Shown: piece by piece, positions 1 to 64,000 of the stretch
How positions within the stretch are numbered: position 1 is the stretch's first letter
How the letters are laid out: each line of letters begins with the position of its first letter
Source of the DNA: Vulcanimicrobiota bacterium
Lineage (GTDB): Bacteria; Vulcanimicrobiota; Xenobia; Xenobiales; QWHO01
Length of the DNA stretch: 64,000 nucleotides
Assembly (NCBI GenBank): GCA_039809865.1
Contig: JBDHVW010000023.1
Coordinates: 14,947 to 78,946, forward strand
Direction of reading: 5' to 3'
Notes under the pieces: generated by a model
Databases searched by the model: none
Seen by the model: the letters and a program-made list of their open reading frames with translations, nothing else
What the model was told of the DNA's origin: nothing
Made by a program: the position numbers and the translations under genes

Positions 1-1722
1 GCCGCTCGGGATGACCGAGATGCTGGCCTGCTCCAGGGTGCCGGTAGCGCTCGGCTTGGCGGTGGCGACCAGCGAGGCCTCGCTGAACGAGACGCTGCTG
101 TCGTCGGCCTGGCCGTCCACGATGGGCTTGTCGGACACGCGCAGCTCGTAGGAGCCCGCCTTGCCGCACCAGCCGTCGTCGCCGGTGGCGGTCCACTGGA
201 TGGTGGCGCCGTTGGCCTGGGCCGAGATGGCCTTCAGGTCGTTGGGGGCGGCCGGAGCGACCGAGTCGTTCTCCAGAGCGTTGGCCGCGTTCAGGCGGCC
301 GCCGCTCAGCACTTTGCCGTCGAGCTGGGCCAGCTTGTCCGAGCCGTTCATCAGGCGGGCTTTGATCTCTTCGTTGGTGGCATTGGGATAGGCGGCCGCG
401 ATCAGGCCGGCCACGCCGGTGACGTGCGGGGTGGCCATCGAGGTGCCGCTCATCGAGTCGTAGCTTCCCTTGGAAATGGGCACCGTCGAGAAGATGTCCA
501 CGCCGGGCGCGGCGATGTCCACCGTCTGGGCGCCGTAGCACGAGAAGTCGGCCAACTGGTCGTTGCGGTCCGTGGCGGCTACCGACACGTTGTTGGGCAT
601 GTCGTAGTTGGACGGATAGTGCGGGCTGGCGTCGTTGTCGGAGCCGGAGTTGCCGGCCGCCATGATGTGCAGGGCCGGGCTGTTCGTGAAGGCATCGGCA
701 ATGGCCTGATTGTACTGGCCGCCGCCCCAGCTGTTGCTGGTGATGCGCGCGCCCATCTGGGTGGCGTAGTTGATGCCGCGGATGATGGCGGCCGCATCGG
801 TCGACCCGCTGTCGGAGAAGATCTTGATCGGCATGATCGTGGCCTGCCAGTTCACGCCGACCACGCCCTGCCCGTTGTTGCCGTCGGCGGCGATGGTGCC
901 GGCCACGTGGCTGCCGTGGGAGTGGCCGTCCATCGGGTCGCCCGTGTTGGCCAGCGCGTTGTAGCCGTGCACGTCGTCGATCACGCCGTTGCCGTCGTTG
1001 TCGATGCCGTCTCCGGGGATCTCGCCGGGGTTGGTCCAGATGTTGTTCTTGAGGTCGGGGTGATTGTAGTCCGCACCCGTGTCGATGGTGGCGATCAACG
1101 GACCGCCGTTGGCGACCTTGGCGCCCGTGCTGACCGTCCAGGCCTCGGGAGCGTCGATGTCGGCGTCAGCCGTGCCGCTGTCCTGACCGGAGTTGTTCAG
1201 GCCCCACAGGCGGCTGTCGAGGTCGTTGGGAAGATTGACGTTCTCGTCCTTCGTGCCGGCTTTGCCGCCCTGAAGCGTGTAGGTGTGGTTGGGCACCACG
1301 TAGGCCACGCGCTCGTCCTTGGCCATCGCGGCCATCGCCTCGGCGGTGGACATCCCGGCCGGCAGCTGGAGCTGCACCAGCTCGCTGCCGTCGCCGCTCT
1401 TGAAGAGCGTGGGCAGGTTGAATTTGTGCAGGGTGGAGGCGCCGAAATCCTGGGCGAAGGCGTCGCTATCCATCAGGCCCGAGCCGCCCTTCAGCTTGAC
1501 GAGGACCTGGCCCTCGACGTGAGCTCCAAGCTTGTCCTCGAGCGAGGCCGCTTCGACCGCCACGGCGGCTTTCATGGCAGCCAGGTCATTGCGCGACGGG
1601 AGGCCGCTGGCCTCCACACTGGCGCCGCGGCCATCGGCCGGGGGCGCGCTCGAGGCCGGAGCGGCGCTCTGGGGACGGCTCAGGCTGCTGAGACCGACCT
1701 GCTGCTGTACTGACGAAATCAT
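1..1722 (-). CDS. Subtilisin-like serine peptidase (peptidase S8), 5' part only; C-terminus lies beyond the window start
   Basis: My own minus-strand translation from ATG at 1722..1720 (GGAGGA 7 nt upstream) gives MISSVQQQ... with the S8 catalytic triad motifs DTGADYNHPDL, HGSHVAGTIAA and SGTSMATPHVTGVAGL, followed by an Ig/FN3-like tail. The track ORF 424..1713 (+) is its GC-rich antisense. Confidence 0.85.
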   Translation of the reverse strand, partial: MISSVQQQVGLSSLSRPQSAAPASSAPPADGRGASVEASGLPSRNDLAAMKAAVAVEAASLEDKLGAHVEGQVLVKLKGGSGLMDSDAFAQDFGASTLHKFNLPTLFKSGDGSELVQLQLPAGMSTAEAMAAMAKDERVAYVVPNHTYTLQGGKAGTKDENVNLPNDLDSRLWGLNNSGQDSGTADADIDAPEAWTVSTGAKVANGGPLIATIDTGADYNHPDLKNNIWTNPGEIPGDGIDNDGNGVIDDVHGYNALANTGDPMDGHSHGSHVAGTIAADGNNGQGVVGVNWQATIMPIKIFSDSGSTDAAAIIRGINYATQMGARITSNSWGGGQYNQAIADAFTNSPALHIMAAGNSGSDNDASPHYPSNYDMPNNVSVAATDRNDQLADFSCYGAQTVDIAAPGVDIFSTVPISKGSYDSMSGTSMATPHVTGVAGLIAAAYPNATNEEIKARLMNGSDKLAQLDGKVLSGGRLNAANALENDSVAPAAPNDLKAISAQANGATIQWTATGDDGWCGKAGSYELRVSDKPIVDGQADDSSVSFSEASLVATAKPSATGTLEQASISVIPSG

Positions 1723-1810
1723 GGAAGTCCTCCCGCGTGTTTAAATCTGGCGGTATCCTAACCGCTCGGGAGGATCGGGTCGTAACAGACTTATGAACTT
1801 TAAGCTTTCT

Positions 1811-3292
1811 TTAAGTGTGTACCATGCGCAGGGCGCGCTTGCGGACGAGGTAAGAGAATCCCGCCACCACGGCGATGAGGAGCAGGTTCTCGACCAATCC
1901 GCCCAGGAAGCTGCAGGCGCCCAGCATCAGCAGCATCAGGCCCGCGTAACCGAGCGCGAAGGAGCCGGCCTGGGCCCGGCTGCGAGCCGTCGTGGAGGCC
2001 AACACGCCCAGATAGGCCGCGGCGTAGCAGGCGCCCAGCAGCCAGCAGTAGGCCGGCACAATGGCCAGCGGCGCCAGCGAGCCGAGCTCGAGGCTGACCA
2101 CCGCCGAGTAGAGCACCAGCAGCAGCAGCTCGCTGACGCGGTAGCGCCATCCAAAGGAGGCCCAGCCGTCGACGAACTCCTCGGCCGTCATCTGGGTCAG
2201 GGCCAGCGATTCGAGCGTGCGGCGCTCGCGCTCCTCGACCAGCGAGGTCGAGACGCTCATCGAAGCCATCAGGGGCTGCACCACGAAGAGCGCCGGGAAG
2301 GCGTACCAGGCGATCTCCAGGATATGCTGGGGGAGGAAGAACGCCAGGAGCGCCAGAGTGAGGAAAAACAGGCCGTGGTGGTAGAGGAACACGGTGAAAA
2401 CCCCGCCCCCGGCCAGCTTGCGGGCCAGGCGAGCGCTTTCGCGCACCACGATAGGGTTCTCGTTGAAAGGCGTCTGGGAGCCGTTGCTGCTCGGTTTGCG
2501 CGCCCCCTCCGGGATGGCCGGCGTGGAGTCGCCGCGCATCAGCCACTCCACCGCCAGCTGGCGGCAAGCCATCACGAACGAGAGCACCGCCAGGCCCATC
2601 AGGCAGAGCCCGAAGTCACCCCGGCTGGCCAGTCCGTAGACACCCAGCAAGAGGGAGCTCATGCCGAAAGTCACCGCGACCGGCGAGTCCATGTCGATGC
2701 GGTCGCACACGGCGCAGAGCAGGAAGATGTTGCAGGAGACCAGGTTGATGGCCAGGCAGACCAGATACCAGACCGCGGGCACGATGACCAGCAAAGTGGG
2801 CTCGAGCCGGCCTCCCTGCTGTACGTGCAGGACCAGCAAGCCAAACACCGCCAGGCTGAGGAGAGCCGAGCTCCTGGTGGCGGCGCGCAGGGAGAACATC
2901 GTCACCGAGTCGATCCACTGCGAGGAGGGCATCTTGGTGGTCAGAATCTCGTCGAGGCTGCGGCCGAAGCGCAGCATGCCGATGATGGATGCATCCTGAT
3001 AGGCGGAGAGGAACGGGTACACCAGCGTCACGATCGCGGCCGCGATCAACCACAGGTAAGCGCTGTGGGGGTAGAGGAAAGAAATTCCCGCGACGGCGGC
3101 GCTGGCCAGCACGGTGAGGAAGAGCGACCAGCTCCGGTATCGCCTGCGCGAAGGGCTGGACAACATCAAGGCCAGCGGTGGAGCTTCTTGCGCTTTCAAA
3201 GCGATCGCTTCAGGCACTCTGGGAAATTCGACCGATCGAGCCGAACGCCTTTCGGGCATGAAAAAACCGCCCCTCGCGAGGCGGATTTTCAA
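1811..3292 (-). CDS. Polytopic integral membrane protein of unknown function (about 10 hydrophobic segments)
   Basis: Track ORF 493 aa with many TM-like hydrophobic stretches and balanced composition, co-oriented upstream of the S8 peptidase. Start uncertain (alternative MPERRS at about 3259). The overlapping + ORF 1793..3328 is an R/G/H-rich antisense artefact. Confidence 0.55.
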   Translation of the reverse strand: MKIRLARGGFFMPERRSARSVEFPRVPEAIALKAQEAPPLALMLSSPSRRRYRSWSLFLTVLASAAVAGISFLYPHSAYLWLIAAAIVTLVYPFLSAYQDASIIGMLRFGRSLDEILTTKMPSSQWIDSVTMFSLRAATRSSALLSLAVFGLLVLHVQQGGRLEPTLLVIVPAVWYLVCLAINLVSCNIFLLCAVCDRIDMDSPVAVTFGMSSLLLGVYGLASRGDFGLCLMGLAVLSFVMACRQLAVEWLMRGDSTPAIPEGARKPSSNGSQTPFNENPIVVRESARLARKLAGGGVFTVFLYHHGLFFLTLALLAFFLPQHILEIAWYAFPALFVVQPLMASMSVSTSLVEERERRTLESLALTQMTAEEFVDGWASFGWRYRVSELLLLVLYSAVVSLELGSLAPLAIVPAYCWLLGACYAAAYLGVLASTTARSRAQAGSFALGYAGLMLLMLGACSFLGGLVENLLLIAVVAGFSYLVRKRALRMVHT

Positions 3293-3300
3293 TCGGGGCG

Positions 3301-3810
3301 CTACTTCGTGTACGCCGGCAAGCTATAATACGGGCGGAAGAGCTTTTCTTCGAACATGGAAGCGAAATCCACACCGTAGCGCGTCCAGCCCCAGAGGTGC
3401 CAGTCGCGGCCCATACCCCGGCACTGGAAACGATAGATGGTGTGCTCGTTCTCGCGCAGGAAGCCGGCCACCTCTTGCTTGGTCAGCTCCTGACCCGGAG
3501 CCTGGGCGCTGTAGCTGGCGTGAATCTGAGCCATGACCTCTTGCATCACTTTGCGGGTCACGATCTTGTCGGGCTGCCAGCCGGCATTGGGCGTGATCTC
3601 GACCAGCGTCAGCCTCTCGATAGCCGACTGGGGCGTGTAGACACGTTCCTCGTCATTGGGGCCGGTGGAGTCGAGGTCATACAACTCGGTCGCCAGCATC
3701 AGCGCGAAGTCGGCCTGGGTGCACAGGTCCTTCTTGAGCTTGCCGGGCTGGGCCCAGGTGGGGGCGGACAGCAGGCCCGCTATCAACAGCGTGGTCACCA
3801 GGCGTTTCAT
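3301..3810 (-). CDS. Small secreted protein of unknown function (signal peptide MKRLVTTLLIAGLLSAPTWAQ)
   Basis: The C-terminal 169 codons of track ORF 3301..4500 start at ATG 3810 with a classical signal peptide. The upstream ORF part is R/G/P-rich junk. Confidence 0.6.
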   Translation of the reverse strand: MKRLVTTLLIAGLLSAPTWAQPGKLKKDLCTQADFALMLATELYDLDSTGPNDEERVYTPQSAIERLTLVEITPNAGWQPDKIVTRKVMQEVMAQIHASYSAQAPGQELTKQEVAGFLRENEHTIYRFQCRGMGRDWHLWGWTRYGVDFASMFEEKLFRPYYSLPAYTK

Positions 3811-4031
3811 CGCGTACTTGACTCCTTTTCCATGGTACCCCGCTGTTCGCGGAACAAGTTCAAGCTTCCTGGCGGGCCGAGCGTTCCCCCTCGAAAGTCG
3901 CTCCAATCTACCGTCGCGGCTGGTAGATCGATCACTTCCTTGAATCCCCCGGGCCCTGTATCCTGTGTCCAGAAGATTCGACTTGAAGCCCGACGGATGC
4001 CCCCCCCGACCGTCGGGCTTCTCTCTTTCTC

Positions 4032-5972
4032 TCAGAGACTCCAACTGGCGCTGAGCATTCCGCCGGGAACCAGGTCGAGAGGGCGCAGGTTCGTTCCGGC
4101 CGCGTCGCACACGTGGAGCTGGCCATTGTGGTCGAGCACGATCTGCGTGCCATCCGGGCTCCAGGTCGGCTGGCCGATGTCGTCGCCAAAGGAAACCGGC
4201 AGGTTGGTGGCCGGACCCAGCAACCCCGGGCTGTAAGCCGCCGTGGCGATGGTTACGCCGGTGGCGTTCAGAAACAACACCCGGTCGCCAGCCGAGTTCA
4301 GGCGCGGGGCGTCGGCCTCGATTCCGAACGACTGGACCGCGCTCGTGTCCACATTGGTCTCGGTCAACTCCCAGCGGAAGGTCACGCCTCCCGTATCCAC
4401 GGGATGGGAGGCGAGAAAGCGCCGGTCGGAGCTGCTGGGCACCCAGTTGGCCTGCATGCTGCGGGACGGATTCAACCCATCCACCACCGGGTCGGGGCAA
4501 TAGTTGGAGTAGGACAGGAGGCCCACCTGAACGGGCGCCGCCCCGGTGAGGCGCGTCACCCAGTACTCGAGCTGGCGCGGCGTCTGGTTGAAGGTCGTGT
4601 AAACGACCTGCGTGCCGTCGGGCGTCCAGGAGGCTCCCACGATGGGCCCGGTGGCCACCGTCATGGGATGGCGGCCGTCGGCGTCCACGACGATCACGTC
4701 GGTTCCGCCCGGGCGAACGCTCAGAAAGGCCAGTTTGCTACCGTCCGGTGAAAATTCCGGATTGCACACCGAGGTGTAGCGACGCCGCGTGAGGCTGGTC
4801 CGATCGCTGCCGTCGGCATTGATCAGCTCGATCTCGGTGCCGTTGGCCCCCTGGAACGCGATGCGGCCGCGCGGAACCACGAGCACGCGCCCCCCCGCGC
4901 CGATGGTGGCCGGAACCGAGCCGCCGCGCTCGTCCACCACCCGGCAGGTGAGCGTGAAGATCTTTCCCTCGGATCCGGGTGGAGGAACCCATTCCCAGCG
5001 GCTGAGCCAGTTCCCGGCGGACTCGTCCCACACCATCCGCTGCGAGCCGGGATGCGAATAGGCGCCACCTGGCTCCCCGGGCGGGCCCTGAACGCTCCAG
5101 AGGCAGGCCAGGCGGTCTCCGTCCCTGTCGCTGGCGCGCACCACCAGGCTGAGGTGGCCGCCCGCCCCGACCGTGGCATCCACGCCTCCCGGCAGTCCAC
5201 TGACGATTGGCCTGGGCTCCACCTTCACGGGGCCGACCAGGGTCGGGTTCGCGTTGGCTCCCGCCAGGCTCAGCGAGGGGGGCGCCCCGGGCGGCGTGAC
5301 GAGAGGACGGGTCACGAGCTCCACCGGGCCTTGCGGGAGCAAACCGGAGCCCGTGCTGACCTTTCCCTCGGGAGACACGCTCAGCGTGACCGGGGCCTGC
5401 ACGCGCGTCAAGAGATGGGAGGGACGCCCCAGCGCGCTGCCCGCGCCAGCCTCGAGGGACGCACAGACCACCAGTCGAAAGGCCCCATCTACCAGCGGCT
5501 GCGTGGACAGGGCCGAGCCGTTGGGCAAGAAGACGATGACCGCGTCGCTCGCCTGGGGGCGGTTCCAGGCGGTCACGTCCAGCCCGGAGCCGGCGCAGTC
5601 GCGCTGGGTGTCCAGCCACTCCTCGGTGGTCCCGCCCGGCCAGTAACCCGCGAACAGGTAAGCGTTCGGGAACTCGCTGGCGAAGCTCCAGCGCTCCACG
5701 AAACGAGCCTGACCAAAACCACGGACCTTGTAGCAGCCCGTCGCGTGCCCCAGGGCTCCATTCTGGCTGGGGAAGGCGATCCCCACGGGCTCGCCCAGCC
5801 GCATCGCTTGCTCGCGGGCGGCGCTGAGGCGCCCCGCCAGGGCTTCGGACAGACCTTGCGTGTCGGCCTGGGAGCGCTGGTGTTGCGACGCCTGCAGCCC
5901 GAGGACTACCAGCGCGGCCAGGATGGCCACCACCAGCATGGTCTCGAGCAGCGAGGCTCCGCGACGTCTCAC
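4032..5972 (-). CDS. Prepilin-type N-terminal domain protein fused to TolB/WD40-like beta-propeller repeats (PilY1-like tip-adhesin candidate)
   Basis: N-terminus MRRRGASLLETMLVVAILAALVVLGL matches the class III (type IV pilin) leader/cleavage motif G|ASLLE with a hydrophobic helix. Repeated SPDGSKLAF, WTPDGTQVVY and WSPDGTQIVL units are typical of TolB-like propellers. ATGA-type coupling with the upstream gene (5969..5972). Confidence 0.7.
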   Translation of the reverse strand: MRRRGASLLETMLVVAILAALVVLGLQASQHQRSQADTQGLSEALAGRLSAAREQAMRLGEPVGIAFPSQNGALGHATGCYKVRGFGQARFVERWSFASEFPNAYLFAGYWPGGTTEEWLDTQRDCAGSGLDVTAWNRPQASDAVIVFLPNGSALSTQPLVDGAFRLVVCASLEAGAGSALGRPSHLLTRVQAPVTLSVSPEGKVSTGSGLLPQGPVELVTRPLVTPPGAPPSLSLAGANANPTLVGPVKVEPRPIVSGLPGGVDATVGAGGHLSLVVRASDRDGDRLACLWSVQGPPGEPGGAYSHPGSQRMVWDESAGNWLSRWEWVPPPGSEGKIFTLTCRVVDERGGSVPATIGAGGRVLVVPRGRIAFQGANGTEIELINADGSDRTSLTRRRYTSVCNPEFSPDGSKLAFLSVRPGGTDVIVVDADGRHPMTVATGPIVGASWTPDGTQVVYTTFNQTPRQLEYWVTRLTGAAPVQVGLLSYSNYCPDPVVDGLNPSRSMQANWVPSSSDRRFLASHPVDTGGVTFRWELTETNVDTSAVQSFGIEADAPRLNSAGDRVLFLNATGVTIATAAYSPGLLGPATNLPVSFGDDIGQPTWSPDGTQIVLDHNGQLHVCDAAGTNLRPLDLVPGGMLSASWSL

Positions 5973-6433
5973 CAGGTGCCCCCATCCTGGAAATGCACGA
6001 GTTGGAAGAGCGTGGGGCGCGCCGGGGAGAGGTCGAGGTCGGCGCTCAGTTGCACGCGCGCGGTGGGCTGATCGAGCGAGCCCAGCAGGCCCACCGAGGT
6101 GATTCGCATGAGGTCGTGGCTGTCACGCCAGCTCGCATCGAGCTGCACCTGGTAGAAGCCGAGCGGGCTGCCGTCCAACTCGGGGAGCTCCTCGCTGTAG
6201 CAGAACCGGGGCTGTCCGGCGGCCAGGGTAGGCGGGAAATCGGGATCGAGCGCGAGCTTGAGCCGTGCGTCCTCGAGGCCCGCCCAGGCCAGGGCTCGGG
6301 CCCGCTCGCCGGCCGTCAGGTCGGAGGCTCCGCGATAGCACTCCTTGCTCTGCTCGAACAGCCCCATCGCCAGCGAGAAGATGCAGACCGACATCAACAA
6401 AGTCACGATCAGCGCCGAGCCGCGTCGCGTCAC
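5969..6433 (-). CDS. Pilin-like protein with GspK/PilX-type N-terminus (no Glu at +5)
   Basis: GTG start at 6433 overlaps the TGA of the upstream gene (GTGA). N-terminus VTRRGSALIVTLLMSVCIFSLAMG gives a short basic leader, Gly, then a hydrophobic helix. Sits in an operon between two other pilin-like genes. Confidence 0.5.
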   Translation of the reverse strand: MTRRGSALIVTLLMSVCIFSLAMGLFEQSKECYRGASDLTAGERARALAWAGLEDARLKLALDPDFPPTLAAGQPRFCYSEELPELDGSPLGFYQVQLDASWRDSHDLMRITSVGLLGSLDQPTARVQLSADLDLSPARPTLFQLVHFQDGGTW

Positions 6434-6960
6434 GGGCGGGCCACCTCGGCCTGCAGCGTGACCACGCCGGCCCCTTCCTGCACCGAAAGGCGCACTTGCA
6501 TGAGGCCCGGCTCCAGCCAGGCGGCCGAGAGCCCGACCGACTCGGCCACCACCGAGCGACGCCCCTCGATCTCGCGCACCAGGTTGCGGTCCGGATCCAC
6601 GTAGAATCGCACGTTGTCCAGCGCCACGGCCGAAGGGTCGAAGCCCGTCCCGGAGGCCGGCAACCATTCCTGATTGGGCCGAGGGCGCAGCAGCTCGATC
6701 CGGCTGGCCGGAGCGCCCGTGGGCTCGAGGATCTGGTGAGCCTCCTGCAGCTCGAGACACAGCTGCGAGAGAGCGCGAGTCGATTCCAGGCGGCGATCCT
6801 GGCGCGAGTTGAACCGGAGAAACTCGGAGTAGCTCGCCAGCAGATTGGCGAGCAGGGCCATGACCAGCCCGAACAGCAGCATCGTAACGAGCGCCTCGGG
6901 GATCGTGAAGGCTCTACGGCCCAAGATCCACCACCGTCGTGCCAGAGAAGGTCCGGCCAA
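6430..6960 (-). CDS. Type IV pilin-like minor pseudopilin (GspI/J- or PilV/W-like)
   Basis: N-terminus ...RRAFTIPEALVTMLLFGLVMALLANLL is a prepilin-type N-terminal methylation-like segment. Overlaps both neighbours. Confidence 0.65.
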   Translation of the reverse strand: MAGPSLARRWWILGRRAFTIPEALVTMLLFGLVMALLANLLASYSEFLRFNSRQDRRLESTRALSQLCLELQEAHQILEPTGAPASRIELLRPRPNQEWLPASGTGFDPSAVALDNVRFYVDPDRNLVREIEGRRSVVAESVGLSAAWLEPGLMQVRLSVQEGAGVVTLQAEVARP

Positions 6961-7699
6961 AGTAGCTGGTGCTGGCCATCAGGCGTACCTGCCCGGGCCA
7001 CACCTGCCAGCCACCGGTGCGCAGCACCTTGAGCGCATTCTTGACGCGGACCTGGCGCCCGTCGCGGCTGATAGGCGGCAACAGGGTCGCGTTGCCGGTC
7101 ATGGGCACGACCGACCAGAAGAACATCGCGTCCACGGGCGCGCCGCCGGGCAGCAGCGCCGTGGCCCGGTAGTCGGCTTCCTGCTGTCCGCTCAGGGGGT
7201 TGGGCCCGCTCACCCGGTCGAGTCGGATGGTGAGGTCGTCGGCCGGGTCCAGACGGTTGGGCTCACTGATGAGCGTGGTCAGGCGCACCCGGTCGCGCGG
7301 ACCGTTCGCGCTCCAGGCCACTTCGACGGCGACCGGAAAGGCGGAGGCGGGGAAGCGCCGGGGATCCCCGGACGGGACTTCCAGGGAGGAAGCCGGGGAG
7401 AGAAGCTCGCGGGCGGGGCCGCGCTCGGTGAGGACGGTGAATCCAGGATGGTCAGGCCGTGTTTTGGAGCCTATCTTCGTCGACCAATCCGAGCTAAAAT
7501 TCGTGGAATTACGTGCCCAGAGCCGTAATTGGTCGAGCTCGGACCGCGCCAGTAAAGTCGCCTCCATCTGCCTTTGGGACCATCGGCGATAACCCAGAGC
7601 ACGATGGAAAGTGCCGACGAACATCAGCACAACGGCGGTCAAAAGGAAGATGGCCAGCACAACTTCAGAAAGCGACATCCCCCGCCATCGCCGCAGCAT
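6914..7699 (-). CDS. Type IV pilin-like minor pseudopilin (GspH/J-like)
   Basis: MLRRWRGMSLSEVVLAIFLLTAVVLMFVG matches G|MSLSEV (Gly, hydrophobic, Glu at +5). First gene of the minus-strand pilin operon. AT-rich putative promoter region 7700..7760 lies upstream. Confidence 0.65.
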   Translation of the reverse strand: MLRRWRGMSLSEVVLAIFLLTAVVLMFVGTFHRALGYRRWSQRQMEATLLARSELDQLRLWARNSTNFSSDWSTKIGSKTRPDHPGFTVLTERGPARELLSPASSLEVPSGDPRRFPASAFPVAVEVAWSANGPRDRVRLTTLISEPNRLDPADDLTIRLDRVSGPNPLSGQQEADYRATALLPGGAPVDAMFFWSVVPMTGNATLLPPISRDGRQVRVKNALKVLRTGGWQVWPGQVRLMASTSYFGRTFSGTTVVDLGP

Positions 7700-8012
7700 T
7701 GCTTCAGGTTAGCAGGCGGAATACCGAAAATCAAGCTGTTTATGGCATTGAATATCTCGCTTGGCCCCTGGTGGTAATCGACCCGGAAACCCCACCGGGT
7801 ACAGTCAGAATCGAGGCGCCGACTCACGCATAGCTCGTCCTGGCGGTTTTCCGAAATCCCGATTGAGGGCAGCTCAAGCAAGAAATCACACAATTCGAAC
7901 AGGGTTTCGAAATTGCTCGAGAAAGGCTTTTCCACGGCCCTCGGTGGACATGAAGGCCCCCGAAAGGGAGCGGACGAAGGAACTTCCACTTTCTCCCGGA
8001 GGACTACGTCTC

Positions 8013-11000
8013 ATGGCGGCCAGCCTTGCCGATCTTCAGACCTATATCAGCGAGCAGGTGAGCGGAGAGGAAGCTGCGTTCGTGCGCGGCTTCAGTGAAG
8101 TGCTGTTCGATAAAGCTTATCCGGAGTTCTTGGAGCGGTTCCAGCCCGACGGACTTCTCGCGGTCACCATGGGAGCGCTGAAGTGGATCGAGCAGGGTCC
8201 GCCCGAGCAGATCAAGGTGCGCGTCTACAAGCCGGAGGCTGCTCAGCACGGCTGGACGTGGCCCGGCAGCGCGATGGAGATCCACCTGGGCGACCGGCCC
8301 TTCCTGGTCGACAGCGTCCGCGCCGAGATCCGCCGGCACGGCTACGAAGTCGCCCACAATCTGCATCCCATCCTGCAGATTCACCGGGACGCCGACAGCA
8401 AGATCGTGCGCGCCGGCGGCAAAGGCAAGCCGAACCAGGAGTCTTATCAGCTCTTCTTGCTCGACGAGGCGCTCGAGCCGGCCCGGGCGGCCGAGCTGAC
8501 CGAAGCGGTGACCCGTGTTCTGCAGGATGTCGTTCTGGCCACCGACGACTACCCCAGGATGCGCGAGAAGGCCAACGCCATGGGCGAGTACCTCGAGCAG
8601 CAGCGCGCCGGGGTGCCCGAGGCGCGGGCCAACGAGCTGGCCGAGTACGCGCAGTTCCTGAAGTGGCTGGGGGAGGGCAATTTCGTCTTCCTCGGCTACC
8701 GCGAATACTCCATCGAGGACGCCAAGCTGAGCATGGATGAGGGCTCCAGCCTCGGCATCCTGCGCGGCACCGTGAAGACTTCCAACTACCGCGATCCGGT
8801 GCCGCTGGCCAAGCTGCCCGAGAACCTGCGCCAGCGCATCACCAGCGGTCCCCTGGTGGTGGTCACCAAGTCGAACGCCGAGTCGACCGTCCATCGCCCT
8901 GTGCGCATGGACTACGTCGGGGTCAAGAAGCTCGAGAACGGCCAGGCGGCCGGCGAGCTGCGCCTGCTGGGACTGTTTACCAGCACGGCCCTGGCCACGC
9001 CCTGTAAAGACATTCCCATCCTACGTCTCAAGCTCGCCATCGTGCTGGAGCTGGACGGCAGCCCCGAAGGCTCGCACGACTTCAAGCAGATCGTGACCAC
9101 GTTCAATTCCCTGCCGCGCGAGGAGCTCTTCTGGGGCGAGCCGGAGCAGATTCTGGCCGAGATCCGCACCATCATGCAGCTCGAGTCCGAGAATCGCGTG
9201 CGCCTCACCCTGCGCCGCGATCCGCTGGCCCGAGGCGTGCTGGTGATGGTGGTCATGCCCCGCGAGCGCTTCAACGGCGAGGTTCGTCTCAAGATTCAGG
9301 AGCTGCTGCACGAGCGCTTCAAGGCCGAGCACGTGGACTACCAGCTCTCCATCGGCGAGGACATGTCCCAGGTCCGCTTCCACTTCTTCTTGACGACCGA
9401 GTTCGGGGTCGAGGACACCGACCTCAAGTCGCTGGAAGCCGACGTGGCAGCCCTGACCCGCACCTGGGACGACCTGTTGGAGGAGGCCCTGCGGGCCCGA
9501 TTCGGGGAGAGCAAAGGGCAGCTGCTGGCCGATTGCTATCGGGGCGCCTTCAACGACGCGTACAAAGCCTGCAATAGCCCCGCCTGGGCCGCCGAAGACG
9601 TGGGCCGCATGGAGGAGTTCGACGGGCGTGATTACCTGGTGGGCGTGCACTCCGACGCCGACGTCACCTGGCTCAAGATCTACCATCGGCGCCACAACCT
9701 GACCCTGTCCGACACCATGCCTTTCCTCGAGAACCTCTCGCTGGTCGTGCTCGAGCAGCTCTCCTTCGGGGTGAAGTGCAAGGACAAGTCGCCCTGCGGC
9801 GTCGACGTCTACCGCGTGCTCAATCGCGCCCGTCAGCCGCTGCCCGAGAAGGTCCACGCGCCCCTGTGCGAGGCCCTGGTGGCCCTGCTCGACGGCCGGG
9901 CGGTGGACGACCGTCTCAATGGCCTGGTCCTGGCCGCCAGCCTGGATATCCGGCAGGTGTCGCTGCTGCGGGTCTACCAGCTCTACCTGGGGCAGATCCA
10001 GTCGATCAGCCGGCGCTTCATCAACGACACCATGCTCAAGCATCCCAACTGCGCCCGGCTGCTCTACGACCTGTTCGAGGCCCGCTTCCAGCCCGGGCTG
10101 GCCAACCGCGAGCAGGCGGCGGAGGCGGTCAAAGAACGCTTCATGTCAGCGCTGAACGACGTCACCAGCCTGGTCGAGGACCAGACGCTGCGCGCCCTTT
10201 CCAACCTGATCGACGCCACGCTGCGAGCCAGCTTTTACCTCGGCCACGATCGCATCAGCTTGAAGATCAGCAGCCACCTCGTCTCCTCCATGCCGGAGCC
10301 GCGTCCGCTCTACGAGATCGTGATGGCCGGCCCGGGCGTCGAGGGCATTCACCTGCGCGGCGGCAAGGTCGCCCGCGGCGGACTGCGCTGGAGCGACCGC
10401 CCCGACTTCCGCACCGAGGTGCTGGGCCTGATGAAGACCCAGATGACCAAGAACGCGGTCATCGTGCCGGTCGGCTCGAAAGGCGGCTTCCTCCTCAAGG
10501 ACCCGCCCACCGATCGCGCCGAGCTGGCCGTCTACGTCTCCGAGCGCTACAAGACGTTCATCCGCTCCCTGCTCGACCTGACCGACAACATCGTGGACGG
10601 GAAGGTCGTCCAGAACCGGGATCTGGTCATCTATGACGAGCCCGATCCCTACCTGGTCGTGGCTGCCGATAAAGGCACGGCGACGTTCAGCGACACCGCC
10701 AACGGCGTGGCCCACGAGTTCGGCTTCTGGCTGGGGGACGCGTTCGCGTCGGGCGGCTCGTATGGTTACGACCACAAGAAGGAAGGCATCACCGCCCGGG
10801 GCGCCTGGGAGTGCGTGAAGCGCCATTTCCGCGAGCTCGGGATCGACCTTTTCAAGCCCTTCACGGTGGCCGGCATCGGCGACCTGTCGGGCGACGTGTT
10901 CGGCAACGGCCTGATCTACTCCGACCAGATCAAGATGCTGGCGGCCTTCAACCACCTGCACATCTTCCTGGACCCCGATCCGGATCCGGCCAAGAGCTAC

Positions 11001-12743
11001 GCCGAGCGCAATCGCATGTTCCGGCTGCCGCGCTCGACCTGGGACGACTATGACAAGTCGCTCATCAGTGCGGGCGGCGGCGTGCATCCCCGCCACGCCA
11101 AGAGCATCAAGCTCACTCCCGAGGTGAAGAAGGCCCTGCGGATCGAGGCCGACGCCCTCAGCGGCGACGATCTCGTCAAGGCAATCTTGCGCTCCCCGGT
11201 GGACCTGCTCTGGAACGGCGGCATCGGCACCTACGTGAAGGCCACTTCGGAGCGCAACGCCGAGGTGGGCGACTCCAACAACGACCAGGTGCGCATCGAC
11301 GCCCACGAGCTGCAGTGCCGCGTCATCGGCGAAGGCGGCAACAACGGCCTCACCCAACTGGCCCGCATCGAATACGCGCGGCTGGGCGGGCGCATCAATA
11401 CCGACGCCATCGATAACTCGGCCGGCGTGGACATGTCCGACCACGAGGTCAACATCAAGATCCTGTTCCAGCCTTTGCTGCAGAGCGGCAAGCTTACGCT
11501 CGAGGAGCGCAACACCATCCTGGGCGAGATGACCGACGAGGTCAACAAGCTGGTGCTCTACGACAATTTCCGCCAGTCGATGGCGATCAGTATGGCGGAA
11601 CGACGGTCCAAAGAGGACATCGGGCTGTTCAGCACCCTGATCGACTACCTCGAATGGCGCGGCCCCCTCAAGCGCGAGGTGGAGTTCCTGCCCGACCAGA
11701 AGGCTATTCTGGAGCGCCAGCGCAACGGCGAGGGCCTCACCCGGCCGGAGCTGGCCATCGTGCTGGCCTACAGCAAGATGGGCCTGTATCGGCGCCTGCT
11801 GGACACCGACTTCCCCGAGGAGCCGCACTTCCAGCACTACCTCACCAACTACTTCCCTACGCTGATGCAGCAGCGTTTCCCCGAGGAGATCAAATCGCAC
11901 CAGCTGCGGCGCGAGATCATCGCCACCCAGTTCACCAACAAGGTGGTGGACATTCTGGGCATCACGTTCGTGCACCGCACCATCCGGAACACCGGGGCCA
12001 CGCCCGTGGCGGTGGTGCGCTCGGCGCTGATGGCGCTGGAGATCCTCAACTTCGACTCCCTGCTCGAGGACATCTTCGCGCTGGACAACAAGGTGGCCGC
12101 CGCGGCCCAGTACGACGCGCTCTGGAGCGCGCTGGAGACGGTGGAGAGCGTGGTCAACCAGATGCTGCTCATCCACGGCGTCACCGGCTCTGTCAGCGGG
12201 TTCGTGCAGGCCTATCGCGATCCGCTGATGGACATCCGCAACCGTTTCCCCGACCTCTTGCCGGCCAACGAGCAAGAGCTGTTCAACGCGCGTCGGCGCG
12301 AGTTCGAGACGCATGGTTTCCCGGCCGAGCTCGCGCGGCAGATCGCCACACTGGCTTACTTGCCCAGCGGCCTGGGCGTGGTGGACGCCAGCCGCAAGGC
12401 CCAGGTCGGCATCGAGAAGGCGGCCCAGCACTATTACGCGCTGGGTGACCGCCTGGCGCTCGGGTGGCTGCGCATCCGCCTGGCGCGGCTGGCCGGCACC
12501 GACAAATGGGAGACGATCGCGCTCGAGGGTCTCATCATGGACCTCCGCCAACTGCAGCTCCGGCTCTCGTTGGGCAGCTTGCGGCACGGCAGCTCGCCCC
12601 AGGCCTTCCTGGACAGCCTGGGCGAGCGGGTGCGCCGCTACGAGATGGCTCTGACGGAGATCCGTGAGAGCCAGAAGCTCTCGCTTGCCTCCTGCGGCGT
12701 GCTGGCCCGGCAGCTCTCGCAAATGGCCCAGACCCTGGCATGA
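8013..12743 (+). CDS. gdh: NAD-specific glutamate dehydrogenase, large (about 180 kDa) bacterial type
   Basis: 1576 aa from ATG 8013 ([15 protein letters not shown]). Contains the signature region [38 protein letters not shown] characteristic of the Bac_GDH family. The track ORF start at 7761 is an upstream in-frame extension without a start context. Confidence 0.9.
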   Translation: [1576 protein letters not shown]

Positions 12744-13132
12744 AGGCGCCTACGCTGCAGTATTCCCTGGCCTGCCTGGGAGTGGACGAGCGACATGGCC
12801 CGCCCAGCTTCAACTACGTGTTCTACCGGCTGCCGCTGGCGGGCTTCCCGTATCGGTTTCCGGCCGACGCGGGCTTCTTTCTGGTCAACGCGTGGTGTGA
12901 CGGCGAAGGCACCTTCAAGCAGCGCTGCGTGATCAGCTCGCCCGAGGGCCAGACGTTGATGGATACCGGCCTGCGCGAGTTGTCCCTGGACAGCCCTCAC
13001 GCCATCGACCAGCAAATCTACTTCTTGCAGGGCTTCACGTTCCCCAGCGCCGGGTTCTACCCGGTCCGGGTCTATCTGGACGAGAAGCCCGTGCTGGAAT
13101 ATTTCCTCGAGGCTTACGAGGCCCCGGAATAG
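12740..13132 (+). CDS. Hypothetical protein (130 aa)
   Basis: ATGA overlap with the gdh stop, non-biased composition (W, Y, F, C present), co-oriented. Confidence 0.5.
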   Translation: MKAPTLQYSLACLGVDERHGPPSFNYVFYRLPLAGFPYRFPADAGFFLVNAWCDGEGTFKQRCVISSPEGQTLMDTGLRELSLDSPHAIDQQIYFLQGFTFPSAGFYPVRVYLDEKPVLEYFLEAYEAPE

Positions 13133-13147
13133 AGGAGCGGTACCGGT

Positions 13148-13513
13148 ATGAGCCTGCCAGACTATCTCGGGGACCTGGCGCGCGGGATCCGCGAAGGTCA
13201 GGAATATGACGCGCACGAGTTGGCCGTTGTTTCTCTGCGGGTGACCGAGCACATCGAGAACCTGTATGCCGAGCTGGAGGCCGATCCCGCGCCCGAGGGG
13301 CTGGAGAGCCTGGACGACGCCACCCAGGAGGCGGCGAACCTCTTCGCCGAGGCGGCCGAGCTGATCATGCGGGCCAACCAGGAAGGCGACCCCTCTCTGG
13401 CAGAAAAAGCACTGGAGTGCGTCCAGGAGGCCTCGGACACGTTGCGGCTGGTGCGCCAGAAAGCCCTCGAGAACAAGACCATCCTGGACGAGGAAGTGGG
13501 GGCGAGCTACTGA
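13148..13513 (+). CDS. Hypothetical acidic protein (121 aa)
   Basis: Follows the previous ORF by 15 nt, E/D/A-rich helical composition, same operon orientation. Confidence 0.5.
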   Translation: MSLPDYLGDLARGIREGQEYDAHELAVVSLRVTEHIENLYAELEADPAPEGLESLDDATQEAANLFAEAAELIMRANQEGDPSLAEKALECVQEASDTLRLVRQKALENKTILDEEVGASY

Positions 13514-13514
13514 C

Positions 13515-14225
13515 ATGGATGCGATTGGCGAGCTCAACGTAAGGGTCGGGCTGAACCTCTGGGGCGGCTCCTCGATGGCCCCGATGGCCTTTCGGCGGCC
13601 GGCCGCCCCCGTGGAGGGGATTCACACCATCGAGCGGGCCCGGGTGGCCCAGGAAAACCTGTCCAAGATCCTCTTTGGCTCCGATCTCTCGGCCGACGAG
13701 CTGCAGGCCTACCGGGCGCGGCTGATGCGCGCGATGGACCTCTCCGACAACCTCGAGGATATGGACGATCGTCTGCCCGAGGTCAAGGAGAAGCCCGTCG
13801 GCGGTCCGCGCGGCAGTTATCATGTCGGCAGCGTGCGCTGGACGCCCGCGCCCGAGTTCCAACTCAAACCGCCGCCCGACTCGATCACGACCTCGCCCCT
13901 GCAACAGGTTCATTCGGTCAGCCTGCTGGAGCGGATTAACGCTTGCTCCGATTGCGGCGTGGCCAAGGGTCCCGACCGCACCGAGTGCGGCCAGTGCGGC
14001 GCAGTCGAGCGACAGCGCGTCTCGCGTGTCGGCATTTTCGTGGCTGCGGCCGGCGAGATGGAGGAAGCCGGCGAGGATGCCGTCGACCTTTCTTATGCCG
14101 GCCTGCAGAAGCTCACCGAGCCCCGCCACGGCGCCGAGCTCGTCAGCACCCGCATGCCGCCGCGCCACATGCGCCGCTTCGAGATGCTGAAGCTCGGTCA
14201 GGACCAGGAGCAGAGAGCGGCCTGA
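13515..14225 (+). CDS. Hypothetical protein with C-terminal CxxC-x12-CxxC zinc-ribbon
   Basis: Starts 2 nt after the previous stop. Motif CSDCGVAKGPDRTECGQCG. Confidence 0.5.
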   Translation: MDAIGELNVRVGLNLWGGSSMAPMAFRRPAAPVEGIHTIERARVAQENLSKILFGSDLSADELQAYRARLMRAMDLSDNLEDMDDRLPEVKEKPVGGPRGSYHVGSVRWTPAPEFQLKPPPDSITTSPLQQVHSVSLLERINACSDCGVAKGPDRTECGQCGAVERQRVSRVGIFVAAAGEMEEAGEDAVDLSYAGLQKLTEPRHGAELVSTRMPPRHMRRFEMLKLGQDQEQRAA

Positions 14226-14285
14226 GGTTCCAGCCTTAGCGTTCCTACTTCGCGGGCTCGGCGGCGCGGGTTGTCTTGCTCGCGG

Positions 14286-14600
14286 GCCTCGGGTGGCTAA
14301 CTCAGGTTTGCATTAGCCGAGGTCTACCGGTTCATTGCTCTGGTGGCTGACCGGGGAATCTGCCTTTGTCGGGTCTCTTTCGTCGGCCGGTTTTGCTCGG
14401 GTGGCTGACTCAGATTTTGCCCTTTGGGTCGGTTTTCGTCGGCCCTTTGCTCGGGTGCTGACTCGGCTCGGGTGCTGACTCGGGTTTGCCTTTGTCGGCC
14501 GGTTTTGCTCGGGGGCTGACTCAGGGTTTGCCCTTTCGGGTCTGTTTTCGTCGGCCGTTCTGCTCCGGGTGTCTCGGGGGGCTGAGTCAGGGCCTGGTGG
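14286..14600. repeat. Degenerate tandem repeat array (about 5-6 copies of a 55-60 bp unit with core GCTCGGGTGGCTGACTCAG and TTTGCCCTTTGGGTCGGTTTTCGTCGGCC)
   Basis: Direct reading: the GCTGACTCAG / GGCTGAGTCAG cores recur at about 14399, 14452, 14470, 14510 and 14578, with conserved TTTTGCTCGGG spacers. Confidence 0.7.
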
Positions 14601-15748
14601 CGTCGGGCGCGGGGGTGCTTTCGTTTCGGGGGGGTTGGCGGTGGCAGCTCGGCCCCGGCGTATTCCGGGAATTTGTCGAGATACTTCGTGCGCTTGACCC
14701 ACGGTTTGTGCGGCCGGAAGGGCTTTCTTGGACGGATGGGGCACGGCGTCAGCTTGGGCTCGAAGGTCGCGAAGGCGACCCGTCGAGGCTGTCCGGCCAG
14801 GACCCTTTGCAGCAGCCTCTCATGGCTGCGCCGGGGGATCGGGCACAAGACCCGTTGGGCCTTCTCTTTCTCGAGCTCGGTGAGACACAGTCTCACCTGT
14901 AGGTCTTCATTCAAGCAGGTCAGGAAATCGCGGGCCTCGGAGGTCCACAGGTCGCCCGCTCGGTCCCAGTAGGGCGAGTTCGGCCGGGCCAGCTTGCGGT
15001 CGCGAGCCAACCCGCGCAGCAAGGGGATCAACGCCGCCCTGCCGTTTCCCGCTTGCAGCCAGGCCGCCCCCTCGTGATAATGGCGTTCGGCTCGGCCCAT
15101 CGGAACCTGTCGGTATTGCTCCACAGCGTCGACCGGTCGCCCCGCCCGTTGCAGCGCCTCTCCGTAGGCCAGCCGCTCCTCGGCGCTGGGACACTTTTTG
15201 ACAAGCTCGGCCCGCACCGGCAGCGCCTCCTGCCGCTGGTGCCGACGCTCGAGAACCTCCGCCAATGGCTTCAGGCCTTCGGGACCCGCCTTCCGCAGGA
15301 GTCTCTCGGCCTTCTCGAGGTGGCCCGCCTCGGCCAGCCTCAACGCCCGCTCCACGCGCGTGCCGCTCCGGAGCCTCCGCTCAAGCTGTTGACCGAGCTT
15401 CAGCAGCTCTCGTTGCGCCTCTCGTAACCGCTGGGGGTCGTGCTCGGCCGCGAGACTGGCCGCCAGGCTACGCGCTGCTCGGACGACGCGCGGAGCGCGT
15501 TTGGGAGCCGACTCCGCCTCGCCCACGGCTCTTTCCGCCCGCTCGCGCAGTGCGGTCCAGTCGGGCTTGAGCTCGGGGAACCGGCTCTGGACGTGCTCCT
15601 GCAACTCCGTCCAACGCTCGCTCTGAAGCGCTCTCGCCAGGCCAACTCTGTCGCCGAAAGCCCAGATTTGGCACTGGCGCACGCTTCTGCGCCCATCTCG
15701 CTGGGAGTGGACCAGGCTGTAGCGGTGACCTTTGTGCAGAAGAAACAT
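14324..15748 (-). CDS. Hypothetical Arg/Glu-rich helical protein with repetitive Pro/Gln/Thr-rich C-terminal tail
   Basis: Track ORF 474 aa. The N-terminal 380 aa are non-biased (W, Y, C, H present). The tail is encoded by the tandem DNA repeat array at 14286..14600, so the 3' end is uncertain. Confidence 0.4.
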   Translation of the reverse strand: MFLLHKGHRYSLVHSQRDGRRSVRQCQIWAFGDRVGLARALQSERWTELQEHVQSRFPELKPDWTALRERAERAVGEAESAPKRAPRVVRAARSLAASLAAEHDPQRLREAQRELLKLGQQLERRLRSGTRVERALRLAEAGHLEKAERLLRKAGPEGLKPLAEVLERRHQRQEALPVRAELVKKCPSAEERLAYGEALQRAGRPVDAVEQYRQVPMGRAERHYHEGAAWLQAGNGRAALIPLLRGLARDRKLARPNSPYWDRAGDLWTSEARDFLTCLNEDLQVRLCLTELEKEKAQRVLCPIPRRSHERLLQRVLAGQPRRVAFATFEPKLTPCPIRPRKPFRPHKPWVKRTKYLDKFPEYAGAELPPPTPPKRKHPRARRHQALTQPPETPGAERPTKTDPKGQTLSQPPSKTGRQRQTRVSTRAESAPEQRADENRPKGQNLSQPPEQNRPTKETRQRQIPRSATRAMNR

Positions 15749-15758
15749 CGTCGATAAC

Positions 15759-15793
15759 CTTGTAGTTCAGAAATTCCAAATCGGAACTACAAG
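15759..15793. promoter_or_regulatory. Perfect 10-bp inverted repeat CTTGTAGTTC-N15-GAACTACAAG just upstream of the start of the 14324..15748 gene
   Basis: Seen directly. Candidate operator or 5'-UTR hairpin in an AT-richer intergenic stretch (15749..16087). Confidence 0.4.
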
Positions 15794-16087
15794 ATCCTCT
15801 ACGGCAAGTTGTACCTCTAGCGACTGAACCTGGCTGGAGGGTGATGAGGCCTGTGCTGGCGTTCGTGCCAATCGCATTGCCGAAGAGGCCTCCCCGGCTT
15901 AAAGTGCTTCGAGCACGAAAGCTTGTGGAGTCGGCGCCTGGTCGCGAAGATGTTCGTGTGCCTTGGCGCCCGCCCCGTCTTGTTCCCCACGCCGGCTCGC
16001 GCGCAGGCGTTCTCGACTCGAAGCTGTTCTGGGGCCGAGCTTGGACCGTGAGCCAGGAGTTCGACCGGATGATTCGAAACGCCCCGG

Positions 16088-16699
16088 ATGAAGAAACTCA
16101 CAACGTTTTTGCTCGTTCTTGCTCTGGCGGCGTTGGTTCAGGCCCAGGCCATCCAGGTCAGCGTCAATCGGCCTGCCAACGGCGCAACCGTCGAAAAGAA
16201 GTTTACCCTCACCGGTACCGCCACGCCTTCGATGATCGTCGAGTGCACCGGCGACCTGCGCGGCAGCGTCTATGCGGACGCGTCCGGCAACTGGCGCATT
16301 CCGCTCGACGCCACGTCTCTCGAGACCGGCGCGGTCATCAACCTGACCGTGCAGGCCCGTGACAATGCCAACAACCGCAGCCGCTCCGTGCAGGTGCAGT
16401 ATGCTCTCAAAGATGGTACGGGCAGCGACGTCACCATTCAGGTGAGCGTGAACACGCCCGCCAACGGCGCCACGGTCGGGAACAGCTTGACGCTGCGGGG
16501 CACGGCGACCCCCGAGATGATCGTGGAGTGCACCGGCACCCTGCGCGGCAGCGTTTACGCTGACAAGCAGGGCAACTGGAGCATTCCGCTCGACGCCAGC
16601 GGCGTGGCCGGGGGCGCTCTCATCAACCTGAGCGTCATGGCCAAGGACAGCTACGGTCACGTGAGCCGGACGGTCACGGTCGAATACGCCAAACGATGA
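16088..16699 (+). CDS. Secreted protein with two tandem about 95-aa Ig-like repeats
   Basis: Signal peptide MKKLTTFLLVLALAALVQAQA. Internal duplication (QVSVNRPANGATV...IVECTGDLRGSVYAD and QVSVNTPANGATV...IVECTGTLRGSVYAD). Confidence 0.75.
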   Translation: MKKLTTFLLVLALAALVQAQAIQVSVNRPANGATVEKKFTLTGTATPSMIVECTGDLRGSVYADASGNWRIPLDATSLETGAVINLTVQARDNANNRSRSVQVQYALKDGTGSDVTIQVSVNTPANGATVGNSLTLRGTATPEMIVECTGTLRGSVYADKQGNWSIPLDASGVAGGALINLSVMAKDSYGHVSRTVTVEYAKR

Positions 16700-16736
16700 C
16701 TTAACGCGCGAGCGTATCGGCCGACATATCCACCGC

Positions 16737-18719
16737 ATGGTATCGGCGCGTTGGGCGGACACTCAGAGGCTGGTCAGCCGGTTCTTTTGGACGGCGGCCG
16801 GCCTCCTTCGTTGGGTGCCGAGGCCCATCCGGGCGGGCCTGGCTCTGATTGCCCTGGTCCTGGGGCTGACTCCGCTCATCGGGATCGGGGCGGGATTCCA
16901 GAATGCTTTCCCGGGCGGCCTGGTGGCCGCCGTGCTGACCGTGGCGGGTGCCGCGCTGACACTGACGGCGTGGCGCGACGAAGCAGACTTCCCCGGGATG
17001 CCCGATTGGCTCCCGAGTTGGGCCGCGATGACGATGGCCGGCGTGCTGGGCGGAGTGTGGCTGGAGTTCCTGAGTCAAAGCGAGATCAGCGACGCCTGGG
17101 CCAACTTCGTCATGGCCGGCGCGGCCGTGATGATCGGGCTGGTCTTTTCGCTGCTGTACTTGATGCGGTCCCTCAAGAAGCGGCTGCTAGAGATGAACCG
17201 TCTCGAGCAGGCGGCGCGCGCGGCGGAAAAGGCCAAAGGCGATTTTTTGGCGACCATGAGCCACGAGATCCGCACTCCAATGAACGGCATCCTGGGCATG
17301 AGCCACTTGCTGGCTCAGACCGAGCTCACGGGCGAGCAGCGGGAGTACGTGCAGACCGTGCAGCAGGGCGGCAAGCTTTTGCTGGCGCTGATCGACGACA
17401 TCCTGGACTACTCCAAGCTCGAATCGGGTAAGCTGGAGCTCGAGCGCATCTGGTTCAGCCTGCGCGAGGAGCTCGATTGCGTCGCCGCAAACCTGGCGCC
17501 GATCGCCCAGACGAAAGGCCTGGAGTTCTTACTCGACGTCGACCCGCACGTCCCCGATTGCCTCCAGGGAGATCCGACGCGCCTCAAGCAAGTGCTGATC
17601 AACCTGCTTTCCAACTCGATCAAGTTCACCTTCTCGGGATTCGTGCGTCTGCGCGCTTACACGCGTAAGAATCGGCTGCTCCTGGCCGTGATGGATTCAG
17701 GCTGCGGGGTCTCGCCCGAGCAACAGAAGAAGCTTTTCACTCCCTTCACCCAGGCCGACGCCTCGGTGACGCGGCGCTATGGGGGCACGGGTCTCGGACT
17801 CAGCATTTGCCTGCGTCTGGTCGAGGCCATGCAGGGAACCATGATGATCGATAGCGCCGAGGGCGAAGGGACGACCATCCGATTCAGCATCCCTCTCGTC
17901 AGCGAGGGGGGGGCGCCGGCCCACGGTCTCGGGCCGCGCCTGCTCGTGGTGGATACGCTTCACGACAGCCTGCAATGCCTGGGCCGGCAGGTCCGCTCGA
18001 CCGGGTTTGCCGTGGAGCTGATCCCCAGCGTCGAGGACGCCTTCCGCAAAGGCCACGAGGACCCGTCGGCCTTCCGCGCTTTGCTGGTGCGCTTGCGGGG
18101 TGACGAAAAGTGGCCCGAGAGCTTCCCCCCGGTGCCGGTCTATCAGTTGGTGCCGTACTCGGAGTCGGCCCAGCGTGAGGAGCTGCAGTCGCGCTCGAGC
18201 ATCGCCGGTTGTTTGCTGGTTCCGTTGTCGGCCCAGAATCTGCGAGCCAAGTTGATGGAGGCCCTTCTGCCCAAGGCCGCTCCGCCTCCGCAGCGCATCC
18301 CCAGTCGCCCCGAGCGAATTTTGTTGGTGGAGGATAATCCGGTCAACGCGCGCCTGGCTACCAAGGTGCTCGAAAAGGGCGGTTACCGGGACGTGGTTCT
18401 GGCGGGAGACGGGTTGAGCGCGATCGAGGCGGTGCGGAAGAACAATTTCGACCTGATCCTGATGGACTACCACATGCCCGACATGGATGGGCTCACGGCT
18501 ACCGAGCGCATTCGGGAGCTGGAGATCCAGACGGGGCGCCGCCGCGTCCCTGTGCTGGCGGTGACCGCCAGCGTTCGTTTGGAAGACCGGGAAGCCTGTA
18601 TGGCCGCGGGCATGGACGCCTTCGTCGGCAAACCCCTCGACCCGGACCGCCTCTACTTCGAGATGGAACGTCTGCTCCAGGCCTCGAACGAGATGGAGCT
18701 ACTGGCCCAGGCTTCCTAG
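16737..18719 (+). CDS. Hybrid sensor histidine kinase / response regulator (membrane N-terminus, HisKA, HATPase_c, C-terminal REC)
   Basis: H-box MSHEIRTPMNGILGM, G-box GGTGLGLSI, receiver ILLVEDNPVNARLA...DLILMDYHMPDMDG. Confidence 0.85.
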   Translation: MVSARWADTQRLVSRFFWTAAGLLRWVPRPIRAGLALIALVLGLTPLIGIGAGFQNAFPGGLVAAVLTVAGAALTLTAWRDEADFPGMPDWLPSWAAMTMAGVLGGVWLEFLSQSEISDAWANFVMAGAAVMIGLVFSLLYLMRSLKKRLLEMNRLEQAARAAEKAKGDFLATMSHEIRTPMNGILGMSHLLAQTELTGEQREYVQTVQQGGKLLLALIDDILDYSKLESGKLELERIWFSLREELDCVAANLAPIAQTKGLEFLLDVDPHVPDCLQGDPTRLKQVLINLLSNSIKFTFSGFVRLRAYTRKNRLLLAVMDSGCGVSPEQQKKLFTPFTQADASVTRRYGGTGLGLSICLRLVEAMQGTMMIDSAEGEGTTIRFSIPLVSEGGAPAHGLGPRLLVVDTLHDSLQCLGRQVRSTGFAVELIPSVEDAFRKGHEDPSAFRALLVRLRGDEKWPESFPPVPVYQLVPYSESAQREELQSRSSIAGCLLVPLSAQNLRAKLMEALLPKAAPPPQRIPSRPERILLVEDNPVNARLATKVLEKGGYRDVVLAGDGLSAIEAVRKNNFDLILMDYHMPDMDGLTATERIRELEIQTGRRRVPVLAVTASVRLEDREACMAAGMDAFVGKPLDPDRLYFEMERLLQASNEMELLAQAS

Positions 18720-18929
18720 CTCAATTCGGGCAGGTCTTCTCGGGAAGCGCGCAGATCGGGGGGAATGGGGGCGCCGCCAGCGGCCAGAATGCCTCCCACC
18801 ATGGCGGCCGTCGTGTCGAGGTCGCCCAGACCCCGCACCGTCTCGTACAGGGCCTCGCATAGTCCGCGCGGCGCGCCGCGCTCCAGAGCACGTAGGGAAA
18901 CATATCGTCCGCGGTGACGCGGAGTGCTT

Positions 18930-19538
18930 CTAGCTCGCCCACGAGCAGATCGGGCACTGCCGCGGGTCGTGGCGGAGCGCCGGGCAATACTGGCGGCCGA
19001 AATAGATGATTTGCAGGTGGAGCTTGTTCCAGTGTTTGCGGGGAAAGAGCGCCTTCAGGTCGCGCTCGGTCTCGACCACGTTCTTGCCGCTCGAAAGGCC
19101 CCAACGCTGGGCCAGGCGGTGGATGTGCGTGTCGACCGGGAAGGCGGGCTCGCCAAAGGCCTGGGCCATGACCACGGAGGCGGTTTTGTGGCCCACGCCG
19201 GGCAGCGCCTCCAGCTCCTCGAAGCTGCGCGGAACCTGTCCGTCGTGCTCGGCGACCAGTTTCCGGGCCAGGGCGCGCAGGTTGCGAGCCTTGGAGGGCG
19301 CCAGCCCGATCGCCCGGATCAGCTCCTGGATCTCGGCAACCTCCAGCGCGGCCAGCGCCACGGGCGTGTCGGCCCGCGCGAACAGGGCCGGGGTGATCTC
19401 GTTCACCTTCTTGTCGGTGGTCTGCGCGCTCAACAGCACCGCCACCAGCAGGGTAAACGGGTCGCGGTGAGCGAGCGGGATGTCCACCGTGGGGTAGAGC
19501 TCGTCGAGAATCTTTTGGATGCGCGTGGCTTTACGCAC
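18930..19538 (-). CDS. nth: Endonuclease III (HhH-GPD DNA glycosylase with 4Fe-4S cluster)
   Basis: LPGVGHKTASVV helix-hairpin-helix motif and C-terminal CPALRHDPRQCPICSWAS cluster motif. Overlaps the malQ stop by 8 nt. Confidence 0.9.
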   Translation of the reverse strand: MRKATRIQKILDELYPTVDIPLAHRDPFTLLVAVLLSAQTTDKKVNEITPALFARADTPVALAALEVAEIQELIRAIGLAPSKARNLRALARKLVAEHDGQVPRSFEELEALPGVGHKTASVVMAQAFGEPAFPVDTHIHRLAQRWGLSSGKNVVETERDLKALFPRKHWNKLHLQIIYFGRQYCPALRHDPRQCPICSWAS

Positions 19539-21024
19539 GCCCGTAGGCGCGCGCGAGCCCCAGCAAGAATTCCTCGTGCTCGGCCTTGAGGTCGCCCTCG
19601 GCGAAACGCCACTGCCAGTTGTCGTGCGAACGTCCGGGGAAGTTCATGCGGCCCTCTTTGCCGACCTCCAGGACGTCCTGGAGGGGAACGACGGCGATGG
19701 AGGCCACGCTGGCGAACACGCCCCGCACGAGCGTGTGGGCCGCGTGGGAGCCGTCCGTGTCGAAATAACGGTGAAAAGCTGCTTTCTCGTGTTCACCGGC
19801 GGTCTCGTACCAGCCCGCCGAGGTGTCATTGTCGTGCGTGCCCGAGTAAGCGACGGCGTGATGCACGTAGTTGTGAGGAAGAAACTTGTCGTGGGCATCC
19901 GACCCGAACGCGAATTGCAGCACTCTCATGCCTGGATAGCCAGTGCTGTCGAGCAGCTTCTGAACGTCGGGAGTGATGAGCCCGAGGTCCTCGGCGATGA
20001 TGGGCACGTCGCCCAGCTTCTTGCGGACGGTCTTGAAGAGCTCCACACCCGGGGCTTTAACCCAGCGTCCTTTGCGCGCGTTCTTGGCCTTGCCGGGCAC
20101 TTCATAATAGGCCGCAAAGCCCCGGAAGTGGTCGATGCGCACGATGTCATACAGCCGAAAGGCCGCCCGGATGCGGTCGAGCCACCACGAGAAACCGTCC
20201 GCCTTCATCTCGCGCCAGCGATAGAGGGGATTGCCCCACAGCTGCCCGTCGGGCGAGAAGTAGTCGGGAGGGACGCCGGCCTGCACGGTCTGGCGCTTGT
20301 TCTTGTCGAGATGGAAGGCGTGAGGGGCGACCCAGACATCGGCGCTGTCCATGGCCACGAAGATGGGGATGTCCCCGATGACCTGGATGCCCTTGTCATT
20401 GGCATAGCGGCGCAGATGCTGCCAGGCGCGGTCGAAGAGCCACTGGAGGAAGCGGTGCCCGTGCACCAGTTCCCCATGTTGCTCGCGCGCCTTGCGCAGA
20501 GCCTCCGGGTGGCGGTCGCGCAGCTCCGGCTCCCACTCGTTCCAGGCCTTACCGCCGTGAGCGTTCTTCAAGGCCATGAAGAGCGCGAAGTCTTCCAGCC
20601 ACGCGGCCTGCTCGGCGCAAAAGAACTGAAAGTCCGCCTTCTGGGCGTGGTTGGCGCGCCGCTCGAACTCACCGGCCGCCCTGAGCAGGAGGGGAAGTTT
20701 CCATTCATACATCTGGCAATAGTCCACGCCCGGCGCGGTGAAGGCCGGAGGGTCGGCCAGCGCGGCCGCGTCCAACAGTCCCTCGGCGACCATCGTCTCC
20801 AGCGCGATGAGGTACGGGTTGCCCGCAAACGAGCTGAAGCTCTGATAAGGACTGTCCCCGTAGCTGGTGGGCCCCATCGGCAACAGTTGCCAGAGCTTTT
20901 GGCCCGCGCGTGCCAGAAAGTCCACGAACTCGTAGGCCGCGCGGTTGAAGCTGCCGATGCCATACGGGCCGGGCAGAGAGGTGGGGTGCAGCAGAACGCC
21001 GCCGGAGCGAGGAAATTCAGCCAT
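19531..21024 (-). CDS. malQ: 4-alpha-glucanotransferase (amylomaltase, GH77)
   Basis: N-terminus MAEFPRSGGVLLHPTSLPGPYGIGSF is classic GH77. The ATG at 21024 is preferred over the track start 21075. The antisense ORF 19519..21072 is rejected. Confidence 0.9.
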   Translation of the reverse strand: MAEFPRSGGVLLHPTSLPGPYGIGSFNRAAYEFVDFLARAGQKLWQLLPMGPTSYGDSPYQSFSSFAGNPYLIALETMVAEGLLDAAALADPPAFTAPGVDYCQMYEWKLPLLLRAAGEFERRANHAQKADFQFFCAEQAAWLEDFALFMALKNAHGGKAWNEWEPELRDRHPEALRKAREQHGELVHGHRFLQWLFDRAWQHLRRYANDKGIQVIGDIPIFVAMDSADVWVAPHAFHLDKNKRQTVQAGVPPDYFSPDGQLWGNPLYRWREMKADGFSWWLDRIRAAFRLYDIVRIDHFRGFAAYYEVPGKAKNARKGRWVKAPGVELFKTVRKKLGDVPIIAEDLGLITPDVQKLLDSTGYPGMRVLQFAFGSDAHDKFLPHNYVHHAVAYSGTHDNDTSAGWYETAGEHEKAAFHRYFDTDGSHAAHTLVRGVFASVASIAVVPLQDVLEVGKEGRMNFPGRSHDNWQWRFAEGDLKAEHEEFLLGLARAYGRA

Positions 21025-21193
21025 AGACTGACGGCATTTTTCCCCCGGGTCCGATCCCCTGCCGAGTGTTAACACTCCAGCAACATGCGGTTAATGACCT
21101 TGCCCCGGTCAGCTCATAGGATGCGCCCGAAAGAAGTCGGCAGTCAAAAGTCGACAGTCAACAGAGAGATAGGAACCAGGGGGCTTTCGAACC

Positions 21194-22282
21194 ATGAGCA
21201 CCGTTATCGCATATAATTCCGCACTTACCAATATGGCGCCGCCACGCGCGCGCCTGGTCTCGGCCCAGCAGACCGCCGCGACGCCCGTCACCGACGACGT
21301 CCAGCTGAGCGGAGGCAAGGCCGCCGAAGAGAAGCCGGAGGACAAGCCCGGCGTCTCCCTGGGCACGCAGATCGCCGCCGGCGTAGGCCTGGCGCTGGTC
21401 CTCACCGGCGCCGTGGCGGGCTTTACCGGCTCGATTCCGGCGATGGGCGCGCCCACCGCGATCACGCAGGTCCAGACTCGCGACGTGAAGGCCGTCGGCG
21501 ATGACGCCGCTGCCCTCATGAAAGACGTCGCCTCGCCCAGCCTGACCGACAACCTGACCGCCAACCAGGTGCGCAACCGCTACGGCAACGAGGTGGACGA
21601 CGTGCTGGGCCAGGCCAAGACGTTCGACCAGCTCAACGCCCATCTAGGGGAGGTCGGCCAGAAGCTGCAGGCCTACGCCGACAAGTTTCCTGAAGGTGGC
21701 TCGCTGGTCGAGAACGGCGCCCAGATCGGCATCGAGAAGGCGGACGGCAAGGTGACCGTCACCGTCCAGAACGCCGACGCCAGCGTGCAAGAGGCGGTGA
21801 TCAGCCGTCACGGCATCACCGTGAAGGAGCGCGACGCTCAGGGCACCACCACGACGCGGGAGGAGACAGCGCGCCAGGTCAAGGTCAACGCGGACGGCGT
21901 CACGATGACAGTCAACAAGATGACCGGGACCTTTGAGATGGCGACCCAGGAGGGCCCTCGCACTCAGATCAAGGTGACCGTCAGCGGCGCCTCGATCACC
22001 GAGCAGCGGCGAGAGACCATCTCGGGCTACGCCGGGATGATCTCGATCAATACGACCACCAAATACGACGTTCCGGAGACCTCCGTCATGGTCTACCCGC
22101 GCGTAGTGGTGACCGAGACCAAGACCACCGTCAGCGACGATGGTTTTGGCGCCAAGTCCACCACCAGCACCCGCACCGAGGTCTACGACAACGGCAGCAG
22201 CAAGACGTTCCAGAAAGGTCCCGACGGCAAGGAGATGATTCTCGAGTCGGACGGGCCCGCCATTCTGATCGCGGGACGCTGA
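21194..22282 (+). CDS. Hypothetical Thr-rich protein with one TM segment
   Basis: Non-biased composition. First gene of a co-oriented, tightly packed block ending at 28098. Confidence 0.5.
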   Translation: MSTVIAYNSALTNMAPPRARLVSAQQTAATPVTDDVQLSGGKAAEEKPEDKPGVSLGTQIAAGVGLALVLTGAVAGFTGSIPAMGAPTAITQVQTRDVKAVGDDAAALMKDVASPSLTDNLTANQVRNRYGNEVDDVLGQAKTFDQLNAHLGEVGQKLQAYADKFPEGGSLVENGAQIGIEKADGKVTVTVQNADASVQEAVISRHGITVKERDAQGTTTTREETARQVKVNADGVTMTVNKMTGTFEMATQEGPRTQIKVTVSGASITEQRRETISGYAGMISINTTTKYDVPETSVMVYPRVVVTETKTTVSDDGFGAKSTTSTRTEVYDNGSSKTFQKGPDGKEMILESDGPAILIAGR

Positions 22283-22295
22283 CAAACTCCAGGTT

Positions 22296-23699
22296 GTGAG
22301 GGTTTTTCAGCTCGACCTCCGCTCGTTGGCCATCCTCCGGATGGCCATCGGCTTTTTGGTGCTGTTGGATACCCTGCTGCGCGCGCGCGATCTCTCCGCG
22401 TTCTACACCGACGCCGGCGTCATCCCGCGCCTGGACCTGATCGAGTGGTCCTGGGGTGATCCGTGGCTTTGCCTGCACCTGGGAGGCTCCGGCTGGCTGT
22501 CGGCCGCCGTCCTGTTTGCTTTGACGGCGGCCGCGGCCGTGCAGCTGATGCGCGGCTGGCGCACGCGTTGGATGACGTTTGCCTGCTGGCTCTCTCTCAG
22601 CTCGCTCTACCAGCGCAATCCGCTGGTGAACGACCGCGGGGACCTGGAATTGATCCTCGTCCTCTTCTGGAGCCTGTTCCTGCCGCTGGGAGGTCGCTGG
22701 TCGGTCGACGCGCGCCGCGACGGAGCTCAGGAGGATCCGGTCGTGCTCAGCGCTGGCAGCGCGGCGATGCTCCTTCAGTTCGCGCAGATCTATGTGTTCG
22801 CGGCGCTGCTCAAGAACGGTCTTCCCTGGCTGCGAGGGGATGCCATGGAGCTCTCGCTGCGCAGCGCGCTCTTCTCGACTCCCCAGGGTTTATGGCTGAC
22901 CCGCTGGCCAGACCTGCTCAACACCCTGACGCACCCGGCCGTGGCCCTGGAGCTGCTCATCCCGTGCCTTTTGCTGTGCCCGCTGGCCAACGGTCAGGTC
23001 CGAAGCGTGGGGGTGTTGCTGCTTGTGGTGTTTCACACGCTGGTGGGGCTGTTCTTGCAACTGGGGATCTTTCCGCTCATCGGCGCGCTGTTACCACTGG
23101 GATTGCTGCCGGCCTGGTTCTGGGAGACCGTTGGCTGGCAGCGGCGGCTGGACCGCTGGTTCCCCGCCCCCGAGCGCCCCGGGCGGGCCGGGCGGCTTCC
23201 GGTTGCGGTCACGCTCTTCGTGCTGCTTTGCCTGGCTTACACCCTGGCCTGCAACCTCTTCATGGTGCGCGATCCCAACCCTCGTCTCATCCCCGACTGG
23301 CTGCGGCCCCTGGGCCGCAGCCTCCGGCTCGAGCAGCACTGGGATCTCTTCGCGCCGCTTCCCCCGCTGGACGGGTGGTTCGTGCTGCAGGCCGAGGTCG
23401 ACGGCCAGCCGGTCGACCTGTTGCGCGACGCCCCGGCCACCATGGATCGCCCGGCGGACCCCTCTGCCGTCTTTCCAGACCATCGCTGGCGGATGTTCAT
23501 GGTCTCGCTCCTTTTCGGAGGCGAGCATTTTCGGGGTAACTACGCGCTTTATCGGGCGCGCCTCTATCACCAGCGGCATCCCGAGGCTCATCTCGGTCGT
23601 CTGGAGCTGATTTTCGTGGTACAGTTAGTCGACGAGGACGGAATTCGTCTTGCTCCCCAGGTTCGTTCCCTGTGGAGCGGCGCATTTCCGACAAAATGA
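22296..23699 (+). CDS. HTTM-domain integral membrane protein (vitamin K-dependent gamma-carboxylase-like), paralog 1
   Basis: LDLRSLAILRMAIGFLVLLD...FYTDAGVIPR and ...NPLVNDRGDLELILVLFWSLFLPLGGRWSVDA match the HTTM pattern (D..SLA.fR..G, NH.YL...WSVDG of human VKGC). GTG start 14 nt after the previous stop. Confidence 0.75.
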   Translation: MRVFQLDLRSLAILRMAIGFLVLLDTLLRARDLSAFYTDAGVIPRLDLIEWSWGDPWLCLHLGGSGWLSAAVLFALTAAAAVQLMRGWRTRWMTFACWLSLSSLYQRNPLVNDRGDLELILVLFWSLFLPLGGRWSVDARRDGAQEDPVVLSAGSAAMLLQFAQIYVFAALLKNGLPWLRGDAMELSLRSALFSTPQGLWLTRWPDLLNTLTHPAVALELLIPCLLLCPLANGQVRSVGVLLLVVFHTLVGLFLQLGIFPLIGALLPLGLLPAWFWETVGWQRRLDRWFPAPERPGRAGRLPVAVTLFVLLCLAYTLACNLFMVRDPNPRLIPDWLRPLGRSLRLEQHWDLFAPLPPLDGWFVLQAEVDGQPVDLLRDAPATMDRPADPSAVFPDHRWRMFMVSLLFGGEHFRGNYALYRARLYHQRHPEAHLGRLELIFVVQLVDEDGIRLAPQVRSLWSGAFPTK

Positions 23700-23796
23700 A
23701 CTGATTGGCACAAAGTGTCCGGAAGGACATTACAGGCCGTCGCGAAATTTTAACAAATTCGACGTGGGATCTCCGAGTTCGGAGGAGGGGCCAGTG

Positions 23797-25590
23797 ATGA
23801 GCATAAGTTTGCAGTTCTGGCGCACGAAACGCGGTTTCGGGCTGGTGGTCGTGCTGGGCATCGCAGCCGTGCTGGCCATCTTCACCGGTGCTATCGGTGC
23901 CAACGCCGCCATGAACCTCCGCAGCGTCACGCACGAGAGCCAGACGGACCAGGCCCACTACGCGGCTTTCACGGGCATCCAGCTCTCGATGGCCTGTATC
24001 AAGGAGCCTCCGCCCGGACGTGAGGATTGGCTCGAAGTCGACCCCAGCATCGTCGTCCAACTGAGTGAGAACACCAGCTGCACCGCCCGCACCTATCACA
24101 ACCTCGAAGGCCTGGCGGGAGCGGTAGCGGTGGCCGACGATGGGACCAAAATCCCGGTCAACAACTTCTACATCGTGGCCGTTGGCACGGTGGCTCAGGC
24201 TGTCAGCGCCAGCAGCTCCTCGATGGGCGCCCTGGTGGCCCCCCTGTTCCCGCCCATCGACCACGCCGTCTTCGGTAATTCCGAGGTCCACGTGGCCGGG
24301 CTGGTCGACCACTTCAACTCCAACGACATGGGTACTGCTCCCGACCCGGACTGCACCGTGGCCCTGGCCCCGGTGGGAACCAACTCGATCAACCTCAGCG
24401 ATTTCGATCTCGGCCCGACCACGCACGTGGATGGGGACCTGCACCTGGGTGAAGGGGCGTCGGCCGCCGACGTCAGCGCTCTGGCCGGCGTCGCCGCCTC
24501 CGACATGGCGGGCGGCGGCGGCTCAACCACCACGGGTGGAATGACGAGCACGACGACCACCACGACGGGAACGACCACCGGGGCAACCACGGGAACCACG
24601 ACCGGAGCCACCACGGGCGCCGCAGCGTCCTCGGTCGACACCGGCACGATCTCGACGGGCACCGCCAGCAGCCTCCCGGCCCAGAAGCAGATGCCCAACC
24701 TCGCGGCGCCGACCGCCGCCAGCACCATCGTTCCCAGCACGGGCGGATTCAGCCTCAACGGCAGCCGCAGCTACGTCATCAACGGCAACCTGGTCCTGAA
24801 CAACGCAACCATCACGGTGAACGGCACCGGCAACGCGCTGCTGTTCGTCAACGGCAACATCAGCATCACCGACAGCCCCAACCTGACGGTTCCGATGCGC
24901 CCCGAGCGCCTCAAGATTTACTGCCTCGATCCCAACGGCACGTTCACCATGGTGAACAGCAAGGGCTACTTCGTGGTGGCCGGCAACGGGAACTTCAACG
25001 TCAACGTGGGTACCGATGCCGAGCTGTTCGGCGCCATCCTGGCCGATAAGGTCACTGTGAATGCGGGCAGCGCCGTGCACTTCGACGTGGCGCTGGCCGA
25101 CCCGACTCGCGTGGGCTCGGTCAGCGATTTCTTCATCACGGGTATCACCGCCGCCGGTGGTGAGGCCGTGCCGCACGCCGCCCTGATCGCTCCGGGAGCG
25201 CTGGCCGGAGGGGCTGGAACGGCCGCGGCCGCGACCGGAACGACCGGGACGACCGGGACGACCGGAACGACCACCGGGGCGGCCACGACCGGAACCGCCA
25301 CGACCGGAACCGCCACGACCGGAACCGCCACGACGGGAACGACGACCGGGGGCACCGGAATGACCGCCGGCGGGACCACCGGAATGACCTCTACCGCCGG
25401 GACCACCGGAACCACCGGGACCGCGACCACGGGAACGACCACAGGAACGGCCACCACCGGAACCGCGACGACCGGAACCGCCACCACCGGAACCGCCACC
25501 ACCGGCACGGCCACCACCGGAACCACCAGCACTTGCGGCTGCGGCTGCGGCTGTGGCGGCGGGAGCATGGCGATGGACATGGCCCTCTAG
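23797..25590 (+). CDS. Large pilin-like (GspK/PilX-type leader) secreted protein with Thr/Gly-rich repeats and C-terminal (Cys-Gly)4 tail
   Basis: ATG 23797 with GGAGGAGGGG 6 nt upstream. N-terminus MSISLQFWRTKRG|FGLVVVLGIAAVLAIF has a basic leader ending in Gly plus a hydrophobic helix and no Glu+5, as in GspK. Long TTTGATTG / TGTATTG runs. Ends ...TTSTCGCGCGCGGGSMAMDMAL. Confidence 0.6.
   Translation: MSISLQFWRTKRGFGLVVVLGIAAVLAIFTGAIGANAAMNLRSVTHESQTDQAHYAAFTGIQLSMACIKEPPPGREDWLEVDPSIVVQLSENTSCTARTYHNLEGLAGAVAVADDGTKIPVNNFYIVAVGTVAQAVSASSSSMGALVAPLFPPIDHAVFGNSEVHVAGLVDHFNSNDMGTAPDPDCTVALAPVGTNSINLSDFDLGPTTHVDGDLHLGEGASAADVSALAGVAASDMAGGGGSTTTGGMTSTTTTTTGTTTGATTGTTTGATTGAAASSVDTGTISTGTASSLPAQKQMPNLAAPTAASTIVPSTGGFSLNGSRSYVINGNLVLNNATITVNGTGNALLFVNGNISITDSPNLTVPMRPERLKIYCLDPNGTFTMVNSKGYFVVAGNGNFNVNVGTDAELFGAILADKVTVNAGSAVHFDVALADPTRVGSVSDFFITGITAAGGEAVPHAALIAPGALAGGAGTAAAATGTTGTTGTTGTTTGAATTGTATTGTATTGTATTGTTTGGTGMTAGGTTGMTSTAGTTGTTGTATTGTTTGTATTGTATTGTATTGTATTGTATTGTTSTCGCGCGCGGGSMAMDMAL
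25201..25562. repeat. Intragenic microsatellite-like tandem repeats: degenerate 15-bp ACCGGAACCGCCACG units and (TGCGGC)4
   Basis: Direct reading of 25260..25560. Encodes (TGTAT)n and CGCGCGCG. Confidence 0.7.
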
Positions 25591-25600
25591 GAGCCTGGTG

Positions 25601-26053
25601 ATGCGGCGCCGCGGACATTCGCTCCTCGAAGCGGTCGTGGCGGCCTCGGTTTTCGCCATCGTAGCGGTGGCCCTCACGGGCATCTGGTTCATGTACTACT
25701 CCGCCCTGTCCAAGTCGGCCAATACCCTGGCTGCCAATCACCTGGCCCGTACCGTGGTGGAGGGAGCCATCGCCAACGGCTACGACTGGATCGTCACCCA
25801 GCAGCAGCAGACCGACCTGGTCTACACGCTGGAGCGGCGCGTCCGCAGCCGCAGGGCCAACAGTGAATATCACGTCGATTGGGTGGCTATCACCAATGCC
25901 GGCCAGTCGATCACCACCATGCTCCCGGCCGAGGTCTGCCGCATCTCGGTTACGGTGAAGTGGAAAGACGATACCGGCAACCAGATCGATGCCGGTCCCT
26001 ACAATCACCAGGTGGTTTACTCCACCTGGATCTACCGGAGCGCGTCGCAGTGA
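25601..26053 (+). CDS. Type IV pilin-like minor pseudopilin (GspH/I-like, 150 aa)
   Basis: MRRRGHSLLEAVVAASVFAIVAVAL matches G|HSLLE with Glu at +5. Starts 10 nt after the previous stop. Confidence 0.7.
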   Translation: MRRRGHSLLEAVVAASVFAIVAVALTGIWFMYYSALSKSANTLAANHLARTVVEGAIANGYDWIVTQQQQTDLVYTLERRVRSRRANSEYHVDWVAITNAGQSITTMLPAEVCRISVTVKWKDDTGNQIDAGPYNHQVVYSTWIYRSASQ

Positions 26054-26745
26054 GGAAGCGCAGCCTCGGTATGTCCCTGATGGAGATCCTGGTCGCCATC
26101 TTCGTGATGGGGATCGTCGTCTGGGGGGCCTACGAGATCTTCCGGGAAGGCATTCAATACTTCAAGACCAATCAGAGGGCCAGCGACGCCCAGCGACACT
26201 GCCTCAACCTGCTGAGCCAGGTCTGCCTGCAGGTCACCAATGCCAAAGAGGAGCTCGTCAAGAACTACGACGCTCCCGGCGTGGTCCCCGGAGTCTGCTT
26301 CGCCTCGCCCCTGGCCGACGACGGCAAGGTGCACTACGACCTGACCAACGGCAATCAGGTCTTCTGGCAGAAGATCGTCTGCTATTACCTGGATACGACT
26401 TCCGGTAAGGTCTACCGCAAAATCGAGAAGATTCCCGACACGGTGGCGGGCGAGACGGGCAACAGCGACATGGGTCAGGTGGAGGCGCTGCTCGCCACCT
26501 CCACCACGAACTACTTCCAATCGCTCAACACCAACGCGGTCACCCTGATCGCCGAGGACATCGTGGCCTTCAAAGTCAGCGCCTACGATCCCGCGACCAG
26601 CGGGGTCGTGCCGGGGGCCGGGCCCAGCGCCGGCGCGGGCGGTGGACGCGCGTTCGATATCGTGGTGGAAGCCGGGAACCCCACGGACATGGGGCCCAAC
26701 GGCTACTACCTCAAGCTCGATTCCCGCGTCGCTCCCCGAGGCTGA
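26050..26745 (+). CDS. Type IV pilin-like minor pseudopilin (GspJ/PilW-like, 231 aa)
   Basis: GTG 26050 overlaps the TGA 26051..26053. VRKRSLG|MSLMEILVAIFVMGIVV. Confidence 0.7.
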   Translation: MRKRSLGMSLMEILVAIFVMGIVVWGAYEIFREGIQYFKTNQRASDAQRHCLNLLSQVCLQVTNAKEELVKNYDAPGVVPGVCFASPLADDGKVHYDLTNGNQVFWQKIVCYYLDTTSGKVYRKIEKIPDTVAGETGNSDMGQVEALLATSTTNYFQSLNTNAVTLIAEDIVAFKVSAYDPATSGVVPGAGPSAGAGGGRAFDIVVEAGNPTDMGPNGYYLKLDSRVAPRG

Positions 26746-28098
26746 TTGGCCGTTGGCGAACGTCTAAAAGCTCCGTTTACCCTGGATCTGCGGTCCCTGG
26801 CGCTGCTGCGTATGGGTCTGGGTGGGCTGGTCGTGCTGGACGTGCTGCTGCGTCTGCGCGATCTGACGACCTTCTATACCGACGCGGGCGTGCTGCCCCG
26901 GGCCGTGCTGCTGCGCCAGACGTGGCTCAATCCGTCCTATGACCTGTTCCTGAGCACCGGAACCACCGAGGGGATGCTGCTCCTGTTCCTGCTCGTGGCC
27001 CTGGCGGGTGGCTGCCTCGCGGTGGGCTGGCACACCCGCTGGAGCGGCCTGGCGACCTGGTATCTGGTCAGCTGCGTGCAACTGCGCAACCCCATGGTGC
27101 TGGACGGGGGCGACGATCTTTTGCGCTTGATGCTCTTCTGGACCCCCTTTCTACCGCTGGCGGCCCGCTGGTCGCTGGACGCGCGGCGCCATCCCGAGTG
27201 GCAACGGTTGCCCGACGGCTACTTCAGCGTGGCCACGGTGGGTTACGTGTTGCAGGTTTGCTGCCTCTACGGCTTCGCCGGGCTGCTCAAGTCGGATCCG
27301 GTCTGGCGCGTCACGGGCGACGCCCTCTACTACGCGCTCAGTGTCGACCAGTTCGCCACCGGGCTGGGGATGAAGCTGACCGCCTATCCCGGCCTGCTGC
27401 GCCCATTGACCTTTGGGGCCCTGGCGATCGAGCTGACGGTGCCGGTCTTGCTGCTCCTGCCCTGGGGCACGCGCTGGCTCCGCTGGCTGGCGCTCATCCT
27501 GGCCTGGTCGCTGCACCTTGGGATCGCGGCCACGATGCACCTGGGCCTCTTCATGCCGATCTGCTGCGTCTGCCTGCTCGGGTTGCTGCCCCTGCGCGGC
27601 CAGCCCGGCTCGACCGAGCCGGTTCCCCCGGCCTACCGGCTCGGCTGGGCCACGCAGACTCTGCTCGGGATGATGTGCGTCTTCATTCTGGGAATGAACG
27701 TGCGCAGCCTCGACCCGCATCCGCCGCGCATGAATCGCATTCTGGTCTGGGTGGCGGCGCTTTCTCACGAGGGCCAGGGATGGTATCTCTTTGCCCCTCA
27801 CCCGCTCACCGACGACGGCTGGTTCTGGGTGCACGGTCGCGGCGCCGACGGCCGCGAGGTGGACGTGCTGGGGGGAGCCGACAAGCCGGCCATGGTGTCG
27901 GCCCAGTTTGCCAACCAGCGCTGGCGGCGCTGGCTGCAGAATCTCAAAGAGGGCTACCCGGACCTGCGGGCCAGCTATCTGCGGCAAGTGGCGCGGACGC
28001 GCGGGTTGAGCCACGTGACGCTGACCTACATGGAGGAGCAGACCCCTCCACCCGGGGGGCAGGCCACGGTCGTGCTAAAAGTTCTTGATCAGCTCTAG
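26746..28098 (+). CDS. HTTM-domain integral membrane protein, paralog 2
   Basis: TTG start immediately after the pilin stop. About 50% identical to paralog 1 over the N-terminal 150 aa (LDLRSLALLRMGLGGLVVLD...FYTDAGVLPR...RNPMVLDGGDDLLRLMLFWTPFLPLAARWSLDA). Confidence 0.75.
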   Translation: MAVGERLKAPFTLDLRSLALLRMGLGGLVVLDVLLRLRDLTTFYTDAGVLPRAVLLRQTWLNPSYDLFLSTGTTEGMLLLFLLVALAGGCLAVGWHTRWSGLATWYLVSCVQLRNPMVLDGGDDLLRLMLFWTPFLPLAARWSLDARRHPEWQRLPDGYFSVATVGYVLQVCCLYGFAGLLKSDPVWRVTGDALYYALSVDQFATGLGMKLTAYPGLLRPLTFGALAIELTVPVLLLLPWGTRWLRWLALILAWSLHLGIAATMHLGLFMPICCVCLLGLLPLRGQPGSTEPVPPAYRLGWATQTLLGMMCVFILGMNVRSLDPHPPRMNRILVWVAALSHEGQGWYLFAPHPLTDDGWFWVHGRGADGREVDVLGGADKPAMVSAQFANQRWRRWLQNLKEGYPDLRASYLRQVARTRGLSHVTLTYMEEQTPPPGGQATVVLKVLDQL

Positions 28099-29283
28099 CG
28101 TGGGCAAGATGGCGCTGAGCACGATGAAACCCACCACCAGCCCCATCCCGGCCATCAGCAGGGGTTCGAGCATGGCCGCCAGGTCGGAGAGCGCCAGCTC
28201 GACCTCCTCGTCGTAGATGCGCGCCGCGTAGCGCACCATCTCGGTCAGGCCGCCGGTCTCCTCGCCCACGCTCACCAGGTAGATGGCGGCTCGCGGCAAG
28301 ATGGGCACGCTCTCGAGCGACTGCCCCAGGTCGAGGCCGTCGATCATCTGCTTGCGGGCCACCATCATGCATTCCTTCACCCAGGCGTTGCCCGAGACGT
28401 TGGCGGCGCGCGCCATCGCGTCCACCATCGGCATGCCCGCGTCGAGCATGGTGGCCAGCGAGTAGAGGATGCGCGTGGTGGCCATCTTCTGCATGACCGG
28501 CCCGAAGATGGGGATCTCCATCGGCAGTCGAGTCAGCGCGCTGTCGAGCCGGGGGTTGTTCTTCAGCCAGCGCCGCAGCCAGGGCTTCCCCAGCCACAGA
28601 CCCACGAGGCCGAGACCGCACAGGATCACGCCCGGGAGCATCCAGGTGCGCAAGGACAACAGCATTCGGGTGGGCCACGGGAGAGTCACCTTGAGACTCG
28701 TGAAGAGCGGCTGGATCATCGGCAACAGGAAGAAGACGAAGAAGAAGACGCTGGCCATCGACACCAGGAACAAGATGGCCGGGTAGGTGAACGTGGCCAC
28801 CAGCTTCTTCTGCAGCTTGAGATTCTTCTCGAGCAGGTCGGCCAGCCGGTTGAGCAGCTCCTGGAGCTGGCCCGATTTCTCGCCGGTCTCCACCAGCGAG
28901 CAGTAGACCTCGGAGAAGACCTGGGGATGGTTGCGCAGGGCCCGCGAGAACATCACCCCGCCGTGGACCCGCGCGGTGACGTCTTCGAGGATCTTGCGCA
29001 GCCCCCGGTCTTCCAGGCTCTCGGTGAAAAAGTTCAAGGCCCGATACAGGGGGATCCCGGCGTCGAGCATGGCGGCGAGCTGACGGGTGAAGGTGGAAAG
29101 CTCTTCCAGATTGGCTCTCGGGGCGCCTCGGCCGGGGATGAGCCCGCGAAGTTGCTGTTTCAGTTCTTCGGTCGGTGAGCTCACCTCTTGAATTTCGGCC
29201 CGTCGCGCCACTTTCCCTTGAAGGAAACCTTGGCTGCTTCGGCCGGTTGGATGCTTCATTCCACCGAAAGAGGTAGCCATCAT
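28075..29283 (-). CDS. Type II secretion / type IV pilus platform protein GspF/PilC family
   Basis: Two T2SSF-like repeats (LSTFTRQLAAMLDAGIPLYRAL...; LYSLATMLDAGMPMVDAM...) and 3 TM segments. Start ambiguous (ATG 29283, 29280 or 29259). Convergent 24-nt overlap with HTTM paralog 2. Confidence 0.8.
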   Translation of the reverse strand: MMATSFGGMKHPTGRSSQGFLQGKVARRAEIQEVSSPTEELKQQLRGLIPGRGAPRANLEELSTFTRQLAAMLDAGIPLYRALNFFTESLEDRGLRKILEDVTARVHGGVMFSRALRNHPQVFSEVYCSLVETGEKSGQLQELLNRLADLLEKNLKLQKKLVATFTYPAILFLVSMASVFFFVFFLLPMIQPLFTSLKVTLPWPTRMLLSLRTWMLPGVILCGLGLVGLWLGKPWLRRWLKNNPRLDSALTRLPMEIPIFGPVMQKMATTRILYSLATMLDAGMPMVDAMARAANVSGNAWVKECMMVARKQMIDGLDLGQSLESVPILPRAAIYLVSVGEETGGLTEMVRYAARIYDEEVELALSDLAAMLEPLLMAGMGLVVGFIVLSAILPTLELIKNF

Positions 29284-29581
29284 GTTGAAAACAGCTCTGA
29301 TCTTCGGCGTCGTCCTGTGCACCCTGGTCGTGGGCCCGGCCCAGGCCGAGGGGGTGAACCAGCGAGAACGCCACCAGGGAAGCCGGATCTACGGGGGCAT
29401 CCAGAATGGAGAGCTTTCCCAGGGAGAAGCGCGCCGCGTCTCCCGCGACCTGGCCCACGTGCAGCGCGTCGAGGATCGCTTCCGCCGGTCGGGCTCCGGC
29501 TACAGCGTTCGTGAGCGCTGCGCCACCCAGGCCATGCTGAACCGCAGCAGCAACCGGATCTATCGTCTCAAGCACAACTAG
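29282..29581 (+). CDS. Small secreted protein (99 aa)
   Basis: AAGAGG RBS 9 nt upstream, signal peptide MLKTALIFGVVLCTLVVGPAQA. Confidence 0.5.
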   Translation: MLKTALIFGVVLCTLVVGPAQAEGVNQRERHQGSRIYGGIQNGELSQGEARRVSRDLAHVQRVEDRFRRSGSGYSVRERCATQAMLNRSSNRIYRLKHN

Positions 29582-29613
29582 GAATCCGGGTCCTCGCGCT
29601 CGAAAATTCCTCA

Positions 29614-30387
29614 ATGCGTTGGCTGCGCGTTACGGGCCTGCTGGTGATGGGGCTGCTCCTGATGGCGCAGACCTATACCGACGACGACATCGAGCAGATG
29701 AAGTCCCGTTACGAGCCCGTGCGCGTTCGCAAGGGCGATCTGCCCCGGGAGTTTCTCGAGCGCGAGTACCAGGCGCCGCGCCTGGTCGACTGGATGCTCC
29801 CCTACGAGAAGTGGGAGGAGGAATACCGCAAGTATTTCCAGCGCCACTACCACGACCCGTCGCTCACGTTCAAGCCCACGGCCATCGTGATGCACTACAC
29901 GGTCACCCCCGATGCGTTCAGCGTGCGCAACGGATTCGTGCGCGGCTGCAACATGTCCAACGGAGACAAGGGGACGATCTGGGGGCATTCCAGCGTGCAG
30001 CTGATGATCGGCCCCACGGGCACGGTCTACCAACTGCTGCCCCTGGACCGCCGCTGCACGGGAGCCTACGGCGTCAACCACGTGGCCCTGTCGATCGAGA
30101 TGGTGGCCCGTAACGAGAGCGAGCTGCTCGGCCGCCCCAAGCAGATCTGGGCGAGCTTTTGCCTGGTCCGCTCCCTGATGCGGCAGTTCGACATTCCCGC
30201 CAGCCGGATCTATGCCCACTACGAGGTGAGCACCGGAGTCTCGGTCGTGCCCGACTATCTCGACTACAACGACGATACCTACCCCGACGGCTATCCCCCC
30301 AACAGCGCGCGCACCGACCCCGGTCGGACCTACATGAAGTGGCTGAGGCAGTATCTGGCCAAAGTGGGCCCGGCGCCCGAGGAGTAG
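29614..30387 (+). CDS. N-acetylmuramoyl-L-alanine amidase (Amidase_2 / PGRP-like), secreted
   Basis: Signal-like N-terminus, IVMHYTVT and GAYGVNHVALSIEMV resemble the Amidase_2 Zn-ligand regions. Confidence 0.7.
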   Translation: MRWLRVTGLLVMGLLLMAQTYTDDDIEQMKSRYEPVRVRKGDLPREFLEREYQAPRLVDWMLPYEKWEEEYRKYFQRHYHDPSLTFKPTAIVMHYTVTPDAFSVRNGFVRGCNMSNGDKGTIWGHSSVQLMIGPTGTVYQLLPLDRRCTGAYGVNHVALSIEMVARNESELLGRPKQIWASFCLVRSLMRQFDIPASRIYAHYEVSTGVSVVPDYLDYNDDTYPDGYPPNSARTDPGRTYMKWLRQYLAKVGPAPEE

Positions 30388-30419
30388 CGCTCCCGGGCCG
30401 AGAACTCCAGGCTTTGGCC

Positions 30420-31256
30420 GTGAAGAAGATCCAACCCACCCCCGAGCAATGGGCGTGCCTGCTGCCCATGGAGCGTTTCCACTTCAAAGTGGTGGATGCC
30501 ATCAACCGCTCCAACTGGCTCCCTGCTATCACATCCACCCTGAACTGCCATATTTCGCGCTTCTGGGTCGAGCAATTCGTGCGCAACCACATGCAGGACC
30601 ACGGCTTCGAGAATTTCCGCAAGGTCGATCCTGCCCGCGGTGTCTTCCTGGTGGCCAATCACCGCACGTTCTATGACCAGTTCTCGATCATGGGCCGCCT
30701 CTTTACGCTTTACGGCAATCACCATCGCATCTTCTTCCCGATCCGGGCGCCTTTCTTCTACGACTCGCTGGCGGGCATGTTCGTCAACCTCTCGCTGGCG
30801 TTTGGGGCCATGTACCCGCCCATCATGCGCGAGCCCAAACGCAAGGTCTGGAACAGCTTTGCCATGGACCTGCTGGCCGAGCTGCTGCAGGACAAGCGCA
30901 ACCTGGTGGGCTTCCATCCCGAGGGCAAGCGCAGCCAGGAGCCGGACCCCTACACGCTGCTGCCGGGCAAGCTGGGCACCGGAATGGTCATCCACAAGTC
31001 GCGCGCCAACGTCGTCCCGGTTTACCTGCAGGGCTTCCCGCGCAGCGTGCTGCCCTGGCCGGGGGCCAACCTGGTCGGCAAACCGAAGCCGGTAGTGCAC
31101 GCGGTGATGGGCCCCCCGGTAGATTGCTCGGAAGAGCTGGAGATGCCGGCCGACCGGCGCACCTATATGCGCATCACCAAAAAAGTGATGGACGCGCTGG
31201 CCGCGGCGGCCGAGCGCGAACGGGCCATCCGGGCCGAATGGAGGGTAAACGCTTGA
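30420..31256 (+). CDS. 1-acyl-sn-glycerol-3-phosphate acyltransferase family (PlsC-like)
   Basis: HX4D motif NHRTFYD and FHPEGKRS (PEGTR-like) motif. Start uncertain (GTG 30420 or ATG 30468). The track start 30159 lies inside the amidase gene. Confidence 0.7.
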   Translation: MKKIQPTPEQWACLLPMERFHFKVVDAINRSNWLPAITSTLNCHISRFWVEQFVRNHMQDHGFENFRKVDPARGVFLVANHRTFYDQFSIMGRLFTLYGNHHRIFFPIRAPFFYDSLAGMFVNLSLAFGAMYPPIMREPKRKVWNSFAMDLLAELLQDKRNLVGFHPEGKRSQEPDPYTLLPGKLGTGMVIHKSRANVVPVYLQGFPRSVLPWPGANLVGKPKPVVHAVMGPPVDCSEELEMPADRRTYMRITKKVMDALAAAAERERAIRAEWRVNA

Positions 31257-31588
31257 GGACCTTATTGTTGTGCTTGTTACTGACCGGGCTGGTGTGGGCC
31301 CAGGACCTGTCGCGCCCGGAGGGCCGCTGGGAGGTCGCCCACACCGACGGCAAGACCTTCCACATCGATGTTCAGATCGACCACACATGCACCAGCGACT
31401 ACGGCGGCGGCGAGGTGGGCAGCTGGCGCTACGAGCCCGGCGTGGGCCTGACCCTGGACTGGACCGACGGCTGGCGCGACCGCATCTTCACAACGCCCGA
31501 GGGCGAGCTGGTCAAATGGGGCTGGAAGCCCGGCGCCGACCGCAACGGCGAGCCCAGTAACCGGACGAGGGCCCGCAAGCTACGCTGA
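31238..31588 (+). CDS. Small secreted protein (116 aa)
   Basis: MEGKRLRTLLLCLLLTGLVWAQD signal peptide. Overlaps the plsC-like 3' end by 19 nt. Confidence 0.5.
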   Translation: MEGKRLRTLLLCLLLTGLVWAQDLSRPEGRWEVAHTDGKTFHIDVQIDHTCTSDYGGGEVGSWRYEPGVGLTLDWTDGWRDRIFTTPEGELVKWGWKPGADRNGEPSNRTRARKLR

Positions 31589-32602
31589 CTTGCCCTCGCG
31601 TCTGGCCAGGTCTTCCGCTTTCTTCTTGAGGGCGTCCTCGCGGTAACGCAGCATCTCCTCGCGGACGTGCCGCTCGCGGTCCATCCTGGTCACGGCGCCG
31701 GCCTGCTCTTTCTCGGACAGGGCGACCTCTTGCTCGCGCGCGTCCAGAGCCTTGTCGCGCTTGTCCATGTCCAGCCATTCCTGGCCCTGGTGGCCGCGAT
31801 ACCTGGCCTCGGAGACGCCTTTGCGGATCAGGTCCACGATGGTCATCCCGCCGACGAAGCAGATGGCGCCCAGCACCACCCCGCCCACCAGCGCGCCGGC
31901 GGCGGCGCCGCCCACCAGGGTGGGGAAGTTGAGGTTGGCCGCGATCAGGCCCTGGGCCAGACCCGCGCCCGTCATGATGCCCGCGCCCATGGCCGCGCCC
32001 CCGGCCACGCCACTCAGGGTGGCCATGCCGCCGATCACCATGCCCACGTTGCGCATCGGGCCGCTGCCCAGGGAAACATAGGGACGCTGCTCGTCCGGAT
32101 CCGGGGGCGCCGGTGGAGGCGTCGCGGCCGGGGCCCCCGCGCCGTTCTTCTCCAGCCAGTGAGCGCTGGCGCCCTTCAGCGCACCGACGGCCGCACCCGG
32201 CACGAAGGCCGGCTTGCCCGCGATCTCGCCCAGAGAGTTGCCGATGCGCCAGCCACCGGCGGCGCCGCAGACGCCGCCGAGCACCATGCCGGCCGCGCCG
32301 AAAGCGTTGATCGTATGGAGCCCGGTCGTCAGGAAGCTCCAGCCGCCGTGGCTCATGGCCGCGGCCACCGGTCCGGCGAAGCCGCCGCCCAGAATGCCGC
32401 CCGCCAGGGCTCCTCCGATGACGCCGCCGTAGAGTCCCAGCATCATCAGCGAGAATCCGCCGGCTCCCGCGGAAATGTTGGAGCTCTCTTCCATCCACTC
32501 GCGCCCGGTCTCGAGAGCGGCTTCTTTGACGTCCTGGCCCAGCGTGCGCTCGGCCCGGGGTGGGGTCTGCACCGGAGCGGTGCGGACGGCTTGCACGTTC
32601 AC
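31580..32602 (-). CDS. Glycine-zipper membrane protein with C-terminal Lys/Glu coiled-coil, paralog B
   Basis: Two GxxxG-rich hydrophobic blocks (HGGWSFLTTGL...), acidic linker, and C-terminal RDKALDAREQEVALSEKEQ coiled-coil. ATGA overlap with paralog A. Confidence 0.5.
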   Translation of the reverse strand: MNVQAVRTAPVQTPPRAERTLGQDVKEAALETGREWMEESSNISAGAGGFSLMMLGLYGGVIGGALAGGILGGGFAGPVAAAMSHGGWSFLTTGLHTINAFGAAGMVLGGVCGAAGGWRIGNSLGEIAGKPAFVPGAAVGALKGASAHWLEKNGAGAPAATPPPAPPDPDEQRPYVSLGSGPMRNVGMVIGGMATLSGVAGGAAMGAGIMTGAGLAQGLIAANLNFPTLVGGAAAGALVGGVVLGAICFVGGMTIVDLIRKGVSEARYRGHQGQEWLDMDKRDKALDAREQEVALSEKEQAGAVTRMDRERHVREEMLRYREDALKKKAEDLARREGKSA

Positions 32603-33660
32603 CGCGCACCTCCCAGCTTCTGCTCGCGCTCGGCCAGCTGTTTGGCCAGCGCGTCGAGCTCCGCCTGGCGCTTGTCCAGGGCCTGGTTCTTGAGCTTGTC
32701 GTCCTCGGCCGCTTTGCCGGCGTCGACCTTGACCTTGTCAGCGCGATCCTGCAGCGCTTTCTCGCGCTCGTTCTGTTTGGCCTCGCGCTCGTTGAGCTGC
32801 TTGGCGGTGGTTTTGTGGCCGGAGGTGAGCTTGCCGCCGGTCTTGTCCCAGATCGTCTGCGCGGCCTGCACCAGCTGCAATCCACCGCGCCCGCCGATGT
32901 AGGCCAGCGCTACCGCGCCTACCAGGCCGCCCACCAGAGCCGTGGCGGGCAGGGCTGACACGAAGCCGCCCCAGGTCAGCGAGCTGGACAGCGCCGTGTG
33001 GGCCAGGCTGCCGGCGGCGGCCAGCGTGGCGCCACCCACGAATCCGCCCACGCCGCCCGAGACCGCGGCAGCCCCGGCCACCATACGGGCGGCCGGCTCG
33101 AACTTGCCGTGGAACGTCGGACCGGATTTCTTGACCGCGGGTTTCTCGTCCTCGGGCTCGGCGCCCGGGACCTCGATCCCCGCCAGTCCTTTGGCTCCGC
33201 CCACCACGAAGCCGGCTCCGAAGCCGACCCCTTTGGCCAGCTTGCCGCCGACTTTCGTGCCCAGACTGAAAGCTCCCAGCGTACCGGTGGCGCCGCCCAG
33301 GATCATTCCCACTTTGGCAGCCGTGCCGGCCGTCGTCAGAGTGGTGGTCACGAATCCCCAGGCGCCGTGGCTGGCCAGCGAGGCGACCACGGGGCCGAGT
33401 CCGGCGCCCAGCATCGTGCCCACCACCGCGCCCCCGAAAACCATCCCGTAGGTGGCCACGGCGGTGAGCGCGATGCCGGTCATGCCCCCGATGCCGAGCT
33501 CGAGCTTGTCGCCCCAGTCGGCGCCCTGGCGGACACCCGATTGCACGGCCAGTTGCGTGCGGGTTGGCGGCGTCGTTTGAGCGCGCGGAGCTTGGAAAGC
33601 GGTGGTGGTGGCTAGCGATACTTGCACGGGCTGCAGGATATGCATGCGCCCTGAAAACAC
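32599..33660 (-). CDS. Glycine-zipper membrane protein with C-terminal Lys/Glu coiled-coil, paralog A
   Basis: Same architecture (HGAWGFVTTTL..., KQLNEREAKQNEREKALQDRADK...). The antisense ORF 31667..32902 is rejected. Confidence 0.5.
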   Translation of the reverse strand: MFSGRMHILQPVQVSLATTTAFQAPRAQTTPPTRTQLAVQSGVRQGADWGDKLELGIGGMTGIALTAVATYGMVFGGAVVGTMLGAGLGPVVASLASHGAWGFVTTTLTTAGTAAKVGMILGGATGTLGAFSLGTKVGGKLAKGVGFGAGFVVGGAKGLAGIEVPGAEPEDEKPAVKKSGPTFHGKFEPAARMVAGAAAVSGGVGGFVGGATLAAAGSLAHTALSSSLTWGGFVSALPATALVGGLVGAVALAYIGGRGGLQLVQAAQTIWDKTGGKLTSGHKTTAKQLNEREAKQNEREKALQDRADKVKVDAGKAAEDDKLKNQALDKRQAELDALAKQLAEREQKLGGAR

Positions 33661-33694
33661 CCTTAAAAACCCCTGAAAAATTAATCCCGGTTTG
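33661..33694. promoter_or_regulatory. AT-rich island (CCTTAAAAACCCCTGAAAAATTAATCCCGG) between the PilZ gene and glycine-zipper paralog A; candidate internal promoter
   Basis: Strikingly AT-rich for a 70% GC window. AAATTAAT resembles a -10 element. Confidence 0.3.
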
Positions 33695-34302
33695 TTAACG
33701 GATCCCCAGGTCGAGATACCGGTTCAGCAGCGCCGTCTGCTCCGGGCTCAGGGGGAGGAAGGCCAGTCCAAAGCAGCCATCGGTCTGGTGAGCGATGCGG
33801 GCCCGGGTCTCGAGCGGCTCGACGCCCTCGGTCGGGCCGATGCGCAGAGTGACCTCGGACCCCTGCTCCAGGGCCTCGTCCAGCGTGACCAGCACGCCCC
33901 CCGGGCCGAGGTTCTCGACGTTGCCGGCCAGCTTGCCGTTGACCTGGATCGGCAGCAGGATAGGCGCGCGCACGTCGTTGCGCCGCTCGTCCCTGGAGCT
34001 GTCGAGCTGTTTCAGGGCCGACTCCACCCAGGTGCCCTCGGGCGAGCCGCAGTAGCTGCAGCCGACCTCGATGATGCTGGTGAAGCTCTTGGGCTGGCAC
34101 CACCGCACCTCGAGCTCGAGGCCTTTCCCCTCGCGGTCCTGGCGGGCGAAGACGGTCAAACGGGTCCCGGATTCGAGCTTCTGGGGGACGGCCAGACGCA
34201 TTCCCTCGGCGCCCAGATCGATGACGGTGGCGTTGAACTCGGTATCGTCTACTTCGCAGAGAATGGAGTAGCGGCTACCGAAGCGGCGGGTCTGGCGTTT
34301 CT
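33695..34302 (-). CDS. Tandem PilZ-domain protein (c-di-GMP receptor candidate)
   Basis: Two PilZ signatures: QKRQTRRFGSRYS...DLGAEGMRL and RRNDVRAPILLP...NLGPGGVLV (RxxxR ... D/NxSxxG). Putative GTG start 34302 overlaps the hyuB 3' end by 28 nt. Confidence 0.6.
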
Positions 34303-35837
34303 GTTGCAGCACGCGGCCGATCTTCGGCTTTCCCCCAACCGCCGCCTCCCGGAGTCTGAATGGACAACACCGACCCGGCCGGAAGCTCGCGGGTAAACTG
34401 CGCCGGCAACCGCTCGCGCGTGCCGTCGGGCAGCAGGAGGTGGTCCTCGCCCGGTTGGCCGGGCTCTCCACCGGCCGCGCCCGGAGGACCGGCCGCGCGA
34501 CGCTGCGCCAGCAGCGACACGGTGGCAGGCTGGAGCAACTCGACCTCCCGGACGAGCCCTTCGCCGCCCGGGAAGGCGCCGCTGCCGCCGCTGCCCCGGC
34601 GCAGCGCGTAGCGCCTCAGGCGCAGCGGGTGATCCGACTCGAGCGATTCGGCCGGCGTGTTGCGGGTATTGGTCATGTGCACCTGCAGTCCGGAGCCGCC
34701 CGTCTGGTTGCGGGCGGCTCCCGCGCCTCCGCCCGAGGTCTCGTAGTAGGCCCAGTCGCGCCCTCCCATGACGAGGTTGTTCATGGTGCCGGCCGAGCAG
34801 GCGGGCACCACGTCTGGGAGCAGCTGTCCCAGGGCCTGGAACACGACGTCCACGAGGCGCTGGGAGGTCTCGACGTTGCCGGCGGCCACGGCCGCCCAGG
34901 CGGGCGGGTTGACCAGACTTCCGGCCGGAGCCACGATGCTGACCGGGTGAAAGGCGCCCTGGTTCACTGGAATGCGGCCTCCCAGCAGGCAGAGCACGCA
35001 GTAGTAGACGGCCGCGCTGGTGACCGGGAACGGCGCATTCAGGTTGGACCGGCGGGCGTCGGCGGTGCCGCTGAAGTCGCAGTGCAGCCCGTCGTCGCGG
35101 GTTTCGAGCGTGAGCCGGAGCGGGACCCGCTCGCCCAGGTCGTCCAGAAAGTCCTCGGCGGTAACGCGGCCCCGGGGCAGCTCGCGCAGACCCTTGCGGA
35201 CCATCCGCTCGGAGTGCTCGAGCAGGGCCCGGCAGGCGGCGTGCCATTCGGTTCGACGCGCCAGCTCGGTGGTGCGCTTCTGGGCCGTGTGGTTGGCGGC
35301 CATCTGGGCCAGCAGGTCCCCTTCACGCTCGCGCGGCGTGCGCACGTTGCGCAGCAGCAGCGACCAGATGTCGCCGTTCCGACGGCCGTTTTGCACGAGT
35401 CGAACCGGCGGCAGGATGAGCCCTTCCTGGACCAGCTCGCGGGACATCGGCATGGAGCCGGCCGCCATTCCCCCCACGTCGGCGTGGTGGGCCCGCGAGG
35501 CCGCGTAACCGAGGCGCACGCCGCCCAGCGTGAGGGGGGCGACCAGCGTCAGGTCGGGGAGGTGGGTGCCGCCCCAGGTCGGGTCGTTGACCACCACCAT
35601 GTCCTTCGGACCCATGGGAACCTCGCGCGCCAGGCGCTGCATCAGTTGCGGCATCGACCCGAGGTGCACCGGGATGTGGGCCGCCTGCGCCAGCAGCTGT
35701 CCGTCGTTGTCGAACAGCGCGCACGAGAAGTCGAGGCGCTCACGGATGTTGGGCGAGAACGCCGACCTGCGCAGGGCGGCTCCCATCTCGTCGGCGATGC
35801 CCTCGAGGAGGCTCTGGAAGACGGCGAGGTCTTTCAT
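34275..35837 (-). CDS. hyuB: Hydantoinase B / 5-oxoprolinase subunit (HyuB family)
   Basis: 520 aa, family-typical regions (VVNDPTWGGTHLPD, GDLLAQMAANH). ATGA overlap with hyuA. Confidence 0.85.
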   Translation of the reverse strand: MKDLAVFQSLLEGIADEMGAALRRSAFSPNIRERLDFSCALFDNDGQLLAQAAHIPVHLGSMPQLMQRLAREVPMGPKDMVVVNDPTWGGTHLPDLTLVAPLTLGGVRLGYAASRAHHADVGGMAAGSMPMSRELVQEGLILPPVRLVQNGRRNGDIWSLLLRNVRTPREREGDLLAQMAANHTAQKRTTELARRTEWHAACRALLEHSERMVRKGLRELPRGRVTAEDFLDDLGERVPLRLTLETRDDGLHCDFSGTADARRSNLNAPFPVTSAAVYYCVLCLLGGRIPVNQGAFHPVSIVAPAGSLVNPPAWAAVAAGNVETSQRLVDVVFQALGQLLPDVVPACSAGTMNNLVMGGRDWAYYETSGGGAGAARNQTGGSGLQVHMTNTRNTPAESLESDHPLRLRRYALRRGSGGSGAFPGGEGLVREVELLQPATVSLLAQRRAAGPPGAAGGEPGQPGEDHLLLPDGTRERLPAQFTRELPAGSVLSIQTPGGGGWGKAEDRPRAATETPDPPLR

Positions 35838-37705
35838 TGGAGAGGGGGCTCCAGAATCAGGTTTTGATGGGCGTCCACGCGCGCCTTCCAGCCGTCCGCG
35901 AGGTAGGTCGTGCAGTCGAGCTGCTCGATGCGCGCCGGGCCCGCAAAGCAGTCACCCGGCTGCAACCGGGCGCGCTCGAAGCGCATCCCCTGCAATGGGC
36001 GCTCCTGCACCGGCGCGGCGGAGAAGCGCGGCCGGGGGCGGGGGCGGCGCGCGCGCAGACGCAAGGTGACCAGCTCCAGAGTGTAGTCTGGCCGCGCATA
36101 GCCGTAGCGCCGCTTGTGGCGCCGCTCGAAGGCCGTGCGCAGATCCGGCGTGAAGGGCACCGTCAGCTCGAAGCCCTGGCCGCGGTAGCGCAGGTCGGCG
36201 AAGCGTTGAAACCTCAGCCGCGACCCCATGGCCACCCGGGCCCGCTCTTCCAGCTCGGCGAACAGCGGCTGGCACGCGTCGAAGGTTTCGGGGCCCCAGA
36301 GCTGCTGGCGCGAAACGGCAAATTCCCGCATCCAGGGAGCCACCAGGGCGCCCAGGGCCGAGAGCACGCCCGGATAGAGGGGCACCAGCACGCGCGGCAT
36401 CCCCAGCTTCTCGGCCAGGGAGCACGCGAAGAGGGGTCCCGCGCCCCCGAAGGGCACCAGGGTGAACCGCGCCGGGTCGAACCCGCGCTCCAGCGAGATC
36501 ACTCGCAGGGCGCGCTCCATGTGGGCCTCGGCCACGGCCAGCACGTGCCGGGCGGCCTCCCGCGCCTCCCCGAGACCTAGGCGCTCGAGGGCCTGGCGCG
36601 AGCGCGCGGGATCGACCGTGATCTCTCCACCGGCCAGCACCGAGGGCATGCGCTCGAGAACCAGCAGCGCATCGGTCACGGTGGCTCGCTCGCCTCGTCC
36701 GTAGGCGGCCGGACCGGGGTCGGACCCGGCCGACTCGGGGCCAACCCGCAGGACCCCCCCGTCGTCCAACCAGGCCAGCGAGCCGCCCCCGGCGCCCACG
36801 GTGTGGACGTCGATCATCAGCTGGCGGACGGGGAGCTGCTCCAACTCGCCCTCGGCCGTGTAGGCCACCTCGCCCGGGCAGAGCGATACGTCGGTGGACG
36901 TTCCGCCCATGTCCAGGGTGACGATGGCCGGAAAGCCGGCCTGGCGGGCCACCTCGAACGCTCCGTGGACGCCCGCCGCCGGTCCCGACAGCACGGCCGC
37001 CACGGCCCGCTGCGAGGCCTCGGCCGCGCTCATCACGGCCCCGGCCGAGTGCACTACGAAGAACTTGCGGCAACCGCGGCGCGCCAGCTCCCGATCGAGC
37101 TCCTCGAGGTAGCGCCCCAGGACGGGCTGCAGGTAGGCGTTCAGCACGGTCGTGGAGGCGCGCTCGTACTCGCGCATCTCGCCGCAGACCTGATGGGAGA
37201 GCGATACCGGCAGGCCCGGGAGGGCCTCGGCCACGGCCAGCTCGTGCTCGGGACGCAGGAAGCTGAACAGAAGGCAGACGGCGACCGACTCGATCCCTTC
37301 GAGCGGAAACTCCTCGGGCAGCCGTAGGGGCTCCAGCACCTCGCCGTTGGCCGCCACCCGCTCGTGGACCTCGAGCGTATGGCGCGTGAGCGGCTCGGCT
37401 TTGCGAGGGACCAGCGCATAGAGGTCGGGGCGCGTGCCCCGGCCCAGCTCGAGCAGATCGGCGAAACCGGCGGTCGTGATCAGCGCCGTGCGCGCGCCCC
37501 TTCGTTCCAGAAAGGCGTTGGTTCCAACGGTGGTGCCCAGGGCCAGCTCGAAGGGAGCGCGCGGGCCCAGTTTCTCCAGCCCGCGCAGCACTCCGGGGGC
37601 GGCCGAGGGTCGGGTGGTGCTGACTTTGGCCAGGTGCAGGCGCCCGTCCTGGAACAGCACCAGATCGGTGAAGGTGCCGCCCGTATCCACGCCCACGAGG
37701 CTCAC
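35834..37705 (-). CDS. hyuA: Hydantoinase A / 5-oxoprolinase subunit (HyuA family)
   Basis: VSLVGVDTGGTFTDLVL N-terminal ATPase motif. GTG 37705 preferred. The longer track start at 37831 translates the 27-bp repeat array (MDRSCRRCFVDRSCRRC...). Confidence 0.85.
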   Translation of the reverse strand: MSLVGVDTGGTFTDLVLFQDGRLHLAKVSTTRPSAAPGVLRGLEKLGPRAPFELALGTTVGTNAFLERRGARTALITTAGFADLLELGRGTRPDLYALVPRKAEPLTRHTLEVHERVAANGEVLEPLRLPEEFPLEGIESVAVCLLFSFLRPEHELAVAEALPGLPVSLSHQVCGEMREYERASTTVLNAYLQPVLGRYLEELDRELARRGCRKFFVVHSAGAVMSAAEASQRAVAAVLSGPAAGVHGAFEVARQAGFPAIVTLDMGGTSTDVSLCPGEVAYTAEGELEQLPVRQLMIDVHTVGAGGGSLAWLDDGGVLRVGPESAGSDPGPAAYGRGERATVTDALLVLERMPSVLAGGEITVDPARSRQALERLGLGEAREAARHVLAVAEAHMERALRVISLERGFDPARFTLVPFGGAGPLFACSLAEKLGMPRVLVPLYPGVLSALGALVAPWMREFAVSRQQLWGPETFDACQPLFAELEERARVAMGSRLRFQRFADLRYRGQGFELTVPFTPDLRTAFERRHKRRYGYARPDYTLELVTLRLRARRPRPRPRFSAAPVQERPLQGMRFERARLQPGDCFAGPARIEQLDCTTYLADGWKARVDAHQNLILEPPLQ

Positions 37706-37753
37706 CTGGAGTTCTGTCGCCCCGGGGGCCTGAAGGTCCTGCCCGCACCCCCC

Positions 37754-37834
37754 ACAGCGACGACAGGAGCGGTCCACGAAACAGCGACGACAGGAGCGGT
37801 CCACGAAACAGCGACGACAGGAGCGGTCCACGGG
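37754..37834. repeat. 3 x 27-bp perfect/near-perfect direct tandem repeat (CAGCGACGACAGGAGCGGTCCACGAAA) in the hyuA / 37857-gene divergent intergenic region
   Basis: Read directly. Copies at 37754, 37781 and 37808 (third copy ends ...CACGGGT). Confidence 0.85.
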
Positions 37835-37856
37835 TTATAGCGAATTAAGCCTTGTT

Positions 37857-39005
37857 ATGCAATTTGGCGACGCGATCAACAACGCTTTCGAGCGCACCAA
37901 GTATCTACTCTGGGAGCGCCGCTCCCGCACCCGCTGGCGCAACTTCGCGCTCCTGAGCTGGCTCTGCGGCTATTCGGGCGGAGGCGGCGGGGGAGGCGGC
38001 GGCGACTTCAGCTCGCTGTTCAAAGGCACCGGTGACAAGCGCGACACCTCGATGCGGTTGCTGCTCGGGTGCTCGCTGGCCTCGGCCCTGGGCGCGGGCG
38101 CGAGCGAGTTCGACGAGATCAAGCCCTACATCGGCCTGATCCTGGTGCTGTGCCTGGGCATCTTCGCCCTGAGCATGTTCGTGCTCTACGCCAGCAACTT
38201 CGCCCGCGTCATCCTGGTCGAGAACATCGTGCACGACCGCGACGCGATCGCCGAGCCCTGGTCCCGCCTTTCCGGCATGGGCTGGTCGGTGCTCTGGTGG
38301 GGCGTGGGCTATTTCTTTGTCAGCGCCGTCATCCTCGGCCTGCTGGTGGTCGCGCCGGGCGTCGGCATCGCCGTGATGGGCGAGCACGACCCGGGCATGT
38401 ACCTCCTCTATCTCCCGTTCTTCCTCTGGCTCTTCGCGGTCTTGCTGCCGCTGGGCTTCATCCAGGGCTACTTCCAGGAGATCGTCATCCCGCTGATGTA
38501 CCGGCAGAAGTGCTCCTCGACTGAAGCCTGGGCCATCTTCAAACCCCTCTTCAACGCCCAGAAGGGCAAGTGGATCGTCTACATGCTGCTCCACTTCTTC
38601 CTGGTCATGGCGGCCAGCATCGTGGCCAGCATGATTATGCTGATGGTGCTGCTGATGGTCGGCCTCGTGCTGGGCCTGCCGACGCTGGCCATGTTCGCCG
38701 TCAGCTCGACCGCCGGCATCGTGACCGCGGTGGTCACGGGCACGCTGTTCGTGATCGCCTGCTTCGTGTTCGGCTGCCTGCTGACGATGCCGGTGACCGT
38801 GCTGGGACGCAGCTTCTCGATGTATATCCTGCAGCAGGTCGCCCCCGAGTATGGCTTCCTGCCGCTGGGTGGCCGCCCCCTGAGCGTCGACCCGATCACC
38901 GGGATGGTGCAGGGCCCCGAAGCCGGAGTCGGGCTCAACCCGGCCGAGACGCAGCCGATGCCGACCGAATCCTCCGAGTGGAGCGACATGCCCCCCCATG
39001 GATAA
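37857..39005 (+). CDS. Polytopic membrane protein of unknown function with poly-Gly stretch
   Basis: 382 aa with multiple long hydrophobic segments and a GGGGGGGGG run. The antisense ORF 37905..39083 is rejected. Confidence 0.6.
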
Positions 39006-39372
39006 AGATTGGAAGACCTGTCTGACCCCCGAGCAGTATCGCATCTTGCGCGAGAAGGGCACCGAGCGCGCCTTCACCGGCAAGTATTACGCCCACAAAG
39101 AGGACGGCACTTACCTCTGCGCCGGATGCGGCCACGAGCTGTTCAGCTCCGACACCAAGTTCGACTCGGGCACGGGCTGGCCGAGCTTCTACCGGCCGGT
39201 CGACCCGAGTGCGGTTGGGGAGGAGCACGATGCCACCCATGGCATGGTGCGCACCGAGGTGGTCTGCAGCAAGTGCGGCGGCCATCTGGGCCACGTGTTC
39301 CCGGACGGGCCCAACCCCACCGGGTTGCGCTACTGCATCAACTCCGAGTCGCTGGACTTCAAGCCTGCATGA
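38998..39372 (+). CDS. msrB: Peptide-methionine (R)-S-oxide reductase
   Basis: SelR motifs CAGCGHELF...[12 protein letters not shown] with the zinc CxxC pairs. Confidence 0.9.
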
Positions 39373-39782
39373 TCGCATCCGTCCTGCGCGAGAAGGGCTT
39401 GCGGGCCACTCCCCAGCGCACGGTCATCCTCGAGCTGCTGCACGAGGTCGAGGGGCATCGCCACCAGACCGCGCAAGAGCTGTTCCAGCAGGCGCAGGAC
39501 CGTCTGCCGGGCCTGAATCTGGCCACCATCTACCGCACTCTGGAGGGCCTGTTCGAGGCGGGCCTGGTCGACCGTATGGACGCGGGCGAATCGGTTCGCT
39601 ACTCGCTGCGTGACCCGCACCACCTGCACGGTCACCTGCACTGCCGCCAGTGCGGCCATGGTCCCGAGATCGGCTCCGATGATCTGGGCTCGATCGCCCG
39701 CCTGATTGGCGAGCGGTACGGGTTCGTGCTGGACGTGAACCACCTGACCCTCAGCGGCGTTTGCCAGAGCTGCTCGACCTAG
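39369..39782 (+). CDS. Fur-family metalloregulator (Fur/Zur/PerR-like)
   Basis: ATGA overlap with msr[17 protein letters not shown]-binding helix and [14 protein letters not shown] metal site. Confidence 0.85.
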
Positions 39783-39786
39783 AGTT

Positions 39787-40680
39787 ATGGGCCATTTCGT
39801 CGCTGGAGAGTGGGTTTCGGGTTGGTACAAAGCGGACGCCAAAGGCCACTTCGTCCGCCCCGAGACGACCTTCCGCGGCACCGCCGAGCCCGTCAGCGGA
39901 CGCTACCACCTGTATGTCTCGCTGGCCTGTCCCTGGGCCCACCGCACGCTGATCGCGCGCAGCCTGCTGGGGCTGACGGAGCACATCGCGGTCACGGTGG
40001 TGGACTGGTTTCTCGACGACGACGGCTGGCGCTTCTTCGAAGGGCAGCCCGAGCCGCTGTTCGGCTTCACCCGTCTGCGTGAGCTCTACCGAAAGGCCGA
40101 CGAGCACTACACGGGCCGCGTCACCGTCCCGGTTCTGTGGGACAGAGAGCGCGGCACCATCGTGCAGAATGAGTCGCGCGAGATCCTGCGCCAGCTCTGC
40201 ACCGTATTCAAGCCGTTGAGCAACGGTCGCGAGCTCTCACCGCCACACCAGCGAGCCGAGATCGACTCCGTCCTGGACGACATTTACAACCCCATCAACA
40301 ACGGCGTTTATCGCTGCGGGTTCGCCCACACCCAGGTGGCCTACGACGAGGCGGTCAAAGCGCTCTACGCTGCGCTGGACAAGTACGAGGAGCGCCTGGC
40401 AAGTCGAACCTTCCTTTGCGGTGAGGAGCTCACCGAGGCCGACATCTGCCTCTTCACCACCCTGGTCCGCTTCGATCCGGTCTACAGCGTGCATTTCAAG
40501 TGCAGCCGCAAGCGCATTCAGGACTACCCGAACCTCCATCGCTTCACCAGGGCCGTTTACCATACGCCGGGCGTCACCGAGACGGTCGACTTCGACCATA
40601 TCCGCAACCACTACTACGTTTCTCACGATTTTATCAACCCGCGCCGCATCGTGGCGGCGATGCCGGACCTCCCCCTGTAA
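39787..40680 (+). CDS. yqjG: Glutathionyl-hydroquinone reductase (Xi-class GST, YqjG/ECM4 family)
   Basis: CPWAHR active-site motif. Length 297 aa. Confidence 0.85.
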   Translation: MGHFVAGEWVSGWYKADAKGHFVRPETTFRGTAEPVSGRYHLYVSLACPWAHRTLIARSLLGLTEHIAVTVVDWFLDDDGWRFFEGQPEPLFGFTRLRELYRKADEHYTGRVTVPVLWDRERGTIVQNESREILRQLCTVFKPLSNGRELSPPHQRAEIDSVLDDIYNPINNGVYRCGFAHTQVAYDEAVKALYAALDKYEERLASRTFLCGEELTEADICLFTTLVRFDPVYSVHFKCSRKRIQDYPNLHRFTRAVYHTPGVTETVDFDHIRNHYYVSHDFINPRRIVAAMPDLPL

Positions 40681-40714
40681 GAGGTTTTTCAGGGCGGTAC
40701 GGCATCCTGGTCCC

Positions 40715-42277
40715 GTGCAGGTCCGCGCGCTTCAAAAACTCTCTTGGCAATCGTCGCTCTCCCGGCCGACCGCGGCCCACGCCGCCACGCAGTCGAGCGA
40801 CCAGTTCGCACCCGGCCAGACCTCGGAATTGCCGCGCCTGCAGCTCGTTCCCGACAGCTTCCCCCCGGTGGAGACGGAAGGCTGGCGCCTGAGCGACCTG
40901 GCGGACGTGGGCGAGACGCTCAAGCAGGCGCGCGCGATCGTCAACCGCACCGCTCCGTTCAAGAGCTACGTCGTCAACGGCAACAGCGGCAGCGGGATGA
41001 CCACCCTGCTCAAAGCGATGGCGGGCGAATTCCATGCCCGGGGCACCCCCACGATCTTCGTCCAGGGCGCCTTCCTGAACGGCAGCGTCCGCGACCTGTT
41101 TGCGCGAGCCCGCGAGAAGAAGGCGGTCATCTTCGTGGACGGCCTGGACGGGCTGGCCCCAATTCGCAACAAGGATCATGCCAACCAGACGATGCTGCAG
41201 GTGGCGCAGGAGCTCGAGAAGGGAGACGTGCAGGTCATCGCGGGCACCAGCCGCACCGATATGGTGGATGCCGAGGTGATGACCCACCTCCCCGGCCTGC
41301 TGACCATCGCCCAGCCCCGCAACGAGATCGAGCGCAAGGGGATCATCGACGCGCTGGTCAAGCGCAAAGGACTCGAGGCCGATCCGGACGAGCTGACCGA
41401 GATGGCCGCCGCCACGCGCGGGAAGGGGCCTTCGGACCTGAATGCCATCCTGGATATCGCCGTGCAGCGAGCCGGGGGGAAGAAGCTCTCGGATGGCGAC
41501 CTGATGGAAGCCCGCCTGACGTTCCTCTCCGGTCCCCCCGAGCCGATCACGGTGGATGACCGGTTCTTTCGCATCTCGGTGGCTCACGAGATGGGCCACG
41601 TGGTGACGCGTCACGTTTTCCAGCAGATGGGCCGGGTGAGCACCAATCCGGACGAGCTGCCGCAAGCGATCGACCTGGTCAGCTTCCATCCCCGTCAGGG
41701 CGCGCAGGCCTTCGTCAACCTGATGTTCGGCGGCAACAATGGCAAAACGTTTGAGTACTACTTCGCCGAGATGTCTTCCGACTACGGCGGCCGCGCGGCC
41801 GAATACTTCTTCGGCAAGGGTCACCTCTCGGCGGGGCCCGGCGGCGACCTGAACCACGCCGAGGACCTGGCGTCCAAGGCGGACGCACTGGCCAAAGAGG
41901 CCGTCAGCAAAGGGATGGGGCAGACGTCGGGGGTCGACATCAACGCGCCCACGGCTCCCGCCGACGTTTCCAGGCTGAAGTCGACGGCCGAGAAGGTGGC
42001 TTACAGCGTGGTCGCCTTCTACGGGCCGTTCATCAAGGACTTTGCCAATGAGATGCTGGAGCGCCAGAAATCGGGCGCGACGCTGAACTTTACCGGCCGC
42101 GAGCTCACCAGCCGCCTCGTCGCCTGGGAGCGCGAGCGCGCGGTGCCTCTGGCGGTGCTGATGAACCAGGTGCGCGCGCTGCGCGACGAGCTGCGCCCGG
42201 CCGTGCCGCAGGTCTTCGATACCGAGTCCAACCGCTGGCTGCCCGCGTCGACCTTCGCCGAGAAGCTGGCCTTCTGA
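40715..42277 (+). CDS. Soluble FtsH-like protein: degenerate AAA+ domain fused to M41-type zinc metallopeptidase domain
   Basis: HEMGH zinc motif, FtsH-like VSFHPRQGAQAFVNLM and GGRAAEYFFG segments. Walker A reads GNSGSGMTT (Lys replaced by Met) and Walker B IFVDGLDG. No TM segment. The GTG 40715 start is a guess, since there is no ATG before the AAA region. Confidence 0.65.
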   Translation: MQVRALQKLSWQSSLSRPTAAHAATQSSDQFAPGQTSELPRLQLVPDSFPPVETEGWRLSDLADVGETLKQARAIVNRTAPFKSYVVNGNSGSGMTTLLKAMAGEFHARGTPTIFVQGAFLNGSVRDLFARAREKKAVIFVDGLDGLAPIRNKDHANQTMLQVAQELEKGDVQVIAGTSRTDMVDAEVMTHLPGLLTIAQPRNEIERKGIIDALVKRKGLEADPDELTEMAAATRGKGPSDLNAILDIAVQRAGGKKLSDGDLMEARLTFLSGPPEPITVDDRFFRISVAHEMGHVVTRHVFQQMGRVSTNPDELPQAIDLVSFHPRQGAQAFVNLMFGGNNGKTFEYYFAEMSSDYGGRAAEYFFGKGHLSAGPGGDLNHAEDLASKADALAKEAVSKGMGQTSGVDINAPTAPADVSRLKSTAEKVAYSVVAFYGPFIKDFANEMLERQKSGATLNFTGRELTSRLVAWERERAVPLAVLMNQVRALRDELRPAVPQVFDTESNRWLPASTFAEKLAF

Positions 42278-42892
42278 ATGCACGTCCGTCCTCTGGCCGC
42301 GTCGCCGCTGCGTGAGCGCGCCAAGAAGCTCTATGTCGAGATTCCTCCCGAGCCGGCCAAACCAGCCGAACTGGTGAAGCTAGAGCGTCAGCGGACGGCT
42401 TTGCGGGTCGGCGCCGCCGGAGTGGCCGCGCTGCATCTCGCCCCCGCCCTGCTGGGAAACCCCTGGGGAAGCTACACCGGAATGTTGGGCGCGACCGTGT
42501 CCAGCGTCTTTCTGGCCGCCGCCGCGGGTGCCGCGGTGGAGGATAAGCGACCCAAAGGGGACTGGCCGATCCCCGTGGCTCTGTTCGGCACCATGGCCGT
42601 CAGCGCGGCCCTGGGAGTGGCCGCCTGTTTCTATGGCAACCCCGTCCTCTGGACCCTGGACCTGGCCGTGGGAGTGACCGGGATGGTGCTGGGAACGCGT
42701 CTGCTCGAACAAGCCAGCGACTTTGACCACAGCCGCCTGCTGAGCGGCTACGAGAAGGCCCACGCCGCCTGGGAGCTGGACGCGGCCAAAGCTCTCGAGC
42801 CCCGTGGAGCGGCCGGCCCGCGCGAGATGGGCGAGCGGGACGGCGCGGTCATGATCGGCGGGGTGCGCCTCCCGAAGAAATCCAGTTCTTGA
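42278..42892 (+). CDS. Hypothetical membrane protein (204 aa)
   Basis: TGAATG stop-start junction with the previous gene, 3 hydrophobic segments. The 3' end overlaps the convergent GT2 gene by 44 nt, so the end is uncertain. Confidence 0.45.
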   Translation: MHVRPLAASPLRERAKKLYVEIPPEPAKPAELVKLERQRTALRVGAAGVAALHLAPALLGNPWGSYTGMLGATVSSVFLAAAAGAAVEDKRPKGDWPIPVALFGTMAVSAALGVAACFYGNPVLWTLDLAVGVTGMVLGTRLLEQASDFDHSRLLSGYEKAHAAWELDAAKALEPRGAAGPREMGERDGAVMIGGVRLPKKSSS

Positions 42893-43574
42893 GCGCTTTG
42901 AGTCGGCTCTTGAGCAGCGTCCCGTAAATCCGGATCGAGTCGCTCCAGAGATTGAAGTGAGAGCTCTCGTTCTCGCCGATGTAGACGGTCTGGATGGTGA
43001 CCTGGCGCAGCGGACGCTTGCGCAGGTAGAGCAGCACCTCGAGCTCGTACTCGTAGCCGTTGGACTCGATCGTGCTCAACTCGGGCAGCCAGACGCGCGG
43101 GAGCCCGCGCAGTCCCGTCTGGGTGTCGCGAATGAAGCGTCCGACCAGCAGGAAGAAGACCACGCGGGTCAGCACGTTGCCGGCCATGCGCACCAGCGGA
43201 ACGCCCTTGCGGGTGAAGCTGCGCACGCCCAGCACCAGGGTCTCGGGGTGCTTCCAGAGCTCCTCGGCGCACAGCCAGGCGTCCTCCGCCCGGTGCTGGC
43301 CGTCGGCGTCCAGCGTGACCACGCCCACCTCGTCGGCCGGAGCGGTGTCCCAGAGGTAGCGCTGCCCCGTCTTCAGGGCCGCGCCCTTCCCCTGGTTCTG
43401 CCTGTGCACCAGCAAAGTGACCCCCTCGAGTCGATCGAAGATGGCCTGGCACTCGGGCTTGCTGCCGTCGTTCACCACGACGATGCGCGAGAAACCGACC
43501 TTTTTGACGGCTTCCACGACCTCGAGCAACATCTCGTTGGGCTGGTAGGCGGGGATCAGGGCGGCGACGGACAT
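42849..43574 (-). CDS. GT2 family glycosyltransferase, polyprenyl-phosphate sugar synthase-like (DPM1/ArnC-like)
   Basis: AALIPAYQPNE...VVVNDGSKPEC...VVTLDADGQH (DXD region). Confidence 0.85.
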   Translation of the reverse strand: MSVAALIPAYQPNEMLLEVVEAVKKVGFSRIVVVNDGSKPECQAIFDRLEGVTLLVHRQNQGKGAALKTGQRYLWDTAPADEVGVVTLDADGQHRAEDAWLCAEELWKHPETLVLGVRSFTRKGVPLVRMAGNVLTRVVFFLLVGRFIRDTQTGLRGLPRVWLPELSTIESNGYEYELEVLLYLRKRPLRQVTIQTVYIGENESSHFNLWSDSIRIYGTLLKSRLKALKNWISSGGAPRRS

Positions 43575-43630
43575 CCGCCAACCTTCGCGGGTTTCATCTT
43601 AACTTCATTTTCGCCCGCTAGGCTGTCGGG

Positions 43631-44203
43631 GTGCGATACTTTTACCTCGTGCTGCTGGTGGTAGCGCTGGGCCTTTTCTGGCTCACGGAGGAGACGCTGG
43701 AGGGCGAGATGCGGGTCGTGGATACGGCGGTGCTGAGCCGGTTCCAGGTCTGGCGGGCACCCGCGCTGGACCGCCTGGCCGTGGGTATCAGCCTGCTGGG
43801 CGCCGCCCCCGGCACGCTGCTGATGACCATCCTGGCCTATCTCAAGCTCGCCCGGCGCGACGGCCGGACGCTGCTGGTCGTGATGGCCGGCGGCACCGTC
43901 CTGACCGTGTGCCTCAAGCAGATCTTCGCGGTCACGCGCCCCTCGCCGGTCGATTCGCTGTTGCCCGCCGCGGGATTCAGCTACCCCAGCGGCCACGCCC
44001 TGATGGCTGTCTGTCTCTACGGCTACCTGGGCTTTCTCGCCTGGCGGGCCCGTAAGCCCTGGCTCACGGCCCTTTGCCTGGCGCTCGTCCTGAGTATCGA
44101 GTGGAGCCGGCTCTATCTCAACGTGCACTGGCCCAGCGACATCCTGGCCGGCACCCTGACCGCCTCGCTCTGGCTGGCGTTTTGCCTGAGCCAACGCCGG
44201 TGA
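43631..44203 (+). CDS. PAP2-family lipid phosphatase
   Basis: PAP2 motifs KQIFAVTRP, FSYPSGHA and SRLYLNVHWPSDIL. Confidence 0.8.
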   Translation: MRYFYLVLLVVALGLFWLTEETLEGEMRVVDTAVLSRFQVWRAPALDRLAVGISLLGAAPGTLLMTILAYLKLARRDGRTLLVVMAGGTVLTVCLKQIFAVTRPSPVDSLLPAAGFSYPSGHALMAVCLYGYLGFLAWRARKPWLTALCLALVLSIEWSRLYLNVHWPSDILAGTLTASLWLAFCLSQRR

Positions 44204-44931
44204 GCAAGGTTCCCCAGGTCACCCTGGCCTTCTGGGCCATCAAGATTCTGGCCACCACCCTGGGCGAGACGGCCGGCGATGCCGTCACGATGACCTGGAA
44301 TCTGGGCTACGCCAAAGGGAGCCTGATCTTCCTGGCCGCCTTCGCCGTGGCGCTGACGGCTCAGCTCAGTGCCAGACGCTGCCTTCCCGCGCTCTATTGG
44401 GCGGTCGTGGTGACCACCACCACGGTCGGCACGACCATGTCCGACTACCTGGACCGCTCGCTGGGACTGGGCTATCCTCGCGCTTCGGCCCTGCTCCTCG
44501 GCCTGGTTCTTCTCACTCTGGCTGTCTGGCGCCTCACCCGCGGGCGCGTCCAGTTCCAAGAAGTGACCGGGGGCCCCGATGAAGCGTTCTACTGGCTCAC
44601 GATCTTGCTCGCCAACACCCTGGGGACGGCTCTGGGCGACTTTACGGCCGATGACCTCGGCTTCGGCTTCGGCCGAGCAGCGCTGTTGTTTGCAGGCCTT
44701 CTGGTGCTGGTCGTGGGCGGTCATTTCGCCGCCCGCAGGCTGGACGCGCTCTGGTTCTGGGCGGCCTACATCCTGACGCGGCCCTTCGGCGCGACGCTGG
44801 GAGACACGTTGACCAAGCCCCTGGACATGGGCGGCCTCGACCTGGGGCGGATCGCATCGTCCCTGGTCCTGGGACTGGCGATGATGCTGTTGATTCAGTT
44901 CCACTACGACCGCAAGAGAGGCGCTCGATGA
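44200..44931 (+). CDS. Membrane protein with repeated TLG-x-AGD/ALGD motifs, unknown function
   Basis: GTGA overlap with the PAP2 stop, 6-7 hydrophobic segments. Confidence 0.5.
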   Translation: MSKVPQVTLAFWAIKILATTLGETAGDAVTMTWNLGYAKGSLIFLAAFAVALTAQLSARRCLPALYWAVVVTTTTVGTTMSDYLDRSLGLGYPRASALLLGLVLLTLAVWRLTRGRVQFQEVTGGPDEAFYWLTILLANTLGTALGDFTADDLGFGFGRAALLFAGLLVLVVGGHFAARRLDALWFWAAYILTRPFGATLGDTLTKPLDMGGLDLGRIASSLVLGLAMMLLIQFHYDRKRGAR

Positions 44932-45224
44932 GACCACCCGGCCGGTGCCACGGCCAGCCAGTTTCTACGAACGTCCTCGAAGCCGTCTCCAATTCCGTGA
45001 GCGCAACGTGGTGGTCGCCCCGTGGAGCTGATGCAGACCCGGTCGCGCGAAGACACGCTGGGCAAGGTGGGGACGCAGGTGGCCGAGAAGGACGTGCGCG
45101 TGAGGATTCCGGAGGCCACTCCCGAGACGGTGCCTATCGTAGGAGCGAACGGTGGCTGGCAGCCGCTGAGCCGTCTGGCGACGCTCTTCATCGCAACTTC
45201 ATCTTCCCTGGCTAGTGTGCAGGA

Positions 45225-46634
45225 ATGAAGCGCTTCTGGGCCATGATGGCGGTACTCACGACTCTGCGGTTGCTGGTGATCGGCCGCGTCGGATTAGCTC
45301 AGGAGGAAGCCTACCACTGGAACTTCGCGCAGCACCCGGACTTTTCGTATTTCGATCATCCCCCGATGGTTGGCTGGCTCATCGCGCTCTCGCCCGGCAG
45401 CAGCGAGTTCTTCGTGCGCTTGCCCGCGGTGCTGCTGTTCGTGGCCTCCAGCTGGTTCATCTTCGACCTGGGGCGCCGCATGTTCGGCGAGAACGTCGGG
45501 CTGGGCAGCGCGCTGCTGCTCAACTTCATGCCGATCTTCGCCCTGTTCAGCGCGGTGATGATGCCCGATTCGCCCCATCTGCTGGCCTGGTGCGCTGGAT
45601 TGTGGGCCGGCTGGCGTCTGGTCGAGTCCGAGGACCAGCGCTGGTGGATCGTCCTGGGGATCATCACCGGCCTTGGCATGCTCTCGAAGTATCCCGCCCT
45701 GCTCATTCCGCTGCCGGCGTTCTTGCTGGTCCGGCGCCGGGGCGTCTTCTTGTGCGGCGTCATCGCGCTGTTGCTGTTCTCGCCCGTGCTCTACTGGAAC
45801 GCCACCCACGATTGGGCTTCCTTCCTGTTCCAGGGCACCCAGCGCTTCGGCGAGGCCACCCGCCCCGGCCATCTCTGGCGCTCGTGGGTGTTCCAGTTGG
45901 GACTGGCCACGCCTGCGGGGCTGGCGCTCATCCTCTGGGCTCACTACCGGGCTTTGCGGCGCTGGCACGACCGGCGGTTCGCCTATCTCTCGCTGGCCTC
46001 GCTGCCGTTCTTGACCTTGATGGCGGTGCTCTCGCTGCAGCGACTGGTGCAACTCAACTGGCCGTTGCCCGGTTACGTGGGCGCTGTGGTGCTGGTGGTG
46101 GCTCTGCTGGCCGAAGGCTGGCCCTCCACGCGCCTGGCGGTTGTGGCGCTGGCCTTCTGGGGAGGCCTGCTGAGCTATCTGGTCTGGTTGCCGGCCCTGG
46201 TCCCGATCGCTGCCTTTAATCCGGCCGATACCTTCGACGGTTGGGACGAGATGGCCCGGCACGCGGCCTCCGTGCGCGCCTCCATGGCGCGCCCCGAGCA
46301 TACCTTCTACCTGGGCAGCGGCTATCCGCAGGCCAGCGAGATCGCCTATTATCTGCGCGAGCCCCACCGCTGTCTGGCCCAGAACGCGGTCGGCCTGCCC
46401 GGGGCCGTCTCCTTCCAGTTCTGGGAGCAGCCCGACGACTTTGCCGGTTGGGATGCCGTGGTGGTCACCGAAGGGAGCCGATTCGTGATCCCCCGAGAAG
46501 CTCTGGACCCCTATTTCGAGCGGGTCGAGGAGGGGGAAACTTTCGTGGTGGAAAGAGCTGGAAGCCCCCTGCGCCGATGCACCTTCTATCGGGCCTACGG
46601 GTATCGTCCCCCCAAGAGCGAAAAAGACAGGTGA
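45225..46634 (+). CDS. GT39/GT83-like polyprenyl-phosphate-dependent glycosyltransferase (ArnT / PMT family)
   Basis: About 11 TM segments. The N-terminal AYHWNF...DHPPMVGWLIAL region resembles the PMT/ArnT N-terminal loop motif. Confidence 0.75.
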   Translation: MKRFWAMMAVLTTLRLLVIGRVGLAQEEAYHWNFAQHPDFSYFDHPPMVGWLIALSPGSSEFFVRLPAVLLFVASSWFIFDLGRRMFGENVGLGSALLLNFMPIFALFSAVMMPDSPHLLAWCAGLWAGWRLVESEDQRWWIVLGIITGLGMLSKYPALLIPLPAFLLVRRRGVFLCGVIALLLFSPVLYWNATHDWASFLFQGTQRFGEATRPGHLWRSWVFQLGLATPAGLALILWAHYRALRRWHDRRFAYLSLASLPFLTLMAVLSLQRLVQLNWPLPGYVGAVVLVVALLAEGWPSTRLAVVALAFWGGLLSYLVWLPALVPIAAFNPADTFDGWDEMARHAASVRASMARPEHTFYLGSGYPQASEIAYYLREPHRCLAQNAVGLPGAVSFQFWEQPDDFAGWDAVVVTEGSRFVIPREALDPYFERVEEGETFVVERAGSPLRRCTFYRAYGYRPPKSEKDR

Positions 46635-47299
46635 TGCGGGTCTTACTGGCTGAAGACGAGAGAGGGATCGCGGATTTCCTGGTGACGGGCCTCAGCGAGC
46701 AGGGCTACGCGGTCGATCTGGCCGAGGACGGTGAATTGGCCCTGGACTGGCCGGGCATCGCCTCTTACGACCTCATCGTGCTGGACGTGATGCTGCCCGT
46801 CCGTCCCGGCACCGAGGTCTGCCGGCTGCTGCGAGAGCGCGGCCTGAAGACGCCCATCCTGATGTTGACGGCGCGCGACTCGATCGAGGACCGGGTGCTC
46901 GGGCTCGACAGCGGCGCCGACGATTACCTGGTCAAACCCTTCGCGTTCAGTGAGCTGCTGGCGCGGATGCGGGCGCTGGCGCGGCGCCCGCCCCAGCTCA
47001 GCGGACGTGTCCTGGAGCTGGCCGACTTGAGCCTGGACACGGTCACGCGCCGGGCCTCCCGGCGGGGACGCGAGGTGCGTCTGACCACCAAGGAATACAG
47101 CCTGCTCGAGTATTTCCTGCGGCACCCCTACCAGGTTCTCTCGCGCGATCAGATCGCCGAGAACGTCTGGAACCACGATTTTGACAATGCCACCAACGTG
47201 ATCGACGTCCACATCCGCAACCTGCGCCGCAAGCTGGAGGAGCCGAGTCTTCTGAACACCATTCGCGGGGCTGGATACATACTGTCGGACCAGATGTGA
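46634..47299 (+). CDS. OmpR/PhoB-family response regulator
   Basis: MRVLLAEDERGIADFL...DLIVLDVMLP...winged-helix LTTKEYSLLEYFLRHP. 1-nt overlap with the preceding stop. Confidence 0.9.
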   Translation: MRVLLAEDERGIADFLVTGLSEQGYAVDLAEDGELALDWPGIASYDLIVLDVMLPVRPGTEVCRLLRERGLKTPILMLTARDSIEDRVLGLDSGADDYLVKPFAFSELLARMRALARRPPQLSGRVLELADLSLDTVTRRASRRGREVRLTTKEYSLLEYFLRHPYQVLSRDQIAENVWNHDFDNATNVIDVHIRNLRRKLEEPSLLNTIRGAGYILSDQM

Positions 47300-48531
47300 G
47301 CACCCACACGCGTCTCACGCTCTGGTACGCCGGGGTGCTGGCCCTGGTGCTGCTGGTCTTCAGCCTGGGGACTTACTGGCTGCTGCGGCAGTCGCTCTAC
47401 ATGACGCTGGATGAGAGCCTGGAGAATCGCTCCCGCGACCTGGTCGGCCTGATCGCGGTGCGCCACGGCGTATTTCCCGGGATGATCCCCGACCCCGTCG
47501 ACCAGTACGTCCGCGTTTACGACGCGCAGGGCAAACTGGCGTTCTCGACTCCCCAGACCGCCAGCTATCGCGTGCGGCGCAGCGCCCTGCCGGACGGAGG
47601 CGTGCTGGAAGTGGGAATCGAGACCACCGAGGTTCAGGATCTGCTGTGGCGGCTGACCCTGGTTTGGCTCTGGACGATCCCCCTGTCGCTGCTGGTGGCC
47701 AGTCTGGTCGGCGCCTTCATGGCGCGCCGCGCCCTTCGGCCCATCGATGAGCTGACGCGAATGGCGCAGCGCATTACCGCCGAAGATCTGAGCCAGCGGA
47801 TCGACACCCGGATGGCCCAGGACGAGGTCGGGCGCCTGGCCACCACCCTGAATGCGATGATCGCGCGGCTGGAGAGCGCCTTTGCCCGCCAGCGCCAGTT
47901 TACCGCCGATGCTTCGCACGAGCTGCGCACTCCCCTGACGATTCTCAAAGGACAGCTCGACGTGGCTCTGCAGCGTGAGCGCACTCCCGAGGAGTATCGC
48001 GCGGCCCTGGTCTCGCTGGGGGAGCAGACGGACCGGATGATCCGCCTGGTGGGGAGTCTCCTGACCCTGTCGCGGGCCGAGTCGGGCCAGCTTTCGACCA
48101 CGTTCGAGCCCCTGGATGCCGGAGATCTCGTCACGGGCGCGGTGGAGCAGATGAGCATGCTGGCCGAGGAGCGCGGCGTGCCTCTGAGGGTCGAAGGGGG
48201 TCCTGTGGCCACCTTTCGAGGGGATGAAGATCTGCTGCTGCAGCTCATCCTGAACCTGATCGACAACGCCCTCAAAGCGGGTGGCAGCGTGACGGTGGGT
48301 TGGACCGAGCGCTCGTTGTGGGTCCGCGACACCGGGGTCGGCATCGCGCCCGAGCACCTGCCGCAGCTCTTCGAACGCTTTTACCGGGTGGACAAATCGC
48401 GCAGCCGTGCGGCCGGCGGCACCGGGCTGGGGCTGGCGATCGGGCACTGGATCGCCCAGGTGCACGGAGGGGCTCTGCGCGTGGAGAGCGCGCCGGGTCG
48501 GGGGTCCACGTTCCGGTTAGAGTTCAATTAG
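47296..48531 (+). CDS. Sensor histidine kinase (2 TM, HAMP, HisKA, HATPase_c)
   Basis: GTGA overlap with the RR. FTADASHELRTPLT H-box. GGTGLGLAI G2-box. Confidence 0.9.
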   Translation: MSTHTRLTLWYAGVLALVLLVFSLGTYWLLRQSLYMTLDESLENRSRDLVGLIAVRHGVFPGMIPDPVDQYVRVYDAQGKLAFSTPQTASYRVRRSALPDGGVLEVGIETTEVQDLLWRLTLVWLWTIPLSLLVASLVGAFMARRALRPIDELTRMAQRITAEDLSQRIDTRMAQDEVGRLATTLNAMIARLESAFARQRQFTADASHELRTPLTILKGQLDVALQRERTPEEYRAALVSLGEQTDRMIRLVGSLLTLSRAESGQLSTTFEPLDAGDLVTGAVEQMSMLAEERGVPLRVEGGPVATFRGDEDLLLQLILNLIDNALKAGGSVTVGWTERSLWVRDTGVGIAPEHLPQLFERFYRVDKSRSRAAGGTGLGLAIGHWIAQVHGGALRVESAPGRGSTFRLEFN

Positions 48532-49632
48532 GCAGAGGTCGTTGGCGTTGGTGCCCGTGGGGCCAGGCTTGAGGAGGGCGCCCACGGCCTCGAGCAGCGG
48601 GTAGGCGTTGTTTTCTTCCAGGTGCCTTTGGGGGTCGAAGCCCAGCGCGCGGGCCCTGGCGCAGGTCTCGCCGTCGACGATGGCCCCGGCCGCGTCGGTG
48701 GGGCCGTCGATGCCGTCGGAGCCGGCCGCCAGGAGGCGTGCGTTCTGGCCCTCGACCAGGAGGGCGAAGGCCAGGGCCAGCTCCTGGCAGCGGCCGCCTT
48801 TGCCGTCGTGGTTTTTGAGGGTGACGGTGGGCTCGCCGCTGGCCACCCATCGGCCCGGGGAAAGATGGGAGAGCTCTCGCGCCACCTGGCGGGCCTCGCC
48901 CTGCAGAGCCCAGGTCGCCAGTTGCGATCGGGGCCAGGCCGCGACGGCCGCCTGGGCCAGGGTCCGATTGTCGGCCAGAATCTTGTAGCGGCAACTTTCG
49001 AAGCACGGGTCGCCGGGCTTGACGGTCTCCTGGAACGGCAGGAAGGGAAGGTCGAGGCCGCGGCAGGCGTGCAAGGCGTCTTGCACCGTGGTCGGATCGG
49101 GCGCGGTGGGCCCGCTGGCGATGGCCTCGGGCGGGCTAAAGAGCACGTCGCTCAGCGCCAGCGTGTGGCACGGGGTCAGCCGGGCCAGGTGCCCCCCTTT
49201 TAGACGCGACAGGTGGCGTCGCACGACGTTGATCCGTTCGATGGGCACGCCCCCGGCCAGCAGGGCGCGGGTGGTCCGGCGCAGCTCCTCCAGCGTCACC
49301 CGGGGCGCCTCCGCCAGGGCGGAGCCGCCTCCCGAGAGGAGCACCAGCAGCTCCCCTTTCTGGGCAAACTCCAGGATGGCTTCACCGGCCGCGAGACTGC
49401 GCTCATCCGGCACGGGATGGGACCCGTGCAGCACCCGCACGCCGGGCAACTCTCCGCCGGGCGCCACCACCAGCACGTCTTGAAAGTGGCGCTGGTCCAG
49501 GGCCGCTCGGGTCATGGGAAGGGCCGCCTTGCCCAGAGCCAGCAGGTAAGGGGGAGCCTGAGAGAGGTCCTCGGCGGCGACGAGCCGGTAAGGATCGACC
49601 GCGTCAATGGCGGCTCGATAGATGGCTTCCAC
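48517..49632 (-). CDS. Glycerate kinase, MOFRL family
   Basis: VLLSGGGSALAE motif and family-like N-terminus VVEAIYRAAIDAVDPY. GTG 49632 chosen. The track start 49842 would overlap the vapC gene by 210 nt. Confidence 0.65.
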   Translation of the reverse strand: MEAIYRAAIDAVDPYRLVAAEDLSQAPPYLLALGKAALPMTRAALDQRHFQDVLVVAPGGELPGVRVLHGSHPVPDERSLAAGEAILEFAQKGELLVLLSGGGSALAEAPRVTLEELRRTTRALLAGGVPIERINVVRRHLSRLKGGHLARLTPCHTLALSDVLFSPPEAIASGPTAPDPTTVQDALHACRGLDLPFLPFQETVKPGDPCFESCRYKILADNRTLAQAAVAAWPRSQLATWALQGEARQVARELSHLSPGRWVASGEPTVTLKNHDGKGGRCQELALAFALLVEGQNARLLAAGSDGIDGPTDAAGAIVDGETCARARALGFDPQRHLEENNAYPLLEAVGALLKPGPTGTNANDLCLIEL

Positions 49633-50076
49633 TACGTGGCTGGTGGGACCAGCTCGAACCCCAGTGCCGAAGCATTCTCGCGAAGGCGGTTGTCGAGACT
49701 CACCAGCTTGAGGTCGGGGACATCTGTGCGAGCCAGAGCTAGAGTTGCCAGGTGGATCGAGTCCAGGCTGCGCAAAGGCTCGCGCGGCCAGGGCAAGCCA
49801 GCGCGTGCAAGAACTGGCTTGGTGATGCCCCAGAGGTCCCATTCTCTGGCCAGATGGTGGAGGTCAGACTGGCGGCGCGAGGCAGAATTTTCGCCAATGG
49901 AACCAGCGGCGACAAGTCTAACCAACATTCGTTGGCACTCCAAAATCGTTAGCTCAGAAGCAAGAACCCGCTTTGCCTCACGTAGGCGTTTGGCTACGTT
50001 CTCGCGATCCGGTTCGTTGAGCAACCAACGGAGAACCGCGCTGCTGTCGGCATAGAGAGACTCAACGATCGCCACG
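49632..50076 (-). CDS. vapC: PIN-domain ribonuclease toxin (VapC-like)
   Basis: VAIVESLYADSSAVLRWLL start region typical of PIN toxins. GTG 50076 overlaps the antitoxin 3' end by 15 nt. Confidence 0.7.
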
Positions 50077-50346
50077 ATCTTCCTCGAGAAGACGAGCGGC
50101 GGTGCCTGCCGGAAAGGAAAAATCGGCCTCCGGGTAGGAGTTGGGGTTATTTCCTGTACCCAACCTGACCAGGCCCTTTCGGGCTGATTCGAGCAATCCC
50201 GGATAAGGGAAATCCTCCTGCTGGGGCGGTTTGAGCTCGGCAATAATCTCTCCCCGGTCGGTCACCACGAGGGTCTCCCCACCGCGAACCAACCGGAGAT
50301 AATGGCTCAGCCTGTTTTTCAACTCCCGAACACCGACGGTCGTCAT
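50062..50346 (-). CDS. Phd/YefM-family antitoxin
   Basis: MTTVGVRELKNRLSHYLRLVRGGETLVVTDRGEIIAEL is canonical Phd/YefM. Confidence 0.75.
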   Translation of the reverse strand: MTTVGVRELKNRLSHYLRLVRGGETLVVTDRGEIIAELKPPQQEDFPYPGLLESARKGLVRLGTGNNPNSYPEADFSFPAGTAARLLEEDRGDR

Positions 50347-50444
50347 ACGTTCATTGTAGCCTCGTGTGGCTACCACGGCAAGACTCGTTGGAGTGTAACA
50401 TCCTGGCAATCTCATGCACCCCTGTCATGGAGGACCTTAGGGCC

Positions 50445-52316
50445 ATGTCTTCACCGCCTGAAAAGATGCTCACTGCGGTCGCGCCCGACGCGATCGAGAT
50501 CCAATCGCAGACGCAACCGGTGTCCGAGATCGGCACCTTCAATCCCGAGCCCGGGGACGGGCCCCTCTACACGCCCGCCCGCAACGAGCTGCAGCTCACC
50601 TTCCGCGCCGTGGCCGTGGGCTGCCTGCTGGGCGCCATCGTGGCTGCCATGAACATCTACTTCGGCCTGCAGACCGGGTGGTCGATGGGCGGCTCTCTCA
50701 TCGCCGCCATTCTGGGCTACAGCGTGTTCGCGGTGCTCAAGCCGAAGAAAGCGTTCACGCCGCTCGAGACCAACATCGCCCAGACCGCCGGCAGTGCGGC
50801 CGGCGCCATGGCCAGCGCCGCCGGACTGCTTTCCGCCGTGCCTGCGATGACGATGCTGGGCCACAAGTTCAGCTACCTCGAGCTCACCGCCTGGGCGGCC
50901 TCGGTGGCCGGGCTGGGCATCTTCTACGCTATCCCGCTGCGCAAGCAGATGGTGCTGGTCGAGAAACTGCGCTTCCCCAGCGGCACCGCCACCGGCCAGA
51001 CCATCGCCTCGATGTACAGCTCGGGTGGCGACGCCGTCCGCAAGTCCAGCTGGCTGGTGAAGACCGCCATCGGCGCGGCCCTCTTCACGCTGGTCGCGTT
51101 CTTCGTGCCCCAGGTGGCCGAGGTGCCGCTGCACAAGTGGGTGGCCGCAGCCGCGCTGGTCTGGCTGGCCGACCTGGGCTTCAAGCTCTATCTCAGCCCG
51201 ATGATGTTCGGCGCCGGCATCCTGATCGGCGCCCGCACGGGCCTGTCGCTGCTGGGCGGCGCCATCGTCAGCTGGGGCCTCCTCGGACCTTTCGTGCGCA
51301 CGATGGGCTGGGCCCCCGGGGCCGCCATGAGCTACGAGGATGGCATCCGCGGCTGGATTCTCTGGCCCGGCGTGGCCCTGATGGTGGGCGACGCGCTGGC
51401 AGGACTCGGCCTCTCGTGGCGCTCGATCCTCGAGACCCTGCGCCCCAAGAAGGCCCAGGGCAGCGCGCTCGAGACCGCCGCCCCGGGCGAGCAGGTGCCG
51501 GGCTGGTGGTTCGCAGCCGGGCTCGCGGCCACGTCAGTGCTGACGATTTCGGCGGCCTATTTTGTCTTCGGCATCGCCCCCTGGCTGACGGTCATCGCCA
51601 TCGCGATCTCCGCCCTCCTGTCGGCGATCGCCACGCGCTGCACGGGCGAGTGTGACATCAACCCCATCGGCGGCATGGGCAAGGTGACCCAGCTGCTCTA
51701 CGGCGGCCTGGCCCCCGGTCACATGGGCGCCAACCTGATGTGCGCCGCCATCACGGGCGCGGGCGCCTCCAAAGCCGGCGACATCATGCACGACCTGAAG
51801 ACCGGCTGGTTGCTGGGAGCTTCCCCGCGCAAGCAGGTCATCGCCCAGTTGTTTGGCGTGCTCGCTGGCATCCTGGTGTGCGTGCCGATCTACATCCTCT
51901 TCGACCACGCCTTCGTCATCGGCGGGGACAAGCTGCCGGCTCCGGCCGCTCACGCCTGGAAGGCGATGGCGGAGCTGCTCTCCAAGGGCGTCGAGTCGAT
52001 GCCGCCGCATTCGCTGCCGGCCGCGATGATCGCGCTCTGCCTCGGCGCGGCCATCCCGGTGCTGCGCCACTTCTGGCCGGCGGGCAAACCCTATCTGCCG
52101 TCCGGAATGGCCATGGGAATCGCGTTCATCGTGCAGCCCTACTTCAGCATGACGATGTGCGCCGGCGCCCTGGTCTACCTGCTCTGGCAGCGCCGCAATG
52201 CCGCCTTCGCCACCGCGCTGGGCTTCTCGCTGGCCTCCGGCCTCATCGCCGGCGACGGCCTGACGGGAGTGCTGACGGCGGTGCTCAAGCTGCTCGGCCT
52301 GGGAGCACTCACCTGA
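50445..52316 (+). CDS. OPT-family oligopeptide transporter
   Basis: IAQTAGSAAG and ECDINPIGGMGKVTQL OPT signatures, about 16 TM. ATG 50445 with GGAGGA 9 nt upstream. Confidence 0.85.
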   Translation: MSSPPEKMLTAVAPDAIEIQSQTQPVSEIGTFNPEPGDGPLYTPARNELQLTFRAVAVGCLLGAIVAAMNIYFGLQTGWSMGGSLIAAILGYSVFAVLKPKKAFTPLETNIAQTAGSAAGAMASAAGLLSAVPAMTMLGHKFSYLELTAWAASVAGLGIFYAIPLRKQMVLVEKLRFPSGTATGQTIASMYSSGGDAVRKSSWLVKTAIGAALFTLVAFFVPQVAEVPLHKWVAAAALVWLADLGFKLYLSPMMFGAGILIGARTGLSLLGGAIVSWGLLGPFVRTMGWAPGAAMSYEDGIRGWILWPGVALMVGDALAGLGLSWRSILETLRPKKAQGSALETAAPGEQVPGWWFAAGLAATSVLTISAAYFVFGIAPWLTVIAIAISALLSAIATRCTGECDINPIGGMGKVTQLLYGGLAPGHMGANLMCAAITGAGASKAGDIMHDLKTGWLLGASPRKQVIAQLFGVLAGILVCVPIYILFDHAFVIGGDKLPAPAAHAWKAMAELLSKGVESMPPHSLPAAMIALCLGAAIPVLRHFWPAGKPYLPSGMAMGIAFIVQPYFSMTMCAGALVYLLWQRRNAAFATALGFSLASGLIAGDGLTGVLTAVLKLLGLGALT

Positions 52317-52579
52317 GTCTCACCTTCGCCGAGTTCCAGCAGTTCATCCGCGCCCGTTACGGTCCCCGTGACGAGGCGCGGGGCACGCCCGCCAACTTCA
52401 TGTGGTTGATGGAGGAGATCGGCGAGCTGGCCACCGCTCTGCAAAGAGGCGAGGGGATGGCCGAGGAGTTCGCCGACGTCCTCGGCTGGCTCACCACGCT
52501 GGCCAACCAGAACGGCGTCGACCTGGAGCAGGCGTTGCGCGGCAAGTATCTCGAGGGCGGCGGACAGCTGCACAAGTGA
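52313..52579 (+). CDS. MazG-like nucleotide pyrophosphohydrolase (small single-domain type)
   Basis: LTFAEFQQFIRARYGPRD...WLMEEIGELATAL...EEFADVLGWLTTLANQNGVDLEQAL matches the MazG EEXXE/D fold. No ATG/GTG/TTG is available after the OPT stop, so the start is a CTG or the locus is damaged. Confidence 0.5.
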   Translation: MSLTFAEFQQFIRARYGPRDEARGTPANFMWLMEEIGELATALQRGEGMAEEFADVLGWLTTLANQNGVDLEQALRGKYLEGGGQLHK

Positions 52580-53022
52580 TCGAGCCCGAGCAGACCGAGG
52601 AAGCTCTCTTCATGGTGCCCCAGACGGACCTCGAGGAGAAGTTCGTGCTCTGGTTCTCGTTTCAGAACGATCTGCAACGGGTGCGCCGGGGGCGGCGCGA
52701 GTGCCTGAAATTCCCGCCCAGCAACGACCCAGAGCTGGCGACCCGCAACGTCTACCAGGCCTATCGCGAATTCTGCCAGCAATTCCGGTATGTGGAGATC
52801 CCCAACCTGTATGGCATGGAGCCCGAGAAGGCCCAGCAAAGCCTGCGCCAGCTGGGCCTGGCCTGGAAATTCGAGGAGGGGCGCCACGATCGGCGCTATC
52901 CGGTGGGCACGGTCGTGAGCCAGCGACCCGCGCCCGGTGCGGCCGCCCGCGTGGAGGGGGTCGTCTACCTGGGCTTGAATCAGGGTGACCTCAACCAGGC
53001 TTTGAAGCGGCCTAAGCTTTAG
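52576..53022 (+). CDS. Hypothetical protein with C-terminal PASTA-like segment
   Basis: GTGA overlap with the MazG-like stop. Confidence 0.45.
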   Translation: MIEPEQTEEALFMVPQTDLEEKFVLWFSFQNDLQRVRRGRRECLKFPPSNDPELATRNVYQAYREFCQQFRYVEIPNLYGMEPEKAQQSLRQLGLAWKFEEGRHDRRYPVGTVVSQRPAPGAAARVEGVVYLGLNQGDLNQALKRPKL

Positions 53023-53230
53023 GGTCCGTCGGCCGATAAGTCAGAATGTAACAAGTTCGAACGGGGGAAGGGAGCCACACACCGGCGTGGGAAACGAAAA
53101 TGCAGTCCACCGAACAACACTGACCGGGGCGGTCGCAGCTTTGGACGGAAAAGGAACTGTGGGGGTTGTGAGCAAAGACCGAAAGCAGTCCAGCAATCTA
53201 CAAGGGGGGAAAGCGACCATTATTCGCGTC

Positions 53231-53872
53231 ATGGTGGTTGATGACCACCTTCTCTTCCGGGAAGGCATCCGCAGCTTGCTGCGCGGTCATGAGGACGTCG
53301 AAGTGGTGGCCGAGGCCTCCGGGGGTCATCAGGCTCTGGAGCTGGCGCGCGAGGTCGCGCCCGATGTCATCCTGCTCGACCTCAACATGCCCGGCATGGA
53401 CGGCATCGAAGCCTGCGTTCGCTTCAAAGCCGAGCTCCCGACCACGAAGATCGTCATTCTCACCGTGTCCCGAGACCTGGCATCGATTTTCCAGGCCGTG
53501 AAGGCGGGCGCCAGTGGCTTCCTCACCAAGGATACCGGCTCCAACGAGCTGGTGGAGACCGTGCGCCGCGTCTTCCACGAGGGCAACCTGCTCGAGCCCA
53601 TGCTGGCCGACCGGCTGCTGGCCGAGTTCAGCCACCTCTCCGAGATGACCCGCCGCGAGGGTCTCGAGCCCGGCCTGTTCGCCACCCTGAGCCCGCGCGA
53701 GCAGGAGATTCTCAAGCTCGTCGCCGGCGGCAAGCCCAACAAGGTGATCGCCTCGGAGCTGGCCATCAGCGAGCACACCGTGCGCAATCACATCTCCAAC
53801 ATCTTCCAGAAGCTCCAGGTCAATAACCGCACCGAAGCCACCGTGCTGGCGATGAAGAAGGGCCTGATCTAA
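53231..53872 (+). CDS. NarL/FixJ-family response regulator (REC + LuxR-type HTH)
   Basis: MVVDDHLLFREG...ILLDLNMPGMDG...SPREQEILKLVAGGKPNKVIASELAISEHTVRNH. Alternative GTG start 53087 would add a 48-aa N-terminal extension. Confidence 0.85.
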   Translation: MVVDDHLLFREGIRSLLRGHEDVEVVAEASGGHQALELAREVAPDVILLDLNMPGMDGIEACVRFKAELPTTKIVILTVSRDLASIFQAVKAGASGFLTKDTGSNELVETVRRVFHEGNLLEPMLADRLLAEFSHLSEMTRREGLEPGLFATLSPREQEILKLVAGGKPNKVIASELAISEHTVRNHISNIFQKLQVNNRTEATVLAMKKGLI

Positions 53873-56550
53873 CTCCGGCGGCGCAGCCGCACGCTGCCCA
53901 CGCCCACGTGGGTGGGCGTCTCCTCGATGCCGCTGCTGGGCACGGCGCCCGGTAGCTCAATCTTGCCCAGCACGCGGTCCAGAGCAGCCGAGTGCTCCAG
54001 GCCCTGCGCCCGCAGCGCGACGATCTCTTCCAGGGCCTGGGCGACTTGCACGGGCTCGACTTCAAGCTCCTCTTCGAAGAGCTTCCCGGCTTTGAGTCGG
54101 TCCTGCACCTCGAAGAAGAGGCGGCCCGGCTCGTCCTGACCCATCAGGGCGCGGGTGGCCCGTAACCCCTGGACCGGTCCGAGCGCACCCACCGTCTCGC
54201 CCACCCAGCCGGTAGCGTTTTCGGCCCAGGCTTTCACACTCGAGGCCGGATTCTGCGGATCGGCCAGTTGGTAACAGTCATCCAGCCAGGTCAGGCGTTG
54301 CTCCTCGGAGTGGCCCTTCTCGGCCAGCCACGCGTCATTCTGGCTGCGGAGACGGGCTTTGAGGACGTGGCTCGTCTGCAGGGACTCGCCCTCGAGTTTC
54401 GAGTCGCGCCCTGGCAGCAGCTTGCGCATCGACTCCAGCAACTCGGGACGCCCCATGGAGCTACCCAGGCGAATCTCTCGCACGCCCTCGGGACCCAGCT
54501 GGTCCAGTGTCAGTCCGCGCGCCGCCTGGCGCTCGAAGCGTTGGGCTAACTCGGAGGCCAGGCGGTCGGCCGCATCGGGCTCGAGGGCGTTGAGGGCAGC
54601 GTGAGTCTGGCGATTGAACTCGCCGCTGCCTCGCAGGCCCGCTATCAGCCCGTAGGCCTTGATCGCTGCCTCCAGGCGGCCGTCCAGCGACGTAGACCGG
54701 TGGGCGAACTCCTGCCAGAGCTTGTCCGAGCGAGCGTTGCGCAGAGGCTCCACCAGTCCGTTCAGATGCTCGTGGTCGTTGGGGAGTGCCTTCTCGAGCA
54801 GCCCGTCCAGCTTCTCGCGCATCGCTTGCGAGAGGCTCATCGAGCCCAGCACCGCAAAGCGGGTGCGCCTGTCGGCCGGCAGGTCCACCAGCTTCCTGCA
54901 GTCGCGCAGGTCAGCCTCGATCGGCTCGAGCAGTCGCTGCTCCAGCGCTTTGTCAGGCTCGGGGGCGATCAGCTTGAAGAGATGCCTGGGCCAGGTTTCG
55001 TTTGCACACGTGAAGCGCTTGTCTGAGCCGGGAGCCCCCAGCAGGTGGTCCACCAGCGCGTCGGGCACCCGTTGGAGCTTGCCCTGGCGGTCGGCCATGA
55101 CCTGACCGTCGAGGAAGTGCGGGTCCCGCCCGACAAACGAAGACAAGGCCTGCAATCCGGGCTCGAACGAGCCGCTGTTCCACAACGCGATGCGGTCGGC
55201 AGCCTCGTCGGGACCGCTGTTGAGCCAGGTGATCATCCAGTCGCGCTCCAACTGGTCAGGCTCCCACCCGTGCTCTCCCGCCCGGCCCAGAATTCTCCAG
55301 ACGCCGCCGCTCGGAATGGCGTTGCTTTCCTCCACGCCCCGCATGACCATCTTGACGCTGGGCCCTACCAGCGCGGGCTTTTTCTCCCACATCATCTTCA
55401 ACACGTAGCCGGCGGCGTCAGCGGCGCCGGCATTGGTGTCGAACAGCAGCGGCGCCATCTGGCGCAACAGGCGCTCATCCACCACTTCCGGAAAGGCCGT
55501 GATCAGCTCGCGGTAGCAGGTGCTCACCGCGTCCGAGTTCCCGCCGCGTGAATCAGGGCCCAACCCGTTGAGCGCCTCCGACGCGGTGCCGAGCCGGCTC
55601 ATTTCCGCCACGTGCGGGCGCAGGGCTGCAGCCAGCCTGGGATTGTCCTTGCAACCCTCGAGGAGACCGGCCAGGAGTTTGATCGGTGCCGGCTCGTCGC
55701 AGCGCGACAGGACTTCTTGCACCAGCAACCCCGCCAGCTCGTTGCCGCCGGCCAGATTGCGGTTGAGCATCGTCACCAGCAGATCGGGCTTGTTCATGGA
55801 GACGATCGTGTCCGCCTCGCCGCCCGGACCGTGAACCTCTGCCAGACGGTTTCCGCGCACCGCCAGCTTGCCGAGACCCGTCAGGTCGAGGCTGCCCGGC
55901 TCGCGGCCGGTCACTTCGCACAATCCGTCACGCCACCAGCCATTGAGAACTTCAGTGGCGCGTGTGGCTAACTCGGCCGCAACGGTCCGGTTGGCATCTT
56001 CGACTTCAGCCGTGCGGGAATGCTGCTGCAAGTTGCGGACAGCCGACAACATCGTCCTGAGCGCTCGAGGAGTGGCTTTCCCCTCGGCTCGCACCGCGTC
56101 ATCGAGCGAGGCGAGCGCCGGGTCGACCTTTTGGGCTTCGACGGTGCGGAACTTGCCCACGAACATGGTGCTGAGATTCAGCTGGGCCGCGGAGCCGTTC
56201 AAATGGCCGTGCTGGGCCAGGTATTTTTCGCCCTGGGAAAGCCCCTCCAGGTAGCCGTACTTACGGCTGGCCATGGCGCGCAGGTGGGGATCGCTCGAGC
56301 CCAGCCAGGGAAGTGCGCTCTGGGGGGCCTGCTTGAACAGCTCGGGAAGTGCTATCTGGCGTTCGGCCACCCGGCGGGCGAGCATCCAATCGGCCCCGGG
56401 GTTGGCCGGACGCACGGGCTTCTCGGGGGCAGTCTCCTGGGATGAGGAAGCAAAGCTATCGCGCGGGTCCCTGGGGCCGGTCTCCTGGGCAGTGGCCGCG
56501 TTCGTCGGGCGAACGTAGCTGTCCAGACTCTGGGGGGAGTGGATCTTCAT
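53869..56550 (-). CDS. Large hypothetical protein (893 aa), mostly helical, no recognisable domain
   Basis: ATG 56550 (MKIHSPQSLDSYVRPT), 20 nt after the stop of the upstream YiiX-like gene. The upstream 200 codons of the track ORF are the off-frame shadow of that gene. Confidence 0.55.
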   Translation of the reverse strand: MKIHSPQSLDSYVRPTNAATAQETGPRDPRDSFASSSQETAPEKPVRPANPGADWMLARRVAERQIALPELFKQAPQSALPWLGSSDPHLRAMASRKYGYLEGLSQGEKYLAQHGHLNGSAAQLNLSTMFVGKFRTVEAQKVDPALASLDDAVRAEGKATPRALRTMLSAVRNLQQHSRTAEVEDANRTVAAELATRATEVLNGWWRDGLCEVTGREPGSLDLTGLGKLAVRGNRLAEVHGPGGEADTIVSMNKPDLLVTMLNRNLAGGNELAGLLVQEVLSRCDEPAPIKLLAGLLEGCKDNPRLAAALRPHVAEMSRLGTASEALNGLGPDSRGGNSDAVSTCYRELITAFPEVVDERLLRQMAPLLFDTNAGAADAAGYVLKMMWEKKPALVGPSVKMVMRGVEESNAIPSGGVWRILGRAGEHGWEPDQLERDWMITWLNSGPDEAADRIALWNSGSFEPGLQALSSFVGRDPHFLDGQVMADRQGKLQRVPDALVDHLLGAPGSDKRFTCANETWPRHLFKLIAPEPDKALEQRLLEPIEADLRDCRKLVDLPADRRTRFAVLGSMSLSQAMREKLDGLLEKALPNDHEHLNGLVEPLRNARSDKLWQEFAHRSTSLDGRLEAAIKAYGLIAGLRGSGEFNRQTHAALNALEPDAADRLASELAQRFERQAARGLTLDQLGPEGVREIRLGSSMGRPELLESMRKLLPGRDSKLEGESLQTSHVLKARLRSQNDAWLAEKGHSEEQRLTWLDDCYQLADPQNPASSVKAWAENATGWVGETVGALGPVQGLRATRALMGQDEPGRLFFEVQDRLKAGKLFEEELEVEPVQVAQALEEIVALRAQGLEHSAALDRVLGKIELPGAVPSSGIEETPTHVGVGSVRLRRRS

Positions 56551-56572
56551 TCCGAACGATTGACCCGCCCCG

Positions 56573-57457
56573 CTACGCTTGCGGTTCGCTCGGATGCGGC
56601 CGGAAGTCCTCGAAGCTCGGGAGGAAGTAACCCGTCTGGGCTTTGTTCCAGCCCAGGATGGTGCCCACGAAGCCCACCCCCGCACCCACGCCGGCGCCGA
56701 CCCAGCCTCCCAGGGCTCCGCCTGCCGCGGCCATGGCCACGGTGCTGGCCGCGATCGGCCAGTGCCCCGCTTTGTTGCCCCAGAAGCTGCTCTTGTCGTC
56801 GTGCACGACCTGGATGCCGGGAATGCGCAGGAACGCGTCCGGAGCCACCGCCTGCTTGCCCAGCAGATCCTTCGAGGGCGCCTCGATCGGATTCGGCATC
56901 TGCTTGAGCGCTTTGAACACCAGCTCGGAGCAGTAGAACTCCTGGTCGTCACCGGTGTTGAACACGCTGTCATACTTCTTGCCCAGCTGGGCGCGGCAGA
57001 AGTCGGTGGCCGACTTGACGTCCTCGGGCGTCTTGTAGTCCGGGCGCACGATGGCGATCTTCTGGCGTCCCTCGAAATACTCGTCGATGGGCGTCTCGAG
57101 CACCCCGCCGCCCACGGCCTCCAGAATCTTGCCGTCGCCGGCATAGTAGGCCGCGTGGGTGTAGTTGGAGCGGACCGTCCAATACTCCATGCGGGCCCAC
57201 CCCGGGTAGGTCACGTCGCAGGTCATCACGACGTCGCCGGCCTTGAGCTTGGATTTCAGCTCGGCGCACTTCTCCGGCGAGTTCTCGGCCATCGTGTGGG
57301 GGATGCGGCGGCCCATGAACGTGAGCATGGCGCCGGCGGCGGCTCGGGTCGGGCTGAACTTCTCTTTCGGCTGGTCGGGTTTGGCCTCGTCGGTTACGGC
57401 CTGGGCCGGACGGGCATAGTTAGCAAAGGAAACCTGCTGCACATTCATTGGAACCAC
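56573..57457 (-). CDS. Permuted papain-fold (YiiX/YaeF, C92-like) amidase family protein with C-terminal Gly-rich membrane segment
   Basis: [21 protein letters not shown]...[12 protein letters not shown] matches the YiiX His...Cys arrangement. Confidence 0.65.
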
Positions 57458-57528
57458 TCCCTGGACATTTTTCTTTTAGCATAGTCCGCCAGGGGTGAAA
57501 ATTTCCTGAACGGCGAAATCCGCGTCTC

Positions 57529-58236
57529 GTGGGGGGAGTTTTCAAGAGGAAGCCCGATTCCGCGCCCGTCTTGCTGCCGACGTTGACGAAGCGGAACCTC
57601 CAGGCGTGGCTCAGCACCCCGAGGGCCCAGCTCAAGCGCGAGCTGCCCGACGGACGCAAGCTCATCCTGGAGTGTGCGCGGGGCCTGGAGTCTCAGGCCT
57701 CCGCGGTGTTCGAGGTGGTCGGTCGCCTCCCGGGCCTCGACCACGACACCACCGTCCGGCTCGGCCCTTCCTTCCTCCGGGTGCGGCGCAGCGAGAACAT
57801 GCTCTTCCTGTTCCAACCGGACTTTGCCCACAACCCGGATGACGAGATTCCCGACCTCACGCTGACTTGTCTGTTGTTGGGTCACCACGTGCAACTCTCG
57901 TTGCAGGGCAAATTCAAGGCCGAGGATGCGTTCCTGCTCGATGCGCTCATGCTCTCTCCCGGCGGGCGTCAGGACGATCGCGTCTTCCTGCGGCGCAACC
58001 AGCCCGCGTTCGAGGGGCACACCGGGCTTTACCTGATGGGCCTCTCCGAGCTCAAGTCGGAGCCGGCCTATCGGCCGGTGCCGCTGGCTCTGATGCTGCG
58101 GGAGCGGCCGTCCATCCTGATGGCCTGCGGGATTGCCAACGACTCCATCGCCCAATTCATGGGCGAGGAGCTCATCGAGGTGGTGGATGGGAGCAACCGC
58201 CGCCTCTACTCGTGCGGCTCCACGGGCACGATGTAG
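57529..58236 (+). CDS. Hypothetical protein (235 aa)
   Basis: Non-biased composition, divergent from the YiiX-like gene with a 71-bp spacer. Confidence 0.45.
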
Positions 58237-59435
58237 TAGTTCAGCCCGTCCTTCCCGGGCGTGGTGTCCACGACCAGCAGCCCGACCTGGTCGCCCAGAA
58301 ACGCCTGCTTGTTGCGCGCGACCTGGTGCAGGTTGACCGTGAAGACGCCCTGGCCGCAATCCTGGTAGCCCGAAGGCAGGGCGGCTCCGTTGAGCTTCTT
58401 GCTGCCTTCGGCCAGAATGGCCTCCATGGTATCCACCGCCTGCTCGCTCTGGACGTCGAGCACGTTGACCATGCGATCCTCGAGGGCCTTCATCTCGTTG
58501 GGCGAGTCGGCCCGGCGCGTGCCGGCATCGGCGGCCTCGCAGGCCGTGCAGAGCGAGCGGGCCACCTGGGCCAGCTCGGCCTCGAGCGGGCCGGGCGGCA
58601 GCGGCAGGGTGCCCTGGATGGGGTGCGTGTCCGGCACGAACAGCGTCTTGAACAGCTGGGGCTCGGGCACCTCGGCCTCGTGGGCATCCTGGCGCAACAG
58701 TACTTCCTTGAGGTCGGGAGGGTTGAAGCCCGCCGCGCGCACGCGCGCCACCGAGGCTTCCAGGCGCTCCAACGCGCTGTCGCGCGTGAGCTGCTCGCCC
58801 CGCGCGTCGCTCACCGGAATTCCCAGCGAGAAGGCGGTGCGGGCCTCGTGCACGCAGCCCTCGGACAGCTCCCAGCCATCCTGCAGAACCACGCCCGAGG
58901 CGATCTTGACCACGTCCAGCCAGTGGTTGAGATACTCCGCCTGCTGCCAGCGGTTCACCGCCAGCCGGCTGGGATCCACCACCAGGGTATCGTCGTTGCG
59001 GAACTTGTCGGCCAGGTCCCCGGCCGCCGCGCAATTCTTCTCGATGACGTTGCAGACGAACTGCCCGTTGTCGCCGGGATCCAGCTCGCGCACCGACTTC
59101 TTGCCCTTTTCCTCGAGGAACTGGTAGAGCCGGTGCCCCCCGGTGACCGGGGTGGAAACATAGAGAATCTTGCGGCCGTTGGCTTCTTCCTTGAGCCTGT
59201 CCACGAAGTCGGGGCTGAAGTCGTGCCGCTCGAACGGGCCCAGCATCGAGGCCAGGCGCGACAGCCGCTGCATCAGGCTGTGCTTGGGATCGACGGTGTG
59301 GCGCGCCTGCATGCGCGCCAGCAGCTCCTCGCCGTCGCGTTGCGGGTTGTCGGGCGCGTCCACCAGCGTCCGCCCGAGCGTCTGGAGGCGCCGGCTGGCC
59401 GTGGTTCGCAGCAGGTTCTCTTCCCGGATCAGCAC
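58206..59435 (-). CDS. Hypothetical protein (409 aa), co-transcribed upstream of deoC
   Basis: Non-biased composition. Its start at 59435 abuts the deoC stop at 59436. Confidence 0.5.
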
Positions 59436-60146
59436 TCAGTAGCCCGTCCCCTGTCCGCCCTCGACGATGGCGATGCTGGAGCTGGCGCCGATGCGAGTGG
59501 CACCGGCCGCGATCATCTCGTTGGCCGCTTTGGTGTCGCGCACGCCGCCCGAGGCCTTCACGCCCATCTCGGGACCGACGGTCTTGCGCATCAGGGCGAT
59601 GTCGGCGGCGGTGGCCCCGCCCCCGTTGAATCCGGTAGAGGTCTTCACGAAGTCCGCGCCGCCGGCTTTGCTCAGCTCGCAGGCGCGCACCTTCTCCTCG
59701 TCGCTCAGCAGGCTGGTCTCGATGATCACCTTCACGGTGTGGTCGCCGGCCGCGCCGACGACCGCTTCGATATCCTTCCGCACGGCCGCGTCATCTCGGT
59801 CCTTGAGCTTGCCGACGTTGATCACCATGTCGATCTCGTTGGCGCCGTCCGCGATGGCCTGGCGGGTCTCGGCGGCCTTGCCCTCGGGGGAGGTGGCGCC
59901 GTGCGGGAAGCCCACCACCGTGCACACCATCACCGGACTGTCCTTGAGCTCGGCGGCGGCCAGCTCGACGCGGCCAGGCTGCACGCAGACCGAGGCAAAC
60001 TGGTGCTCTCGGGCTTCAGCGCAGAGCTTCTTGATCTGGTCGGCCGTGGCATCGGGCTTGAGCAAGGTGTGGTCGATCATTCCGGCCAGAACGGCGCCGC
60101 TGATGCCCGTGCTGGCTGCAGTGGCGGCCAGAGCGGTCTGGAAGCT
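59436..60146 (-). CDS. deoC: Deoxyribose-phosphate aldolase
   Basis: [22 protein letters not shown] and FVKTSTGF motifs (Schiff-base Lys region). ATG 60149-region start preferred over track 60308. Confidence 0.85.
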
Positions 60147-60368
60147 CATCTGGGGGGCGTGCTTGAGCGTGATCGGAGGAGCCGTTCCGCCCTGCGGGGT
60201 GAACACTTCCGAGGGCTCCGCGGCCGGCTGGTGCTGCGAGCAGTTTCCGCATGCTTGCGCCGGGCGGTATTGCGCGCCGGACACCTGGCTGAACTGGCTT
60301 ACGATCATGGACGGGGACCCCTCTTTGTCAGTATGGGCCCAACTTACCGCGGTCCTCTGAAAGAAAGC

Positions 60369-62438
60369 CTAAAAAACGCGCGATTTGCGGCGCACGGGCA
60401 GGGCCGCCCGCTGGCAGAAGAACTCCTGGGCGCTGAAACGCTCGCCGTGGGACCAGAGCCGCGTGTAGGTGCCGTCCTGATTCAGCTCCCACGAGCTGGC
60501 GTTGTCGCGCAGGTTGGCCAGCATGATCTCCTGCAGCTTCATCCCCAGATTGCCTGGCAGCGGCACCAGGGCTTCCACGCGCGACTGGAAGTTGCGGTTC
60601 ATCCAGTCGGCGCTGGAGATGAACGTGCGCGCCTCGGGCGCGGGCAGCTCGTGGCCGTTCGAGAAGCAATAGATCCGCGCGTGCTCGAGGAAGCGCCCCA
60701 CGATCGACTTCACCCGGATGTTGTCCGAGAGGCCCGGAACCTGGGGCCGAAGAGCACACTGCCCGCGCACCACCAGCTCGATCTGGACTCCGGCCTGGGA
60801 GGCGTCGTAAAGGGCGTCGATGACGTCCGGCTCCAGCAGGGCATTCATCTTGGCCCAGATGGCCGCCGGCTTGCCGGCGCGAGCCAGCTCGGCCTCGTGG
60901 TGGACGGCTGCGAGGAGCGTGGACTTGAGGTCGATGGGGGAGACGGCCACGCGCTCGAATTTGCCCGGCACCGCGTAGCCGGTGATGAAGTTGAAGACCC
61001 GCGCGGCGTCGCGGCACAGCTCACCGTTGCAGCTGAAAAGGCTGAGGTCGGAGTAGGCCCGGGCCGTCTCGGGATGGTAGTTGCCGGTGCCGTAGTGGAC
61101 ATAGGAGCGTAGCTCGCCGTCCTCTTTGCGCAGCACCAGGCTGACCTTGGCGTGGGTCTTGAGGTTGGCGAAGCCGTAGACCACCTGGGCGCCGGCCTGC
61201 TCGAGCACCTCGGCGAGCTTCATGTTGGCTTCCTCGTCGAAGCGCGCCTTGAGCTCCACCACGGCCACGACCGACTTGCCGGCCTCGGCGGCCTCCACCA
61301 GGGCTCGCACGATGGGGGAGTTGCGACTGGTCCGGTAGAGAGTTTGCTTGATGGCCACCACGTCGGGATCGGCGGCGGCCTGCTTGACGAACTCCACCAC
61401 CACCGAGAAGGACTCGTAGGGATGGTGCACCAGCAGATCGTGCTCGCGCATCGCCGAGAAGAAGTCGCCCGCCCACTCGGCCAGCGCGTCCGGGGTGCGG
61501 CCGTCGAAGGGGGCGTAGCGCAGCGGGGGCTCGCCGCTGCGAATCAGCTCGGACACGGCGCCCAGGTTCAGCATGCCGTCCGAGATCAGCATGTGCTCGG
61601 AGCTCGTCTCGAGCTGCTCGCAGAGATACTCGCGCACGACTTTGGGAGTGCTGGGGGCGACCACGAGGCGAATCACGCTGCCGCGTTTGCGGCCTTTGAG
61701 CGCCTCCCGGAACGCCTCGAGCAGGTCGCCCTCGCTGGGCTCGATCTCCATTTCCTGGTCGCGCAGGACGTGGAACAGGTTGACGCTCTGGACCTCGAAA
61801 TTGGGCAACAGGCGGTCCAGGAAGAGCGGGATGACCTCCTCCACCCGGATGTAGCGGTCGGAGGTCTTCAGCCGCACGAAGCGGGTCATCTTGGGCGGCA
61901 GCAAAACGAGCTGCCACTGGACGGTGGGGCTGTTCTTGAGCTGGATCACCAGGCACAGGCCATCGTTGGGAACCAGTGGGAACGGGTGGGCCGGGTCTAC
62001 CGCGACGGGCGAAAGCGCCGGCAGGATCTGGGCCTCGAAATGGCCTTCGAGCCAGTTCAACTCAGCTCGGGTCAGCTCGTCGTGGGTCAGGATGCGGATT
62101 CCCTGGCCTGCCAGCACGCCTTTGAGCTCCTGCCACACGCTTTGCTGGCGCGCGAACAAGGCTCCGGCCTCCTGGCGGAGAAGCTTGACGTGCCGGGGCA
62201 GGCGCAGGCCGTCCGGCGAGCGCGTGCGGGCGCCCGACTCGTACTGGGTCAGGAGGCTCGCGAACCGAACCATGAAGAATTCGTCGAGGTTGGAATCGGA
62301 GATGGACAGAAAGCGCAGGCGCTCGAACAGCGGGGTCTCGGGGTCGCGCGCGAGCTCGAGCACCCGCTCGTTGAAAGCGAGCCAGCTCAGCTCCCGGTTC
62401 AGAAATCGCTCGGGTTTTTGGCGTAAGGTCGTGGTCAT
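60369..62438 (-). CDS. ppk: Polyphosphate kinase 1
   Basis: 689 aa. N-terminus MTTTLRQKPERFLNRELSWLAFNERVLELA and PLD-like duplicated catalytic halves are typical of PPK1. Confidence 0.95.
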   Translation of the reverse strand: MTTTLRQKPERFLNRELSWLAFNERVLELARDPETPLFERLRFLSISDSNLDEFFMVRFASLLTQYESGARTRSPDGLRLPRHVKLLRQEAGALFARQQSVWQELKGVLAGQGIRILTHDELTRAELNWLEGHFEAQILPALSPVAVDPAHPFPLVPNDGLCLVIQLKNSPTVQWQLVLLPPKMTRFVRLKTSDRYIRVEEVIPLFLDRLLPNFEVQSVNLFHVLRDQEMEIEPSEGDLLEAFREALKGRKRGSVIRLVVAPSTPKVVREYLCEQLETSSEHMLISDGMLNLGAVSELIRSGEPPLRYAPFDGRTPDALAEWAGDFFSAMREHDLLVHHPYESFSVVVEFVKQAAADPDVVAIKQTLYRTSRNSPIVRALVEAAEAGKSVVAVVELKARFDEEANMKLAEVLEQAGAQVVYGFANLKTHAKVSLVLRKEDGELRSYVHYGTGNYHPETARAYSDLSLFSCNGELCRDAARVFNFITGYAVPGKFERVAVSPIDLKSTLLAAVHHEAELARAGKPAAIWAKMNALLEPDVIDALYDASQAGVQIELVVRGQCALRPQVPGLSDNIRVKSIVGRFLEHARIYCFSNGHELPAPEARTFISSADWMNRNFQSRVEALVPLPGNLGMKLQEIMLANLRDNASSWELNQDGTYTRLWSHGERFSAQEFFCQRAALPVRRKSRVF

Positions 62439-62660
62439 ATGTTGAGGTGCCTGGAGGGCAAGATAACCGGTTTCGAGTCCGGCGGCAAGCGTCTTCGCCT
62501 TGGCGAGGACAAGATCCGCGTCGGCCGCGACCTGCGCGAGGCCCTGGCCTGGGAGGGCGTGGTCGGCGTGCAGTGCCGGGTGTGGGTTCGCGAGACCCGC
62601 AAAGGATTGAAGCTCGTGTGGGTGATCCCGCTGGAGCCCTGCGTGAGGCCGTCGCGTGCG

Positions 62661-62846
62661 ATGGTGTGCATGGGCAAGTCCTGTCGCAAACGGGGGGCTG
62701 GCAAGACTGTCACAGCCTTAGAGGACGCGGGGTTGGCGGTCAAGTGCGTCAAGTGCCTGGACCGCTGCGGAGAAGGACCCAACGTGGTCCTGCTGCCAGG
62801 CAAAGTTTTGGTGACCGACGTCCGCGGAGTGAGGAGTAGGGAGTAG
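62661..62846 (+). CDS. Thioredoxin-like [2Fe-2S] ferredoxin-type small protein
   Basis: Cys pattern CMGKSC...CVKCLDRCGEGPNVVLLPGKV resembles thioredoxin-like ferredoxins. The track ORF start 62439 would abut the ppk start codon with zero spacer, so the internal ATG 62661 (GAGG 12 nt upstream) is preferred. The start is uncertain. Confidence 0.45.
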   Translation: MVCMGKSCRKRGAGKTVTALEDAGLAVKCVKCLDRCGEGPNVVLLPGKVLVTDVRGVRSRE

Positions 62847-62884
62847 GGGAGATGGGAGATGGGAGTAGGGAGATGGGAGAAGGT
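62829..62884. repeat. GGGAGAT/GGGAGTA heptamer-type repeat block (left arm of inverted repeat)
   Basis: GTGAGGAGTAGGGAGTAGGGGAGATGGGAGATGGGAGTAGGGAGATGGGAGAAGG read directly. Confidence 0.8.
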
Positions 62885-62901
62885 TCAATAGGAGCATCTG
62901 G

Positions 62902-63291
62902 TCATAACTGCGTTTTGACTTTCTGACTCAGACCTCGAATCAGGCGCCGAACTTCCACTATAGAGTTGCTAGTCGCTGCAATATCCGGTTCTCTGAGGTA
63001 TTCTAGCTGCACGGCAACCTCCAGGAGCGTGTCCAGTTCGGCCAGGCTGCCCCGTGCGATACTCAGATGACTTAGAAACGGTTTCGGGAGTTCACGGGCT
63101 TGGCCTTCGGCGATGTTTGCCGGCACTGATATGGCAGCTCTTTGAATCTGGCTGGCCAGGCCAAAACGCTCTTCACGAGGGAGTTGGTTGGTAAGTTTAT
63201 AGACCCTCGTAACGAGTCCCATAGCTCTTTGCCAGACGATCAATTCCCTGTAACTCCGAGTCTTATCTTGACCCCCCGTCCCCTCTCCCAT
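62902..63291 (-). CDS. Four-helix-bundle protein (TIGR02436 / 23S rRNA intervening-sequence protein family)
   Basis: ELIVWQRAMGLVTRVYKLTNQLPREERFGLASQIQRAAISVPANIAEGQAR is the family hallmark. Confidence 0.8.
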   Translation of the reverse strand: MGEGTGGQDKTRSYRELIVWQRAMGLVTRVYKLTNQLPREERFGLASQIQRAAISVPANIAEGQARELPKPFLSHLSIARGSLAELDTLLEVAVQLEYLREPDIAATSNSIVEVRRLIRGLSQKVKTQL

Positions 63292-63314
63292 CTCCTAACT
63301 CCCATCTCCCATCT
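63279..63314. repeat. Right arm of inverted repeat (CCCCTCTCCCATCTCCTAACTCCCATCTCCCATCT)
   Basis: Reverse complement of the left-arm heptamer repeats. Confidence 0.8.
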
Positions 63315-63766
63315 TAAACTCGTTCGAGCAACTTCGGGTCCAGCACCCACCGGAGCCGGCCGTCGTCAATGCGAATGACGCCGCCTTTCTTGAGCTCGAT
63401 GGGGCTGCGGCCGTTGGGACCGAAGGAGAGGAGGCTGCCGAGCTCGCTCAGGGTGGGCTCGTGGCCGACCACGACCGCGACCGGGTATTTCAAAGACTCG
63501 ACCATCGTCGCGATGGCGCCCAGGCCGCCGTCGTAAAGGACGCGGTCCTGCACCAGGCCGGCCTTCAGGCCGATGCGCTCGTGCAAGATCTGGGCCGTCT
63601 CCAGAGCGCGCGGGGCGGGGCTGCTGACCATGCGAGCGTCCTCTAGAAACGGCTTGAGATAGCGCGCCAGGAGGCGCGTGCGCTCCCGGCCGGCCTCGGT
63701 GAGACGACGTTCGAAGTCGGGAAAGCCGTCCTCGGCCTGCGCGTGACGCACCAGGTAGAGCTTCAC
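63314..63766 (-). CDS. sixA: Phosphohistidine phosphatase SixA (histidine phosphatase superfamily)
   Basis: MKLYLVRHAQAE catalytic RHG motif. 150 aa. Confidence 0.8.
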   Translation of the reverse strand: MKLYLVRHAQAEDGFPDFERRLTEAGRERTRLLARYLKPFLEDARMVSSPAPRALETAQILHERIGLKAGLVQDRVLYDGGLGAIATMVESLKYPVAVVVGHEPTLSELGSLLSFGPNGRSPIELKKGGVIRIDDGRLRWVLDPKLLERV

Positions 63767-63767
63767 T

Positions 63768-64000
63768 TCAGGATGCCTTGAAGGCGACCTGGACGGGAAC
63801 GCCCAGCGCTTCGTTCAAAATGGCGAGGCTGGGCTGCACGGCCCAGCGCTCGAGCAACAGGTCACCCGGTCCCTCCAGCTTGAGCAGCAAGGCGCCCTTG
63901 GCCTTGCGGGCCTTGACCGAGCGGATCTGACCGCGATGCTCGGCATCCAGCGCCTCGGCCAGGCGCAGCAGCGACGACAACTTTTGACAGAGCGTCTTCT
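63768..64000 (-). CDS. 3' end of a gene running off the window; possibly exopolyphosphatase Ppx/GppA C-terminus
   Basis: Open minus-strand frame continues to the window edge (..KTLCQKLSSLLRLAEALDAEHRGQIRSV..). The stop abuts the sixA start. Ppx assignment is based only on the ppk/sixA neighbourhood and weak C-terminal similarity. Confidence 0.35.
   Translation of the reverse strand, partial: KTLCQKLSSLLRLAEALDAEHRGQIRSVKARKAKGALLLKLEGPGDLLLERWAVQPSLAILNEALGVPVQVAFKAS

Follow-up and report, generated by a model that had tools for sequence, protein, structure and literature searches.

[quoted passage not shown] PilC/PilY1 (and also MshQ) are large beta-propeller proteins that are tied to the minor-pilin initiation complex, probably in tip adhesion or sensing; PilY1, which is not a pilin, docks on the K-class pilin via a C-terminal beta-strand added in trans. 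Modular pilins, such as PilB and PilC of Streptococcus sanguinis, instead join an N-terminal pilin module to a C-terminal module that is not pilus-specific and is presumably displayed at the tip. One additional module of this sort is the InterPro entry IPR011659, which we take to be PD40. In the InterPro survey of modular pilins by Raynaud et al. 2021 (PMC8179133), Dataset S1 lists the strings IPR012902-IPR011659 (4 proteins), IPR012902-IPR022346-IPR011659 (2), IPR012902-IPR011659-IPR011659 (1) and IPR012902-IPR002469-IPR011659 (1), with IPR022346 corresponding to PF12019 (PMC8897410). N_methyl(-GspH)-PD40 architectures have thus already been catalogued, and N_methyl-GspH-PD40 pilins are a listed kind without a characterised member.

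Here, we describe a locus from an uncultured Xenobia (Vulcanimicrobiota/Eremiobacterota) bacterium, for which a stretch of 64 kb was analysed (the window). On its minus strand, positions 4032-7699 hold four consecutive, translationally coupled ORFs (g1 to g4; Table 1), with an 11-bp overlap at the g1/g2 junction and 4-bp overlaps (GTGA) at both the g2/g3 and g3/g4 junctions, such that the overlap-coupled operon described in an earlier note on this DNA is real. A GC3 of 0.79-0.83 across the four genes backs the called reading frames. The TTG start of g2 (whose longest ORF would begin at 6960) is conserved in the relative L001, which also keeps the upstream ATG and the leader of g1, and g3 starts at the GTG within the GTGA overlap. 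Directly after the g4 stop lies a stable hairpin (-28.5 kcal/mol, z = -2.9), whose stem is GC-rich and 12 bp long and whose T-run is weak. We propose, with a probability of roughly 0.65, that the four products of this operon are the H-, I-, J- and K-class core minor pilins of a type IV filament system, and that they form an initiation/tip complex that displays a beta-propeller.

Table 1. Features of the four-gene operon and of the platform-protein gene, in window coordinates.
Feature	Position	Strand	Evidence
g1, 261-aa putative minor pilin, I/PilV-like	6914..7699	-	ORF + motif
g2, 164-aa putative minor pilin, J/PilW/ComGF-like	6430..6924	-	Pfam N_methyl 17.4 bits
g3, 154-aa putative minor pilin, K/PilX-like	5969..6433	-	weak GspK N-terminal match
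g4, 646-aa modular H-class minor pilin (pilin module, Ig-like domain, six-bladed propeller)	4032..5972	-	
g4 residues 1-59: leader MRRRG, motif G↓ASLLE, alpha-1 helix	5796..5972	-	AF2 + profile
g4 residues 60-210: GspH/FimT/FimU-class beta-sheet pilin domain	5343..5795	-	Pfam PF12019 + AF2
g4 residues 250-356: Ig-like (Big_9-type) domain, D-x-DGD motif	4905..5225	-	Big_9 + AF2
g4 residues 362-645: six-bladed TolB-like PD40 beta-propeller	4038..4889	-	
Terminator-like hairpin, marks operon end	3985..4021	-	RNA fold
T2SSF (PilC/GspF-type platform protein)	28075..29322	-	Pfam T2SSF 4.9e-57

All four coupled ORFs begin with class III (prepilin) N-termini. When all six frames of the window were scanned for a basic leader followed by G/A/S, Glu or Asp at +5 and 16 hydrophobic residues, five sites were found, three of which coincide with the g1, g2 and g4 starts, compared to a mean of 0.06-0.17 sites in shuffled windows. 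This count, together with conservation in relatives, confirmed what the earlier note had said of these N-termini. The leaders are short and basic, comprise 5-7 residues and end in Gly or Ala at -1, which is kept in relatives. Indeed, g1 starts with MLRRWRG↓MSLSE (a 7-residue leader), g2 with MGRRA↓FTIPE and g3 with MTRRG↓SALIV, the arrow marking the predicted cleavage site; g2 departs from the typical motif at -1 (Ala in place of Gly) and g4 at +1 (Ala in place of Phe). A Glu at +5 followed by a hydrophobic alpha-1N segment is present in g1, g2 and g4; the Glu is invariant in the g1 homologues found in the cassettes of L003, L008, L009 and L010, and near-invariant in the alignments of the g2 family and of 60 g4 family members (consensus RRG↓FSLxE), with the g4 N-terminus being invariant among close relatives. 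In contrast, g3 lacks this residue, as do 4/4 members of its family, in which the C-terminus is conserved; PilX homologues likewise lack Glu5 (PMC7541494). By these motifs, g1 to g4 are predicted to belong to the type IV pilin/pseudopilin superfamily, and cleavage by a prepilin peptidase, N-methylation and entry into a filament are expected; the window ORFs scanned included no Peptidase_A24 gene.

The AlphaFold 2 (AF2) model of g4, the one cassette protein modelled, is confident (pLDDT 91.9, pTM 0.82) and shows a 52-residue alpha-1 helix (residues 8-59) packed on a beta-sheet domain (strands at 63-210, pLDDT above 90), as in pilins, followed by a beta sandwich at the Ig-like region and the propeller, the last strand of which (641-645) is modelled as part of it. 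The earlier note, which had proposed such a structure prediction, described a prepilin segment fused to a TolB-like propeller; prepilin and propeller hold, but g4 has more than a segment, since a full pilin domain and an Ig-like domain precede the propeller. Pfam identified GspH (PF12019; 23.1 bits at residues 43-170, only just over the cutoff of 21) and PD40 (44.5 bits), and Big_9 and N_methyl weakly. As the pilin domain is complete and of the GspH/FimU class, g4 is itself an H-class member. It is not a GspH orthologue, given that it reaches only 21.6 of the 80 bits required by the NCBIfam equivalog TIGR01708, over the N-terminal 66 residues only, but it is H-class nonetheless. The propeller has TolB and other six-bladed propellers as its best folds and sequences. 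We also rejected g4 as a TolB protein, as its TIGR02800 score, from the blades only, is 48 bits (cutoff 343), and as it lacks the TolA-binding N-terminal domain of TolB and lies in a pilin operon rather than in a tol-pal context.

When a family profile of the N-terminal half of g4 was searched against PDB sequences, the top match was Geobacter PilA-N (6.5e-6, aligned over alpha-1), followed by PilA, TTHA1219, MshA and GspG; every significant match was a type IV pilin, with unrelated proteins all falling short of significance. These matches bear on the idea, raised in the earlier note, that the N-termini are ordinary Sec signals cut by signal peptidase I, and that the propeller protein is unrelated to pili. 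Each N-terminus does consist of a short basic region and a hydrophobic stretch, as this idea would predict, but we give it only a very small chance: families that share about 30% identity retain both the Glu at +5 and the Gly/Ala at -1, the motif count greatly exceeds that expected by chance, N_methyl is detected in 43/60 family members, and the hydrophobic stretch of g4 runs on into the long helix packing on the GspH-type domain.

The four-gene cassette is conserved in relatives at about 30% identity. The distant relatives L008 and L009 have the genes arranged as g4-g1-g2-g3, in agreement with the canonical H-I-J-K and fimU-pilV-pilW-pilX orders; g4 comes last in the studied window and in L001, and L003 shows g1-g4-g2. 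The order in the window (g1-g2-g3-g4) is thus a circular permutation of H-I-J-K. By its domain class, g4 is clearly the H-class carrier. For the small pilins, sub-threshold N-terminal matches, gene order and the Glu5 pattern weakly suggest that g1 is I/PilV-like, g2 J/PilW/ComGF-like and g3 K/PilX-like. Indeed, g1, which has a long C-terminal extension, matched XpsI, PilV and ComGE in NCBIfam weakly and N-terminally, g2 gave weak matches to ComGF, TIGR02532 and Pfam N_methyl, and g3 weakly matched the GspK model (18.7 bits, cutoff 130) in the N-terminal region only and has no GspK-type alpha-domain. These matches are mutually consistent (XpsI/PilV for g1, ComGF for g2, GspK for g3 and GspH for g4). 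No cassette protein had an equivalog-level NCBIfam match to FimU, PilV, PilW, PilX or Gsp models, and profile searches of PDB sequences with g1, g2 and g3 gave no match. The small genes had been labelled H/J-, I/J- and K/X-like in the earlier note; K/X fits g3, while the H class belongs to g4, with g1 being I-like and g2 J-like.

The platform-protein gene, whose product is a possible partner of the four pilins, adjoins a second set of pilin-like genes, the HTTM set. The 64 kb showed no other gene for type IV filament machinery. In two relatives the cassette likewise has a T2SSF gene in its vicinity, at a distance of 9 kb in L001 and of 2 kb in L003. Among the window ORFs, we found no major pilin, extension/retraction ATPase, secretin, PilMNOP or prepilin peptidase. 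The lack of a major-pilin candidate agrees with the earlier note, which had erred in stating that the window holds no machinery. It had also counted two complete tip-complex candidates, which is not borne out because the HTTM set shows three pilin-like genes only (one K-like, two I/V-like).

The platform protein also raises the question of which kind of filament is served. Its best NCBIfam match is GspF (274 bits, compared to 235 for PilC), which, with the weak matches of g3 to GspK and of g4 to GspH, would suit a T2SS-like pseudopilus instead of an extended pilus, with the cassette supplying GspH-I-J-K equivalents and the propeller sitting in the periplasm or the secretin vestibule, where it would recruit or push substrates and not serve as an adhesin at the surface. 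The conserved g3 C-terminus could provide the last beta-strand in cis, which is the case for T2SS GspK (PMC13533445), and GspH was proposed to bind T2SS substrates (PMC8897410). We nonetheless consider a pseudopilus unlikely. Every one of these matches lies well below the equivalog cutoffs, and no secretin, GspE, GspC, GspL or GspM was found in the 64-kb window. This genome region, moreover, has two or more distinct sets of minor pilins, and several alternative sets per genome are documented for the T4aP of Myxococcus xanthus (PMC7541494). The phylum's only cultured member is a diderm that makes type IV pili (PMC9758169).

Counted as clusters at 50% identity, the relatives of the g4 pilin module number 404, and the best 150 of these are almost all 600-770 aa long with the architecture of g4. 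All relatives with an organism name are Vulcanimicrobiota/Xenobia or the unplaced "bacterium CPR1", such that this large family appears to be lineage-restricted. In addition to N_methyl, 60 family members contained PD40 (55/60), GspH (24/60 at E<=0.01, best 5.9e-6) and Big_9 (19/60, best 5.6e-8). Given the size of this family and the published PD40 modular pilins, including N_methyl-GspH-PD40 (PMC8179133), the unusual architecture claimed in the earlier note was overstated. Mean pairwise identity is only 21% in the propeller, compared to 34% in the Ig domain and 32-37% in the pilin module. The propeller thus diverges more than any other module, in keeping with a diversifying effector on a conserved carrier, and such rapid divergence would be easier to reconcile with an adhesin than with a housekeeping part of a secretion system.

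In several phyla, proteins that start with a prepilin-type N-terminus and have obscure roles are greatly expanded, and the 'Verru_Chthon cassettes' A-D (TIGR02596-TIGR02600) are multi-copy four-gene prepilin-type cassettes with one very large member. Such expansions could suggest that the prepilin N-terminus of g4 is a PilD-dependent export or anchor signal only, with the propeller working in the envelope outside filaments and the neighbours being unrelated pilin-like proteins. The failure to find a major pilin or an assembly ATPase in the 64-kb window would agree with this, as would weak matches over the N-terminal helix only, of g4 to Verru_Chthon protein D (22.4 bits, cutoff 70) and of a 166-aa HTTM-set pilin to protein B (19.5 bits, cutoff 51.4), scores far too low to make either protein a member. 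However, g4 retains not only the signal but an entire globular pilin domain of the GspH class, and it recurs with the same three pilin-like partners, in H-I-J-K order in L008 and L009, and one partner lacks Glu5, like the tip subunits PilX and GspK. A mere export or anchor role is, in our view, distinctly improbable.

In the type IV filament reading, all four proteins would enter the cytoplasmic membrane via the hydrophobic alpha-1 helix, and prepilin peptidase would cut off the 5-7-residue leaders. On the platform protein, the four pilins would assemble into an initiation complex, which would prime the filament and finally be located at the filament tip, with g3, lacking Glu5, on top together with g1 and g2, and with g4, as the GspH/FimU-class adaptor, beneath them and joined to the major pilin. 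Because the C-terminus of g4 is continuous with the Ig-like spacer and the six-bladed TolB-like propeller, the latter would be covalently held at or just below the tip, where it would most likely act as a ligand-binding module, either an adhesin or a receptor. Alternatively, the appendage of ~400 residues on an H subunit could protrude sideways rather than at the tip. Whether the Vulcanimicrobiota (Xenobia) thereby hold a lineage-wide alternative to PilY1, an adhesin-like propeller fused to an H-class adaptor, is a more tentative matter, which we regard as possible rather than probable. If true, interchangeable H-I-J-K cassettes with fast-diverging propellers would set the ligand specificity of one shared machine, type IV filaments would have a second, independent means of carrying a large effector, and the ability of the H position to bear load at the tip would be put to the test.

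Compared to the described systems, the cassette resembles fimU-pilVWX and gspHIJK in its four pilin-like genes, the H-class gene being first in L008 and L009, and in a K/X-class member without Glu5; it differs from fimU-pilVWX-pilY1 operons in lacking pilY1 and in carrying the large module within the H-class pilin itself. The analogy to PilC/PilY1 drawn in the earlier note may hold functionally, with another propeller family and another mode of attachment, but not as homology: g4 gave no Pfam match to the PilY1-type propeller (PF05567, IPR008707) at E<=1, no PilY1 was among the fold and sequence matches listed, its propeller is of the TolB class with the C-terminal strand inside it, and it has its own pilin module, so we rejected it as a PilC/PilY1 member. 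Pilin-like tip subunits with an extra domain in one polypeptide are also known from CpaL/TadG and GspK (PMC8179133); there, the domain is inserted in the K-class subunit, right at the tip, whereas in g4 it is appended to the C-terminus of an H-class pilin, and the K-like g3 is small, unlike K-class pilins with large insertions. With its class III/IPR012902 module and its non-pilus domains (Big_9-like, PD40), g4 belongs to the modular pilins. Those characterised carry vWA or lectin modules and come from a monoderm, while g4 combines an H-class carrier, an Ig-like spacer and a PD40 propeller; and whereas PD40 modular pilins were counted only (PMC8179133), the g4 family is large and sits inside a conserved four-gene cassette.

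The four-gene operon described in the earlier note is confirmed, because the open reading frames, their N-termini and a motif scan of the window agree. The minus-strand genes g1 to g4 (table below) lie in DNA of ~66% G+C, have GC3 values of 0.79–0.83 and overlap at every junction, by a GTGA at g2/g3 and g3/g4 and by 11 bp at g1/g2, a pattern typical of translational coupling. The divergent neighbour is a NAD-glutamate dehydrogenase (GDH) gene transcribed from 7761, and a search upstream of g1 detected no sigma-70-like promoter. The class III (prepilin leader) N-termini claimed for all four genes were likewise borne out. A six-frame scan of the 64 kb found the Glu5-type prepilin motif (glutamate at position +5 of the mature protein) at only 5 sites, compared with 0.06–0.17 in shuffled sequence; three of these are gene starts in the operon and two belong to a second, HTTM-associated minor-pilin set. 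Sec-type signal peptides at the g1–g4 N-termini were considered and rejected on a membership test. Public gene calls begin g1 at an internal methionine (254 or 253 aa) and drop a conserved 7-residue leader (7679–7699; 2985–3005 in L001, a contig of a relative that keeps both the upstream ATG and this leader), so that automated annotation may overlook the class III signal of this family. The operon terminator is closely followed by the gene of a small secreted protein of 169 aa without a family match (3301–3810, minus strand), which carries a Sec-type signal ending …APTWA|QP and has its own terminator at 3267–3284.

Features of the propeller-pilin operon, the g4 model, the HTTM set and the cassettes of relatives (|, predicted cleavage site; each listed N-terminus is followed by ~20 hydrophobic residues)
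Feature	Position	Strand	Description
g1	7699-6914	-	ORF, 261 aa; N-terminus MLRRWRG|MSLSE
g2	6924-6430	-	ORF, 164 aa; longest ORF starts 6960; N-terminus MGRRA|FTIPE
g3	6433-5969	-	ORF, 154 aa; N-terminus MTRRG|SALIV
g4	5972-4032	-	ORF, 646 aa; N-terminus MRRRG|ASLLE
Operon terminator	3985-4021		GC-rich hairpin 3' of g4 stop, -28.5 kcal/mol, z = -2.9
g4 alpha-1 helix	residues 8-59		AlphaFold2 model
g4 two-sheet pilin domain	residues 63-210		AlphaFold2 model
g4 ordered linker	between pilin domain and Ig-like sandwich		AlphaFold2 model
g4 Ig-like sandwich	about residues 250-356		AlphaFold2 model
g4 six-bladed propeller	residues 362-645		AlphaFold2 model
HTTM set	21194-28098	+	362-aa protein of no assigned function, HTTM 467 aa, DUF7305 pilin ~600 aa, Glu5 pilins 166 + ~225 aa, HTTM 450 aa
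L008 cassette			g4(644)-g1(264)-g2(171)-g3(147)
L009 cassette			g4(643)-g1(261)-g2(177)-g3(156)
L003 cassette			g1-g4-g2, contig ends
L010 cassette			g4-g1, contig ends

The largest protein, g4, is a GspH/FimU-class minor pilin to which an Ig-like spacer and a TolB-like propeller have been appended, an identity that follows from Pfam matches, the N-termini of its family, an AlphaFold2 model and matches to pilins in the PDB. Pfam places GspH (PF12019) at residues 43–170 with 23.1 bits against a cutoff of 21 and gives 44.5 bits for PD40 repeats (which we take to be IPR011659), while the Big_9 and N_methyl matches are weak. The fusion of a prepilin leader to a TolB-like propeller was thus upheld, also by the model, which was built from an alignment of 60 true family members and reached a pLDDT of 91.9 and a pTM of 0.82; a first model from a propeller-dominated alignment had a pLDDT below 50 at residues 55–265 and was discarded. 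The predicted GspH-like fold of the pilin domain rests on Pfam and secondary structure. When a profile of the N-terminal half was compared with PDB sequences, the best and only significant matches were type IV pilins, over alpha-1. TolB orthology and membership of a Verru_Chthon cassette were each considered and rejected on a membership test. Nor was there support for a disulphide conserved in the Ig-like domain, as its two cysteines occur in only 30/60 and 38/60 members.

A word-index search with full-length g4 recovered the identical NCBI protein and only 2 full-length relatives, at 70% and 67% identity, the other 195 matches covering the propeller alone; the same kind of search with an N-terminal profile returned at least 2 proteins, and a scan of genome contigs with the three close relatives of g4 gave no matches. 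The size of the family was revealed by using exhaustive phmmer instead: residues 1–240 matched 404 clusters (50% identity) at E<=1e-3 and 262 at E<=1e-10, and the best 150 of the 404 are almost all 600–770 aa long. Across 60 aligned members, PD40 was found in 55, N_methyl in 43, GspH in 24 and Big_9 in 19, and the N-termini are canonical prepilin signals (consensus RRG|FSLxE, Glu5 near-invariant). Members with an organism name belong without exception to Ca. Xenobia, 'Vulcanimicrobiota bacterium' or 'bacterium CPR1' (2 paralogues in CPR1), and they bear nonspecific labels (hypothetical protein, prepilin-type N-terminal cleavage/methylation domain-containing protein, PulG). Mean pairwise identity is 21% in the propeller compared with 32–37% in the pilin module and 34% in the Ig domain; the propeller is thus the most divergent part, consistent with an effector that diversifies on a conserved carrier.

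Of the classes originally suggested for the small genes (H/J-, I/J- and K/X-like), those of g1 and g2 had to be corrected, to probable I/PilV-like and J/ComGF-like, and g3 keeps its tentative K/X-like label. NCBIfam matches were all sub-threshold and confined to the N-terminal helix, yet mutually consistent (g1 to XpsI (GspI), PilV and ComGE, g2 to ComGF, g3 to GspK and g4 to GspH), and family profiles of g1, g2 and g3 gave no meaningful matches to PDB sequences. Comparison of the cassette, that is, the g1–g4 set here or in relatives, provides stronger evidence. The operon is kept in a close relative (L001 and L002, Logan DRR438451/50), with genes of 253, 164, 154 and 651 aa, and homologues of all four genes are kept in distant relatives at ~30% identity. 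The order g4-g1-g2-g3, found in L008 and L009, is that of gspH-I-J-K and fimU-pilV-pilW-pilX, of which the window order g1-g2-g3-g4 is a circular permutation. In the family alignments all g1 homologues and most g2 homologues carry Glu5, and no g3 homologue does; PilX homologues likewise lack it (PMC7541494). Next to the cassettes of relatives, L010 encodes, immediately upstream of the propeller-pilin gene, a small protein that matches T2SSF_N (PF28597; 4989–5723), and an ORF of 189 aa whose N-terminus looks similar adjoins the L003 cassette (8052–8621); both may be stand-alone proteins of the PilC N-terminal-domain type.

Beyond the operon, the HTTM set did not prove to be the second complete tip-complex candidate it had been taken for, as its only pilin-like members are a K-like DUF7305 protein and two of the I/V-like kind. 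L001 and Ca. Xenobia AMX-MBFR-33 (L005; class Xenobia, phylum Vulcanimicrobiota (= Eremiobacterota, WPS-2)) share its gene order. The HTTM proteins flanking the pilins are vitamin-K-carboxylase-like membrane proteins, and the DUF7305 pilin (24500–25590, plus strand) contains a pair of long low-complexity tracts rich in Thr and Gly (TTGTATTGT… repeats) and a C-terminal CGCGCGCGGG motif; this pilin may be heavily O-glycosylated or act as a flexible stalk. Close relatives differ by a rearrangement (window 4032–21090 versus L001): the L001 cassette abuts HhH-GPD/GH77 genes and the HTTM set, whereas ~11 kb (GDH, DUF6941, hybrid histidine kinase and others) separate them in the window, where cassette and GDH are inverted relative to L001.

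The claim that the window encodes no major pilin or machinery stood for the pilin: Pfam searches of nearly all window ORFs found no ATPase, secretin, PilMNOP, prepilin peptidase or major-pilin candidate. It failed for the machinery on a T2SSF gene at 28075–29322 (minus strand; GspF 274 bits, PilC 235 bits, all below equivalog cutoffs), whose platform protein shares 73% identity with its counterpart in 'Candidatus Xenobia bacterium AMX-MBFR-33'. This gene is an orphan, convergent with the second HTTM gene and with no adjacent ATPase found; in relatives, T2SSF genes lie near the cassette, at 9 kb in L001 and 2 kb in L003. A few kilobases from the pilin sets, a protein with two PilZ stretches (33695–34471, minus strand, E 3e-22) is a possible c-di-GMP receptor. 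Two adjacent paralogues of 340 and 353 aa (31580–33660, minus strand), unmatched in Pfam, combine membrane-like repeats rich in Gly and Ala with a charged C-terminus that resembles a coiled coil; L003 has a comparable Gly-rich ORF of 159 aa immediately upstream of its cassette (8753–9232). A 474-aa protein (14324–15748, minus strand), likewise unmatched in Pfam, has a C-terminal region that is Pro/Lys/Arg/Thr-rich and internally repetitive. Overall, the earlier interpretation is partly supported, falling short on the small-gene classes, the unusualness of the architecture, the absence of machinery and the completeness of the second set.

Polymerisation of type IV filaments is primed by an initiation complex of the H, I, J and K minor pilins, which remains at the tip; its cap is K/X, H (FimU/GspH) joins the cap to the major pilin, and K bears the large adhesins, whether attached in trans (PilC/PilY1, MshQ) or present in cis (GspK, CpaL) (PMC7541494, PMC8897410, PMC13533445). 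By analogy, we infer that g1–g4 would form an H-I-J-K-type initiation complex and that the propeller of g4 would be exposed there, at the tip or slightly below it, as a putative binding module; prepilin processing and assembly order are likewise predicted. Type IV pili move the phylum's sole cultured member, a diderm (PMC9758169). Minor-pilin initiation complexes decide both filament building and what the filament binds, and effector carriage by the H class, if true, would be another mounting point besides the K-class subunit, with this family as a simple model for bulky cargo in the tip complex. It would also give a first handle on the surface appendages of an almost entirely uncultured phylum, and the cassette definition could improve annotation of proteins now called 'hypothetical' or 'prepilin-type N-terminal cleavage/methylation domain-containing'.

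Modular pilins, which carry non-pilus domains, are an established class (PMC8179133). The architecture of g4, which the earlier note called unusual, is less so given 404 family clusters and is already catalogued, yet uncharacterised, since Dataset S1 of that work lists N_methyl(-GspH)-IPR011659 proteins: 2 with IPR012902-IPR022346-IPR011659 (IPR022346 being PF12019; PMC8897410), 6 in three further N_methyl+IPR011659 architectures, and also one N_methyl-PilY1-GspH protein (PMC8179133). What is new here is that the carrier is H-class, that it represents a large family seemingly confined to Vulcanimicrobiota, that this family sits within a conserved H-I-J-K cassette, and that the propeller is TolB-like and not PilY1-like; membership of g4 in PilY1 was considered and rejected on a membership test.

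Follow-up and report, generated by a model that had tools for sequence, protein, structure and literature searches.

The minus-strand open reading frame (ORF) at positions 14324-15748 of the window, by which we mean the whole stretch of 64,000 nucleotides analysed here, runs at its 3′ end into a degenerate tandem repeat, and the locus therefore raises the question of whether this repeat is a selected part of the encoded protein, a DNA element with a role of its own, or neither. An earlier note, made from the letters of the DNA, had read the array on the minus strand as the low-complexity tail of a 474-aa ORF, but had also considered that it could be a cluster of binding sites or a decayed REP-like element through which the ORF reads by chance. 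We favour, with a probability of roughly 70%, the interpretation that the array is an ordinary, lineage-specific minisatellite decaying at the 3′ end of a TPR gene, where it is translated as a disordered, basic and strain-variable tail.

Architecture of the array and its cores

Tandem Repeats Finder (TRF) placed a repeat at 14361-14569 (period 56, 3.7 copies, 69% matches, score 196), and a repeat-family search (families D1-D6) widened it to 14273-14594. Together with an alignment of the units, these searches define a degenerate direct-repeat array at 14273-14600, in minus-strand sense, with about 5.5 units and an ancestral unit of ~57 nt. The array described in the earlier note, its 55-60 bp period, its five to six imperfect units and its spacers TTTGCTCGGG and TTTCGTCGGCC were all recovered. 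The features on which the argument depends are as follows, where haplotype A is that of the window and haplotype B is the second allele described below.

13515-14225, plus strand: convergent neighbour gene encoding 236 aa, the last of a conserved GDH-DUF6941-121aa-236aa cluster
14288-14309, plus strand: core of the terminal degenerate unit, CTCGGGTGGCTAACTCAGGTTT, 91% identical to 14396-14417 (family D3)
14296, plus strand: degenerate core GCTAACTCAG
14313-14335, minus strand: stops in all three frames (TGA, TAG, TAA) within 23 nt
14324-14600, minus strand: tail as translated, ~90 aa with abundant Pro, Gln, Arg, Thr and Lys; each allele gives a net charge of +8 to +10
14346-14355, plus strand: degenerate core GCTGACCGGG of the penultimate unit (family D5, unit alignment)
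14404-14413, plus strand: core GCTGACTCAG, broken in haplotype B by a substitution at 14405
14449-14483, plus strand: perfect 17-nt sub-duplication, GCTCGGGTGCTGACTCG twice (TRF, 100% match), carrying two CTGACTCGG cores
14457 and 14474, plus strand: cores GCTGACTCGG
14515-14524, plus strand: core GCTGACTCAG, read Leu-Ser-Gln, broken in haplotype B by a substitution at 14523
14581-14590, plus strand: core GCTGAGTCAG of the unit nearest the conserved domain, read Leu-Thr-Gln
14601-15748, minus strand: host gene body, conserved, with a beta-sheet at the N-terminus and TPR-like helical repeats after it, ending with the basic motif PPKRKHPRAR

The sense (minus) strand of the array is strongly skewed in composition (C 36%, A 33%, G 26% and T 5%, or 5.1% to one decimal), and the AT skew of the plus strand falls as low as -0.76. 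The array is not confined to the ORF, because its terminal unit at 14288-14309 sits past the stop codon, within the 98-nt spacer between the two convergent genes; read in the usual phase, a Gln codon CAG has become TAG in this unit.

The best-conserved part of the unit in the alignment is a 20-nt segment that contains the core, and a core-like form of the array units can also be written TTTGCTCGGGNGGCTGACTC. Matches to GCTGACTCRG numbered 4 in the window against 0.47 expected, every one of them inside the array, while CTGASTCAG gave 4 matches against 0.75 expected, with three of the four in the array. The only CTGACTCAG outside the array lies at 62923-62931 as a lone 9-mer, its flanks unlike the unit, and is consistent with chance. 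The palindromic cores of the earlier note are thus present as CTGA(C/G)TCAG-type sequences, but the palindrome itself (CTGA-N-TCAG) has just 4+4 nt flanking an unpaired centre, and only three units keep it intact. By our own estimate such a 4+4 palindrome is expected in about one random 57-nt unit in five, and it recurs in the array because the units, having arisen by tandem copying, are copies of one another.

Local alignments revealed no significant similarity of the unit to the 3′ ends of orthologues or to upstream coding sequence, and the array and the sequence following it showed no detectable similarity to orthologues' 3′ ends. The idea that the gene's own 3′ end, or its segment coding for PPKRKHPRAR, gave rise to the unit was rejected since these alignments were no better than those of shuffled sequences.

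Host gene, reading frame and relatives

The ORF at 14324-15748 was confirmed at 474 aa, and the array makes up its last ~90 codons on the minus strand, as the earlier note had proposed. Foldseek matched the host protein to consensus TPR proteins, the OGT TPR domain and MamA, and its relatives match TPR families in Pfam. The tail, of which NLSQPPEQNRPTK is an example peptide, is predicted to be disordered (AlphaFold2 pLDDT of 31-37 for residues 388-474).

The relation of the array to the reading frame is irregular. Distances from core to core (50, 58, 53, 17, 41 and 66 nt) do not keep to multiples of three, and the one ORF reads the same core in three phases, as CTG-AGT-CAG, CGA-GTC-AGC and GAG-TCA-GCA. 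The codon signal is lost over the same stretch. GC3 falls from ~0.8 in the gene body to 0.57-0.67 in the array, and by a codon log-likelihood for which six long ORFs of the window served as training set, the frame of the ORF is preferred as far as ~14650 and none is preferred beyond it, which is the outcome of the comparison between tail and body that the earlier note had suggested. An open frame is cheap in such a sequence because the sense strand contains only 5% T: in shuffled arrays at 5.1% T, a given frame was open in 28% of cases and at least two frames were open in 18%, and two of the three frames are open in the real array. The cluster of stops at 14313-14335 covers every frame and so brings both haplotypes to an end a few codons apart (474 versus 466 aa), haplotype A at the TAG of 14324-14326 and haplotype B at a TGA just upstream.

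Relatives of the host protein place the boundary between body and tail at the same point. Only three were returned from a database of 5.8 billion proteins, namely P0001 (96% identity, 466 aa), P0002 (52% identity, 404 aa) and P0003 (48% identity, 403 aa), and the latter two end 6-12 residues past the PRAR of the PPKRKHPRAR motif, where the array starts in the window. Searching with a profile of the conserved body (full HMMER search) yielded 20 relatives at E ≤ 1e-30, the best-matching of which are mostly 300-400 aa long, with the match ending near the end of the protein. The repeat tail was likewise absent from the 12 distant members of the wider TPR family that were read (327-395 aa), some of which end with the same basic RKHPRxR motif, and the 3′ ends of orthologous genes contained no tandem repeat; the comparison of orthologous loci proposed in the earlier note therefore yielded P0002, P0003 and 12 family members without the tail, rather than a tail kept under purifying selection. 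A word-indexed search of the same 5.8-billion-protein database with the tail peptide returned nothing, and is uninformative because it did not return even P0001 (phmmer E = 8.8e-23). When the 474-aa protein was compared with the contigs of GTDB representative genomes no relative was found, and the window's own locus was likewise not returned.

A different repeat occurs near one of these relatives: L003 (3448-3655) and L004 (3464-3587) carry a 48-nt tandem repeat of 16 codons (in L003, 85% match and ~3.9 copies) inside a large minus-strand gene adjoining the P0003 orthologue, and its period, unlike that of the array, is a multiple of three.

On the other side of the array lies a plus-strand cluster (7761-14225) that encodes an NAD-glutamate dehydrogenase, a DUF6941 protein (130 aa), a 121-aa protein and the 236-aa protein, the order of which is kept in relatives whose 236-aa protein is as little as 74% identical (L065, L067-L075). 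In relatives whose 236-aa proteins are 83-85% and 74% identical, the cluster persists, but another gene follows it and neither TPR gene nor array is present, which places the host TPR gene at a synteny breakpoint. A link between the array and the convergent 236-aa gene was rejected on the same evidence, since the orthologous loci have other downstream genes and no array. The source names of two homologues are ‘bacterium CPR1’ and ‘Candidatus Eremiobacterota bacterium’.

The codon-usage score of the TPR gene (14324-15748) is far below those of its neighbours, and the gene fell short of a crude gene-finder cut-off cleared by 45 other ORFs, yet it has clear orthologues; the low codon score and the synteny breakpoint suggest that it may have been acquired recently. 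Several further observations concern the surrounding genes. The 236-aa protein contains a zinc-ribbon-like motif (CSDCG...CGQCG) and has no Pfam match. In the relative L065, a different protein (2812-3870, minus strand) is encoded convergently on the 236-aa gene and carries N-terminal proline-rich SVAPP/KPPS repeats, making it another low-complexity protein at the equivalent position. The glutamate dehydrogenase ORF (7761-12743, plus strand; 1660 aa, TTG start) probably begins too far upstream, with Pfam domains from residue 111 and relatives of 1589 aa. Upstream of the TPR gene, a plus-strand ORF at 16088-16699 encodes a secreted protein with a signal-peptide-like N-terminus and two near-identical bacterial Ig-like (Big_6) domains, an internal duplication of ~95 aa.

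Variation between haplotypes

Public assemblies with the same locus, found via the window's proteins as independent contigs from ENA and Logan, represent haplotype A (the window, L054 and L056), haplotype B (L001/L055 and L057) and a partial intermediate (L058); the array is known from these two or three haplotypes of one species only. Over 3.39 kb, haplotypes A and B differ at 38 aligned positions. Their differences are concentrated in the array, where 315 nt contain four substitutions and three indels of lengths that are not multiples of three (net 16 nt, 1 nt and 1 nt), whereas the 2305 nt of coding sequence on its two sides contain 10 substitutions and no indels (Fisher test, P = 0.002 with all events counted and 0.0017 with indels alone); the remaining A/B indels are found only in the upstream intergenic region. 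The net 16-nt difference reflects the absence from haplotype B of one copy of the 17-nt sub-duplication at 14449-14483. Because each haplotype recurs in independent assemblies, from ENA and from Logan, these differences are real alleles, and sequencing error was rejected as an explanation for the 1-nt homopolymer indels.

Two of the four substitutions in the array are synonymous in the frame used. Those at 14405 and 14523 destroy perfect palindromic cores (two of four substitutions falling within 27 nt; chance P ~0.04), and GCTGAGTCAG at 14581 is the sole perfect palindromic core left in haplotype B. The A/B indels sum to 15 nt (17-1-1), and both alleles regain the frame and share a 25-aa stretch, PKGQNLSQPPEQNRPTKETRQRQIP, with part of the tail read in different frames in A and B. 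Such compensating indels are the chief argument for a selected tail, but as evidence they are weak and compatible with chance.

Five independent short-read contigs from Logan (L060-L064) break off 96 nt beyond the stop codon of the 236-aa gene, at the array's edge (~14321); short-read assembly seems to fail there because of the repeat or of its allelic variants.

Competing explanations and known systems

These observations describe an array that is young and fast-mutating and that belongs to one uncultured bacterial lineage. We infer that it grows, shrinks and gains small indels through replication slippage or unequal recombination between its direct repeats. As the sense strand is poor in T (5%) and thus offers few stops, ribosomes would run about 90 codons beyond PPKRKHPRAR until they meet the stops at 14313-14335, and the product would be a normal TPR protein with a disordered basic tail, whose sequence would be set by whichever frame is open, would differ among co-occurring strains and would probably be nearly neutral. 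The CTGA(C/G)TCAG core would then be a by-product of the copied unit, supplying Leu-Ser/Thr-Gln codons, rather than a recognition site. Of the non-coding read-through considered in the earlier note, what stands is a repeat at the DNA level without coding constraint, as evidenced by tail-less orthologues, scrambled frames and indels that are not multiples of three, and its chance open frame is plausible.

An alternative interpretation is that the tail is a selected, disordered, basic and proline-rich C-terminal extension, serving for instance as a linker, as a tether to nucleic acids or the envelope, or as a variable tail at the surface, with selection on its composition and openness and not on its exact sequence. 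Consistent with this, the ORF is open in both haplotypes and the compensating indels (15 nt) restore the shared 25-aa stretch, units in the TGA-prone phase have CGA rather than TGA, the 5% T content keeps two frames stop-free, the native C-terminus of the family is also basic and both alleles keep a charge of +8 to +10, and stops in three frames follow directly after the array. The retained frame and the use of CGA for TGA could hint at selection for openness, but each is expected fairly often by chance or ascertainment. We consider a selected tail unlikely because it is missing in all other family members examined, its frames are scrambled among units and, in part, between haplotypes, the codon-usage signal of the host is absent, one unit lies beyond the stop codon, and a chance open frame is in any case likely at 0.28 per frame (and at least two frames in 18% of shuffles).

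Less easily reconciled with the data is the idea that the array belongs to a dispersed family of intergenic repeats (MIRU- or REP/BIME-like), of which one copy or a local cluster would have landed at the 3′ end of the gene. The position between convergent ends and the 40-100 bp unit size would fit MIRU-type minisatellites (PMC5056196), and the location of the host gene at a synteny breakpoint would be compatible with such an element. Within the 64-kb window, however, there is no second copy: the 22-nt core has no other match at up to three mismatches, and blastn with the array as query found nothing in the remainder of the window. Scanning JGI metagenome contigs and GTDB representative genomes with an 18-base core, TTTGCTCGGGN{1,2}GCTGACTC, gave 31 metagenome and 17 genome loci, but these 48 are single matches in unrelated taxa and are attributed to chance because blastn similarity extends only 20-34 nt around the core. 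Neither of these DNA-scanned collections returned the window's own locus, which makes this a weak negative result and leaves some room for a dispersed family. The units also lack stem-loop potential, and the sole inverted repeat is a chance 12-nt pair lying 344 nt apart; with no stem-loop and no second copy in 64 kb, the decayed REP-like element suggested in the earlier note is not supported. Supply et al. are said to have described, in 1997, MIRU small ORFs that overlap the stop and start codons of their neighbours, an arrangement that cannot apply here because the flanking genes are convergent. Taken together, membership of a dispersed family is quite unlikely.

We regard as very unlikely the further possibility that the locus is a frameshift-tolerant tail cassette, in which a T-poor minisatellite with two stop-free frames and a three-frame stop cap would turn slippage indels into alternative disordered C-termini of a conserved TPR protein in co-occurring strains. 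Were this so, the locus would be an instance of contingency-type C-terminal variation, or of new coding sequence caught arising from a non-coding repeat.

A functional non-coding role, either as a protein-binding cluster on the CTGAnTCAG cores or as a structured or sponge-like 3′ untranslated RNA of either gene, is highly improbable. The cores do occur above chance in the window, the 20-nt segment containing them is the best conserved of the unit, and the plus strand folds slightly better than shuffles (z = -1.79). Core enrichment is nevertheless explained by tandem copying, and the loss of two perfect cores to the four haplotype substitutions, with one left intact in B (P ~0.04), is the opposite of what is expected of a selected binding site and therefore argues against such a role, as does the alteration of core spacing by indels that are not multiples of three. 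The array also lies between two 3′ ends and not at a promoter; no promoter-like sites were found in 13400-16200 and no terminator-like sites or hairpins in the array. The binding-site cluster of the earlier note is thus disfavoured both by the core losses and by the convergent setting. A structured RNA was rejected, since neither fold is significant (z = -0.71 for the sense and -1.79 for the antisense strand) and no Rfam family matches: Rfam 15 gave no gathering-level match in the whole window, and the matches within 14100-14800 are at chance level only (E = 0.55 and 4.5), both almost wholly outside the array. Two other identities were rejected: a CRISPR array (22-nt repeat and 34-nt spacer), because the ‘spacers’ are themselves repeated (families D1, D2 and D7; unit alignment), and the target of a diversity-generating retroelement, because no template copy of the region exists anywhere in the window.

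Taking the array as a decaying minisatellite, we caution against treating the last ~90 codons of the TPR gene as a conserved domain and against annotating the palindromic cores as regulatory sites. Its VNTR-like polymorphism makes the locus a natural marker of strains in an uncultured population, and it appears to break short-read assemblies; it is also a small, clean illustration of how a T-poor repeat absorbed into an ORF adds a disordered tail without coding constraint.

Among known systems, low-complexity or tandem-repeat C-terminal tails of bacterial proteins are likewise continuous with a conserved domain, rich in Pro, Gln, Thr, Lys and Arg and predicted to be disordered. In genuine coding repeats, however, the unit length is divisible by three, the frame stays constant, codon usage is that of the host and orthologues conserve the repeat, and the array has none of these four properties. 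C-terminal extension by read-through, following the loss or displacement of a stop, resembles the locus in leaving about 90 codons without coding signature past the usual end of the family. REP units are imperfect palindromes of 20-40 nt that form stable stem-loops and occur in hundreds of dispersed copies. REP/BIME elements and the array share a position at gene 3′ ends between convergent units and short repeats with a palindromic motif, but the arms in the array are only 4 bp, its folding is not better than that of shuffles and the 64-kb window holds no other copy.

The closest known kind is the bacterial minisatellite, or VNTR, of the MIRU type. MIRUs are direct tandem repeats of 40-100 bp without an obvious palindrome, scattered over many intergenic loci (~41), between co-directional genes and in a fixed orientation to the adjacent gene (PMC5056196). 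Like the array, they are 40-100 bp direct repeats with no substantial palindrome (Supply et al. 1997, 2000, per PMC5056196), found in GC-rich genomes beside gene ends, polymorphic among strains and readable as small ORFs. Where MIRUs are dispersed over ~41 loci, one locus is known for the array in the 64 kb of genome scanned; where they lie between co-directional genes with small ORFs of their own, the array has convergent flanks, continues the upstream ORF and is followed by no start codon to which it could couple. Finally, MIRU polymorphism is mainly in the copy number of whole units, whereas the alleles described here differ by a 17-nt sub-unit duplication and 1-nt indels.

Follow-up and report, generated by a model that had tools for sequence, protein, structure and literature searches.

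A conserved Vulcanimicrobiota gene cassette links HTTM proteins to a predicted tip pseudopilin with a candidate C-terminal modification site

In a 64-kb stretch of Vulcanimicrobiota DNA (the window), genes for two HTTM-family membrane proteins, HTTM1 and HTTM2, neighbor genes for three pseudopilins, the largest of which (BIG) ends in a conserved Gly/Cys tail. We propose that HTTM enzymes, using quinol, act via this tail to mature the tip pseudopilin BIG, and that the cassette is an accessory module of type IV filaments that is conserved in, and specific to, its lineage; we give this reading about an even chance. If true, this would be a protein modification so far undescribed, on a pilus-tip protein, and BIG would be the first candidate protein substrate for bacterial relatives of the human vitamin K-dependent carboxylase. 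A literature search found no paper tying HTTM proteins to pilins, in keeping with the original statement that no described functional link was known.

GC3-guided open reading frame (ORF) calling combined with Pfam and NCBIfam scans places the cassette at positions 21194-29322 of the window (Table 1). As first noted, six co-oriented, tightly coupled genes meet a convergent GspF/PilC gene: the end of pilA runs 4 nt into pilB, HTTM2 directly abuts pilB, the remaining gaps are 10-97 nt, and the GspF/PilC gene shares 24 nt with the 3' end of HTTM2. Searches with hidden Markov models recovered the anticipated families, with PF05090 matching both HTTM proteins, N_methyl matching pilA and pilB, and T2SSF matching the platform gene. 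The first gene, G1, codes for a protein with a single predicted membrane segment and a beta region rich in Thr. Its orthologs occur only in the closest relatives (loci L003, L015, and L018), with none in L001 or more distant cassettes, and G1 is probably outside the core module.

Table 1. Features of the cassette and of the second minor-pilin set (window coordinates)
Feature	Position	Strand	Evidence
Hypothetical protein G1, 362 aa	21194..22282	+	no Pfam or NCBIfam family match
HTTM1, 467 aa	22296..23699	+	PF05090 51.9 bits, E 1.1e-13, cut-off 27.7
BIG, 597-aa pseudopilin	23797..25590	+	PF23981 DUF7305 41.4 bits, E 1.8e-10
BIG linker-coding tandem repeats	25232-25532		
BIG C-terminal tail motif CGCGCGCGGGSMAMDMAL	25534..25587	+	homolog alignment
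pilA, small pseudopilin, 150 aa	25601..26053	+	N_methyl 22.0 bits vs cut-off 21.2
pilB, pseudopilin, 231 aa	26050..26745	+	N_methyl 24.8 vs 21.2; TIGR02532 17.2 vs 16.3 bits
HTTM2, 450 aa	26746..28098	+	PF05090 40.5 bits, E 3.1e-10, cut-off 27.7
GspF/PilC-type platform gene (T2SSF)	28075..29322	-	PF00482, 2 domains, 192 bits, E 4e-57
Second minor-pilin set	4032..7708	-	translations; GspH + PD40 matches

Ortholog alignments show that pilA has the N terminus RRRG/HSLLE, in which G/H-x-L-L-E is invariant, and that pilB has the N terminus G/MSLME and a conserved C-terminal SRV-PRG. The conserved G/HSLLE and G/MSLME, together with the N_methyl scores, confirm both as Glu+5 pseudopilins. Two stretches of the platform protein match T2SSF, with scores below every NCBIfam equivalog cut-off (GspF, PilC, and ComGB). 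Its true start probably lies ~45 codons downstream of the longest-ORF start, because its orthologs are 365-370 aa long. Across the whole 64-kb window, a motif search detected neither a GspE Walker-A nor a secretin motif, and domain scans that were general rather than dedicated to Peptidase_A24 found no prepilin peptidase among the ORFs scanned within 10 kb; the motif search and ORF scan thus agree with the earlier statement that secretin, GspE ATPase, and prepilin peptidase are all lacking within 10 kb. GspF had been called an orphan, which fits the ATPase and secretin not found nearby but not GspF itself, as its gene accompanies the cassette at seven distinct loci (the window, L001, L003, L006, L015, L018, and L025). 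The second minor-pilin set that had been noted is real, as judged from its translations and domain matches. Its members have the N termini GASLLE, AFTIPE, and GMSLSE, the largest (GASLLE) protein carrying GspH and a PD40 beta-propeller. This set adjoins the cassette in L003 and GspF in L006, and it likely belongs, together with the cassette, to one dispersed type IV filament system.

Folds and conserved residues of the HTTM proteins

The AF2 model of HTTM1 (pLDDT 89.7, pTM 0.91) is that of a polytopic membrane protein. Its sole significant fold matches in the PDB are structures of human gamma-glutamyl carboxylase (GGCX; E 1e-7, ~470-490 aligned columns), which account for 15 of 15 hits at E<=1e-3 (probability 1.0, TMq ~0.5-0.55). 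The model indicates that HTTM1 folds like GGCX. The large propeptide-binding lumenal domain of GGCX is missing from HTTM1, which has only ~140 residues past its last membrane helix.

In a profile alignment to 9bum, HTTM1 residues K173, W178, H247, and F259 pair with K218, W223, H287, and F299 of GGCX, where K218 is the catalytic base and the other three are pocket residues (10.1101/2025.02.09.637231; PMC12647623). All four positions are invariant or nearly so in a 20-sequence HTTM1-centered alignment that includes HTTM2. Each of the three HTTM paralog classes retains K173 and H247, and almost all class members also have F259; HTTM2 itself keeps the Lys aligned to K218. The region with the Glu-binding residues of GGCX (N159, H160, Y395, and R436) falls outside the HMMER alignment; N159, H160, and Y395 have no aligned counterpart in HTTM1, so the HTTM sequence does not reveal the chemistry. 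Ungapped extension would place an invariant HTTM1 stretch, D113-R114-G115-D116, opposite the presumed N158-S161 of GGCX.

HTTM2 is 37% identical to HTTM1 and has 253 homologs at E<1e-10. The HTTM1 class is marked by the signatures NDRGDLEL, LEQHWDLF, and HRWRM and the HTTM2 class by LDGGDdlLR, QxWxLFAP, and QRWRRW; judged by sequence, the two types are separate ancient orthologous groups. Both proteins fall outside the SdpB family TIGR04033 (24.6 and 28.6 bits vs a cut-off of 178.4). In a Gemmataceae relative, the HTTM gene is placed after menaquinone (futalosine-pathway) genes, which fits a quinone cofactor.

These residues also bear on whether the HTTM proteins modify anything at all. They could instead be membrane chaperones or assembly factors that fold, insert, or pass the bulky tip complex to the platform, in the manner of lipase maturation factor or of the SdpAB requirement in SdpC processing. 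LMF1 and SdpB are HTTM-superfamily members with maturation rather than clearly catalytic roles, and the two or three HTTM paralogs per cassette could build a hetero-oligomeric scaffold. Pseudoenzymes, however, usually lose catalytic residues of this kind, whereas a Lys aligned to the GGCX base is found in all paralog classes and the W, H, and F counterparts are present in HTTM1 and HTTM2, making a purely non-modifying role unlikely.

BIG and its C-terminal tail

BIG begins with a prepilin-type N terminus (KRG/FGLVV) that lacks Glu+5 and leads into a helix. An alpha/beta domain comes next, then a DUF7305 beta-solenoid, and after it a long linker that is disordered and rich in Thr and Gly. The AF2 model places the helix at residues 12-44 and the beta-solenoid at 290-453 (pLDDT ~90), with residues 467-597 disordered. 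Its top PDB hit is ComZ (6qvi, E 3.6e-6), the global TM-score being low (0.2) because of the disordered regions. According to the model, BIG is closest to the Thermus tip pilin ComZ, not to GspK. The original description of this protein as GspK-like therefore holds for the N-terminal helix but not for the fold. Against the GspK family (NF037980), BIG scores 23.2 bits vs a cut-off of 130, with the match confined to residues 12-71, and no GspK structure is among the 50 hits listed.

All close relatives of BIG have a disordered linker that leads into a short conserved C-terminal tail. Residues G581-M591 are invariant in 10 aligned type-1 homologs, position 588 excepted, and the linker preceding them varies freely in composition among homologs. 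Across the loci scanned for it (L001-L006, L010-L013, L015-L017, and the window), the motif occurs once per locus and only at the BIG C terminus; the BIG tail of L014 is a one-Cys form outside the search pattern. HMMER relatives carry three flavors of tail (T1, T2, and T3), the two further versions beside the CGCGCGCGGGSMAMDMAL type being Cys-rich. Cassettes with two HTTM genes have tail type 1, and the single-HTTM cassettes examined have types 2 and 3. Remote DUF7305 pilins have no such tails. Some close BIG relatives have Cys-less tails, which means that Cys cannot be the target in all of them. The Gly/Cys tail is a candidate site of both recognition and modification.

The BIG tail matches none of the known sorting-signal models and none of the NCBIfam sorting domains. 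In five loci (L005, L006, L011, L012, and L016), genes for CPBP proteins (CAAX-protease-like, PF02517, E ~1e-20) are embedded in the cassette, and the proteins they encode score below all myxosortase cut-offs. No CPBP gene was found in the cassette of the window or elsewhere in its 64 kb.

The HTTM enzymes might act on a different target. This could be cargo of the filament, or it could be pilA, pilB, or BIG itself, modified in a folded domain, where Glu/Asp carboxylation might create metal sites. The tail would then have some other function at the pilus tip, for instance in adhesion, metal binding, or disulfide capture. The reactions known from this family are carboxylations, with GGCX modifying Glu and MloH modifying Asp; Cys-less tail variants occur, and the conserved HTTM-pilin linkage is silent on which protein is targeted. 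We nonetheless consider this improbable, as pilA, pilB, and BIG contain no conserved Glu- or Asp-rich Gla-like segment, the Glu-binding residues of GGCX were not recovered in the HTTM1 alignment, and the flavor of the tail follows the number of neighboring HTTM genes.

Conservation of the HTTM-pilin linkage

At 18 distinct loci (the window, L001, L003, L005, L006, L011-L018, L021, and L023-L026), HTTM genes are found no more than 3 kb from BIG-pilA-pilB; across these loci, HTTM identity ranges from 36 to 74% and GC content from 54 to 68%. The genes occur in four different orders and the flanking contexts number at least six, with HTTM genes bracketing the pilins, trailing them, divergent from them, or on the opposite strand. 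All BIG homologs from protein and metagenome searches lie beside HTTM genes, a count that leaves out the neighborhoods of the Cys-less-tail relatives. No pilins were found near distant HTTMs of 33-37% identity in a Gemmataceae MAG, the haloarchaeal-type contig L009, and a P450 cluster, and locus L007 holds an uninterrupted HTTM1-HTTM2 pair without adjacent pilins. The neighborhood check thus shows that the adjacency is not unique to one genome, and the permuted order and varied flanks of the 18 loci strongly support the predicted functional link between HTTM proteins and pseudopilins over accidental adjacency.

All reliably named loci belong to Vulcanimicrobiota/Candidatus Xenobia (the phylum or its mislabeled bins) and not, as had been assumed, to Myxococcota. 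All organisms carrying the cassette are uncultured. Because every named locus comes from a single phylum, shared ancestry could explain some of the linkage. Taken to its limit, the neighborhood would be an inherited gene order without direct functional link, for which the phylum-wide distribution and the pilin-free HTTM pair of L007 can be cited. This is very unlikely, given that adjacency persists down to 36% identity despite repeated rearrangement and wholly different flanks, and that reciprocal BIG searches always return HTTM neighbors. The original alternative, in which mobile pseudopilin genes inserted as a cassette between two HTTM paralogs in tandem, draws on the bracketing of the pilins by HTTM1 and HTTM2 in the window and close relatives and on the unbroken pair in L007, but it is barely credible: permuted yet conserved arrangements contradict it, with pilins elsewhere lying outside the HTTM genes or beside a single HTTM, the two paralogs share just 37% identity and orthologs of both occur in every lineage examined, and a search of nearby genes and GC content revealed no integrase, transposase, tRNA genes, or GC shift.

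Proposed maturation of BIG and comparison with known systems

Maturation of BIG through its tail, the reading we prefer, would proceed as follows. The accessory module would serve type IV filaments of Vulcanimicrobiota (class Xenobia and relatives). The three pseudopilins, a ComZ-like large subunit (BIG) with two Glu+5 partners (pilA and pilB), would most likely make up a tip or initiation complex of these filaments, assembled by the adjoining GspF-type platform. By homology, the HTTM active site would face the periplasm and use reduced menaquinone and O2. The HTTM enzymes would act on the co-encoded BIG, whose disordered linker of 60-130 residues would let the Gly/Cys-rich C-terminal tail enter the enzyme. 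The recognition element may be the tail's short amphipathic end (SM-x-M-x-K or C-L-L-x...), comparable to the propeptide for GGCX. In some lineages, the cassette-encoded CPBP (Rce1-like) intramembrane protease may next cut the tail back, much as CAAX and MYXO-CTERM proteins are processed. The reaction could be a carboxylation, the attachment of a lipid or quinone, or another base-driven reaction.

GGCX shares with HTTM1 the HTTM domain, a whole-length fold match, and conserved counterparts of K218, W223, H287, and F299. It is larger (758 aa vs 467 aa), the extracytoplasmic domain of HTTM1 being much smaller, and it recognizes an N-terminal propeptide, whereas the proposed HTTM system would use a C-terminal tail and a menaquinone cofactor. 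Two bacterial HTTM-family proteins are encoded beside the molecule they mature, as proposed here. MloH, from malonomycin biosynthesis in Streptomyces, acts on a small-molecule PKS-NRPS intermediate and involves no pilins; its existence corrects the statement that SdpB is the only characterized bacterial HTTM protein. SdpB, from SdpC maturation in Bacillus, works with SdpA on a toxin precursor, in a system that, unlike this cassette, has no pilins.

The ComZ-PilA2 tip complex of Thermus thermophilus (PDB 6qvi; PMC6561018) has, like BIG, a beta-solenoid inserted in a pilin fold. Its large minor pilin is co-encoded with small partner pilins, as BIG is with pilA and pilB, and sequence identity between ComZ and BIG is ~12%. 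ComZ is not known to have a long disordered linker, a C-terminal Gly/Cys tail, or HTTM neighbors. Similarly, the GspK-GspI-GspJ and PilX-PilV-PilW complexes combine a large subunit without Glu+5 and two smaller Glu+5 subunits, co-encoded near a GspF/PilC platform; compared with these trios, the cassette lacks a GspH-like fourth member, and an ATPase and secretin were not found nearby.

MYXO-CTERM/myxosortase, JDVT-CTERM, and the eukaryotic CAAX box (10.1101/2023.06.07.544157; PMC11980579) resemble the BIG tail in having a short conserved C-terminal Cys motif. These signals further share with it a preceding low-complexity spacer and a connection to type II secretion or type IV filaments; they are processed by CPBP/Rce1-type proteases, to which the CPBP genes in five BIG cassettes may encode a counterpart. 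The BIG tail differs in that no transmembrane helix or Arg/basic cluster follows the motif, only 5-15 mostly non-hydrophobic residues lie past it, and the Cys is not at -4; none of the described sorting systems includes HTTM enzymes. Dedicated polytopic membrane enzymes encoded beside pilin genes are also found in TfpO/PilO glycosylation and PptA phosphoform transfer, where they modify the pilin on the periplasmic side. They are oligosaccharyl- or phosphoform-transferases with major pilins as substrates, whereas the HTTM proteins are of a GGCX-like class and would target a tip pseudopilin.

Gene content of the cassette

Because the GC content of the window is about 65%, genes were called by third-position GC and verified with ORF lists and profile scans. 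These ORF calls and scans confirmed the cassette as originally predicted, with six co-oriented genes and one convergent T2SSF platform gene. The expected domain models do match: PF05090 (the HTTM superfamily) recognizes HTTM1 and HTTM2, paralogs with 37% identity that resemble GGCX (the human gamma-glutamyl carboxylase dependent on vitamin K), and N_methyl recognizes pilA and pilB, both pseudopilins with Glu+5. The two HTTM genes flank a trio formed by pilA, pilB, and the large pseudopilin gene BIG. The predicted lack of a nearby GspE or secretin extends to the full 64 kb, in which their motifs were not found, and no prepilin peptidase was present among the neighbouring ORFs scanned. Searches of the window for tRNA and Rfam families returned zero matches. 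The deposited models P0001 (HTTM1, 452 aa) and P0065 (HTTM2, 428 aa) begin 3' of LDLRSLA, an N-terminal motif common to HTTM orthologs; the genuine starts are probably GTG at 22296 and TTG at 26746.

A second, previously noted pilin set was also confirmed in the window. Its largest member is a GspH-PD40 fusion, in which a GspH-like pilin domain is joined to a PD40/TolB-like beta-propeller. This set recurs, adjoining the HTTM cassette in locus L003 and T2SSF in L006. Elsewhere in the window, a PilZ-domain protein gene lies immediately upstream of two genes whose products are paralogous membrane proteins, rich in Gly and Ala, that have coiled-coil-like tails at the C terminus and belong to no Pfam family; a PilZ gene is also found near the L024 cassette. 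A 27-nt unit is repeated perfectly in tandem (2.9 copies, encoding RRQERSTKQ repeats) at the 5' end of an ORF for a DUF7544 membrane protein; the repeat also overlaps a divergent hydantoinase A gene at that gene's 5' end.

Coordinates of the cassette genes and of further features in the window and in compared loci (L numbers)
Feature	Locus	Coordinates	Strand	Match or motif
Hypothetical protein, 362 aa	Window	21194-22282	+	
HTTM1	Window	22296-23699	+	PF05090, E 1e-13
BIG, 597 aa	Window	23797-25590	+	DUF7305, E 2e-10; N terminus KRG/FGLVV
pilA	Window	25601-26053	+	RRRG/HSLLE; above N_methyl threshold
pilB	Window	26050-26745	+	G/MSLME; above N_methyl threshold
HTTM2	Window	26746-28098	+	PF05090, E 3e-10
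T2SSF platform gene	Window	28075-29322	-	E 4e-57
Second pseudopilin set	Window	4032-7708	-	
Gly/Ala-rich membrane proteins	Window	31580-33723; 33695-34615	-; -	
27-nt tandem repeat	Window	37754-37832		
CPBP gene in cassette	L005	8783-9928	-	PF02517, E ~1e-20
CPBP gene in cassette	L006	11422-12528	+	PF02517, E ~1e-20
CPBP gene in cassette	L011	13866-14933	-	PF02517, E ~1e-20
CPBP gene in cassette	L012	14394-15500	+	PF02517, E ~1e-20
CPBP gene in cassette	L016	9860-10957	+	PF02517, E ~1e-20
HTTM homolog and menaquinone genes	L008	7849-11497		
Single-HTTM cassette	L023	7420-11416		Tail CCLDYSCGPPRCMIY
Single-HTTM cassette	L025	10001-14370		Tail GGGCGCGGCLLSAVSCL
Single-HTTM cassette	L026	4791-14562		Tail GGGCGCGCGGCLIAQQAL

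The large pseudopilin, its C-terminal tail, and the HTTM proteins

The BIG model comprises a pilin helix at the N terminus, an alpha/beta domain, a beta-solenoid that is well predicted and corresponds to the DUF7305 region, and two disordered stretches. Its N terminus is prepilin-like but without Glu+5. The top PDB match is ComZ, a competence-associated tip pilin of Thermus thermophilus (PMC6561018), followed by DUF3494 ice-binding solenoids. The description of this protein as GspK-like stands for the N-terminal helix only. Minor-pilin tip complexes usually consist of one large subunit without Glu+5 and two small partners that carry it, an arrangement that BIG, pilA, and pilB resemble.

A word-indexed search with the BIG profile gave 10 close matches; tail variants became visible only when 1.84 billion representatives were scanned in full with HMMER, a scan that returned 33 BIG relatives below 1e-30. 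Their C termini fall into three flavours: type 1, G-(CG)n-GGSM, with a few Cys-less versions; type 2, (CG)n-C-L-L-x4-C-L; and type 3, CCLDYSCGPPxCM[IL][YW]. In the type 1 orthologs examined, a low-complexity linker, whose composition drifts freely (Thr/Gly, Pro/Ala, or Ser/Gly), precedes the near-invariant motif, and 5 to 15 residues follow it; the tail in the window is CGCGCGCGGGSMAMDMAL. The motif occurs once per locus in the loci scanned, at the BIG C terminus only, and remote DUF7305 pilins are without any such tail. There are two or three HTTM genes in type 1 loci and a single HTTM2-like gene, adjoining the trio, in the type 2 (L025, L026) and type 3 (L023) loci. The large-pilin tails of these single-HTTM cassettes are Cys-rich, and in L026 a second BIG paralog is located 5 kb upstream. 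No NCBIfam sorting-signal model matched the isolated tails; the NCBIfam scans gave only a spurious match to low-complexity sequence.

Four close BIG relatives (P0193, P0194, P0196, and P0199) retain both the Gly run and the GGSM tail with Cys absent, which is of direct relevance to the question of Cys as the modified residue. Given the conserved Gly run and the Cys-less tails, a reaction directed at Gly or the backbone is as plausible as one directed at Cys. We put the chances that the BIG tail is the HTTM substrate at about even; one less probable rival is that HTTM proteins modify the pilins elsewhere, or act on a cargo.

The AlphaFold2 model of HTTM1 (pLDDT 89.7, pTM 0.91) has significant PDB matches only to human GGCX cryo-EM structures, with nearly the whole protein aligned. 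When the HTTM family profile was aligned to GGCX residues 166 to 320, GGCX Lys218, Trp223, His287, and Phe299 paired with HTTM1 Lys173, Trp178, His247, and Phe259, which vary little or not at all across 20 homologs. In GGCX, Lys218 serves as the base for deprotonating vitamin K hydroquinone, and the remaining three residues contribute to the active pocket (10.1101/2025.02.09.637231; PMC12647623). The three HTTM paralog classes, each with its own signature motifs, all retain the Lys. On the strength of the model and these residues, the HTTM proteins look like working enzymes; a role as non-catalytic chaperones is another, less probable rival. Counterparts of the Glu-binding GGCX residues Asn159, His160, and Tyr395 were not recovered in the profile alignment spanning residues 166 to 320, and the extracytoplasmic domain of HTTM1 is much smaller than that of GGCX, suggesting that the substrate and reaction outcome may differ from those of GGCX.

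In a Gemmataceae MAG (L008), a 35%-identical HTTM homolog with Arg at the catalytic Lys position lies directly 3' of futalosine-pathway menaquinone genes (VitK2_biosynth and radical SAM CofH_C), neighbours that fit a quinone cofactor and hint at menaquinone use by this HTTM clade. Homologs of HTTM and vitamin K carboxylase proteins occur widely among bacteria, with roles assigned to few. SdpB had been put forward as the only characterized bacterial member; it is not the sole precedent, because MloH, from malonomycin biosynthesis, is characterized too. The SdpB family model scores far under its cut-off on HTTM1 and HTTM2.

Conservation of the HTTM-pseudopilin adjacency

Neighbourhoods were gathered through exact-protein look-ups and pattern scans, and window proteins were mapped onto them by BLAST. 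Restrictive patterns from a 9-sequence HTTM alignment returned 8 loci, and a metagenome scan with the BIG profile, saturated by a promiscuous hydrophobic pattern, confirmed at least four. The material, analysed computationally, consists throughout of uncultured MAGs or metagenome contigs.

The adjacency is conserved, as the original prediction required: in 18 distinct loci one or more HTTM genes are found no further than 3 kb from BIG-pilA-pilB, across which HTTM identity to the window falls from 74% to 36% and locus GC ranges from 54% to 68%. The order HTTM1-BIG-pilA-pilB-HTTM2 is found in the window, L001, L003, L012, L014, L015, L018, and L024, and BIG-pilA-pilB-HTTM2-HTTM3-HTTM1 in L005, L006, and L016. 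HTTM2 is divergent from HTTM1-BIG-pilA in L013 and L017; HTTM1-HTTM2 is followed by CPBP-pilB-pilA-BIG on the opposite strand in L011; and a single HTTM gene precedes or follows the trio in L023, L025, and L026. The genes flanking the cassettes represent at least six unrelated contexts. In the reverse search, all BIG homologs from the profile search or metagenome scan adjoin HTTM genes. No pilins were found near distant HTTM homologs (33 to 37% identity) in a Gemmataceae MAG, a haloarchaeal-type contig, and a P450/SDR cluster, and L007 has the HTTM1-HTTM2 pair with pilins absent from the expected place.

An adjacency that outlasts repeated rearrangement argues for a functional partnership, and we consider it likely that HTTM enzymes and pseudopilins are direct functional partners. 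A less favoured reading of the same adjacency is inherited gene order without function. The earlier suggestion of a mobile pseudopilin cassette inserted between tandem HTTM paralogs is contradicted by the survival of the linkage through these rearrangements.

The named HTTM1 homologs come from MAGs of Vulcanimicrobiota (formerly Eremiobacterota) rather than bearing out an expected link to Myxococcota; the nearest named locus (66% identity) belongs to a MAG of Candidatus Xenobia, Xenobia being a class within Vulcanimicrobiota. The L011 and L017 cassette contigs are labelled Selenomonadaceae and Burkholderiales, yet are syntenic with Vulcanimicrobiota MAGs, and these labels probably reflect mis-binning or mislabelling.

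Proposed tail modification and relation to known systems

In the functional partnership that we favour, BIG, pilA, and pilB would constitute a tip or priming complex whose assembly takes place on a GspF-type platform. The HTTM enzymes would share that membrane, with an active site predicted to be periplasmic by homology with GGCX. The BIG C-terminal tail would be their target, delivered by the disordered linker, and its short amphipathic end may act as a docking element that is later removed where a CPBP (CAAX-protease-like) enzyme is present. Family precedent suggests base-driven carboxylation as the chemistry; the tail might be carboxylated at C-alpha, giving metal-binding residues of the aminomalonate type, or might have a lipid or quinone attached. 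The complete scheme, a menaquinone/O2-dependent covalent modification of the Gly/Cys tail with trimming by the CAAX-protease-like enzyme in some lineages, is offered tentatively and is the less probable part of our proposal.

Two other candidates were rejected. Glu+5 would be a poor HTTM target, since the GGCX site is extracytoplasmic by homology and residue 5 of a membrane-inserted prepilin would lie near the cytoplasmic face. DsbB/VKOR-like disulfide formation was discarded as the main model because HTTM alignments contain no invariant Cys.

Full-text literature searches found no mention of HTTM together with pilins and none of DUF7305; even the phrase "HTTM domain" turned up in just three papers. 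Taken singly, the components (GGCX-like enzyme, minor-pilin tip set, platform protein, and CPBP protease) are all of known kinds, and what is undescribed is their conserved combination and the tail motif. There is a realistic chance that the module hides a new protein modification. We know of no bacterial HTTM for which a ribosomal protein substrate akin to the animal Gla proteins has been defined, and none was found in the literature searched. If the proposal is true, BIG would be the first such substrate; pilin modifications would gain a new class, and C-terminal maturation signals a new kind. HTTM1/HTTM2 and the ~20-residue tail of the co-encoded pseudopilin make a specific, testable enzyme-substrate pair with a predicted recognition mode. 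The long-open role of the vitamin K carboxylase homologs of bacteria thereby becomes a matter for a defined experiment with co-expression and mass spectrometry. For type IV filaments, an unanticipated enzyme class would join the accessory repertoire. The long flexible tether of the tip subunit, with its reactive Gly/Cys end, suggests an adhesive, metal-binding, or anchoring role at the filament tip.

The CPBP proteins, Rce1-like intramembrane proteases encoded within five of the cassettes (tblastn gave no homolog in the window), are similar to myxosortase-type proteases while scoring under every myxosortase family cut-off. Haft tied the myxosortase-type proteases to Cys-containing C-terminal sorting signals and type II secretion (10.1101/2023.06.07.544157; PMC11980579). 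Unlike MYXO-CTERM-type signals, the BIG motif has no downstream transmembrane helix or basic cluster, and unlike in a CAAX box, its Cys does not occupy the CAAX position. The likeness to myxosortase and CAAX systems is functional and not one of family membership, and the cassette would extend an emerging theme in which Cys-containing C-terminal signals, CPBP proteases, and type II secretion-like machinery occur together.

Follow-up and report, generated by a model that had tools for sequence, protein, structure and literature searches.

In GGCX, the human vitamin-K-dependent gamma-carboxylase, Lys218 is the catalytic base and His160 a catalytic residue. Its bacterial relatives, the HTTM proteins, are encoded together with peptides that are presumed to be their substrates; CrdG, the product of crdG in a linaridin cluster (PMC9927463), acts on peptides, and the MloH carboxylase is another bacterial HTTM protein that does so. 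These proteins are very numerous, and hardly any of them has a known substrate. Among minor pilins, ComZ of Thermus thermophilus (PDB 6qvi) and cyanobacterial PilX form a class in which a pilin fold carries a triangular beta-solenoid resembling ice-binding proteins. Among C-terminal signals, the tripartite ones with an invariant Cys, of the MYXO-CTERM type, are defined by a transmembrane segment and an Arg-rich cluster (Haft preprint).

The locus described here shares traits with each of these systems. It lies in a window of 64 kb (64,000 nucleotides, the whole stretch of DNA that was analysed) from an uncultured soil-type bacterium of the class Xenobia, in the little-studied phylum Vulcanimicrobiota/Eremiobacterota, and is also carried by relatives. 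Five genes form a conserved cassette: HTTM-A, a large pilin, two small pilins and HTTM-B. The large pilin ends in a CGCGCGCGGGSM tail. We lean, if not strongly, towards reading it as the large apical pilin of a three-protein tip complex, whose spacer-borne tail is either the substrate of the pair of GGCX-like HTTM proteins or a docking element for them. The features are as follows.

22296..23699, + strand: HTTM-A, polytopic membrane protein with a GGCX fold, upstream cassette member (Pfam HTTM E=1.1e-13, 51.9 bits against a cut-off of 27.7).
23797..25590, + strand: large, presumed tip minor pilin of the ComZ / beta-solenoid-PilX type, with spacer and Cys-Gly tail.
23797..23835, + strand: prepilin-type leader, aa 1-13, ending in KRG/F, then a helix without Glu+5 (from sequence; RGF(A/G)L conserved in alignment A3).
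23836..24531, + strand: pilin-like domain, a long N-terminal helix (aa 14-69) and a beta-sheet.
24535..24639, + strand: internal Thr/Gly-rich disordered insertion, aa 247-281, unique to this protein (pLDDT <50; absent from P0001-P0003 in alignment A1; 24-bp and 9-bp repeats at 24544-24617).
24664..25167, + strand: triangular beta-solenoid of the DUF7305 / ice-binding-protein type, a presumed apical 'plug' or adhesin domain.
25195..25533, + strand: disordered Thr/Gly spacer, aa 467-579, on degenerate 15-bp and 9-bp tandem repeats (Tandem Repeats Finder; perfect copies; pLDDT <50).
25534..25569, + strand: conserved tail core C580-G-C-G-C-G-C-G-G-G-S-M591 (alignment of 13 proteins, 32-69% identical; synonymous codons in homologs).
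25567..25587, + strand: Met-rich terminal segment MAMDMAL, too short and polar for a membrane span.
25601..26053, + strand: small minor pilin 1, 150 aa, RRG/HSLLE, Glu+5 present (Pfam N_methyl 22.3 bits against a cut-off of 21.2; follows the large pilin in every locus).
26044..26745, + strand: small minor pilin 2, about 230 aa, KRSLG/MSLME, Glu+5 present (start uncertain: GTG at 26044 or 26050, or ATG at 26071; found in every locus).
26746..28098, + strand: HTTM-B, second GGCX-fold membrane protein, downstream cassette member (Pfam HTTM E=3.1e-10, 40.5 bits against a cut-off of 27.7; start uncertain).
28075..29322, - strand: platform protein of the GspF/PilC type, transcribed towards the cassette (Pfam T2SSF E=4e-57; matches to the NCBIfam models for GspF and PilC fall below their equivalog cut-offs).

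The reading frame of the large pilin translates into 597 aa plus a stop codon, and the end of a Shine-Dalgarno-like run, GGAGGAGGGG, lies 6 nt upstream of its ATG. A promoter and terminator scan gave results at chance level. The leader and the residues after it read MSISLQFWRTKRG/FGLVVVLG, with Gly at -1, Phe at +1 and Val instead of Glu at +5, in agreement with an earlier note on this DNA that described a pilin-type leader lacking Glu+5; in all 13 aligned relatives this position is V, F, I or M. The type IV pilin/pseudopilin superfamily is recognised by a basic leader ending in Gly and a hydrophobic N-terminal helix of at least about 20 residues, and the sequence ...KRG/FGLVVVLGIAAVLAIFTGAIG has both. 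The Pfam N_methyl model gave no match to the large pilin.

The AF2 model comprises the N-terminal helix (aa 14-69) within a pilin-like domain, and a confidently folded beta-solenoid at aa 290-457. DUF7305 (Pfam PF23981) was matched at aa 327-435 with 41.4 bits, above the cut-off of 27, and the same domain is present in the precomputed annotation of the homologs P0001-P0004. Structure prediction, which the earlier note had proposed for the N-terminal 300 aa as a check for a GspK/PilX fold, yielded the pilin fold and triangular, ice-binding-protein-like beta-solenoid that characterise the ComZ / beta-solenoid PilX class. The model supports the view that the large pilin is a GspK-like pilin domain bearing such a beta-solenoid, as in Thermus ComZ and cyanobacterial PilX. 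PDB searches with the large pilin and small pilin 1 (phmmer and profile) returned nothing meaningful. The description 'GspK-like' in the earlier note holds for the absence of Glu+5 and for the pilin domain, but not for GspK membership: the GspK model (NF037980 / T2SSK) scored 23.2 bits against a cut-off of 130, over aa 12-71 only, no T2SSK Pfam match was obtained, and the inserted domain is a beta-solenoid.

By homology of fold, the large pilin would be placed at the filament tip. Together with the two small Glu5-bearing pilins it may form the minor-pilin priming or tip complex of a type IV filament, and the beta-solenoid is such that only the tip would be able to accommodate it. Against solved pilins, the profile of small pilin 2 was matched in the N-terminal helix only. 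Of the core machinery of type IV filaments, only the GspF/PilC-type gene lies close to the cassette; such a gene also adjoins the cassette in Xenobia loci and, co-directionally, in L139. No genes for an ATPase, a secretin or a major pilin were found in the 64-kb window, the rest of which holds housekeeping genes and a separate pseudopilin operon at 4032-7699. The large-pilin family comprises some 185 or more representatives. A search of metagenome contigs with 13 sequences recovered at least 7 loci. The whole cassette occurs amid unrelated flanking genes in L126, L127 and L130, and partial copies were seen in L131, L134 and L136.

The Thr/Gly runs are disordered spacers. Their encoding by degenerate 15-bp tandem repeats, claimed in the earlier note, was confirmed by Tandem Repeats Finder, which detected an array of 17.3 copies at 25270-25532 (70% match; sub-periods of 9, 24, 27 and 30 bp). 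The encoding of the Cys-Gly tail by TGCGGC repeats was likewise borne out, with 4.8 copies at 25534-25562 and a C-terminus of ...TTSTCGCGCGCGGGSMAMDMAL. Perfect tandem copies are short: 15 bp x3.5 at 25282, 15 bp x2.3 at 25471, 9 bp x2.9 at 25240 and TGCGGC x3.3 at 25534. The runs had been taken for the second half of the protein; they actually occupy aa 247-281 and aa 467-579, about one quarter of it, and residues 290-457 are folded.

In homologs, the region equivalent to the spacer is TG-, SG- or Pro/Ala-rich and varies freely in length and composition, the C-terminal extension past the HFD motif of the solenoid measuring 71-167 aa. The repeats are translated, since homologs with very dissimilar linkers retain the conserved tail in frame after them. 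The proposal that they are slippage-prone and make length a phase-variable or VNTR-like trait survives on the evolutionary scale only, through these linker differences and the short perfect copies; all repeat units are multiples of 3, so on/off phase variation is impossible. Two sets of loci are identical in sequence (L001=L002; L003=L128=L129) and are therefore uninformative for VNTR.

No other short segment of the large pilin is as conserved as the tail. In the alignment of 13 proteins (32-69% identical), G581, G585, C586, G587, G589 and S590 do not vary, and conservation at G583 and C584 reaches at least 90%. In relatives that share only 32-36% identity with the query, and whose preceding linker cannot be aligned, the string G-C-G-C-G-x-G-S-M is unchanged or almost unchanged. 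Homologs use TGC/TGT and GGC/GGG/GGT/GGA synonymously in the tail, which indicates that selection acts on the peptide. The number of Cys residues ranges from 1 to 5 and is zero in some relatives; S-M-x-M-x-(K/E/Q) is retained even by the Cys-less P0015, P0017, P0019 and P0045. Judged by its conservation among aligned sequences, the spacer presents a module (G)n-(C-G)1-5-G-G-S-Met-x-Met, unlike ComZ and PilX. Each cassette has one tail, the motif being present in no other ORF of any locus; the window contains a single instance of the tail pattern, and 100 shuffles contained none. A scan of genome contigs with a degenerate form, TGYGGNTGYGGNGGNGGNWSNATG, whose WSN code for Ser is too loose, gave at least 120 matches, nearly all due to chance in GC-rich DNA; the Xenobia MAG contig L065 was the sole real relative among the matches listed.

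This pattern of conservation bears on whether neutral replication slippage, or misassembly of a GC-rich MAG, produced the Thr/Gly runs and the (TGCGGC)n tail, their place next to HTTM genes being coincidental. Degenerate tandem repeats with a few perfect copies would fit such an origin, and the exact large pilin, under 8 start variants, was not found in a public protein collection that does contain its neighbour HTTM-B. However, genomes and metagenomes that were assembled independently conserve the tail as protein while its codons change synonymously, the linker-plus-tail arrangement is family-wide, and the cassette is kept in unrelated contexts. We give this explanation hardly any credence: for the tail and the cassette, conservation of both effectively refutes it.

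A globular domain followed by a low-complexity spacer and a short conserved Cys motif is also the layout of known sorting signals (Haft preprint). The tail could accordingly be a C-terminal sorting or anchoring signal, its Met-rich end removed by a CPBP/Rce1-type or other protease and a Cys lipidated or otherwise attached, and the variant-3 tails, which end in the CAAX-box-like C-(M/H)-(L/I)-(Y/W), are compatible with this. An Rce1-like gene lies within the cassette in L126 and adjacent to it in L139; yet tblastn over the loci found none in the window or in other loci. The defining transmembrane segment and Arg-rich cluster are missing, 4-15 polar or Met-rich residues following the motif in relatives and seven here (only MAMDMAL after GGS), so that a MYXO-CTERM-type signal was rejected. 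Moreover, the pilin is already anchored and sorted via its N-terminus, and a single protein per locus is tailed, while such signals normally mark many per genome. A sorting role is thus very unlikely in our judgement.

The flanking genes, assigned to the HTTM family in the earlier note, both score above the Pfam threshold for it, and in a NJ tree HTTM-A falls in clade A and HTTM-B in clade B. Orthologs of HTTM-A stand upstream in L001, L003, L004, L126, L127, L130, L131 and L137. The start of HTTM-B may lie near 26812, as the 428 aa of the public protein P0160 imply. The HTTM-B model (AF2 pLDDT 94.7) matched GGCX chains only, at E<=0.001, when compared with the PDB by Foldseek (best E=2.7e-8, TM 0.55, about 480 columns), and the HTTM profile matched GGCX with E=2.6e-8. 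GGCX K218 aligns with an invariant Lys, K173 in HTTM-A and K182 in HTTM-B (the latter invariant in 40 homologs). Both proteins have the GGCX fold with the catalytic Lys retained and, on sequence and model, they look like enzymes. GGCX His160 aligns with an invariant Gly-Asp in the cassette HTTMs, a replacement that makes genuine gamma-carboxylation unlikely.

HTTM type tracks tail type. A clade-B HTTM is encoded at 10/10 loci with a Cys-bearing tail and at 0/2 Cys-less loci, and a clade-A HTTM at 8/9 loci with a GGS-Met tail and at 0/2 without GGS-Met, counted without phylogenetic correction over about 12 loci, or about 9 independent lineages. Two exceptions were seen: L005, a distant relative without such a tail, yet with two HTTM genes, and L138, which has a GGS-Met tail and no HTTM on its 6.7-kb contig. 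Among the roles that had been suggested for the tail, the one with most support is that of a substrate for the HTTM enzymes encoded on either side; it draws on tail conservation, shared cassettes in unrelated contexts and this co-variation. From these lines, which fall short of proof, we infer that tail and HTTM proteins stand in an enzyme-substrate relation and that A and B divide the work. Alternatively, the HTTM genes could have a part in the membrane handling or assembly of the pilins and none in modification.

A tail-only profile, its first sequence padded to lengthen the query, showed that the motif also ends several families of small, leader-bearing peptides resembling RiPP precursors, among them the 'EPKVLASY...GGGGCGCGGGSIL' peptides and a TAT-signal family. 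Peptides ending in CGCGGGS were not found in viral contigs, in a plasmid collection or by a literature string search. The profile matches also included a related GCGCGCG motif in FeoB-associated Cys-rich membrane proteins (PF12669), and this would suit a tail that is an unmodified ligand-binding or redox module on a tether, either a soft-metal site, e.g. for Cu(I), or a CXC disulfide-exchange arm, with the HTTMs otherwise employed, e.g. in chaperoning or extracting Glu5-less pilins. Met-rich motifs of periplasmic proteins bind Cu(I), and in yeast Erv2p disulfides are shuttled by a flexible C-terminal Cys-Gly-Cys arm; here, the C-x-C and M-x-M spacing is conserved. On the other hand, a Cys count of 1-5, or none, is a poor fit to a defined metal site, extracytoplasmic free thiols would oxidise, and neither the tracking of tail type by HTTM type nor the presence of two cassette-dedicated GGCX-fold proteins with a catalytic Lys is explained. 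We regard an unmodified module as rather unlikely.

If the tail is instead a substrate or docking element of the HTTM proteins, the prepilin would be held in the cytoplasmic membrane by its N-terminal helix, with the tail on the outer face, where GGCX-type active sites sit. The Cys-Gly part would then be the target of HTTM-B, and the GGS-Met part either the target of HTTM-A or the element through which HTTM-A works; after modification, the tail would be carried outwards on its tether as part of the pilus tip. Candidate chemistries are thiol oxidation or cross-linking, carboxylation, dehydration or thioether formation, and cleavage at GGS/M. More tentatively, the (G)n-CGCG-(G)n-S-[M/I]-[M/L] module may be a RiPP-like core fused to a pilus-tip protein and rewritten by the GGCX-like HTTMs into a reactive or metal-binding 'hook'. 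Its products would be, for example, thioether, dehydro, carboxylated or thiol-derived heterocyclic structures, and the same enzyme-motif pair might also make the free small peptides of the families named above. Those families are unannotated and hint at a wider natural-product-like system. Were the tail a RiPP-like core of this kind, it would belong to a new system of post-translational modification and would be the first class of protein substrate to be defined for HTTM enzymes of bacteria.

No sequence-level match links the large pilin to ComZ or PilX, competence or motility pilus genes are not near the cassette, and in the literature searched neither protein is described as having a long disordered spacer, a tail of Cys-Gly type or HTTM genes linked to it; nor did searches return literature on HTTM with pilins, on DUF7305 or on the tail and cassette. 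GspK, the tip pseudopilin of type II secretion, likewise has no Glu at +5 of the mature pilin, but it has an alpha-helical insertion domain that the large pilin lacks, and it sits in a gsp operon with GspG, H, I, J, secretin and ATPase, whereas the large pilin is accompanied by two small pilins and by a single GspF/PilC gene, which is encoded on the other strand. The spacer and the short C-terminal motif with a conserved Cys recall MYXO-CTERM, CGP-CTERM, JDVT-CTERM and Synerg-CTERM, as does the occasional Rce1-like gene (cf. Rce1-like myxosortases); the carrier, however, is a pilin, and its constant partners are HTTM proteins, not CPBP proteases.

Microcin B17 has a RiPP core rich in Gly, Cys and Ser. 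The tail is similar to cores of this kind in having Gly before each Cys and Ser in a poly-Gly context, and in ending small leader-bearing peptides as well, but the cassette has no YcaO or McbBCD-type genes and the motif forms part of a structural protein of the pilus. Linaridin-type RiPP maturation, with an HTTM, an alpha/beta-hydrolase and a small precursor, was rejected since the hydrolase gene is present in no cassette examined and the carrier is a 597-aa pilin. Membership of the SdpB family (TIGR04033) was likewise rejected, HTTM-A and HTTM-B reaching 24.6 and 28.6 bits against a cut-off of 178.4. The flanking proteins, comparable to GGCX and to the bacterial MloH, CrdG and SdpB, have the GGCX fold and the K218-equivalent Lys, and they differ from GGCX in that His160 is not conserved. 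The presumed substrate here is the tail of a large pilin, as opposed to a small peptide or a Gla domain. The adjacency of the tailed pilin and the HTTM genes suggests chemical modification of the pilus tip of an undescribed kind. If this is true, an enzymatically modified, tethered tip peptide would be a new way to functionalise type IV filaments. The cassette is compact and portable, and its pairing of two HTTMs with one candidate substrate, a 12-residue Cys-Gly-Ser-Met tail on a pilus-tip protein, makes bacterial HTTM function directly testable.

The open reading frame that the earlier note had picked out at 23797-25590 (+) is real: it codes for 597 residues, with a strong Shine-Dalgarno-like run ending 6 nt upstream of its ATG. 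A prepilin-type leader opens the protein (MSISLQFWRTKRG|FGLVVVLGIAAVLAIFTG) and leads into a hydrophobic helix; as had been noticed, Glu is absent from +5, where Val stands. This protein, the large pilin, belongs to a cassette of five genes:

22296-23699 (+), HTTM-A, the upstream flanking gene
23797-25590 (+), large pilin, C-terminus reading ...TTSTCGCGCGCGGGSMAMDMAL
25601-26053, downstream of the large pilin, small pilin 1, classical G|xxxxE prepilin N-terminus
about 26044-26745, downstream of the large pilin, small pilin 2, classical G|xxxxE prepilin N-terminus
26746-28098 (+), HTTM-B, the downstream flanking gene

Both ORFs flanking the pilin genes exceed the Pfam HTTM threshold. Given the G|xxxxE N-termini of the two downstream ORFs, the pilin trio looks like a minor-pilin priming/tip complex; searches of the PDB assigned neither small pilin to GspI/J or PilV/W. 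A separate pseudopilin operon lies at 4032-7699 (-) and is conserved in the related locus L001 (1440-5098); its ORFs all have G|xxxxE prepilin N-termini:

6914-7699 (-), first ORF
6430-6960 (-), second ORF
4032-5972 (-), third ORF, 646 aa, with GspH-like and PD40 beta-propeller regions

Residues 290-457 of the large pilin form a well-folded domain, and Pfam places DUF7305 at aa 327-435 (41 bits; cut-off 27). Of GspK, NCBIfam recovers just the 60 N-terminal residues, at 23 bits where the cut-off is 130. The earlier description 'GspK-like' thus holds by analogy, but membership of GspK proper was rejected, as the defining insertion domain and the operon context both fail. The large pilin itself was not among the homology-search matches, nor did eight start variants match the public protein collection, which does contain HTTM-B as P0160 (100% identical, on a 96-kb contig; NCBI and Logan). 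The repeat-rich gene is possibly broken, differently called or filtered in public records.

Tandem Repeats Finder confirmed the degenerate 15-bp repeats at 25270-25532 (17.3 copies, 70% match) and located TGCGGC x4.8 at 25534-25562; perfect runs are short (15 bp x3.5, 15 bp x2.3, 9 bp x2.9 and TGCGGC x3.3). Low-complexity sequence does not make up the second half of the protein, as had been proposed, but two disordered segments, aa 247-281 and 467-579, with 290-457 folded. The first, a Thr/Gly insertion (24535-24639), lies in a loop that joins the pilin domain to the solenoid. It is private to the window protein and missing from the three homologs closest to it; this single gene has thus undergone low-complexity expansion independently at two sites. 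The spacer preceding the tail is unalignable across 13 sequences, being TG-, SG- or PA-rich, and the C-terminal extension past the HFD motif of the solenoid spans 71-167 aa among relatives. The spacer is clearly fast-evolving in both length and composition, and the suggestion of slippage or VNTR behaviour holds on that evolutionary scale only; phase variation as an on/off switch does not hold, since every repeat unit is a multiple of three and slippage would therefore alter length, not expression. Exact look-up retrieved identical sequences from different samples; their flanks are identical too, and they carry no information on VNTR behaviour. An artefact of slippage or assembly is, for the tail and the cassette, effectively refuted. 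A PMT_2-family protein mannosyltransferase-like gene (45225-46634, +) and a family-2 glycosyltransferase gene (42849-43574, -) lie ~17-20 kb downstream and are not linked to the cassette in other loci; either product could in principle glycosylate Thr-rich spacers.

A word-indexed search found only four relatives of the large pilin. All three close ones (56-66% identical; a Candidatus Xenobia MAG, phylum Vulcanimicrobiota, is among their sources) share the tail end GGCGC(C)GCGGGSM.... The Cys and Gly codons of the tail differ synonymously from genome to genome, and the spacer of one of these three proteins, P0001, is Pro/Ala-rich instead of Thr/Gly-rich; what selection maintains is thus the peptide rather than a DNA microsatellite. 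When 1.8 billion representatives were searched exhaustively with a profile, at least 185 family members turned up. In a 13-sequence alignment (32-69% identical to the query), tail columns G581, G585, C586, G587, G589 and S590 are invariant, and conservation is 90% or more at G583 and C584. CG units number 1 to 5 per tail, and the closer relatives show four tail forms:

Form 1, (CG)1-5-GGS-Met-x-Met-(K/E), that of the window protein
Form 2, (CG)n-C-L-x4-Q-C-x
Form 3 (variant-3), CC-x-D-(Y/F)-x-CGPP-x-C-(M/H)-(L/I)-(Y/W)
Form 4, Cys-less G(n)-S-M-x-M-K

More distant, shorter members have neither spacer nor tail. Every locus carries exactly one tailed ORF.

Genomic context was compared in about 15 loci. 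Synteny extends across the whole region in the Xenobia loci, which taken alone says little. Three distant loci (L126, L127 and L130) place the cassette among unrelated neighbours and encode a large pilin with an identity of only about 31-32% (tblastn), yet they keep the order HTTM, large pilin, two small pilins, HTTM, each HTTM being orthologous to its positional counterpart in the window. Three truncated contigs (L131, L134 and L136) agree with this order. Directly upstream of HTTM-A lies the gene of a 362-residue protein (21194-22282, +) that matches no family and has a single predicted membrane helix; every Xenobia locus keeps it at this place (55-61% identity), and the more distant cassettes lack it. 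HTTM-B (+) and a GspF/PilC-like gene (-) converge with a 24-nt overlap of their 3' ends (28075-28098); in L139 a T2SS-F gene follows HTTM-B on the same strand.

A neighbour-joining tree separates the upstream HTTMs (clade A) from the downstream ones (clade B). A clade-B gene occurs in 10 of 10 Cys-tailed loci with a visible downstream region, including L130 with its single-Cys tail. The variant-3 loci L135 and L139, whose tails lack the GGS-Met element, have clade B only, and in the Cys-less locus L137 only clade A occurs. Cys-less L138, on a short contig, shows no HTTM; it carries three tandem large solenoid pilin paralogs (1135-6746), the third cut by the contig end. Clade B is present in 7/7 Cys-bearing versus 0/2 Cys-less lineages (Fisher p about 0.03, Xenobia counted as one lineage and kinship otherwise ignored), a co-occurrence that is suggestive only. 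The exception is L005, with a 27%-identical relative lacking such a tail and two HTTM genes on a separate branch. It is unlikely, if not negligibly so, that the tail is an unmodified metal-binding or redox element and the HTTMs serve another role. We consider it more doubtful still that the tail is a sorting signal, cleaved and lipidated in the manner of myxosortase or CAAX substrates. Rce1-like genes (CPBP/CAAX-protease family) at L126:12969-14048 (+) and L139:3276-3839 (-) fit such a signal, as do the CAAX-like variant tails, that of L139 ending in C-H-L-Y; yet the tail has neither a transmembrane segment nor an Arg-rich cluster, the protease gene lies inside or beside the cassette in only 2 of about 15 loci, and the window contains none.

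The cassette HTTMs resemble enzymes. Fourteen of them, combined into a profile, matched human vitamin-K-dependent carboxylase (GGCX) at E=2.6e-8. Their invariant Lys (K173 in HTTM-A) aligns to the catalytic base of GGCX, K218, which is thus retained; GGCX H160 falls at an invariant Gly-Asp and so is not conserved. Searched against the PDB, the HTTM-B model (pLDDT 94.7) matched GGCX chains only at E<=0.001, the best with E=2.7e-8 and TM 0.55; its alignment of about 480 columns thus takes in the region past the membrane domain. SdpB was rejected, its model scoring the cassette HTTMs far under its cut-off. Bacterial HTTMs acting on peptides have precedents in an HTTM gene of linaridin clusters, with no mechanism established (PMC9927463), and in the MloH carboxylase of malonomycin biosynthesis, cited in a 2026 bioRxiv preprint.

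Alongside the observed fold, tail conservation, cassette and retained lysine, we infer an enzyme-substrate relation between HTTMs and tail. On balance we favour the large pilin being a ComZ/PilX-type tip pilin with a tethered C-terminal module that is a substrate or docking element of both HTTMs. These would meet the module at the external surface of the cytoplasmic membrane, ahead of the pilin's incorporation into the filament; the Cys-Gly part would go with HTTM-B and the GGS-Met part with HTTM-A.

A 21-residue tail profile was also searched against 5.8 billion proteins, and its best matches were non-pilins, peptides of 50-60 aa with E down to 5e-5. This family (P0280-P0300, P0303, P0304, P0311-P0318, P0326 and P0339-P0341; P0314 from a Deltaproteobacteria MAG) combines a conserved leader, ...Y-x-E-P-K-V-L-A-S-Y-x-K-E-E-L-E-E..P-H-G.., with the C-terminal end GGGGCGCGGGSIL, and its members look like RiPP precursors. 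A second (P0302, P0310, P0333, P0347, P0349, P0352, P0363, P0364, P0366, P0369 and P0371) carries a twin-arginine (TAT) signal peptide, with ...GGGGCGCGGGSI or ...YGGGGCGCGGGS(I) coming almost directly after it. Two more small families with the Cys-Gly motif are of the MLKNADEIRAAV... and MPRADGTTG...CGCGCGSM... types; the first three of the four have no Pfam or NCBIfam model. FeoB-associated Cys-rich membrane proteins were also matched. Since it also ends small RiPP-precursor-like peptides, the motif is a portable module.

A literature search for HTTM with pilin, DUF7305 and the tail motif string found no papers; to judge by it, neither the spacer-plus-Cys-Gly tail nor its pairing with two GGCX-like enzymes has been described. 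The pairing might be the outward part of a new system of post-translational modification, a tentative reading that we would not yet back. The core of the large pilin is another member of an already known class: ComZ joins a GspK-like pilin domain to an ice-binding-protein-like solenoid for which the fibre tip is the only possible place (PMC6561018), cyanobacterial PilX 'tip plug' pilins are described in the same terms (2026 preprint), and the large pilin shows the same pair of similarities, a GspK-like N-terminus and a solenoid.
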